Shown in pieces: positions 1-32,000 of a stretch of DNA of 32,000 bases. Source of the DNA: Haloquadratum walsbyi C23 (GTDB taxonomy: Archaea > Halobacteriota > Halobacteria > Halobacteriales > Haloferacaceae). Location of the stretch: positions 1,200,001-1,232,000 of the forward strand of contig NC_017459.1 in assembly GCF_000237865.1 (NCBI RefSeq), in the 5' to 3' direction. The position numbers and the translations under genes were made by a program. The notes beneath the pieces were generated by a model. It saw only the letters and a program-made list of their open reading frames with translations, was not told the DNA's origin and ran no database searches. The stretch's first letter is position 1. Each line of letters begins with the position of its first letter.

Positions 1-398
1 GTTTGATTCGTTATTTTATTTTCATACTTCTCGTTTTTGTCAGCGTGTTTATATGGAGCGATTATTACATTGATTTGGAGGAGACTCATCAGCGAGAGCG
101 TATCCCATTGTAGATAATCTCGGTCACCGTCCTTCCCCTCGTCTTTTACTAATGGCAGTATGGTAACTCGATTCTTATGATCATATGTATCATACACCCT
201 TGCTCTTGGATAACTCCGTGTTCTCTTCGGCGAAACCCACCAGCTTATTGCATAATCGTTTTGCTCTGTGTTAACACGAAATGAACTATCACTGAATGCC
301 TTTCCAGAATAAAAGTCCTTGATAGAGTATATGTTTAGCTCCTTAGATAATATTGGATTATAAGTAATGGATTCAATTTTTGCATTAACATCAATCAT
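1..398 (-). CDS. Hypothetical protein, N-terminal 132 codons only; the gene runs off the left edge of the window
   Basis: Absent from the ORF track because it is edge-truncated. Reading the reverse complement from ATG (398..396) stays open to position 1: MIDVNAKIESITYNPILSKELNIYSIKDFYSGKAFSDSSFRVNTEQNDYAISWWVSPKRTRSYPRARVYDTYDHKNRVTILPLVKDEGKDGDRDYLQWDTLSLMSLLQINVIIAPYKHADKNEKYENKITNQ. It is Lys/Asn/Tyr-rich and very AT-rich, unlike the acidic proteins elsewhere in the window. Family not recognised. Confidence 0.5.
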   Translation of the reverse strand, partial: MIDVNAKIESITYNPILSKELNIYSIKDFYSGKAFSDSSFRVNTEQNDYAISWWVSPKRTRSYPRARVYDTYDHKNRVTILPLVKDEGKDGDRDYLQWDTLSLMSLLQINVIIAPYKHADKNEKYENKITNQ

Positions 399-733
399 TA
401 TATATTAACTCGTCCTGTTTGCATAACTCCTGGCTCATCGCTTAATGTTTTGGTATATCAATTATGGAAGTGCAAGGAGAAAGCCCAGTGCTTTCCCGTG
501 CTTTCGCGCGGAGATGAATCCTCACGTTCATACTCGTTCACATTTGGTAGTCATTGCTGACATGATTAGTGCCAACGTCACTGGTCTATTGCGGACACTC
601 ATTGGTGATACTTCAATCATCATCGTAGTACACATCTTAAGTGAAGAGGCTGTCTCTGCAAATGTGTTATTTTTCTGATTATGTTATCCGATTAATGTTT
701 CCAGCGTAACCCTTTAACATTAATAATTAATAT

Positions 734-2272
734 ATGTATATGCACATGTCTACTGACAACGAAGTGCAATCACCAGCGGAGCGTAAATCAGCAATCAGTA
801 AGCGACACGAACAGACAGCAAGCGAAGTGATGCCAACTCGGCGGTCACTGTACATTGGCGGAGAGTGGACTCAGAGTGCATCCGGGGAGACATTCGAAAC
901 GAACGACCCCACGACAGGTCAAACATTAGCTGAGGTACAAGCCGGTGTCGCCGCCGATATTGACCGCGCAGTCGACGCAGCGCAGGAAGGCTACGATGAG
1001 CGTGTCTCTGAAATGTCATCAGCTGACCGACAGTCAATGTTAGAGACAATGGCTGATCGTGTTGAGGATAAAAAAGAGGAGTTTGCTCAACTTGAATCGC
1101 TAGATAATGGTAAGCCAATCACTGAGGCACGGATTGACGTTGACCTTGTCATCGATCACTTCCGATACTTTGCTGGAATGGCTCGGTCACATGAGGGTCG
1201 AACAATTGACACTGATGACTCCCGACATGTCCAGACACTTCAGGAACCTTACGGCGTGGTTGGACAGATCATCCCATGGAACTTCCCTCTGTTAATGGCC
1301 GCGTGGAAACTTGGACCAGCACTCGCAGCAGGAAATGCAACCGTTCTCAAGCCTGCAGAACAGACGCCACTCTCGATTTTGAAGCTGATGGAAGAAGCGG
1401 GCGACGCGATTCCCGACGGGGCGGTTAATGTCGTGACTGGATTTGGCACAGACGCAGGAGAGCCACTGTCGAAGCATGATGGGATTCGGAAGCTTGCATT
1501 TACCGGATCAACGAAGGTCGGTCGGTCTGTCATGAAAGCAGCTGCAGATACAATCACAGATGTGACATTAGAACTTGGTGGTAAGTCGCCACTTGTTGTT
1601 TTCCCAGATGCAGATCTTGATCGCGCTGTCGAAACGACAATTACGGCAATTTTCTTCAATACTGGCGAGTGTTGCTGTGCTGGTTCACGGTTGTTCGTTC
1701 ACGAAGACATCAAGAGCGAATTCATGGATAAACTTGCTGAGGCTGCAGATGATCTTGAGGTTGGTGACCCGCTATTAGAGGCAACAGATCTTGGACCGAA
1801 AGTGACAGCCGATCAGGTTGAGCGGACAATGGGGTATATTCAAGAAGCACGTGATGCCGGTGCGAATGTTGTCTCAGGTGGAGATGCACCAGATGATGAG
1901 GCTCTTGCAGATGGGTGTTTCGTCACTCCAACGCTTATTTCAGAGATTGATCATGATAACCGCGCAGTTCAAGAGGAAATATTTGGACCTGTGCAGGAGG
2001 TCTTTACTTGGAACGATTACGACGAGATGATTGAATTAGCGAACGATGTCGACTATGGACTTGCAGGTGGTGTTCTCACTGAGGATCTCACCAAGGCACA
2101 TAAGTGTGCTAAAGATATCGAGGCTGGAACAATCTGGGTCAACACATATAATGACTTCCCATCGGGACAGCCATTTGGTGGTTACAAACAGTCGGGTATC
2201 GGTCGAGAAATCGGTCAAGAAACCGTTGATCACTATACACAGACGAAAACAATCAATATTGCGCTGGAGTAA
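734..2272 (+). CDS. NAD(P)+-dependent aldehyde dehydrogenase (ALDH superfamily)
   Basis: 512-aa ORF with ALDH hallmarks: IPWNFPLLMAAWKLGPALAAGN, FTGST, the catalytic Glu motif LELGGKSP, the catalytic Cys region FFNTGECCCAGSRLFV, and C-terminal EEIFGPV...PFGGYKQSGIGRE. Three in-frame ATGs (734, 740, 746) leave the exact start uncertain. Confidence 0.95.
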   Translation: MYMHMSTDNEVQSPAERKSAISKRHEQTASEVMPTRRSLYIGGEWTQSASGETFETNDPTTGQTLAEVQAGVAADIDRAVDAAQEGYDERVSEMSSADRQSMLETMADRVEDKKEEFAQLESLDNGKPITEARIDVDLVIDHFRYFAGMARSHEGRTIDTDDSRHVQTLQEPYGVVGQIIPWNFPLLMAAWKLGPALAAGNATVLKPAEQTPLSILKLMEEAGDAIPDGAVNVVTGFGTDAGEPLSKHDGIRKLAFTGSTKVGRSVMKAAADTITDVTLELGGKSPLVVFPDADLDRAVETTITAIFFNTGECCCAGSRLFVHEDIKSEFMDKLAEAADDLEVGDPLLEATDLGPKVTADQVERTMGYIQEARDAGANVVSGGDAPDDEALADGCFVTPTLISEIDHDNRAVQEEIFGPVQEVFTWNDYDEMIELANDVDYGLAGGVLTEDLTKAHKCAKDIEAGTIWVNTYNDFPSGQPFGGYKQSGIGREIGQETVDHYTQTKTINIALE

Positions 2273-2740
2273 AAATACAGTTAACATAACGCAATGATCA
2301 CAACGTGAGCACGTGACCCTCCTCGACGAGCGACTCCTAATAGAGGTCGAGGGTTGCTTGCTGTGTATTTGTACATAGTCAGACACGCACGCCATGTAGC
2401 TCTATGTCTGATAATATGATTCGATCTCTGCACCTCGGGGGTGTGTCTGTAGATATTTCATCATAGTTTCTATCCTTAGCATCTACTTCGTTCGGTATAA
2501 ATATAAAACTTGAAATCATTTAATTTGTATCGATATAAAATTCGAATTTATAACTATTTCCTCAACTATATAAAAACTGTACTCACATTATGATATCAGC
2601 TGCTCGATTCTCAATAGAGAGGTGCAGAATAGCAAACTTAATTGATAGAATATATTCGGTTAAGAATTTTTTATTACTCATTTGTGCCAATTGCACAGGG
2701 TACTTTTCACTGACTCACTGATCTATTCAGTCAGATTGAC

Positions 2741-2748
2741 TCATATGT
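2741..2748. repeat. Target-site duplication (left copy), tcatatgt
   Basis: The 8-bp tcatatgt immediately precedes the left IS terminus. An identical 8-mer immediately follows the right terminus (4034..4041). Confidence 0.8.
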
Positions 2749-2766
2749 CTCGGCTCTGCACGTTTA
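2749..2766. repeat. IS left terminal inverted repeat
   Basis: ctcggctctgcacgttta matches the reverse complement of 4016..4033 (ctcgactctgcacgttta) with one mismatch. Confidence 0.85.
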
Positions 2767-2800
2767 AATAGGGGCGTGATGTAGGCAGCATTGAAACTTG

Positions 2801-4018
2801 ATGCTGCCGATTACGGATTTCCTCTCGTGCACCGACGTGCTGGATGAATTCGACTCGCTATCATATCATCAAACGACTCACGCCAAAACGTACGTGACAG
2901 GTCTTGCTGCGGGCCGCAGCAAGACTGTAACCGGAATTGCACGAGAGGTCCTTCCTGCCGGAAGTGACCGAGCACTCAACAAGTTCATCACCGAATACGA
3001 TTGGGATGAGGATCAGCTCAATCACGAGCGGTTAGAGGAACTGCAAAAACACGGAGAGACACGCTGGTCACAAAACGGCTATATCGTTATTGACGATTCA
3101 GTCATCCAGCGAACCGGGAAGTCCCTTCCCGGTGCTGGAGAGTTCTACGATCACTCTGAGGGTGAGCCTGTTTGGGGACAGAACCTCGTCTACGCGTTCT
3201 ATACCGATGATAAAACGTCCTATCCACTTGCTTTTCGCCAGTACGAGAAGGTCGACGACGAGGACGAGGAAGACGAACAGGAGACAAAATACGACCTCGC
3301 ACGAGAGATAATCACGGAATTAGAAGAAGAGGTAGGTGTGCCTGCGGGCACCTACCTCTTCGATGCATGGTTTGCTCATGACTCCGGTCTGATCGAACAC
3401 GTCGAATCACACGGCAAGGACTGGATTGGACCACTACGGGGCAACCGACAGGTGACCTACGCGAACAAAGAGAGACGCGTCGATGCGCTCGAAGAGTGCA
3501 TCGACAAGGAAGAGCGAGAAGTTGACGGTGAAACGTACAAAATTTGGACTAAGACAGTCCCTGTCTCGAAATTAGGTGAAGTTCGGCTGGTAATCACAGA
3601 GAAGGTTACCGATGAGGACAAAGAGAATCCAGTAAAGTATCTTGCGACGAGCAAGATTGACGCGCCTTCGGCACACATTATTCGGAGCTATTCGTACAGA
3701 TGGCGAGTAGAGACATTCTTCGAGGACTCGAAAGAGGATCTTGGCTTAGGAGACTGCGAGGTTCGTGATTCTGACGGTGCCAGTCGTCACTGGCACCTTC
3801 AGATGCTGGCCTACAGCCTTCTTCGGCTTGGTCCGGAATCGAGCGCCTCGGAGCGACTTGTCTCGAAAGCCTCGTCGCTCCGATCACAACTCGAACACGG
3901 TCTCAAGGAGACGATCTACAACATGTTTTCCTGGGTGCGCGATCAACCAGACCGCGATCTCGATGGACTGATGGAAGACATTGACCACCTCTTTCTCCAT
4001 TCTGAGGGTAGTTTATAA
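2801..4018 (+). CDS. DDE transposase (IS4/IS701-like superfamily)
   Basis: The track ORF 2798..4018 begins at TTG, and the first ATG is at 2801. Candidate DDE residues lie in VIDDSVIQRTG, YLFDAWFAHDS and the signature YRWRVETFFEDSKEDLGLGDCEVR. There is an acidic insert DDEDEEDEQE. The stop codon TAA (4016..4018) lies inside the right IR. Confidence 0.92.
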   Translation: MLPITDFLSCTDVLDEFDSLSYHQTTHAKTYVTGLAAGRSKTVTGIAREVLPAGSDRALNKFITEYDWDEDQLNHERLEELQKHGETRWSQNGYIVIDDSVIQRTGKSLPGAGEFYDHSEGEPVWGQNLVYAFYTDDKTSYPLAFRQYEKVDDEDEEDEQETKYDLAREIITELEEEVGVPAGTYLFDAWFAHDSGLIEHVESHGKDWIGPLRGNRQVTYANKERRVDALEECIDKEEREVDGETYKIWTKTVPVSKLGEVRLVITEKVTDEDKENPVKYLATSKIDAPSAHIIRSYSYRWRVETFFEDSKEDLGLGDCEVRDSDGASRHWHLQMLAYSLLRLGPESSASERLVSKASSLRSQLEHGLKETIYNMFSWVRDQPDRDLDGLMEDIDHLFLHSEGSL

Positions 4019-4033
4019 ACGTGCAGAGTCGAG
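4016..4033. repeat. IS right terminal inverted repeat
   Basis: Its reverse complement equals the left IR except for one base. Confidence 0.85.
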
Positions 4034-4041
4034 TCATATGT
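4034..4041. repeat. Target-site duplication (right copy), tcatatgt
   Basis: Identical to 2741..2748 and directly abuts the right IR. Confidence 0.8.
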
Positions 4042-4106
4042 GCAACCTCAATAAATTATATATTGCACAAACAGTACATTATTATGGCTGGCAATCATAT
4101 CATAAG

Positions 4107-4337
4107 ATGAATATGGAACATAATATTGGGTCCATGGACCGTACCACTCGCATACTATTTGGCGCAGTGACAGGACTGCTATCTTTAGCAATACTTGCAA
4201 GCGTCATCTCCCTGCCGACAGTCGTATCACCGCTGCTTGGAGTTGTTTCTTTTATTATGATGGGTACCAGTGTGACAGGATTCTGCCCACTGTACACATT
4301 ACTTGGAGTTGACACCTGTTCAGCATCACCCCAGTAG
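4107..4337 (+). CDS. Small two-TM membrane protein, DUF2892/YgaP-C-terminal-like
   Basis: The track ORF 3981..4337 starts inside the IS, so the plausible start is ATG 4107 (MNMEHNIGSMDRTTRILFGAVTG...). The R-x-x-G...two hydrophobic helices...GFCPLYTLLGVDTC pattern is the DUF2892 signature as I remember it. Confidence 0.7.
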   Translation: MNMEHNIGSMDRTTRILFGAVTGLLSLAILASVISLPTVVSPLLGVVSFIMMGTSVTGFCPLYTLLGVDTCSASPQ

Positions 4338-4691
4338 CACTATATCTCCCTTTACTTCACGAAAAATATGACATCGAATCAAGAATATCGCGATAGATAC
4401 TCATCATAACCGAACTGCTCCTGGATCAAGCCTTGAGGCACTCTACCTACATTCTCTGTATAATTTACTCAACATGTACAGGCGATCAAGGCGACTGCCC
4501 CCGGGTGAGTTCACCCTGCTCAATTGTAAGTCGTCCTTTGGAACTTCACCAAACATGCCTGTGAACCCCTTTTGATTTGGTAGTTTGTCTAACGCTTCAA
4601 GATATAATCAGTGAGGTGAGACGTATTAGTCCCATGTTATGAGGTTGAGAAATCAAGCATCAACGCATGGTATCAGTTATCTAACTCATCG

Positions 4692-5405
4692 CTAATTAAG
4701 TTCAATTGATAGATCGTTATTCTGTAGGCGATAATGAGGTGGTTCAAAAGCGGTCACGATAGCATGCACTTCAACGCCGCTCTCTTGAACATTGGCGAGT
4801 AAATCTGCAAATTCAGGATCCATATCCCGGTATGGTTGAAATCGTTTAACATCAGGTCGTTGGACAACAAATACAATGTGGGATTCATATCCGTCATTAT
4901 GGAGTTTTTGCAGACTCCGAAGATGGCGACGACCTCGTTCGGTCTGTCGATCAGGGAATTTAGCAATCATGTTGTCGATGCACGTGCAGGATTTGACCTC
5001 AACGTATGCAGTGGTGTTGTTTGGTGTTATGAGCCGAAAATCGGTTCGACCGTGGTCTGGTAATGATGGCTCACGTTCTTCCAGTTTGTATCCATCGAAT
5101 ACAGAAATAGCATCGCTCCTGATCCCGCTCTCGAAAAGGTCGTTCGCCAGTGTCGTGCGAACGCTTACACATACATCACCGACAAAGACCGCAATAGCAT
5201 CATAATCAGTCGATCGATCTGAATCATTGACGGGCGAGCATAGGATTTTATATCCCGGCTCCACGATCCCTTCGAGAGCCCCAGGATCCCCAAGAAAGAC
5301 GCGTTCGGGTGTGTCACCGAAACGAACACGAACGACAAAGCGATTCGGACGATCAATAATAGTGCCTGTCATTAATTCTGCATCAACTGTGAGCAGTCGT
5401 GTCAT
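4692..5405 (-). CDS. sfsA: SfsA family protein (sugar fermentation stimulation protein homologue, nuclease-like fold)
   Basis: SfsA-like motifs: IIDRPNRFVVRV near the N-terminus, RTDFRL, YVEVKSCT, FPDRQTERGRRHLRSL and DPEFADLL. The 283-aa track ORF has a non-coding-looking N-terminal extension, so I place the start at M47 (ATG 5405..5403). Confidence 0.85.
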   Translation of the reverse strand: MTRLLTVDAELMTGTIIDRPNRFVVRVRFGDTPERVFLGDPGALEGIVEPGYKILCSPVNDSDRSTDYDAIAVFVGDVCVSVRTTLANDLFESGIRSDAISVFDGYKLEEREPSLPDHGRTDFRLITPNNTTAYVEVKSCTCIDNMIAKFPDRQTERGRRHLRSLQKLHNDGYESHIVFVVQRPDVKRFQPYRDMDPEFADLLANVQESGVEVHAIVTAFEPPHYRLQNNDLSIELN

Positions 5406-6147
5406 ATTGCGTGATAAAGACTGTTTCCAGGCGTTGTAATTATGCTTGCCTCTCAGTTTATATCGAGGAAAATAATCTGACGACAGGCGATGCATGTGTA
5501 TGGTCTCCCGGCGATCAAGATTGTTGCTGATAATCATCTCCACGATTCTGTGAACTGCCTCGGGACCACATCAAATCCCCAAGCCACTCGTCTTGGTTAT
5601 ATATGGCAAGGAGAATACCTGCGGTTGCAGTCGCAGGATGAATCCGATAGCTCTGCATCAATCGACACTGTCAGAGCCACTCTGAAATTCTATACTCCGT
5701 CGGTTAAACTCACAGGCAATCTTCCAGATAGGTAGGAACCAAACCAGCAACAGAGTGATTCCGGTCAGTCCGACGATGAAGATCTGTCCGCCCCGAGTAA
5801 TGAGACAATAATCGGACTCAGTCAGGTGAACGGTCGATTCCGATACTGAGTCAATGCTGTGCCCGACTGCTGTAAACATGATAAAGTAACTCCAACTCCG
5901 CCGAAGTCTGCCAGACTCCTCGAGGCACAAACAACTCCGGGAGTCTGGAGATGATTGAAGACAGGAATACCGGGGCTGGGATGTGGCACTCCCAGCAGGG
6001 GAAATCATACTAATTACATTTCCACTATGACTACCAATTTTTTCCGTGACTTTGAAGAATATTTTTATTCAATATGAGGAAACACAAATCGATTGACTAT
6101 AATATTAGTTCGGAACGCACTTATTTATTCAATTGGATTATATAAGT

Positions 6148-7167
6148 ATGGAGATATCACGGCGCAGGGCACTCGAAAGCGCGAGCGTCACAGCAGCAGT
6201 TGCACTCACCGGTTGTATTGGGGAGAGTACGTCGGTTACTGATAATTCAGAGACTATTTCGATTCGAGAAGTTGAGAGCAGCGTCAGCGCAGCTGTGTTT
6301 CAGTGGGGAATTGACAAAGGGGTATGGTCGTCTCGAAATATTGAGTTAGATTTTGAGACTGTCCCTTACGGTCGGTATAACCGCCAACTTGTGACGAATG
6401 AATCCGATATCGGCGCGCCAGCGACGGTCGCACAGATGGAGTTCATGACCGATGGTGAGCCGTTGACCTTCATCGGACCTCAACAGAATATGTTTAATCG
6501 TATGTTCGTCCAAGCTGATGATAGTTCAATTGAGGACCCAACAGATCTCGTTGATAAGCGGGTGGGTGTACCGGCCGCAGTCAGCTCAACAACGACAACC
6601 GTCCATCGGGCACTCATTGATGAAAAATACGGAGTTGATATCGTTGAGGATACTGCCGAGACGCGAGCAGAGGACCCACCAGTGCTCTGGGAACTATTCA
6701 AAGAAGGGGAATTCGATGCAATTTCTGAGTTTTCAGGATACACGATCCGCGGAATTGCCGATGACTCCATGCGGACAATTTTTGATCCACATGCGTTATG
6801 GACAGAGCGAACGGGCGTTGGACTTCCGACGACGACATTTACTGTCCGCCGGGACTGGCTTGAGGAAAACCGTGAGACAACCGAGCAGTTCTTACAGGGC
6901 TGGGCTAAGGCATTGTCATTATTCCGCTCAAATGCAGAAACAGCTCTCAGCGAGTTTGGAAAGGCGGCTGGGATTTCAGATCCCAATGAGGCTGCGGTCG
7001 TTACTGAGTTGATGGATACTGATACTATATTTGGACCGCCATTTTATGAGGAATCACTCGCTGATAGTCACTGGTCATTCTTTGAATTGCTCGCCGACCG
7101 GGAAGTGCTTGATCTCCCAGACCGCGGAGCAGCAATCACGACCGTCGACGCGTTTGATCAGGACTAA
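6148..7167 (+). CDS. ABC transporter substrate-binding lipoprotein, NitT/TauT (NMT1/SsuA-like) family, Tat-exported
   Basis: The first ATG is at 6148 (the track ORF starts at TTG 6133). It has a twin-arginine signal MEISRRRALES followed by the lipobox LTGC. It is immediately followed by cognate permease and ATPase genes. Confidence 0.85.
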   Translation: MEISRRRALESASVTAAVALTGCIGESTSVTDNSETISIREVESSVSAAVFQWGIDKGVWSSRNIELDFETVPYGRYNRQLVTNESDIGAPATVAQMEFMTDGEPLTFIGPQQNMFNRMFVQADDSSIEDPTDLVDKRVGVPAAVSSTTTTVHRALIDEKYGVDIVEDTAETRAEDPPVLWELFKEGEFDAISEFSGYTIRGIADDSMRTIFDPHALWTERTGVGLPTTTFTVRRDWLEENRETTEQFLQGWAKALSLFRSNAETALSEFGKAAGISDPNEAAVVTELMDTDTIFGPPFYEESLADSHWSFFELLADREVLDLPDRGAAITTVDAFDQD

Positions 7168-7173
7168 TCGAAA

Positions 7174-7998
7174 ATGTCAATCCGACAGTCAGTATTGCCA
7201 GATATCGGCTCTGCATTCATTCGTCAGATTACCGTAACGGCTGTATCGGTTGCCCTATTTGCCCTCGCTTGGCAGACAATCGCTGCAGCGTTTACCCCGC
7301 GTCAGTTCCCCGGCATTATTGAGCTGGCTGAGAATGTATGGGTGGTCATCTCAGGCGGCGACCGATTTGCACCTGGAGTAACCTATGGTACGACAATCAC
7401 ACGTGTCGTAATGGGCTTTATTATATCGATGGTACTTGCGACGTTTTGGGGTGTCATCATGGGTGTTCAACAGAGTATTACAGACTATCTCGCGGGTCCA
7501 CTTTTTGTGTTGCTGACAGTGCCTTCAGTCGTGTGGGCGTTCGTCGGTGTGTTGTGGCTCGGGTTGACTGAATTTGCTGTTCCGGTGCTGGTCATTGTGT
7601 TGATCGTCTTTCCGTACTTGACAGCAATTATTTGGGAGGGTACTCGTGATCTGAATGAGAACTTACTCAAGATGGCAACCGCCTATGACGCTCGCAGCAG
7701 CCACATTTGGCGTGATATTTATCTACCACATATTAAGCCAGTATTATTTGGTGCTATGCGTGTTGGACTCGCTGTTTCTTGGAAATTGGCGCTAGTCGCA
7801 GAGGTTTTTGGTACTGCGACTGGAGTTGGCGTCGCTGTCAACTATCATTTTGAGGCTTTTGATACCGGAATGGTGATTGCATGGGCAATCCCAGTTATAG
7901 GAGTGATGATTATCGCTGATCGCTTACTACGATGGAGCGAACATCGAGCAGCGCAAAAGCGAGGATATGATACTGAAACAACAAATATAATCACATGA
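7174..7998 (+). CDS. ABC transporter permease (NitT/TauT family, BPD_transp_1-type)
   Basis: 274-aa polytopic hydrophobic protein with an EAA-like loop region (ATAYDARSSHIWRDIYLPHIKPVLFGAMRVGLAVSWKLALVAE). It lies 6 bp after the SBP gene, and its stop overlaps the ATPase start (ATGA at 7995..7998). Confidence 0.88.
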   Translation: MSIRQSVLPDIGSAFIRQITVTAVSVALFALAWQTIAAAFTPRQFPGIIELAENVWVVISGGDRFAPGVTYGTTITRVVMGFIISMVLATFWGVIMGVQQSITDYLAGPLFVLLTVPSVVWAFVGVLWLGLTEFAVPVLVIVLIVFPYLTAIIWEGTRDLNENLLKMATAYDARSSHIWRDIYLPHIKPVLFGAMRVGLAVSWKLALVAEVFGTATGVGVAVNYHFEAFDTGMVIAWAIPVIGVMIIADRLLRWSEHRAAQKRGYDTETTNIIT

Positions 7999-8744
7999 CT
8001 CGACTGCGCGTCTGTGAAGCGACAAAACGCTATGGTGATACTGCTGAGATGATAAATGTATTTACTGGATTAAACCTATCTGTAGACGCTGACGAGTTTG
8101 TTACATTAATGGGTCCCTCAGGGTGCGGTAAGACTACGATATTAAACATTATTTCTGGGCTAACGCCACTGACCGAAGGGACTGTTGAGTTCGATGATAA
8201 GCCGGTTGCCGCTGGTGAGTTCTCTTTTGGATATGTGTTTCAGGAACCTCGCTTGCTTGACTGGCGGACAGTCGGAAAAAACATCGAGTTCGTGCTTCGA
8301 TCCGCTGATATCAATGCTAGCGAGTATGACTCTCGCATTGATAGCGTGTTGAGGCGGGTCGGTCTTGATGACGAGCGAGACAGCTATCCCCAACGACTAT
8401 CTGGCGGTCAGCGACAACGGGTGAATCTTGCGCGAGCGCTGGCAATCGAGCCGGAGCTCCTTTTGATGGATGAACCATTTTCATCACTTGATGAAGTAAC
8501 CGCTCGTCATGCTCGTCAAGACTTGCTTGATGTCTGGTATAATACACAAAAAGCGGTGCTGTTTGTTACCCATGATATGAGTGAGGCGGTCGCACTCTCA
8601 GACCGCATCTTGTTTATCAATAAGGATGGAAACTTGTTTGATGAAGTTACTATCGATCATGAGCGTCCGCGAGATTTCGACGACCCGGCACTTCGAGAGA
8701 CAGAGGCACAACTGACTCATCGGTTCTTTGAATCCTTACAGTGA
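7995..8744 (+). CDS. ABC transporter ATP-binding protein
   Basis: Walker A GPSGCGKTT, Q-loop, ABC signature LSGGQRQR, Walker B LLLMDEPFSSLD and H-loop VTHD. Confidence 0.95.
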   Translation: MTRLRVCEATKRYGDTAEMINVFTGLNLSVDADEFVTLMGPSGCGKTTILNIISGLTPLTEGTVEFDDKPVAAGEFSFGYVFQEPRLLDWRTVGKNIEFVLRSADINASEYDSRIDSVLRRVGLDDERDSYPQRLSGGQRQRVNLARALAIEPELLLMDEPFSSLDEVTARHARQDLLDVWYNTQKAVLFVTHDMSEAVALSDRILFINKDGNLFDEVTIDHERPRDFDDPALRETEAQLTHRFFESLQ

Positions 8745-9490
8745 TTACTCAACGCGTCTATCGCTGGGTAGCGACCATAGTTACGCTTTTTATTATATGG
8801 GCTATCAGCGGGCGCATCATGCCAGCGACTCTTCCAGGTCCAGCCGCCGTCATCGGACGGATACCTCTGTTACTGGTCCCCGGACCAGGCGGTAATCTTA
8901 TGACTCATCTTGTTCAGAGCCTTCTACGGGTATTGGGCGCAGGAATAACTGCCCTGATGCTCGCGACAGTAATTGGAATTGTGATGGCTCAACACCGCTC
9001 AGCTGAGTGGGCGATCTCACCGTGGTTACCACTAGCGATGACAATCCCAACCCTCGTTGTTGTGCTGGTGACAATGGTGTTGTTTCAATTCAGCGAAGCT
9101 GCGGTCATCACTGCGACTGTTCTTGTGACGACACCGTATGCTACGGTCACTGTATGGGAGGGTGCTCGGACTGTCGACAGTGACATACTAGCAGTGGCTG
9201 CAACATATGATGTCAATTCATGGGCAATATTACGTGAGATATATCTCCCAGCAATCGCTCCCGCTGTCTTAGGTAGTGCTCGATACCTCGCAAGCATGGT
9301 CTGGAAGGTAGTCGTTCTCGCCGAAACATTTGGTATGTCAGTTGGGATGGGGGCGGTTTTTCGATTCTGGTATGGTCAGGGTGATCTCGAAGCAGTGTTA
9401 GCTGCGTTGTTTGTGTTTGTATTTGTGATGATCGGTATTCAAGCTAGCATCACGCAAGCTAAGGAGCGACTGTTAATTTGGCAAAGATAA
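8741..9490 (+). CDS. Second ABC transporter permease (NitT/TauT family)
   Basis: 249-aa polytopic protein paralogous to 7174..7998 (VAATYDVNSWAILREIYLPAIAPAVLGSARYLASMVWKVVVLAE). Its GTG start overlaps the ATPase stop (GTGA at 8741..8744). Confidence 0.85.
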   Translation: MITQRVYRWVATIVTLFIIWAISGRIMPATLPGPAAVIGRIPLLLVPGPGGNLMTHLVQSLLRVLGAGITALMLATVIGIVMAQHRSAEWAISPWLPLAMTIPTLVVVLVTMVLFQFSEAAVITATVLVTTPYATVTVWEGARTVDSDILAVAATYDVNSWAILREIYLPAIAPAVLGSARYLASMVWKVVVLAETFGMSVGMGAVFRFWYGQGDLEAVLAALFVFVFVMIGIQASITQAKERLLIWQR

Positions 9491-9510
9491 TATATCTTCA
9501 CTCTTCAATA

Positions 9511-10260
9511 TCAGCGAGCAATCAATGCCGCTTGTCCGCCAGCAACAAACCCGGCGTCGATATTGACGACCGTCAGGTAGGTACAAGACTGTAGCATTCC
9601 TAACAAAGCCGCTTCACCATCGCCAGCGTAACCGGAACCAGTGCCGACAGGAAGTCCGATAACGGGCGCTGAGACCATTCCAGCTACCACTGTTGCGAGT
9701 GCCCCCTCACGACCGGCGGCGACAATTACACAATCGCAGTCAGCCAGTGTCTCTCGTTCTGATAACAGCCGGTGGATACCCGAAACGCCGACATCATATA
9801 GTGTCTCAACAGCACAGCCCATCTCCTCACTCAGTGCAACTGCCTGCTCAGCGACAGTGATGTCTGATGTGCCGGCGGTCACGACACCGACGGTCCCATC
9901 ATGATCGGGTCGCTCAAAATCTGATGCATGACCAACGAATGTCCGAGAGCGCTCATAAAACTGTGTAGTGGCAGCGGTGTCGCTTAGCTCTTCTCGAACA
10001 GTATCAGAGACTCCAGTCACGATTGCCTGACCAGCCGTTGAGAGAAGTTCGCGTCCAATGTCGATAGTCTGTTGATCACTTTTGCGTTCTGCTTCGACAA
10101 CCTCGGGGATTCCAGTTCGCTCGCCTTGTCGAGCATCCACCCGTGCGAATTCATCTATTTGATGAACTCCTTTTACCCGACGTTTAGCCTCCTGAAGTTC
10201 AATCTCGTTTTTAGCTAATGCTTCGAGAACATCATTGACTGCGGTGTCATCATCAGTCAT
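9511..10260 (-). CDS. larB: LarB-like protein (PurE/NCAIR-mutase-related; pyridinium-3,5-biscarboxylic acid mononucleotide synthase family, COG1691)
   Basis: The C-terminal AIR-carboxylase/PurE-like fold shows GVVTAGTSDITVAEQA...VIVAAGREGALATVVAGMVSAPVIGLPVGTGSGY. A ~110-aa N-terminal extension contains RVDARQGERTGIPEVV, typical of LarB rather than PurE. It lies 9 bp downstream of the NaPRTase gene on the same strand. Confidence 0.82.
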   Translation of the reverse strand: MTDDDTAVNDVLEALAKNEIELQEAKRRVKGVHQIDEFARVDARQGERTGIPEVVEAERKSDQQTIDIGRELLSTAGQAIVTGVSDTVREELSDTAATTQFYERSRTFVGHASDFERPDHDGTVGVVTAGTSDITVAEQAVALSEEMGCAVETLYDVGVSGIHRLLSERETLADCDCVIVAAGREGALATVVAGMVSAPVIGLPVGTGSGYAGDGEAALLGMLQSCTYLTVVNIDAGFVAGGQAALIAR

Positions 10261-10269
10261 GTAATGATG

Positions 10270-11421
10270 TTATTTGTCACCGCCGGTATCAAAGACCCCG
10301 CGATTCCGGAGTGTGGGAATTGCCTCACGTGCTCGGTCAGCAGCCACGGCAATATCAAATGTTCGAACTTTCTCACCATCACGAATTAGTGGTTTCAAGA
10401 GTTTCTCTCCAGGAGCGGTTTCACCGGCTACAACAACTTTGTCATCATATCCGTCTCGATAGACGGTCTTCGCACCGGAACGGACACCACGCTTGGCTCG
10501 TGGCTCTCCCTCAACCGCCACAAGATTCAATGAAAAGTCAATGGGGTCAGCATCAGCAATCGCCCCACCAACACCAAATCCGTCAGCAACATCCCGAAGA
10601 CGGTTGATATCCCCAACGCCAATTCCTCCACTGACGAGTATATCGATATCGTCCGTTTCTCGTTGTTGCAACTCCCAGCGAACGTCTTCGATGATTGCCC
10701 GCATATCACCTCGACGTGAGCTTGTGGTGTCCAGACGAACTCCCTCTAACCGATCCTCAAGACAATCTATAGCGCGAGCACCCTCATCAGCCTCATCACC
10801 GAATGTGTCGCATAGTAATACCCTTGGCACCGACTCTTCAAGTGCTTCGTCGTACGCAGTCCAAGCCGCCTCAGGCGATCCTAACGCGACGACGAGGGCA
10901 TGGGGCATAGTGCCACCGGCTTCGACACCAATCACCTCACCACCGGCGACGTTCCCAATTCCATCTACACCACCTATGAGCGCAGAACGCTCGATCATCG
11001 CGCCCAATGCCGGATGTTGACGACGGGTCCCAAAGCTCAATACTGTCCGGTCATGAGCCGCCGCTCTTACCCTCCAGGCAGCAGAGGCAATTCCGGAAGC
11101 ATGAGCAAGAAATCCTAACAACGATGATTCATACCGTGCGAACATGCGGTACGGACCCTCAATACGTAATATGGGACCACCAGAGATTGGCGTCCCTTCG
11201 GGAGGTGCATATACATCAACAGGAAGTCCTTCCAGCAACTGAGCGGCATCATTAAGACCCGCGAGCAAGTGCCACCCCTCAGGCGCGGAAAGCTCTGCAG
11301 TGACTGTTGGGTTCTCATCAACGTGGTCGAGTATGGTTTCAGTGCGTAGAAAGTACGCCGCCGTCGCTTGACCGTCGTCAATCTCTGATTCGGTCAAAAT
11401 ATCATACTTCCGGTCGTCCAT
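10270..11421 (-). CDS. pncB: Nicotinate phosphoribosyltransferase, archaeal type
   Basis: It aligns by eye along its full length with the Thermoplasma-type NAPRTase pattern: ATAAYFLRT, EGLPVDVYAPPEGT, GFLAHASGIAS, SFGTRRQHP, GGTMPHAL, VRLDTTSSRRGD, VRWEL, ILVSGGI, FGVGG. I place the start at MDDRKYDIL (ATG 11421); the track ORF extends to 11484. Confidence 0.9.
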   Translation of the reverse strand: MDDRKYDILTESEIDDGQATAAYFLRTETILDHVDENPTVTAELSAPEGWHLLAGLNDAAQLLEGLPVDVYAPPEGTPISGGPILRIEGPYRMFARYESSLLGFLAHASGIASAAWRVRAAAHDRTVLSFGTRRQHPALGAMIERSALIGGVDGIGNVAGGEVIGVEAGGTMPHALVVALGSPEAAWTAYDEALEESVPRVLLCDTFGDEADEGARAIDCLEDRLEGVRLDTTSSRRGDMRAIIEDVRWELQQRETDDIDILVSGGIGVGDINRLRDVADGFGVGGAIADADPIDFSLNLVAVEGEPRAKRGVRSGAKTVYRDGYDDKVVVAGETAPGEKLLKPLIRDGEKVRTFDIAVAADRAREAIPTLRNRGVFDTGGDK

Positions 11422-11745
11422 CGAACGTGATTCGGCTAACATAGCAATAAGCGCTGGGAACCCTCGCTCATGACGTCCCCTCACCAGGATTTAATGAAAA
11501 GACTGACCCACTACACGGATTAGTGATGACAGAATCTGTATAGCAAATTCTTTTATGATTCGGCTCAAGCAAAGCATACTAACCATTGAATTGTATAACT
11601 TTCACATCATTGTCGCCGCAGTCAACAGCCACCATGGATGTAACCACAAAATCGCGCGGTTGTAGTCTTCTATTAAAAAACAAGGCGAATACCCCGAGGC
11701 GATTCACATTCTACCCGGAAGTAACAAATATCAATCATCCTTGCA

Positions 11746-13017
11746 TCAAGAGGATCCAGATTCGGTCCGCTCGCCGACGGTGATAGTAAATCCAATATTA
11801 CGAAGTCGCGTCGCCAGTGGCTCGCCAATGCCTGATGCAGGTGTCAGTATCCCACCAGACAGTGATGAGTTGGTCTCATTCCGGAGAAGACACAGTGCAC
11901 TCTCGGCAAGCATCCGTGCAGTCGAACCGTATCCAGGGTCCAACTTCGAGCTAAACTCAGCCTCGATGGTAAATGGATCATCTGTACCCGTGCCACGCCC
12001 GAGCGCACGGACGGTGAAGTAACCGTTCTCAATCTGTTTCTTCGTCGGTCCGTCTCCCGGGTCGGGGAACACAAACTGCCGGATTCCTGAACGAACAGTA
12101 TCAATAGACATTGCAGTTGTAAAGAGACCAATCCCACCGGCGACAATACTGGCACCGATTGCACCACCAATTCCAGAGCCGGTTGGAATGACCTCTGTAC
12201 AGCGGAACTCCCGACCCCAGGGATATCCGAGAAGTGCATTGCTCCGTCGGAGAACACGTTCATTGATTGGTGCCATCGGAGATGGTGCTGTCCACACTGA
12301 CCGTAATTGATCACTCCGTGGTAAGCGCTGTCCGCCTGCGTCAATTCCATCTCGCTCACCTGGTGGCGCAAGCGAGTATGGATCTTGAAGTGTTTGCCGA
12401 GTCACTGGATCATCAGAAGCAGCGTCAAATAACTCGGCGAAACTAGCCAATGTTCCACCGCTTACTCCTCCATTTCCTTCCTCAAGATATATTCGAACCA
12501 TCTCACAGTGAGTGTCAAAGTTTTCAATCGCAAATGACTGGACGAGTAATGTCCCGACATCCGCTGGTACAGAATCGAATCCACAACTGTGAATTATCCG
12601 CGTGTTAGCGTTGACTGCTGCATCGTGAAACCGATCAATCATCTCTCTCACCCAGTTTATTTCGCCGGTCAGATCACAGTACTCTGTCTGCGTCTCAATA
12701 CATGCCTCAACCAATGGGGTTCCGTACTTTGTGTATGGACCGACCGTCGTGCAGATCACCTGCGTGTCCTGTGTAATCTCACGGAGACTCTCTTGATCTG
12801 TTGCGTCGCCAATCACTGTTGGAATACTATCCCACCCCTTGTTCTGTGTGGTGAGTTCTGATACGATTGAATCAAGACGATCTGCACTTCGCCCACCAAG
12901 TGCCAGTGAAATCATATCCTGTGTATATTGCTCTGTGAGATACTCAGACACTAATTTTCCTGTAAACCCAGTTGCACCCCAAACGACGATATCGTACGGT
13001 CTATTTGTATTTGACAT
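11746..13017 (-). CDS. Saccharopine dehydrogenase-like NAD(P)-binding oxidoreductase family protein
   Basis: It has the N-terminal Rossmann motif YDIVVWGATGFTGKLVSEYL and length and architecture typical of the Sacchrp_dh_NADP family. The likely start is MSNTNRPYDIVV (ATG 13017); the track ORF starts at 13050. Confidence 0.85.
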   Translation of the reverse strand: MSNTNRPYDIVVWGATGFTGKLVSEYLTEQYTQDMISLALGGRSADRLDSIVSELTTQNKGWDSIPTVIGDATDQESLREITQDTQVICTTVGPYTKYGTPLVEACIETQTEYCDLTGEINWVREMIDRFHDAAVNANTRIIHSCGFDSVPADVGTLLVQSFAIENFDTHCEMVRIYLEEGNGGVSGGTLASFAELFDAASDDPVTRQTLQDPYSLAPPGERDGIDAGGQRLPRSDQLRSVWTAPSPMAPINERVLRRSNALLGYPWGREFRCTEVIPTGSGIGGAIGASIVAGGIGLFTTAMSIDTVRSGIRQFVFPDPGDGPTKKQIENGYFTVRALGRGTGTDDPFTIEAEFSSKLDPGYGSTARMLAESALCLLRNETNSSLSGGILTPASGIGEPLATRLRNIGFTITVGERTESGSS

Positions 13018-13305
13018 ATCAGTCGGATCTGAATCATATTTAGGCGTCACATAGCTAAGTTACCAGGATTCTGTTTTATCAATCCGAACAGTATTTTATT
13101 ATAGATATAGCGTGAATTATGCATCAAACCCAAGAAATAACTCATCAGGTTGTATTTCATATGTCTGGATATCCAAATTCTAGCGTTGAAATACACATAT
13201 CGGATGAGTTCTGACAGTGCCGCTCTTATCCAATGAGTTGGTTTCCCAGCTAGCGACTCAAGTACAATTTATTTTATATAAATTGGCTTATAAACTTGAT
13301 AAGAA

Positions 13306-16110
13306 CTATTTGTGATACTGCCAGAATCGTGTGATTGCACCTCCCAGGTCGGTATATTCGACCGGTGTGAATTCTCGCTGTTGCTGTGGTGAGAGATACC
13401 TACGGAGATTCGTGCTGTCACTCGTCCCATACCGCTCATCCGCCAGAATACGAACACCAGTCTCATTCACACCACGGATCACACGCCCCACAGACTGTCG
13501 AACCCTCCGTGTTGATGGAATTAGCCGAGCCGCCTCCTGACCACCTGTTTCAGTGATTGCTCGCTGATATGCAATCTCAACTGCATCCATCTCTGAACTT
13601 GGCGGAGCCAGTGGCACTCCGACTGATAGACATGTATGAAGCTTTTCACCGTCAAAATCAACACCTTCTGTGATTGTACCACGGAGGCTGGTGCAAAGAA
13701 TCGCATCTCCTGACTCGAAGAACTTAGATAACAACGTGTCGGTCTCGTCAGCTGTACTGGATTTATCAACAAAACAGCGCTTTTCGATTGACAATGTTCT
13801 AAGATATTCATATGCCCATGCAGCCTCGCTGTAACTCGGCATTGCAATGAGGATATTACCCTCCGTCCGTGCTACTTGTGCGATCACCTCGGCATACTGC
13901 TCGCGAATATCGGTCATTGCCTGATGATTAGTCTCTCGCTCACCACGATTGGCTTTCGTGAATTTCGGGAGGTCGACCACGACAGACAGTCGATTCTTCG
14001 GCGAGAAGCGAAGCGGAAATCGGTCGAATGTCGTTGGTCGGGTTTCGACATCCTCAGTCATTTCATCTGTAATCCCATTCATCCAAAGTGTCATTTCATC
14101 TTCCGTAGATTGCACCTTTGTGTCTAATTCACCAAGTTGTGGCACGGCATCAATACCAATCGATTCACGAAATGGCTCCTTTGGGCGAAGAGTTGCACTC
14201 ATCAATATCCCGCTCCCAAGTTCAGAGAACACTCTTCGCAATTCGCGCTTTGGAATACAATTAAATAATCGCAACTCCGGCGTCCAGTGTTCGACCCACG
14301 CTGGGAACTGGTCTGGAAATGACTCCTTTTGTGATGGAATAACGCGAACTTCCGGATGATATACCGCATGCGGAGCCTGTGCCCACTGTCGGAAGAACGC
14401 CCCTACCTCTTGACCCTGTGGTGTTCGGTTGAGAATCCCGTGCTCGGTGAATGCAGTAAATACCTTTTCTAATCGGCTCATGATTCGCTCCGCGCCTTGC
14501 ATTACCGACATTGAGATGGATTCGTCTCTCTCGAGATCTCTTGTCAACTGATCTCCCCAATTAAGATTATTCGGATCAACCAGTGATTTTATTTCCCGGC
14601 TTTGTGCTTCCGAATCCTCTTGCCCGAATCGATGTATCAGACCTACTGCATCAATTGTTTCGCTTGCGTCGATGAGTCTCTGCTTTGCAATATTCAATAG
14701 TTTCTCTACAGCTCGCAATTCCTCAACCTCAATCCCGCTCGTTCTCAACTTTGCTCCGTCTTCGACAATTTTCTGCGCTAGTTCCGCATCCTCACGAGGA
14801 AGATTTGGAGTCGGGCTGTCAACAATGCTGCCACTCGCATATTGACGGGCAATTCTAACATCGTTACGAGCTTTCATGAGGGTATACAGATCAACTGACG
14901 TGGAAAGATTATCTCGACTACGCTCCTCAAGTTGATGTGCTTCATCGATAATTGCAATTGTTCGCTCATTAAGCAACCCTAGTTTTCTATCAGTCAAATA
15001 CCGAGTTTCGGGATCAAGCAGGTGATTATAATTCCCGATAATAACATCTGCCTGCTGTGCAAGAATGCACATTAATTCATGAGGACAGCATCCACTCGCG
15101 ACCGTTGCCTCAAACAGTGTTTGTTTATCGATAACATGAGATGGAGCATCCGCAAACTCAACGATTGATTCCTGTAATCCTGCGAGTGTCGCCGCATAGA
15201 ATGGGTCAAATCGACCTTGTAGATCCGATGGTAATTGATTATAATTCGAGTCAAGCCGAGTTGAATCGACAATTTCTGAGGTATGCGGGACATGCTGTGG
15301 ATACGGGGTCTCAATACCATCAATACACAATTGTGCGTTACTTTCTGTATCTCGCGGCTCTAATTGTGCAACAATATGTCTGATAGCCTCCGCTCTGTTT
15401 GGATCATACTGATGATTTTCTTGCGCCTGTACCGCCCCCTCACTCGGGGTTGACCAATCATACTCAGCCATTGAGTACGCTGGGGGGCTAAGATTATCTG
15501 GCCAGTCAAGTGGAATATCACTATTGAATCGAATGACCTCTCTCGTAGTGGCACGAAGATCCTGGGTTGCTTCTTGAGTGTCTGTTTTTGGGAGCTCTGC
15601 GTTCCTGATCGCCATCATATCAGCTTGTCCTCGCAAGACGACCGTCTGTATCGGGTCCGTCTCCGCTGGAAGTGTTGCATTTATGCCACGTAATTCGGCA
15701 ATAAATTGTTGAAGCTGTTTCTTGACCGGCGTGACAGCTATTACTCGATCATACTCTGGAGCGGATGCATTTGTCGGTGACCGATCGTTCAATTGCTTAG
15801 GATTTCGGATTGCATGAATGCTCGCTGTTATCGCAGCGAGTGTCTTGCCAGTTCCACATGCACCCTCTTTCAGATAATAGCCCTGCTCTCCAAGAGTATC
15901 TAAAAATGACTCAATTGCAGCGCGTTGATCCGCATAGATTGTGTCATATCGAAAGTATGGTGTCCACCCTGCATCAATATCCGATACAGTATCCGTACAC
16001 ATTGTTTGACGCGTTGTCGACTCAGTGGGTTGACCAGCATCCGTTACTGGTAACTCCTCAAGTGAACGTGAACGTGGACATTGATCTGTGGATGAGTCCT
16101 GTGAGGACAT
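13306..16110 (-). CDS. XPD/Rad3/DinG-family superfamily-2 DNA helicase (934 aa)
   Basis: FRYDTIYADQRAAIE (XPD-type N-terminus), Walker A GACGTGKT, DEAH box IIDEAHQL, NYNHLLD, and C-terminal helicase_C_2 motifs LCTSLRGTITEGVDF and RQSVGRVIR. Four Cys residues lie between Walker A and DEAH, in the order C-x78-CC-x5-C. Confidence 0.9.
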   Translation of the reverse strand: MSSQDSSTDQCPRSRSLEELPVTDAGQPTESTTRQTMCTDTVSDIDAGWTPYFRYDTIYADQRAAIESFLDTLGEQGYYLKEGACGTGKTLAAITASIHAIRNPKQLNDRSPTNASAPEYDRVIAVTPVKKQLQQFIAELRGINATLPAETDPIQTVVLRGQADMMAIRNAELPKTDTQEATQDLRATTREVIRFNSDIPLDWPDNLSPPAYSMAEYDWSTPSEGAVQAQENHQYDPNRAEAIRHIVAQLEPRDTESNAQLCIDGIETPYPQHVPHTSEIVDSTRLDSNYNQLPSDLQGRFDPFYAATLAGLQESIVEFADAPSHVIDKQTLFEATVASGCCPHELMCILAQQADVIIGNYNHLLDPETRYLTDRKLGLLNERTIAIIDEAHQLEERSRDNLSTSVDLYTLMKARNDVRIARQYASGSIVDSPTPNLPREDAELAQKIVEDGAKLRTSGIEVEELRAVEKLLNIAKQRLIDASETIDAVGLIHRFGQEDSEAQSREIKSLVDPNNLNWGDQLTRDLERDESISMSVMQGAERIMSRLEKVFTAFTEHGILNRTPQGQEVGAFFRQWAQAPHAVYHPEVRVIPSQKESFPDQFPAWVEHWTPELRLFNCIPKRELRRVFSELGSGILMSATLRPKEPFRESIGIDAVPQLGELDTKVQSTEDEMTLWMNGITDEMTEDVETRPTTFDRFPLRFSPKNRLSVVVDLPKFTKANRGERETNHQAMTDIREQYAEVIAQVARTEGNILIAMPSYSEAAWAYEYLRTLSIEKRCFVDKSSTADETDTLLSKFFESGDAILCTSLRGTITEGVDFDGEKLHTCLSVGVPLAPPSSEMDAVEIAYQRAITETGGQEAARLIPSTRRVRQSVGRVIRGVNETGVRILADERYGTSDSTNLRRYLSPQQQREFTPVEYTDLGGAITRFWQYHK

Positions 16111-18112
16111 GATATATAGAACACACGTACTGAAGATATTGAACGTTCACGCTTGAATATGATATGTAGAAATACTCACTTAGTATTTAATATAACTAAA
16201 TATTTATTATTCTCTTGAATTTTAATAATTACGAGGCTAAGTCCTCTTCCTCAAGGAGTGAGTGAAACGAACGAGTAGGGAAGGGATACAGCCGTACACT
16301 ATCTTGCCAAGAAATGACTAGCATGCTTTTTAACACTAAATTGTGACGAGCAGTATTCATCAGACTGACTTAGAGCGGGATACTAACCACGGTCAGCTTG
16401 AGTTATCGTCGTCACTATTACGTAGGGCTGGGACAGTCCGACTCAGAACGTCTATGGAGACTGGTAGCACTGTGGGTACGCGTCATCCGGACGTACCACT
16501 TGCAAATACTGTCACAGAAACAGAAAGTCCGATGCAAGAGCACAGAAGCCCCACCCTCAACGGATCGATAGCGGAGTAGGGTAGGGTAACTCACTGACAA
16601 AACACTCCGCAGATAATAGTCGTCCGTACTCAATGTTACTATATCGCTCATCATTAAATACAGTATCAATTGCGAACTGTCTGACGAGCCCCGTGTCCAA
16701 ACTATATTGATATCTCAATTTATGGATTTGAATTTAAAATAACCTGATAATTGTATATACAATACCCCATTTTCCAAGTACATTTTTCTAATTGATAGGA
16801 TAAAAAAGAAATACCATAAAATATAGTGTTATATCATCGGAGTAGCCTTTTTTATTATAATCCTATCGATACTGATGCTTATTACCACTCAGCATGGGGA
16901 TGAGACTACAGAAAATAGAAATATGTAAAATAGTGTTATATTAGCTCTCATACTGCGATGAGATACCGTTAGCAGTTATTTTCATTCCATATGTGATTGC
17001 TATGGTTGATTACACCTAAGATACTAATCATATAACGAAAGTACATCAGTTATAACATTTTGATAAAATGTCTATCGATTCGATAGATAGCACAAATGTG
17101 AACACATAATCTCGATGCTGAGTTATGATTCAATGACATATACCTTTCTTATTGCATATTTGTATTTATATACTCCAATGTTCGTCAGCGTTGTGAGCTA
17201 ATATATCAACAAACGGCATCACCGTGCACTATATGCCGAAATATAGTATATATCACTACTCAATTGGATTCATATAATTACTTTTGGCGAAATGAATGTA
17301 TCTCGGATAATTACTGAATTATTGCCGGATTGACTTCATATTTCATCCCATATGAAGAGATACGGCGAAACCCACTCGAATAAACTCTACTGTCCCAGAT
17401 CTATCGTCAAGAAACAGTAGGAGAGTTCATATTCAGCGCTGCGGTATACCCCGTTTGGACGTTGGACGATGATAGTTTATGAATGCCTGATAACAAACGG
17501 TCCTGGCTTAGTCGTATGACTAGTGAACTGCCCTGACCTGCCGCGCTCGGGGCTATCCGCCCTCGCTTGTTGAGGACGGGGGCTTAGCACCTGTATTTAG
17601 CTAATTAGCTAGTGAAGCGCTTCTAGATCAAATCAAAGCCCCCCAGGAGTTTTTGACTATCCGACGGAACTTGCATCTAATGCAGACACGGAGGTTCTAG
17701 TCTCCACAAGCGTGGATTCATTATCTACCTAAACCCTCTTATATCGACGGCAAAGCGTCTGAGTCTCCTTATTTCCGGATACTAACTCAGACATGGTTAA
17801 TGCCATCATAATTTTTATTTGTTACTTATAGATTGATGATTTATTTCATACTGTATCGGAGTTAATCCTGAGGTCAAGCCTCGGGGCATTCTCCTTGATA
17901 TCCCGTAGTTTCAAAAATACCACTCATATCTAGAAGAAACATGAATTTTTATCAATCAAATTTAACCAGGGATTGAACCGACCAATTTGAGAGACTGTCA
18001 TCGTCTTTAGCTGAATACATTCATTCAGACATATACTGATATTGAATACAATGCATGGATGCATCGCAGTCTTGAACAGTAATACATGCGAGTTCACTGA
18101 ATTCATTATGTA

Positions 18113-18691
18113 TCATTCCAATCTATGCTTCCCGAGTGTGGCTCGGGCAGCGGTGATATCACGGAATCGTGATCCAGGAGAACAGCAATCGAGAATGTGT
18201 TCTAATGTCTTGAGTGTGATTGGTCGATAGTTGAGTAATTCGCTACTCACGTTGATTCGGCGGTCGTCATACGCAATAAACGGGAAATCTTCAGGATTAT
18301 CACAAACGTAGCCGTGTATTGCCCACTCATCCCAATCGGGAGGAATTGTTTCAGGTTGGTGCGTGCAATAAAATCGTCGCTCACCATGTTCTAGAATACA
18401 CGACTGTACCACTGGAAACGGGGCATCTGCAGCGTCTAAGCTGGTATCATGATCTCCACGGATGAGCATATCACCATCAAGATGATTAAAGAATGCAATC
18501 GTCTCACTTCCATCGCGCGTGTCCGTGGCGACATCACCAAGATGAATGATGGTATCATCTTCACCCACCGTCCGATAATATCGATTCAAGAGTACTCGAT
18601 TCATCTCAGTAATTGAGTCAAATGATCGGTCTGTGTCCTCGATGACCTGTAAACGCCCAAAGTGATGATCCGAAATAATATATCGACTCAT
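18113..18691 (-). CDS. Calcineurin-like metallophosphoesterase (COG4186-like small phosphoesterase)
   Basis: Metallophosphoesterase motif order: ISDHHFG (DxH), IHLGDV (GD), IRGDHD (GNHD variant), THQP and IHGY (GH). It is 192 aa. Confidence 0.8.
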   Translation of the reverse strand: MSRYIISDHHFGRLQVIEDTDRSFDSITEMNRVLLNRYYRTVGEDDTIIHLGDVATDTRDGSETIAFFNHLDGDMLIRGDHDTSLDAADAPFPVVQSCILEHGERRFYCTHQPETIPPDWDEWAIHGYVCDNPEDFPFIAYDDRRINVSSELLNYRPITLKTLEHILDCCSPGSRFRDITAARATLGKHRLE

Positions 18692-18783
18692 TTCATTACC
18701 TCATATGAATATAATGTCCTAGTAAGTAGACAGTATTTCTAATCTGACATCTCCTTAGTCCTACACGCTAGGGCTTCCGTTAA

Positions 18784-18996
18784 TCACTCATCAGCAAGCT
18801 GGTATGCTGGCGGGATATCATCGGTTGCTTCAATCATATCCGCCTCGACCTGTTCCTTGCAGACATCTCTGATAATTCCCGTCGTCATATCACGACTTCG
18901 CGTTGCAATGCGATGCTGGATTGCTGACGCCGATAGTGGCTCGTCAGCTGATTCGAGTATCTCGAGAACTCGATTTGTCGTCTCTGTATTTGGCAC
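18784..18996 (-). CDS. Small acidic protein, possible winged-helix DNA-binding protein
   Basis: 70-aa ORF with a GTG start, 92 bp upstream of and co-oriented with the phosphoesterase gene. NRVLEILESADEPLSASAIQHRI resembles helix1-helix2-recognition-helix wHTH spacing. Composition is acidic and halophile-like. The family call is weak. Confidence 0.5.
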   Translation of the reverse strand: MPNTETTNRVLEILESADEPLSASAIQHRIATRSRDMTTGIIRDVCKEQVEADMIEATDDIPPAYQLADE

Positions 18997-19841
18997 ATTA
19001 ATTATATATCGATGAGCAAAAATAAAATCTTCTAGTCGGGATACTCAGAATGGTATCATTATGTTGACATGGTCGGTTATGATCATTACTGACTTAGAGT
19101 GCCGCTGTTAAGATAGCGACTGTCCTCTCTGGTCTGATAGTGGATTTGATATATCAAGTAAATACTCATAACGTTTTGTGCTGAGCCTTCTACAGAGAAA
19201 CAGGGTGTGTTCTGGGGTTGATATGACCCCGAGGTAGATTACTCAGATGTTATTCAATAACTATTACACACACCGTCATTATTATATGAACTTATTAGCA
19301 GTCATCTGGCTTTAATTATGGTTTCCGGTCCTCTTCTGTGTATCCTCCAGTCTTCCCTTCCTGTCTTGCATGGCTGATATTCTTCGAGGTCGACGCATAC
19401 GCTTCGGTTGTCGGCGCAGTGTTCTGATTACTGTCGATAAATAAAAATTCTAACCCCTCTGTCGATGGTTAATACGATCGCGAACGACAGTGCGTGACGT
19501 TTTGGAGGCGTTCTCCTTGCCATCTATCAGAATGGCTTCATTGACCGTATCGAGGTGGTTACTCTCTGGTGTGTCCCGATTTGATTCGCTGTCTCATCAG
19601 TCGCCCACGCGATCGCATTATGAACTGCAGTCTTCTCGCATAGTCGATAATTCTCAGTATTGAGAGCAGGTGCATCCGCAATTGGAATCCGCTGATGGAC
19701 CAATTCAACGGTATTGCTAAACTCATACATTATGACCGTGACGGTTCCTCTCCTCTGCACATGATATCTCTCTTGACAAACGATGAATGGCAAGAAAGTG
19801 TCCCGATTGATATAATTAAATTGAGTGTCGAGATGTAAGCT

Positions 19842-21458
19842 ATGAGCGATTTGATTGTCACTCCACGTGGCGGGGGAGATGAGGTTGGTCGGTCGTGTTA
19901 TCATCTCCAGGCTGGCGACTATGACTATTTTATTGATTGTGGGCTGAAACAGTCTGAAACCCCTGAGTATCCCCTTTTCGAAGATGTAAGCCAAGGACAG
20001 ATTGACGCAGTTTTCATTACACATGCACATATTGATCATATTGGTGGACTTCCTGTTGCTGAGCATCACGGACTTCTTGATGATGATGCATCGATTTTCA
20101 TGACTCGTCCGACAAATGCTCTTGCAAGTATTCTTCTTCACGATTCGTTACAGATTCACAAACAAGAGACCGCAGAGCTCAATCAGCCTCAGCAATTCAC
20201 TGCCACCGACATTGAACAAGTTCTTTCCAGGATTATGACTATTGGTTATGACCGTAATCAGCATCTGAACATCACATATGAATGTGGGGATGCCGCTCAT
20301 CTTCTCGGCAGTGTGTGGATTGCTATTGAGTATAATGACCGCTGTATTGTATTCTCTGGAGATCTTGGCGGTCGAAGCGCTCATCTCGGCGATATTGATG
20401 ACCCCCCTGAGGCAGATGAGCTTTTCCTTGAATCAACATATGGAGAGACATTACAGCATCGCTCATTCACTGACGCTCGTACTGAACTCTATCAACAAGC
20501 AAAACAGGCTCTTGCAAGTGGGATTCCAGTCCTCATTCCAACGTTTGCTGTCGGTCGAGCACAAGAAATTCTCCAAATCTTTCGTGAGCGTGAGACTGAC
20601 CTGCGAAATGCCGTTAATGGCGAGCCTTCAATCATCTATGATGGAATGATAACGGATTCGATGTCTGTCTATGAGGTGTTCTGTCAGGATGCATTTATGT
20701 CTGAATCGATGCTTAATTATCGAATCAATTCTGGTGATGTTGAACCATTCACACCTGAGTGTGCGAGAACACCCGATACAATGGATGAACGCGAACAACT
20801 CCTCACTGGTGATGAGGCATCGATTGTTATTGCACCATCAGGGATGCTGACAGGCGGGTGGTCACCGTACTACCTTCGTGATCTTACGCGACATTATGAG
20901 AATGCACGGGTGTTGTTTATTGGGTATCAAGCACAGGGAACTCCAGGAAGACGTCTCATTGAGGCATCAGGCGATATTGCCGATGTGCATGTGACTGCAC
21001 TGCCCGCCAGTGAGGACTATGACCCTGTGACTGGTGAATTCGCGTTTCAGGATCAAGAAATACATGTGCCAACTGAATGGATTCACGAGATTGGTGGCAT
21101 GTCTGCTCACGCGGGCGCGAATGATCTGCTGTCATTCGCCCGGCAGGTAAATCCACAGGGTATTTCACTTATCCATGGACCTCCTAATGCTGCGGCACAT
21201 CTGCAGGAGTACCTCTCTGATAACACGACCGCGAGCACAATCCAGGTAGCACAACATCTTGAGCCGATTCCAATCGAAACTGAGCGTGGAAACGGTGATG
21301 AGCAGCCTGCTCTTGATTCCGTTCCGACTTCGGCTTCTACCTCCAATTCCGGTATCAAAGACAGTGACATTGAGGAGGTACGACAACGTCAAGAACGACT
21401 TGAAGCTGAATTAGAGACACTCCGTGACAAAATTGAATATCTCATCGAAAAGGGGTAA
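19842..21458 (+). CDS. Beta-CASP family metallo-beta-lactamase-fold nuclease (aCPSF2/RNase-J-like, no KH domains) with a C-terminal coiled-coil tail
   Basis: MBL motif 2 THAHIDHIGG, GDAAHLLGS, SGDLG, beta-CASP motif A ESTYG, motif B GMSAHAG and motif C SLIHG. The last ~65 aa are a low-complexity linker plus a heptad-like stretch, IEEVRQRQERLEAELETLRDKIEYLIEKG. A TATA-like tataattaaa lies ~25-30 nt upstream of the ATG. Confidence 0.9.
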   Translation: MSDLIVTPRGGGDEVGRSCYHLQAGDYDYFIDCGLKQSETPEYPLFEDVSQGQIDAVFITHAHIDHIGGLPVAEHHGLLDDDASIFMTRPTNALASILLHDSLQIHKQETAELNQPQQFTATDIEQVLSRIMTIGYDRNQHLNITYECGDAAHLLGSVWIAIEYNDRCIVFSGDLGGRSAHLGDIDDPPEADELFLESTYGETLQHRSFTDARTELYQQAKQALASGIPVLIPTFAVGRAQEILQIFRERETDLRNAVNGEPSIIYDGMITDSMSVYEVFCQDAFMSESMLNYRINSGDVEPFTPECARTPDTMDEREQLLTGDEASIVIAPSGMLTGGWSPYYLRDLTRHYENARVLFIGYQAQGTPGRRLIEASGDIADVHVTALPASEDYDPVTGEFAFQDQEIHVPTEWIHEIGGMSAHAGANDLLSFARQVNPQGISLIHGPPNAAAHLQEYLSDNTTASTIQVAQHLEPIPIETERGNGDEQPALDSVPTSASTSNSGIKDSDIEEVRQRQERLEAELETLRDKIEYLIEKG

Positions 21459-21581
21459 TCAGATATGCTCATTAGTATGAATTGTTCTAAAGGACTCCCA
21501 TAATCAAGTCATTTTAATTAATGTTTCTCACTCTGAGAGAGTCTTTGTGGTTATATATCAGATACACCAGATGTGTAACCT

Positions 21582-21953
21582 ATGCCAACACAGCAAGTAC
21601 GAGTCAATTCTGATAATCAATCCGGTCAAGACATACCGAATGATAGCCAAAACCGCCAGAATGGTGAACAGACGCTGGTCATTCGGAATTATGACGCCTC
21701 TAAGACCTATACAGTTCATGTGCAAGTTCATAACGCTGCAGGAAAATGTGTATATGAGCGAACACTACAGGCTACCCCCTCACGGGCAGTTACCGTTGAA
21801 ATGTATTGTGAGGCTGCAACATATACCATCACGGCACAGATTGAAACTGGATCAGTCGACATGGCTGAGTGCCGTGTTGGAAGCGGTGTAGACCAGACGG
21901 CGCTCATCGAAACTGGCAACGGTTCCGTGAGAGTCGCTGACGGTCTTATTTAA
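21582..21953 (+). CDS. Hypothetical small protein, predicted all-beta (Ig/beta-sandwich-like) domain after a Q/N-rich N-terminus
   Basis: 123-aa ORF. Alternating hydrophobic patterns (TLVIRNYD..TYTVHVQVHN..CVYERTL..VTVEMY..TYTITAQIE..ALIETGNGSVRVA) suggest beta strands. The overlapping ORF 21547..21891 in another frame looks non-coding. Confidence 0.55.
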   Translation: MPTQQVRVNSDNQSGQDIPNDSQNRQNGEQTLVIRNYDASKTYTVHVQVHNAAGKCVYERTLQATPSRAVTVEMYCEAATYTITAQIETGSVDMAECRVGSGVDQTALIETGNGSVRVADGLI

Positions 21954-22006
21954 TCGGATGCAGTCCAACGTCGGGTTTATATCGATTAACTGATGTAGCG
22001 CATAGT

Positions 22007-22423
22007 ATGGATTCGATTGGAGAGGCAGTGGCTGAAATTATACATGAACCAACACAAATACGCGATGATGGTGGGGTTGATATCACCGTGAATGAAATAT
22101 ATAACATACAGCAGCCTGGACAACTCGATTTTGGTGGTAGTGAGATTAAGCCTGCAGACGTACAGTCGCATTCAAAACAGCTTCACAACGAGAGCGATAC
22201 TTACCAGTGGTGGCATCTTGATGAGGGAACATATTTGATTGAGTATAACGAATCACTGTCAACAAAAGCGCATCTTCAACCCCGGACAGAAATGCTTGAA
22301 CAAGGAGCCACTCACCCATCGATACGCGTCGAATCGCTCCCAATGATTCCATTGTCTGTTCCTTCGACAGGGATTCATATAAAAGAGAATGCACGAGTCT
22401 CAGTCATTTTTCCAATAGCGTGA
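22007..22423 (+). CDS. dUTPase/dCTP-deaminase-fold protein, divergent (MJ1102-type dUTPase-like, catalytic motif not conserved)
   Basis: GGVDITVNEIYNIQQPGQLDFGGSEIKPA and LDEGTYLIEYNESL...QPRTEMLEQGAT...IKENARVSVIF parallel the archaeal dUTPase pattern CGIDLRV..I.G.G.IDF / LDRGVYIV / YPRSSLLRMGAT / I.K.ARIAQIVF. However, the D-x-G-[YF]-x-G segment is replaced by VESLPMIP, and the protein ends straight after the last strand. Confidence 0.6.
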   Translation: MDSIGEAVAEIIHEPTQIRDDGGVDITVNEIYNIQQPGQLDFGGSEIKPADVQSHSKQLHNESDTYQWWHLDEGTYLIEYNESLSTKAHLQPRTEMLEQGATHPSIRVESLPMIPLSVPSTGIHIKENARVSVIFPIA

Positions 22424-22560
22424 TAATATCAAATATACCGTTAGTATCTGTATTACTCTGACTCACTCAATATCTCAACCAATCTTCACTCGTCGGATCG
22501 ATATAAACATCAAGAGAGGCAGGCTGATCATATCTAAAATATCGCCTAGGAAATCTATAT

Positions 22561-23313
22561 ATGAATAATATGGAGTCATTTGACGGACAAGTCGTACTTA
22601 TCACAGGTGCGAGCTCAGGTATCGGAGCAGCGACCGCGCGGCGATTTGCGAGTGCTGGAGCGACTGTTGTGCTCGCTGCCCGGACTGAAGCAACGCTCGA
22701 GACAGTGGCAAGTGAGTGTGAGGCGATGGGCGGGACCGCGCTTACGGTCCCCACAGATGTCGTCAGCCATACCGCAGTTGATGCGCTCATTGATGCCACC
22801 ATTGAACGGTTTAATCAACTCGATATCTGCATCGTGAATGCTGGAACCGGCGAGTCCGCTGACACCGCACTCCCAGAGATACCTATTGAGCAATTCAAAC
22901 AAGTAACTGAGACGAATGTCCACGGTGCGTTTTATACAACTCGTGCAGCAATCCCTCACTTGCGAGAAACCAATGGATCACTGATTTTCATCGGGAGTTT
23001 CAAAGGTAAATATCCGAGTACATCAACGCCGATATACGCTGCTTCAAAATGGTGGCTCCGGGGATTCGCAGCCAGCGTGGCCGGTCGTGTCGGACCAGAT
23101 GGAGTTGCGACAACCCTCATCAATCCGTCTGGAGTTACGACAAACTTTGGTTCGCAATTCCGCGAACGTTCAAATAACGAGACGCTTGATTCAGATACAA
23201 CTCTTGATGTGACTGATGTTGTCGGCGCAATCTTATTCGCTGCTCGACAGGATGCACCTGCAGCGGTGACCGAACTTGATCTCAATCGAGAAGATATTTT
23301 TTACAGATTTTAA
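22561..23313 (+). CDS. Short-chain dehydrogenase/reductase (classical SDR)
   Basis: TGASSGIGAATARRFASAGATVVLAAR (TGxxxGxG), NAG motif (IVNAG), and catalytic Ser...YAASK (YxxxK). Confidence 0.93.
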   Translation: MNNMESFDGQVVLITGASSGIGAATARRFASAGATVVLAARTEATLETVASECEAMGGTALTVPTDVVSHTAVDALIDATIERFNQLDICIVNAGTGESADTALPEIPIEQFKQVTETNVHGAFYTTRAAIPHLRETNGSLIFIGSFKGKYPSTSTPIYAASKWWLRGFAASVAGRVGPDGVATTLINPSGVTTNFGSQFRERSNNETLDSDTTLDVTDVVGAILFAARQDAPAAVTELDLNREDIFYRF

Positions 23314-23586
23314 TTGATGACACACCTTTAAACGGTAAAACTCAGTATAACCGAACCACTCATGATACTTTTGCGATATGATCGAAAGACCACAGACATG
23401 ATTGCCGAAGTGCGCTTCGCTGACACATAGAGAGTGCACAATGAGACTGCGAAACAAATTATATGACGAACAAGTGCCATGAGCTCACCAACTCCAGAAT
23501 CTCCAATCACAATACGGTCCCAGGATATATCATACTCCGACACAAGAAATCAAAACTATCAGCATCATCAGGACCCATCATAGAGT

Positions 23587-24042
23587 ATGCGTATAAGTGT
23601 AGTTGGTGGAAGTACGGTTACAGATGATGAGTACGCAAGAGCAGAGCGTCTGGGTGAGGTAGTAGGTGAGCGGGGTCACGAACTCATTTGTGGGGGGTTA
23701 GGTGGCGTGATGGAAGCGGTTTGTAAGGGTGCACAAAATACAGGGGCTCATACAATTGGTATCATTCCAGGCAAGGATCCGAAGCAAGCAAACGAATATG
23801 TTGAAACAGCGATTGCAACAGGAATCAATGATGCACGGAATCCAGTTATTGTAATGAATGGTGATGGCGTCGTTGCTGTTGATGGTGGTCCTGGGACACT
23901 TTCAGAAATAGGGCATGCGCTTACATTTAAGAAACCAGTGGCTGGTCTTGATACACATCGCGTTAATGGTGTTTACGGTATCGAACATATTGAAGTACCA
24001 ATAGAGGCAGTTAGATATCTTGAAGATAGCATTGAGTCATAA
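23587..24042 (+). CDS. LOG/TIGR00725-family (SLOG, lysine-decarboxylase-like) Rossmann protein
   Basis: RISVVGGS...ICGGLGGVMEAVCKGA...IGIIP and GGPGTLSEI (the PGGxGTxxE-type motif); 151 aa. Confidence 0.8.
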   Translation: MRISVVGGSTVTDDEYARAERLGEVVGERGHELICGGLGGVMEAVCKGAQNTGAHTIGIIPGKDPKQANEYVETAIATGINDARNPVIVMNGDGVVAVDGGPGTLSEIGHALTFKKPVAGLDTHRVNGVYGIEHIEVPIEAVRYLEDSIES

Positions 24043-24680
24043 AACATTCAAGCAGATCTGTATACGGTAATTGGTGATATGAACAGCAGCTAACTATGAA
24101 AATATAAAATAAAATCCCATCGTTCAGGTCGGAGGAGATATTAAGAGTCATTCGTTAACTCATATCCCAATCGATGAGCGGCGGCACTCTGAGAGTGATT
24201 AGTTCGAATAGTTTCACCGACGGTGTCGAATGACGCGGTTTCAGCGGCTCCTATCACGGCACGGATAATCACGGCGGTAAAGACTTGCACTAATTACTCT
24301 GAGACAATTATGACGAAAACAGTGCACACGCAAAAAGAGATGATACAGCACTGTGACTCAGTTCTCAGAATCGACAAATGTGGTATCAGTATTTGAGCAG
24401 AATATACATCTTAGCTCTCCAAGTAAATCTTCTCAATAGAAATGGAACTCACATCCGTGCTCCATACTGACATCATATCCTATTGATACTAACTCAGATT
24501 CGAGACCCGATATTCAATATGATAACACTCAGAACTAATCGCTTGAGTATCTTGAAATCGGGATTTCGATTACTATGCCATCATTTCTGTTGTCCCGACA
24601 ACCCGGTTTCGAACCGAATCGGGATGGTTTAGATTGTGGACAATCTGGGATTCCATCGGCTACTGGTGATTTGATATACG

Positions 24681-25073
24681 TTAGCCGATGACGCGATTTT
24701 GGAGATAATCAAGATGTTTTGCGTTGTAAACAATCTTGATATTATCGGCTGCTGGTGATCCGATACATGTCAGCCGAACGTTCCTTTCAGAGACTTCTTC
24801 ATCGGAAAGAATCTGCTGCATGTCCATGTCGATTTCTCCTTCCGTCACGATTGCAGCGCAGTTTGCGCATGCACCTGCACGACAGGAGAATGGCCAATCA
24901 TACCCTTGTGCTTCTGCAGCTTCAAGAATGTATTCGCCCTCGTTTACCTCAAGTGATCCGTAATCTTCAGTATCGAGATCGGAATCAGCAGCCTTCTCGA
25001 AAAGATCATTATCATCCATTTCCCAGCCCTTATCATCAAGGGTCTCATAATTCAGATATTCTACAGTTGCCAT
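24681..25073 (-). CDS. fdx: Halophilic plant-type [2Fe-2S] ferredoxin
   Basis: ATVEYLNYE...[56 protein letters not shown]...[10 protein letters not shown]...[17 protein letters not shown] is nearly the remembered Halobacterium/Haloarcula ferredoxin sequence, including the acidic N-terminal halophile insertion. The first ATG is at 25073; the track start at 25076 is TTG. Confidence 0.97.
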
Positions 25074-25083
25074 CAATAGATTA

Positions 25084-25217
25084 TATGTGCGTCATGGTAT
25101 TAGAACTTATTATTTTGTTATTTCTCCATGATATTACGTGCATTCAGACACGATCAGGTCGATATCCTAAATGGCGGGTGTAAGCGCTGGACAGGCGAGG
25201 ATCGTCCGGTATCATCC
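25084..25217 (+). pseudogene. Possible decayed remnant of a rhodanese-domain gene (C-terminal ~45 codons, frameshifted, active-site Cys lost)
   Basis: One frame reads [15 protein letters not shown], compared with the rhodanese active-site loop Y-C-R-x-G-x-R-[ST]. The next frame continues ILRAFRHDQVDILNGGCKRWTGEDRPVSS, compared with the rhodanese C-terminus L...G...V..L.GG...W...G.PV. No upstream part exists, because the ferredoxin gene on the other strand occupies that space. Confidence 0.3.
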
Positions 25218-25668
25218 ACAGTCACCTATCTGAAGAGATCGCTGTGTATGATGGATCACCCAAGGAATGGCGGAATGGTCCTGACCTGCTGGTGGAAACC
25301 TCTGATTGAGGTCCGGATCACACATCTCAACCCATGGGAGTCCACGAAGTGGATTTCCTGATTGCACGCTTTTTGATTGGTGAAATAGTTTCATTTGGAG
25401 AATCGATGGCTGCTATTTAAGACATCCAAACAGATCAATTATGATCTAAAGATAATAGAACAACAGAGGAGTCTGTGGTCGTGATTATCAGTTTGTCAAT
25501 ACTATCTATCAGTAGATACCCATGCCAATTTTGCCGATCTCTGTTGCACTGTATTTGCACGGAAGGGTATTCTATGAGATAATTCGACCCCAGCCCGCAG
25601 TCACGGCTGAATAAAAAAACTCAATTCCGTGTCTTGATTTGATTTCAAATGTCAAGAATCAGCACACG

Positions 25669-26526
25669 ATGATCATGATTTCGTTCCATGCGCCAGTTGT
25701 CGGCACGGTATTGTTGATTGCGGCGGTGCTCATTGGGTGGTATAGTCGACGACTTCACCGACGCCAGTCGATTATATCGAAAACACCGACGACTGATCTC
25801 GGACAACTCTCTGAAGCCCCAATCGTCGAGGTTCAAGCCGAGGTGATCGATGGGGAAACATTTGACTCACCAATCGGAAATAAGGAATGTGTCCTTTCGG
25901 TGTGGGAAGTCGATGAATATGATGATACTGGGTGGGAAACTCGGGTTTCAGGCATCGACGCAAGACCGTTTATTATTGATGATGGAACAGGGCAGACTCG
26001 GGTCGATATTGAGGATCATGTCAAATCGAAATCTAATTCGGAATGGGAAATTAATTGGCGCGGACTCGACATTGACCGGATGCTCTCGGTTGGAGTCTCG
26101 ATTGATGATGTATATTGTGTGTTTGATGAATTCTCTGTTGAGCACTCCGTATCATCCGACTGTGAGTTACCACCGCAAATTGCCGCATTTGAGAGCGCTG
26201 ACCCCGATATTCCAGAGCGGTCTGAATCGACAATCAAGCTTGGGGAGATGGATCTGGAGAGCAAAAGTAAACGCCGATACTTCGAGGAAACAATCACTCC
26301 GGGACAGGAAATATATCTCCTTTGTGAAGCGACAGCAACAGGCGAGACAACTCATCCGACTGGACCAGATGACATAGTCCTGAAACCTCGACAGGGTGAG
26401 GAATTAACAATTATTTCTGACCAGACCCAAACAGATATTATCGCTGATTTTAATCAGTATCGGTGGGGGTACGCAGCAGCAGGAATTATGGCTCTCATCG
26501 GTCTGATAAGTTTCATTCCGTCGTAA
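25669..26526 (+). CDS. Two-TM membrane protein with a GIDE-like (PF12483-type) central domain
   Basis: An N-terminal TM helix (VVGTVLLIAAVLIGWY) is followed by LSEAPIVEVQAEVIDGETFDSPIGNKECVLSVWEV...ARPFIIDDGTGQTRVDIE, which matches the remembered GIDE pattern (G.V.V.G.v....l.SP.s...Cv...W.v......pF.l.DgTG...V). There is a C-terminal TM helix (AAAGIMALIGLISFI). I place the start at ATG 25669; the track start at 25639 is TTG. Confidence 0.6.
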   Translation: MIMISFHAPVVGTVLLIAAVLIGWYSRRLHRRQSIISKTPTTDLGQLSEAPIVEVQAEVIDGETFDSPIGNKECVLSVWEVDEYDDTGWETRVSGIDARPFIIDDGTGQTRVDIEDHVKSKSNSEWEINWRGLDIDRMLSVGVSIDDVYCVFDEFSVEHSVSSDCELPPQIAAFESADPDIPERSESTIKLGEMDLESKSKRRYFEETITPGQEIYLLCEATATGETTHPTGPDDIVLKPRQGEELTIISDQTQTDIIADFNQYRWGYAAAGIMALIGLISFIPS

Positions 26527-26963
26527 TTCCACAGAGTAGCCAATCGCGGCGGAGTGAAGTTGATTGGAGATTCTCTGGATAACAATCCTGTGGGAGACGG
26601 TGTACTCTCTAGTCTCTGAATATGACAGTAATCCAAAAATACTGAATCAATGGTACCATACTAAGCATTTACTTATATTTCGGTGTCCCAGATCTACTGA
26701 CATATTTGTATTTGCGCCACTCGCATGTGCGCTCGCCGCAGCATCATATATCCTTGCTGGGTGTGTGCAAGCACAAAGACTGTCGATTTGTTGAGTATCA
26801 ACTATTTCATTGATTTCGCTGAGATGCTCTTTGATAAGCTTATGTGTTTTGTTGCCGCATAACACACTTATGCCTGCATGTGAACATCTTACATGGACAA
26901 TTATTATACTGTCTCATGCAATGATGCGCCGATCTGCGCCTCTCCCATTTGTGGGGTACATTG

Positions 26964-27896
26964 ATGCGTATCGCTATTGCTGGAGCGACTGGGTGCGTTG
27001 GAAGCCGATTAATCCCGAGGCTTCTTGATGCTGGTCATACAGTCACAGCACTTGTCCGCGATGCCTCAGCGCCTCGTTCCGAATCGCTTGTTTCAGCCCC
27101 AGGCGTTCGAGTTGTCGAAGGCGACTTGCTCACCCCAGCAGGTGTTGACGAGTGCTGTTGCGATGCAGACATTGGTGTCTATCTCGTTCACTCACTTGGA
27201 TCAGGTTCAAACTACGCAGATAGAGATTGTCAGGCTGCGACAGCCTTTGCCCGTGCTGCATCAACGGCTAGTATCAATCGCGTTGTCTACCTCGGCGGTC
27301 TCGGAGATGTAGACGGAGATGGGGATGATCATCTCCACTCTCGGAGGGCAGTCGAATCTGTTCTCGGTGCTGACCGGTATGATTATCAACTGACAACAGT
27401 TCGAGCGGGTGTCGTCATCGGTTCGAATAGCCTCAGTTTTCAATTAATGCGACAATGTGCTGCTCGGGTCCCTGTTGCGCCGGTTCCCCCGGCGATAAAT
27501 ACACCATGTCAACCAATTGCCGTACGCGATGTCGTGCAGTATCTTACTGCTATCATCAATACCAAGACCACTGCTGAGGTGATTGAGGTCGGTGCACCGA
27601 ATGCTCGACCGTATGCCGACTTACTGAGAGTGGTTGCTAATGCACTTCAGACACGATTCAGCGTTCACATTATCCCTCGAATGCCACTTCCTGCGGCAGC
27701 TCTTGGTCTTGCTGCAGTCACAGATGTCCCATACCAGACGGTTTCGCCACTTGTCGAGAGCCTGTCAACACCTGCTGTCGTTTCAGACCCGAAGCCAGCA
27801 ATAGCGCTTGGTGTTGACCCGATCAGGTTCGAAACAGCTGTTGATGAGGTGCTGAGACCAACCGAGACCTCTATGATGCCGAACGCAAAGTCATGA
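26964..27896 (+). CDS. NAD(P)H-binding atypical SDR (NmrA/NDUFA9-like epimerase-fold) protein
   Basis: MRIAIAGATGCVGSRLIPRLLDAGHTVTALVRD is the Rossmann GxxGxxG motif. Length and pattern fit the NAD(P)-binding epimerase/NmrA-like fold. The ATG at 26964 follows a non-ATG track start at 26949. Confidence 0.85.
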   Translation: MRIAIAGATGCVGSRLIPRLLDAGHTVTALVRDASAPRSESLVSAPGVRVVEGDLLTPAGVDECCCDADIGVYLVHSLGSGSNYADRDCQAATAFARAASTASINRVVYLGGLGDVDGDGDDHLHSRRAVESVLGADRYDYQLTTVRAGVVIGSNSLSFQLMRQCAARVPVAPVPPAINTPCQPIAVRDVVQYLTAIINTKTTAEVIEVGAPNARPYADLLRVVANALQTRFSVHIIPRMPLPAAALGLAAVTDVPYQTVSPLVESLSTPAVVSDPKPAIALGVDPIRFETAVDEVLRPTETSMMPNAKS

Positions 27897-28633
27897 CAAC
27901 TGCAAATCAAAAAGAGTTCGGTGAAACATGGGTGTATGAAAGTATTATCAGCGCACTTCCTGGTATCGATATCCCGAATACCCTTGCGATTGGAATTCAA
28001 CTTGTCTTTTTCGAGACAGCAGTTCTTGCCTTCGCAGTGTGGGATAATAATGGCGCGATTGCAATCGTTGGGAGTGCTGCGGTTCTGCTTGCCACACTCG
28101 GTAGTGTCGAGATGCTCCGTATCAGTCGGCTTGTCCGCTCGCGGGCAGTACCAACAAGCTATAAGCGGTTATTGTTTGGTTCAAAGGTAGAGACTGTTCT
28201 GGGAGTGTTGGTTTATGTGGCACTTATCACCCATCTGTTTGTATTTGAGCCCCAACAGAGTGTACGACCGTTATTGCATTCGCTTCTCGGAGCGAACCCA
28301 CCAATTGTTGTCATGTATGTGCTTTTGCTCGTTGGGTGGGATATCTCATATCGCATTGGGACGAACTGGTGGGCAAGCTTGCTTGGACTTTGGCGAGCAG
28401 GTCGGTACCGAATTTCAAATGAGGGTTCGCATGAATTTAATCTTGATCCAGAAACGGCTCGCCTTCTTCGCCGTGCAGACTCTGAAACAGCACTTTTTGG
28501 TCTGCTCCAACTATCGATCGCTCCCGTTCTGAAAACAGGGTCAGTACTTCAAAATGTCCTGATCATCCACGTCATTGCTGTTGTTATTGTCTCTGGGACA
28601 GCAGCGATATTAATGAGTCCAAGCTTCCATTGA
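27893..28633 (+). CDS. Polytopic membrane protein of unknown function
   Basis: 246 aa with about 6 hydrophobic helices. Its start overlaps the stop of the preceding NAD(P)-binding protein gene (ATGA at 27893..27896), implying co-translation. Confidence 0.7.
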   Translation: MTTANQKEFGETWVYESIISALPGIDIPNTLAIGIQLVFFETAVLAFAVWDNNGAIAIVGSAAVLLATLGSVEMLRISRLVRSRAVPTSYKRLLFGSKVETVLGVLVYVALITHLFVFEPQQSVRPLLHSLLGANPPIVVMYVLLLVGWDISYRIGTNWWASLLGLWRAGRYRISNEGSHEFNLDPETARLLRRADSETALFGLLQLSIAPVLKTGSVLQNVLIIHVIAVVIVSGTAAILMSPSFH

Positions 28634-28723
28634 TGTTGTCGTCTATCGGTGTTTTCTCATCAAACTCAAAAGAAAGACTCCCTGAGCAAGCAGTGATTCT
28701 CTAAGAGAATAGGCTAGGACAGT

Positions 28724-29431
28724 TTACATAGACCGCTGCGCGACCACTGAGAGATAGCCAATACGATCCTCTGCAACAGCGGCTTCCGCTTCGTGAATTC
28801 CATCAAGTAACCGCCGTCCGCGCTCACCGAGCAGTCCAAGTATTTGTTCATAATCAACTTTCTTTTCTAATTTCTCTTGCATCGCTAAGATGTCATCACG
28901 ATGGTTCTGAACGTCTATCACGTCATATCCAGCCGCTTCAATTGCCTCGATTGTTCCCTGTCGACTGCGGCTGGATTCTAAACAGAGTCCAGTGGTAATT
29001 GGGGCTGGTAAATCAGGCAGTTGTCCCTCAACAGTCACATCTGAAAGCGCAAGATATCCGTCTGGCTCGACGATTCGAGCCGTTTCAGTGAGTGCGGTTT
29101 CATGTTGTTCAGTGAGACACATTACACATTCTGCAAGCACGACCTCGACGCTATTATTTGAAAGCGGAAGCTGTCGCATATCACCGCGGACGGTCTCTCT
29201 CCCGCTTGGTGAACGATCAACTCCCACAACATTAGCCCCACGGTCACGCGCTATGGAGAGCGACGTACCGGCTCCACAGCCAATGTCAGCAACTTGCGTT
29301 CCTGTAGTTACCGCGGCGCGATCTAACAGCTCCTCTGTTGCCTCGCGACCGCCTGGGTGAAGCGGATCATCAAGAATGCTGCGAAGCGTATCCCATGGGT
29401 TTGCAAGCGCAGTCTCAAGCATTCCCTGCAT
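28724..29431 (-). CDS. Class I SAM-dependent methyltransferase, ArsM/UbiE-like (Methyltransf_11/31-type)
   Basis: SAM motif I VADIGCGAGTSL, motif II-like VVGVDRS, and post-motif VEVVLAECVMCL resembling the ArsM-type ..SNCVINL segment. A conserved-looking Cys lies in GLCLES, followed by AAGYDVIDV. The first ATG is at 29431 (MQGMLETA...); the track start at 29443 is GTG. This ATG lies 1 nt after the radical SAM gene's stop codon. Confidence 0.88.
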   Translation of the reverse strand: MQGMLETALANPWDTLRSILDDPLHPGGREATEELLDRAAVTTGTQVADIGCGAGTSLSIARDRGANVVGVDRSPSGRETVRGDMRQLPLSNNSVEVVLAECVMCLTEQHETALTETARIVEPDGYLALSDVTVEGQLPDLPAPITTGLCLESSRSRQGTIEAIEAAGYDVIDVQNHRDDILAMQEKLEKKVDYEQILGLLGERGRRLLDGIHEAEAAVAEDRIGYLSVVAQRSM

Positions 29432-29432
29432 A

Positions 29433-30878
29433 TTATTCACCACGTGATGCTGATTGATCGGTGACTTCTATTGCCTCAGTGACACTGGAATCCTGCTCAG
29501 CATCCTCAACAGAACACCCAGCGTCATCATCAATAGGTAATGGCTCATTGACTCCTGGTCTCCCTCCCCAGTTGTTTCGATTCCGAAGTGCATATTCACC
29601 GTCATCAGTCGTCATATTATATCCACAAAATGGGACTAATTCACCATCTTCGGTCGGCACAGAAATACAGCAATTATCTAATCGACCGGCATCGGCAGCA
29701 TCGGCATCCATGAACCCGGTTAATGATATTGGAAGCACACGATCAAGCATTTCATCCGCGCCTGCTGGGAGCGAAGGAGCATCTCCTCCACAACAATTAG
29801 CCGTCTGACAGGCAGCCTCACCACCAGCCGGAGTTTTTGCAATTAATTCCATCCAGTCACTTTCATCAACCAGACCAGATATGTTAGTGAACAGATCCGC
29901 TGAGAGGAACTTTGTCACTGGAACTGGACCCTGTTCACTAGGGAGTAACCCAGTGGCTGATTGACAGTATGCCGAACAGCACGGAACGGGCATGAGATCC
30001 CGTGGCTCAATCACTTCAAATCCCTCAGCAAGACGTTTCGCAGCCGTATCTAATGAGAATCGACCGTCATTCGTCTCATACCGACCAAAGTGAGCCACCG
30101 GCTGGAAATTGACGGACTCAACAATATCGCGATTTTCTAATGCATATCGAACAATATCTCCCATCTCGTGATCATTCGTGCCAGGAACAATTGTCGGTAC
30201 TAATACAACAGAGAGTCCAGCTTCTCGACAGGTCTTGACTGCTTCACGCTTAAGATCGGCTAAGTCAACCCCTCGGATTGCTTCATATGTCTCTGATTGA
30301 AGCCCATCGAATTGTAGATATATCGCAGTAACCCCAGCGTCAGAGAGTCGACTGGCATACCCCTTTTTTTCAACAAGCTCAATACCATTTGTGTTGATTT
30401 GAATGTGTTCGAATCCCATCTGAACTGCTCGTTCAACAATCTCTGGGAGGTCATCGCGAACTGTCGGCTCACCACCAGAGAACTGAATCGGTCGTGGACC
30501 ACCACTCTTTACAATTGTCTGTAACAATTTTTCAACAGTCTCGAATGATCGATGTGTCCCACCGGGTCCCGAACTTGCAAAGCAGAATGAACATGAAAGA
30601 TTGCAGTCAGAGGTCACCTCAATGACTGCCAGACAAGCGTGGTCATTACTGACAGTGAAATCCCCATCCGGATTAAATTCGGCATCAGGTTGAAATTGCT
30701 TTGCCCACTCCCAGTGATCAAGTGAATCCCAAACTTTCCGTGTCGTCTCACCGTGCTCTGGACATTCACGATGAAGATACACTGAGCTATCATCGGTGAC
30801 ATATTCACCCGGAATGAGAGTAAGACAACTCGGACAGAGGCTTGTCGTTGACTCCAGTCTCCGTTTGATTTGACTCAT
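29433..30878 (-). CDS. Radical SAM enzyme of the COG1964 / class-D methylase / Tes / GDGT-MAS-like family (N-terminal rubredoxin-like knuckle, CX3CX2C core, Cys-rich C-terminal auxiliary-cluster region)
   Basis: CPSC...ECPEHG N-terminal metal knuckle; radical SAM motif DCNLSCSFCFAS; FSGGEPT; NTNG. C-terminal Cys clusters are PCCSAYC, ACQTANCCGG and LTGFMDADAADAGRLDNCCISVPTEDGELVPFCGYN (compare the family ending hFMD...FD..R...CC......G...PFC.YN). The 92 N-terminal residues of the track ORF look non-coding, so the start is most likely MSQIKRR (ATG 30878) or MRIDMSQ (ATG 30890). Confidence 0.9.
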   Translation of the reverse strand: MSQIKRRLESTTSLCPSCLTLIPGEYVTDDSSVYLHRECPEHGETTRKVWDSLDHWEWAKQFQPDAEFNPDGDFTVSNDHACLAVIEVTSDCNLSCSFCFASSGPGGTHRSFETVEKLLQTIVKSGGPRPIQFSGGEPTVRDDLPEIVERAVQMGFEHIQINTNGIELVEKKGYASRLSDAGVTAIYLQFDGLQSETYEAIRGVDLADLKREAVKTCREAGLSVVLVPTIVPGTNDHEMGDIVRYALENRDIVESVNFQPVAHFGRYETNDGRFSLDTAAKRLAEGFEVIEPRDLMPVPCCSAYCQSATGLLPSEQGPVPVTKFLSADLFTNISGLVDESDWMELIAKTPAGGEAACQTANCCGGDAPSLPAGADEMLDRVLPISLTGFMDADAADAGRLDNCCISVPTEDGELVPFCGYNMTTDDGEYALRNRNNWGGRPGVNEPLPIDDDAGCSVEDAEQDSSVTEAIEVTDQSASRGE

Positions 30879-30890
30879 ATCAATTCGCAT

Positions 30891-30976
30891 TGTGGGAAGA
30901 ATATATACGTTATTCCTATGTGAAATATATACAATTGTGGCGAAGCAAAATATATCTTCAACGTATATATTCATGT
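30891..30976. promoter_or_regulatory. Divergent promoter region with four TATA-like boxes and a perfect 12-bp inverted repeat
   Basis: gaatatatacgt (30899..30910) and acgtatatattc (30961..30972) are exact reverse complements. Two more boxes lie between them: aaatatatac (~30924) and aaaatatatc (~30948). The left box is centred ~26 nt from ATG 30878 (minus strand), and the ~30952 box lies ~26 nt from ATG 30977 (plus strand). This spacing is as expected for leaderless haloarchaeal transcripts. Confidence 0.45.
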
Positions 30977-31498
30977 ATGATACACGAGGACCTGACAATA
31001 TCTGTGTCTTCGGACCCTGCTCAGGAGCTAGTCGAATCAAATGAACCAACACAGGAGATGACGCATCATATATCTCATAACGAGAAGTCAAAAGAACACT
31101 TGAGCGATTCACCGTCGCCTCCGGTGGCATCGCTGTTACCATGGCGGTCATCTGGACCGGAGTCAAGATCGAAGTCTAAATTTGGGTCTGGATCTGAATC
31201 TGATATCGAGATTAAATTATATATCGTGACTGGATACCATGGAAAGCTCAAAATCCCGGAGAGCTTCTGTCGGGAGTGCAACTTGTTTGTCCAAGCCGCA
31301 GATGCTGCGGCCGCACAGGTTGATGTCGATGTAGATGTATCAGTTGTCTCGTGGTGGACACACTTTCCTTTTGCACTTCGCTATGGTGGCTATCATCCGC
31401 CCGTTATCGTTGTTGAGGGGACTCGTCTTTCACAGGGACACCAGGTTCCGACAACAGAGTCGGTTGTTGAGGCAATTAAGAAATCAATGAATCGATAA
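30977..31498 (+). CDS. Thioredoxin/glutaredoxin-fold protein with a CxxC motif (CREC); start uncertain
   Basis: The C-terminal ~100 aa read IEIKLYIVTGYHGKLKIPESFCRECNLFVQAADAAAAQV...GGYHPPVIVVEGTRLSQGHQVPTTESVVEAIKK. This gives beta1, a CxxC loop, alpha1 and a cis-Pro-like PPV followed by beta strands, typical of a Trx fold. Upstream in-frame ATGs at 30977 and 31058 would add a Ser/Pro/Lys-rich tail that looks disordered. No ATG lies close to the fold. Confidence 0.55.
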   Translation: MIHEDLTISVSSDPAQELVESNEPTQEMTHHISHNEKSKEHLSDSPSPPVASLLPWRSSGPESRSKSKFGSGSESDIEIKLYIVTGYHGKLKIPESFCRECNLFVQAADAAAAQVDVDVDVSVVSWWTHFPFALRYGGYHPPVIVVEGTRLSQGHQVPTTESVVEAIKKSMNR

Positions 31499-31528
31499 TA
31501 TAAAGCCTCATGAGGGACTCTTTTTCGT

Positions 31529-32000
31529 ATGTCAACTCGACTAACTGATTTTTCATTACCTAATGTATCTGCTGGACCGGACCCGTTTTCGGTAGCTACA
31601 TTATCGGAGGAGATTGAGTTTGTCGTTCTCTTTTTTCAACGTGATCACTATTGCACCAACTGTCGTAAACAGGTACAAGCAATCGCCGAACAAATAGATG
31701 CCTTTCACGAGCATAACGCAGAAGCTGTTTCGATCGTCCCTGAGCCTGTCGAGCGTGTCGCAGAATGGCAGTCGAAATATGATCTTCCATATCCACTATT
31801 AGCCGATCCAGCAGCCGAAACTGGAGAGGCTTATGACCAACCTGTTCGGTTTGGAATATTAGGACGATTCAGCGACTTCTTCGGTCGGATGCCAGCGGTT
31901 GTCATTCTCGATCGTCGTCTCTCACCAACGGAAATTGCGTATACATATAAAGGAAGTTCAACGTTTGATCGACCTGATATTAAGACCCTTCTCACTGAAT
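31529..32000 (+). CDS. Peroxiredoxin/AhpC-TSA (redoxin)-like thioredoxin-fold protein, 3'-truncated by the window edge
   Basis: Absent from the ORF track because it is edge-truncated. ATG 31529 opens a frame that stays open to 32000: MSTRLTDFSLPNVSAGPDPFSVATLSEEIEFVVLFFQRDHYCTNCRKQVQAIAEQIDAFHEHNAEAVSIVPEPVERVAEWQSKYDLPYPLLADPAAETGEAYDQPV...VVILDRR. This matches the AhpC/TSA layout (F.LP...G..........vvLfF.....C..C..q.......fe..g..vv.IS.d......w......l.fplLsD......y.v), with a CTNC pair. Confidence 0.7.
   Translation, partial: MSTRLTDFSLPNVSAGPDPFSVATLSEEIEFVVLFFQRDHYCTNCRKQVQAIAEQIDAFHEHNAEAVSIVPEPVERVAEWQSKYDLPYPLLADPAAETGEAYDQPVRFGILGRFSDFFGRMPAVVILDRRLSPTEIAYTYKGSSTFDRPDIKTLLTE

Follow-up and report, generated by a model that had tools for sequence, protein, structure and literature searches.

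The window analysed here, a 32,000-nt stretch of the genome of Haloquadratum walsbyi C23, contains four genes arranged as two divergent pairs. Coordinates are positions within the window, position 1 being its first letter, and the features are as follows.

28724-29431, minus strand: methyltransferase gene, encoding a class I SAM methyltransferase of 235 aa, nearest to the DVU_1556 family
29429-29435, minus strand: TAA-t-ATG, the tight junction at which the radical SAM gene stops and the methyltransferase gene starts, read directly
29433-30890, minus strand: radical SAM gene, 485 aa with the first ATG as start, 481 aa with the possible alternative start at 30878 (also ATG)
30891-30976, no strand: divergent intergenic spacer, 86 bp, AT-rich
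30977-31498, plus strand: Trx-like gene, 173 aa, Trx-fold with an invariant CxxC (FCREC)
31529-32000, plus strand: AhpC/TSA-fold redoxin gene, cut by the window end, with a CxxC (YCTNC)

All four genes lie where the original prediction had placed them, and the host, taken from the letters to be a haloarchaeon, is one. Each of the four proteins has conserved homologues in further haloarchaeal genomes (44-89% identity, tblastn matches) and the homologues of all four genes are arranged there as in the window; given the conserved homologues and the same layout, the four-gene arrangement is not due to chance. The methyltransferase is 100% identical to one H. walsbyi protein. The spacer, expected to be a symmetric TATA-rich element of about 90 bp, indeed carries a perfect inverted repeat of 13 nt (GAATATATACGTT at 30899-30911 and AACGTATATATTC at 30960-30972) together with four ATATA-type elements, and presumably holds two putative archaeal promoters set back to back; the repeat is only partly kept, and only in Haloquadratum relatives.

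The stop codon of the radical SAM gene (TAA, 29435-29433) is separated by exactly one base from the ATG of the methyltransferase gene (29431), the spacing that had been read beforehand. Elsewhere the gap between the two genes is short at some loci and is replaced by an overlap of 1-4 nt at others, and the methyltransferase gene adjoins the radical SAM gene on the same strand in every readable haloarchaeal locus (65/65). Five fused radical SAM-methyltransferase proteins, distant relatives with a methyltransferase of the same family, were also identified, and the same gene pair is present in Desulfovibrio, Methanonatronarchaeum, Bathyarchaeia and sister-clade archaea. The two enzymes are an obligate, often translationally coupled pair, and the conserved neighbourhood for which a synteny check had been proposed is borne out by the 65 loci together with the fusions. 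Comparison of the proteins places the pair, as the haloarchaeal branch, within a widespread TrsS-like/DVU_1556-like pairing of the Tes/GDGT-MAS superfamily.

The radical SAM protein has an N-terminal C19xxC22...C43PEH46G segment corresponding to a rubredoxin-type C19/C22/C43/H46 site, a CX3CX2C core (C96NLSC100SFC103, residues 96-103) and C-terminal Cys groups at C304-C305...C309, C366-C367 and C407-C408...C422, with FMD at 393-395 and PFCGYN at 420-425; all of these Cys are invariant across 30 homologues. It matches Pfam Radical_SAM and Zn_ribbon_HMPTM, its only close solved structure is that of GDGT-MAS (7TOL, sequence E-value 3.6e-69), and its model, of low confidence near the C366/C367 loop, aligns with the GDGT-MAS fold at a Foldseek TM of 0.69-0.71, all of which agrees with the membership of the Tes/GDGT-MAS (COG1964) superfamily that had been proposed. 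In common with Tes/GDGT-MAS (MJ0619, PDB 7TOL/7TOM) it has the rubredoxin-type CX2CX20CX2H site, the C-terminal 'CC...PFC' region and the SAM cluster, and it retains the universal Cys at 309, 407 and 422. The best-scoring curated family is nevertheless NCBIfam TrsS (349 bits, below the cut-off of 490) and not Tes (282 bits, below the cut-off of 450), whose model leaves the C-terminal half of the protein unaligned. In the tree the protein forms its own clade with a few other archaeal sequences, apart from TrsS. The profile searches, tree and structure prediction suggested with the original prediction have therefore yielded a TrsS-like clade with a GDGT-MAS fold, and the protein is best classified as a member of a TrsS-like haloarchaeal clade inside the Tes/GDGT-MAS (COG1964, HMPTM zinc-ribbon) superfamily.

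Given this fold, it is possible that the enzyme performs true lipid tail-coupling, making trace or conditional macrocyclic archaeol, GDGT or a similar C-C-bonded lipid to which the methyltransferase adds a methyl branch; genes of the geranylgeranyl-reductase (GGR) family adjoin the pair in the sister clade, and one relative is an LGT-radical SAM fusion. However, this is highly improbable for three reasons. First, the N-terminal [4Fe-4S] motif CPxDCGLCxxH, present in nearly all Tes/TrsS representatives, is absent from the protein, which has no counterpart of the GDGT-MAS [Fe4S4]N ligands C73, C77 and C80; Tyr459 and Met439 of GDGT-MAS are replaced by Val411 and Thr391. The enzyme thus fails three tests for Tes/GDGT-MAS (this motif, Tyr459 and the Tes score cut-off) and probably does not synthesise tetraethers. 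Second, the host itself makes no GDGT, and none was found in lipid analyses of haloarchaea carrying a Tes-homologue gene (Zeng et al. 2022), which, taken with the foregoing, supports the earlier suggestion that the enzyme does something other than tetraether synthesis. Third, tail-coupling leaves the thiol-redox arm and the Cys pair of the methyltransferase unaccounted for. The haloarchaeal enzyme also differs from Tes/GDGT-MAS in always having a methyltransferase partner.

The closeness to Tes and ArsM originally supposed gives way to the nearer-scoring TrsS and DVU_1556 methyltransferase families, a named but uncharacterised pair (NCBIfam NF045646 and NF045667, source listed as Haft & Tolstoy 2025). 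TrsS and DVU_1556 have the same gene pairing and align over their full length to both H. walsbyi proteins; TrsS has the C-terminal Cys pattern C...C, CC, CC, C in common with the radical SAM protein, and DVU_1556-family methyltransferases share C102 and C150 with its partner. TrsS retains the N-terminal [4Fe-4S] motif, whereas the haloarchaeal clade has lost it and branches separately, and the TrsS-type partners DUF7479, C_GCAxxG_C_C, AMP-binding, XdhC and NTP-transferase are all missing from the haloarchaeal clade, where the partners are a DUF547 or Trx-like protein plus a Prx-like one. Judged by bacterial and methanogen TrsS neighbourhoods, the pair might modify or build a pterin/molybdenum or corrinoid-related cofactor: two independent Desulfovibrio-type loci have MoeA-like, MOP aldehyde oxidoreductase, XdhC, NTP_transf_3+HD, AMP-binding and His_Phos_1 genes in one cluster, NTP_transf_3 or AMP-binding domains are fused to the radical SAM domain in relatives, and URO-D, corrinoid-protein and cobW genes neighbour the pair in archaea. 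Such a role is very unlikely in H. walsbyi, given that neither these partners nor DUF7479 appear in haloarchaeal loci and that the haloarchaeal clade is a separate branch from which a whole cluster domain has been lost, so that function may have diverged.

The methyltransferase contains VEVVLAECVMCL and scores best among curated families against NCBIfam DVU_1556 (128 bits, below the cut-off of 155). Its invariant Cys are C102, C105 and C150; for C102 and C150 this holds from Desulfovibrio to haloarchaea, although C150 is missing in some of the fused relatives. In an alignment to ArsM (5EVJ), C102 corresponds to the Cys of SNCVINL and C150 to that of GECLAGAL, and Cys motifs of this type are absent from the other methyltransferases in the alignment. 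Of the ArsM/UbiE-like assignment made beforehand, the likeness of ECVMCL to SNCVINL holds and extends to the second ArsM Cys, but identity with ArsM was rejected: the NCBIfam ArsM score is 63.5 bits against a cut-off of 263, the gene context is without ars genes, and ArsM is not among the best 50 fold matches of the predicted structure (pLDDT 88), whose fold neighbours are AtmM, RebM, MitM, TleD and PEAMT. The modelled fold and its C-terminal cap match small-molecule rather than protein methyltransferases.

Radical SAM and ArsM pairs act in arsenosugar (ArsS) and arsinothricin (ArsL) biosynthesis, and the ArsM of these pairs likewise has the SNCVINL-like and GECLAGAL-like Cys and a radical SAM genetic partner, although that partner (ArsS/ArsL-type) belongs to a different family. 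An organo-metalloid pathway, in which the radical SAM enzyme would form C-As (or C-Sb/Te), the ArsM-like enzyme would methylate the metalloid and the redoxins would stand in for the ArsM N-terminal Cys pair, is consistent with the conservation of both ArsM-motif Cys where that N-terminal pair is missing, with ArsM models being the second-best NCBIfam family, with the JGI annotation of some homologues as arsenite methyltransferase, with the plasmid location of several copies and with an ArsC-like low-molecular-weight phosphatase directly upstream at one locus (L028/L080). It is quite unlikely, given that arsA, arsB/ACR3, arsD and arsR do not recur in 68 loci, which leaves the organoarsenical analogy drawn beforehand with almost no contextual support, that the score of the ArsC-like protein, 62.6, falls short of its cut-off of 174, and that by score and fold the methyltransferase is far from ArsM.

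A two-component radical methylase, which would resemble RlmN/Cfr acting in trans, is also unlikely. Here the methyltransferase would load a methyl group on a Cys of the radical SAM protein (selenocysteine in TrsS selenoproteins) for delivery to a substrate radical, and the CxxC proteins would resolve the resulting disulfide. The universal coupling and the fusions, the vicinal Cys pairs common to the haloarchaeal clade and TrsS, the naming of TrsS as a (seleno)protein by NCBIfam and the presence of thiol-reductant neighbours are in keeping with this, but the small-molecule character of the methyltransferase fold and cap is not, and the enzyme's own invariant Cys pair is left unexplained.

On the other side of the spacer, the Trx-like protein has an acidic N-terminal region, and only its C-terminal ~90 aa, with CREC, are Trx-like; its matches to Thioredoxin_3 (Pfam, 22.2, below the cut-off of 24.8), MTH895 and MJ0307 are weak, and it is classified as a predicted family-specific small redoxin. 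The AhpC/TSA-fold gene follows after 30 nt; its product, 170 aa at one locus (L001), scores 63.6 bits against Pfam AhpC-TSA, with weak SelL-related, ResA and PrxQ matches. It had been called a peroxiredoxin, a name that does not stand, as the peroxidatic motif Pxxx(T/S)xxC is absent and the CTNC pair is a CxxC: it is a CxxC redoxin instead. Among 61 loci the Trx-like gene is divergent beside the radical SAM gene in 16, and the upstream position is taken in 33 by a divergent DUF547 gene whose product has an invariant CxxxxC; the two proteins are not homologous and never occur in the same locus. Three sister-clade loci (L071, L078 and L083) likewise have DUF547 as a neighbour of the pair. The AhpC/TSA-fold gene is found in 22 of 68 loci and, when adjacent, always lies beyond the Trx-like or DUF547 gene. 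The thiol-redox partners of the original prediction do recur as neighbours, but in most genomes DUF547 replaces the Trx-like gene. A redox arm, comprising the Trx-like or more often the DUF547 gene and then the CxxC AhpC/TSA-fold redoxin gene, usually completes the haloarchaeal pair.

Given that 12-13 of the 61 loci show no such arm up to about 6 kb from the pair, and that the Prx-like gene is seen in 22 of 68, it is possible that only the radical SAM enzyme and methyltransferase cooperate and that the redox genes are bystanders, independently expressed for antioxidant purposes. Read by eye, the stretch between the two redox genes shows a hairpin with a T-run (31506-31525) preceded by ATATAAA (31498-31504), which resembles a TATA element; these features would make separate transcription possible. 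However, this too is unlikely: the Trx-like/DUF547 pattern is position-specific and mutually exclusive across families, DUF547 recurs in the sister clade, and in the tblastn matches the Prx-like protein is better conserved than either core enzyme (compared with locus L034, 74% identity, as opposed to 61% for the radical SAM protein and 51% for the methyltransferase). Furthermore, a four-gene unit bounded by transposases exists on a Salinirubellus plasmid. Several copies of the cassette are on plasmids, some in islands with DsrE, TauE, YeeE/YedE, thioredoxin, DUF3179 and disulfide reductases (CoA-disulfide-reductase-like and others), and the cassette behaves as an accessory, mobile unit. On the three points against which the original prediction had asked to be judged, the radical SAM protein falls in no orthologous group of known substrate, the methyltransferase adjacency is not confined to one genome, and the redox genes have not proved to be independently regulated housekeeping genes.

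The best explanation as a whole, held at somewhat less than even confidence, is a dedicated radical C-H functionalisation and methylation module with a thiol-redox arm, probably sulfur- or chalcogen-centred and acting on a hydrophobic small molecule; we infer this chemistry from protein anatomy and gene neighbours. The radical SAM cluster would cleave SAM, and the 5'-deoxyadenosyl radical would abstract hydrogen from the substrate, possibly an isoprenoid, at an sp3 carbon that is not activated. A hydrophobic or isoprenoid substrate is hinted at by the natural-product-methyltransferase-like fold and by the geranylgeranyl-reductase-family gene that divergently adjoins the pair in three sister-clade loci. 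As in GDGT-MAS, which forms an intermediate with a substrate carbon bonded to a cluster sulfur, the substrate radical would be caught at the retained putative C-terminal [4Fe-4S] cluster, which in the haloarchaeal enzyme would have extra vicinal Cys pairs around it. Instead of forming a C-C bond on attack by a second lipid tail, the carbon would keep a heteroatom, most likely sulfur, with a heavier chalcogen or a metalloid conceivable. The methyltransferase would hold this soft atom between its two ArsM-type Cys and methylate it, and the CxxC and CxxxxC proteins would re-reduce or re-sulfurate the Cys used. As a mechanistic analogy only, the MiaB/RimO/MtaB methylthiotransferases likewise make a C-S bond and methylate that sulfur with SAM; these are radical SAM enzymes with an auxiliary cluster as sulfur source, and enzymes of the MiaB type, which belong to an unrelated radical SAM subfamily, combine both activities in a single polypeptide. 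The invariance of C102 and C150 and their alignment to ArsM count for thiolate-centred methylation; against the module as a whole count the fact that thiol methyltransferases normally need no Cys pair, the lack of C150 in some fused relatives, the low model confidence at the C366/C367 loop, the loci in which no redox arm or Prx-like gene was seen near the pair, and the different content of true TrsS loci in Desulfovibrio (aldehyde oxidoreductase, XdhC, MocA-like NTP transferase and AMP-binding enzyme). Halobacterial Tes homologues had already been flagged as an unexplained puzzle (Zeng et al. 2022). In summary, given a diverged Tes-type enzyme that is joined to a Cys-bearing methyltransferase and usually faces thiol-redox genes, the cassette probably carries out a radical-plus-methylation reaction rather than tetraether synthesis.

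Four genes towards the end of the window lie on either side of a short spacer, in the following arrangement.

28724..29431, minus strand: methyltransferase ORF, 235 aa, beginning one base past the TAA stop of the radical SAM ORF
29433..30890, minus strand: radical SAM ORF, 485 aa
Between the radical SAM and Trx-like ORFs: divergent spacer, 86 bp, AT-rich
30977..31498, plus strand: thioredoxin-like (Trx-like) ORF, 173 aa
From 31529, running past the window end, plus strand: AhpC/TSA-fold (peroxiredoxin-like, Prx-like) ORF, 30 bases after the Trx-like ORF

Within the spacer is a perfect inverted repeat of 13 nt, kept only in part among Haloquadratum relatives; the spacer is taken here to be a putative divergent promoter pair, with nothing further claimed for it. 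Between the stop of the Trx-like gene and the start of the Prx-like gene lie a TATA-like ATATAAA (31498-31504), a perfect palindrome CCTCATGAGG (31506-31515) and a TTTTT run (31521-31525); this 31498-31525 stretch could be a terminator and/or an internal promoter. The haloarchaeal background of the original prediction is borne out, the closest genomic matches being H. walsbyi assemblies and the methyltransferase being 100% identical to an H. walsbyi protein, and the remainder of the window carries ordinary genes (aldehyde dehydrogenase, IS transposase, ABC transporter, XPD-like helicase and beta-CASP nuclease), none related to the cassette; no tRNA or Rfam family was found in the window. Two genes overlapping by 4 nt (26949-28633) follow closely after the methyltransferase on the opposite strand and encode an NmrA-like NAD(P)-binding protein and a DUF7530 membrane protein; these are placed outside the cassette because, among the loci fetched, they are present only in L001 and L002, both H. 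walsbyi assemblies. Elsewhere are a DDE-type IS transposase gene (DDE_5/DDE_Tnp_1; 2798-4018) and, on the minus strand at 9511-11484, an AIR-carboxylase-family protein (249 aa) adjoining a QRPTase-family protein (404 aa), which may be a nicotinate-derived cofactor pair unrelated to the cassette. About 1.2 kb (16720-17930) holds no ORF of at least 50 aa and no Rfam or tRNA hit, and the interval 16001-18000, in which it lies, has the lowest GC content of the window (39.5%, against 44-51% elsewhere).

Scanning one genome per species gave 68 loci; these are almost all from Halobacteria, several being plasmid-borne, and their neighbours were called by profile searches over six-frame segments together with gene calling guided by GC3. 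The methyltransferase lies directly downstream of the radical SAM gene, on the same strand, at 65/65 loci readable downstream. The divergent thiol-redox pair is conserved only in part: the upstream gene is Trx-like at 16/61 loci readable upstream and a CxxC AhpC/TSA-fold gene is present at 22/68 loci, but at 33/61 the upstream position is taken instead by a DUF547 protein with an invariant NCGAxSCP motif. Trx-like and DUF547 genes never occur together (0 loci), and both are absent within ~6 kb at 12-13 of the 61. It is against these counts that the rival reading of the redox genes as bystanders has to be weighed; in haloarchaea a thiol-redox arm usually goes with the pair. No further family recurs in more than 7 loci.

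The exchange of Trx-like for DUF547 at a fixed position is a non-homologous replacement, homology between the two having been rejected at an hhalign probability of 0.9%; no solved structure exists for DUF547. The CxxC is invariant in the Trx-like family, although the family matches themselves are weak (Pfam Thioredoxin_3, 22.2 against a cut-off of 24.8; best PDB match 1FO5, E = 0.04). The peroxidatic cysteine of peroxiredoxins lies in a Pxxx(T/S)xxC motif. The gene originally described as peroxiredoxin-like matches the AhpC/TSA fold family, but its site, FQRDHYCTNC, is a CxxC in which neither Pro nor Thr falls in register, and PrxQ/BCP models score far under their cut-offs.

On a Salinirubellus plasmid (NZ_CP147842.1, L081) the order is peroxiredoxin-family, DUF547, radical SAM, methyltransferase, and the unit sits between transposase genes (L081 11127-12401 and 16610-17659). 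The transposases on both flanks give the four genes the look of a mobile cassette. Close to this unit are TauE (two copies), YeeE/YedE, AhpD-like and disulfide-reductase genes, and a Halorarius plasmid island carries the pair with DUF547, a CoA-disulfide-reductase-like gene, DsrE, TauE, thioredoxin, two DUF3179 genes and a second methyltransferase. A membrane protein of ~200 aa without a Pfam match, with GSACCAP in a predicted transmembrane stretch, accompanies DUF3179 beside the pair in some haloarchaea (L051 5056-5649; L064 9530-10189). In the L022 locus ~2 kb, possibly an insertion, separates the 5' portion of the radical SAM gene from the rest (3337-7011), and on a Halalkalicoccus plasmid (L064/L082) the gene is in fragments and carries the annotation 'hypothetical'; in some lineages, then, the cassette is decaying.

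The radical SAM protein had been assigned to the Tes/GDGT-MAS type, that of tetraether lipid synthase, and this assignment stands for the scaffold but not for the family. Pfam recovers Radical_SAM and the HMPTM zinc ribbon. GDGT-MAS is the only close solved structure by sequence (E = 3.6e-69), and the predicted model (pLDDT 71.7) matches its fold with a TM of 0.69-0.71. The Tes model (NF045702) is second among NCBIfam models, at 282 bits over residues 15-310 only, the N-terminal two-thirds (cut-off 450; labelled Tes representatives reach 481-556 bits). The top model is TrsS (NF045646), which matches the full length at 349 bits (339 bits for the protein of L034), also below its cut-off of 490, with true TrsS members scoring 545-617 bits. 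Neighbour joining on 146 sequences with 60 bootstraps makes the haloarchaeal sequences monophyletic (60/60) and places eight other archaeal representatives with them in one clade (47/60) that holds no labelled Tes, MJ0619 included, and no labelled TrsS. Tests of 'halo+Tes' and 'halo+TrsS' splits favour neither relative and, given that the tree is unrooted, no nearer relative is claimed from it; TrsS is preferred as the nearest family on account of the model scores, alignment coverage and cysteine motifs.

Comparison with GDGT-MAS separates the residues that are kept from those that are lost. The rubredoxin-type iron site of GDGT-MAS, CX2CX20CX2H (Lloyd 2022), is kept as invariant C19, C22, C43 and H46, as is the CX3CX2C SAM-cluster motif. 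The N-terminal auxiliary [4Fe-4S] cluster of GDGT-MAS is bound by C73, C77, C80 and a His within CPxDCGLCxxH (Lloyd 2022), a motif found in almost all of the Tes and TrsS representatives checked; the corresponding region here reads DFTVSNDHAC, in which His alone of the ligands is left. Most of the C-terminal cysteine pattern is common to true TrsS and the haloarchaeal proteins. The labile Met439 at the C-terminal [4Fe-4S] cluster of GDGT-MAS is replaced here by Thr391; C309, C407 and C422, common to the whole superfamily, are still present, and extra invariant cysteines form vicinal or near-vicinal groups at 304/305, 366/367 and 407/408. Tyr459 of GDGT-MAS, strictly conserved and positioned beside the substrate carbon (Lloyd 2022), is replaced by Val411 (CCIHY aligns to C407-C408-I-S-V411), and this Val is invariant across the haloarchaeal clade. 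True lipid coupling, a rival reading, is to be judged on the shared scaffold and on these losses. Selenocysteine, sought in the fetched TrsS sequences to place the catalytic residue, was not found.

The partner was predicted to be an ArsM-like methyltransferase. Its top NCBIfam model is instead the DVU_1556 family (128 bits for the window copy, 128-136 bits overall, cut-off 155), with ArsM models next at 63.5 bits against a cut-off of 263 (NF008823) and at 22-40 bits for the others. C102, C105 and C150 are invariant among 65 haloarchaeal homologues, and C102 and C150 remain so when partners from Desulfovibrio, Methanonatronarchaeum and the sister clade are counted in; these common cysteines support probable homology to the DVU_1556 family. 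In a PDB profile search C102 and C150 align to the cysteines of SNCVINL and GECLAGAL in the ArsM structure 5EVJ, the As(III)-binding residues of ArsM, and AtmM, PEAMT and MitM, aligned residue by residue in the same search, have no cysteine at these positions. The N-terminal cysteine pair of ArsM belongs to its disulfide cascade; no cysteine is conserved N-terminal of motif I in the homologues, leaving that pair without a counterpart. The confident model (pLDDT 88) has AtmM, RebM, MitM, TleD, SpnF and PEAMT-type phosphoethanolamine methyltransferases as its nearest Foldseek folds, with no ArsM among the top 50. Scores, fold neighbours and gene context all show that the protein is no ArsM. What survives of the prediction is the conserved SNCVINL-type cysteine and, from the fold neighbours and the conserved cysteines together, the protein looks like a small-molecule methyltransferase with an ArsM-type thiolate pair. 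Organo-metalloid synthesis is a rival that this pair brings to mind; no ars operon gene recurs in the 68 loci, and a search for recurrent ars, mer and selenium genes yielded none, with one weak ArsC-like neighbour.

Beyond haloarchaea the radical SAM-methyltransferase pair is the constant element at all loci examined, and a two-component radical methylase is a rival account of it. In two independent Desulfovibrio-type genomes TrsS lies in the same ~11-gene cluster (L069 133-14741; L079 343-13572), ordered MoeA-like, MOP aldehyde oxidoreductase, Fe-S oxidoreductase, DUF7479, methyltransferase, C_GCAxxG_C_C, TrsS, AMP-binding, XdhC, NTP_transf_3+HD (MocA-like) and His_Phos_1; among such neighbours cofactor maturation has also to be considered as a rival function. 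The order in Methanonatronarchaeum is URO-D, DUF7479, TrsS, methyltransferase, and in Bathyarchaeia the methyltransferase precedes TrsS with DUF7479 close by. This small zinc-ribbon protein accompanies TrsS at L069, L070, L079 and L084, whereas a DUF7479 profile search gave no match in the haloarchaeal loci or the window. Methyltransferase-radical SAM fusions occur in either order with the same methyltransferase family, and other representatives are fused to NTP_transf_3, AMP-binding, LGT or DUF5714 domains; the fusion proteins P0155, P0168, P0177 and P0180 mirror neighbours in the Desulfovibrio cluster. In the sister-clade archaea the radical SAM gene is again followed by the methyltransferase, with DUF547 in L071, L078 and L083 and DUF3179 in L071 and L083. 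Divergent beside the pair is a geranylgeranyl-reductase (GGR)-family flavoprotein (L072 6915-7976; L078 1992-3080; L083 5819-6907), under the family cut-off in each case, the L072 copy being ~33% identical to the other two. No GGR-like gene was found in the haloarchaeal loci or the last 12 kb of the window.

In summary, the haloarchaeal genes are an obligate radical SAM-methyltransferase pair belonging to the TrsS-like branch. In haloarchaea the pair is mobile and lacks one Fe-S domain as well as the Tes catalytic tyrosine, and this classification and organisation of the cassette are held with high confidence. For the chemistry, the retained scaffold and the putative C-terminal cluster suggest, by analogy, the first half-reaction of GDGT-MAS: hydrogen would be abstracted at an unactivated carbon and the radical captured at a cluster sulfur, a capture documented for GDGT-MAS (Lloyd 2022). 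A second tail would then not be coupled; instead, as the cysteine-pair methyltransferase suggests, a soft heteroatom would be methylated. The CxxC/CxxxxC partners and the sulfur-trafficking genes of the plasmid islands also point to heteroatom methylation, with sulfur as the most economical guess. As to the substrate, the GGR genes of the sister clade and the nearest folds of the methyltransferase are a hint that it is hydrophobic or isoprenoid. Heteroatom-plus-methylation chemistry is rather doubtful, and it is for this reason that the best explanation overall, which joins it to the far firmer classification and organisation, falls a little short of an even prospect. The specific proposal of repurposed Tes-type chemistry, in which S, Se or a metalloid would be left on an unactivated (isoprenoid) carbon and then methylated by the cysteine-pair methyltransferase, is unlikely. 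If it is true, a mobile four-gene cassette would carry a radical SAM system of a new class, one that forms C-heteroatom bonds, and haloarchaea would contain a lipid or metabolite of methylthio or organo-metalloid type that has yet to be described.

Tes homologues have been reported in about 20 Halobacteria genomes with their function left open, and Halobellus clavatus and Halorientalis regularis carry one yet make no GDGT (Zeng 2022); these species are represented here by L034 and L026, respectively. The TrsS and DVU_1556 methyltransferase families had already been defined by NCBI curators, and no characterisation of the haloarchaeal proteins was found in the accessible literature up to 2026. 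What is new is the delimitation of the haloarchaeal clade as a distinct variant with specific losses relative to Tes and TrsS, the two conserved ArsM-type cysteines, the Trx-like/DUF547 alternation at a fixed position and the cassette-like four-gene unit. Cultured carriers exist (Halobellus clavatus, Halorientalis regularis and H. walsbyi) and the compact cassette could be transferred to a model haloarchaeon. The question left by Zeng 2022 is made testable, now that the lost lipid-synthase catalytic features are listed and, for the Halobacterial Tes homologues, a methyltransferase bearing two ArsM-type cysteines is identified as the obligate partner, alongside a dedicated thiol-redox arm. The haloarchaeal genes are also tied to the TrsS systems of sulfate reducers and methanogens, which are just as uncharacterised, and their radical SAM genes should not be counted as markers of GDGT synthesis in environmental surveys.
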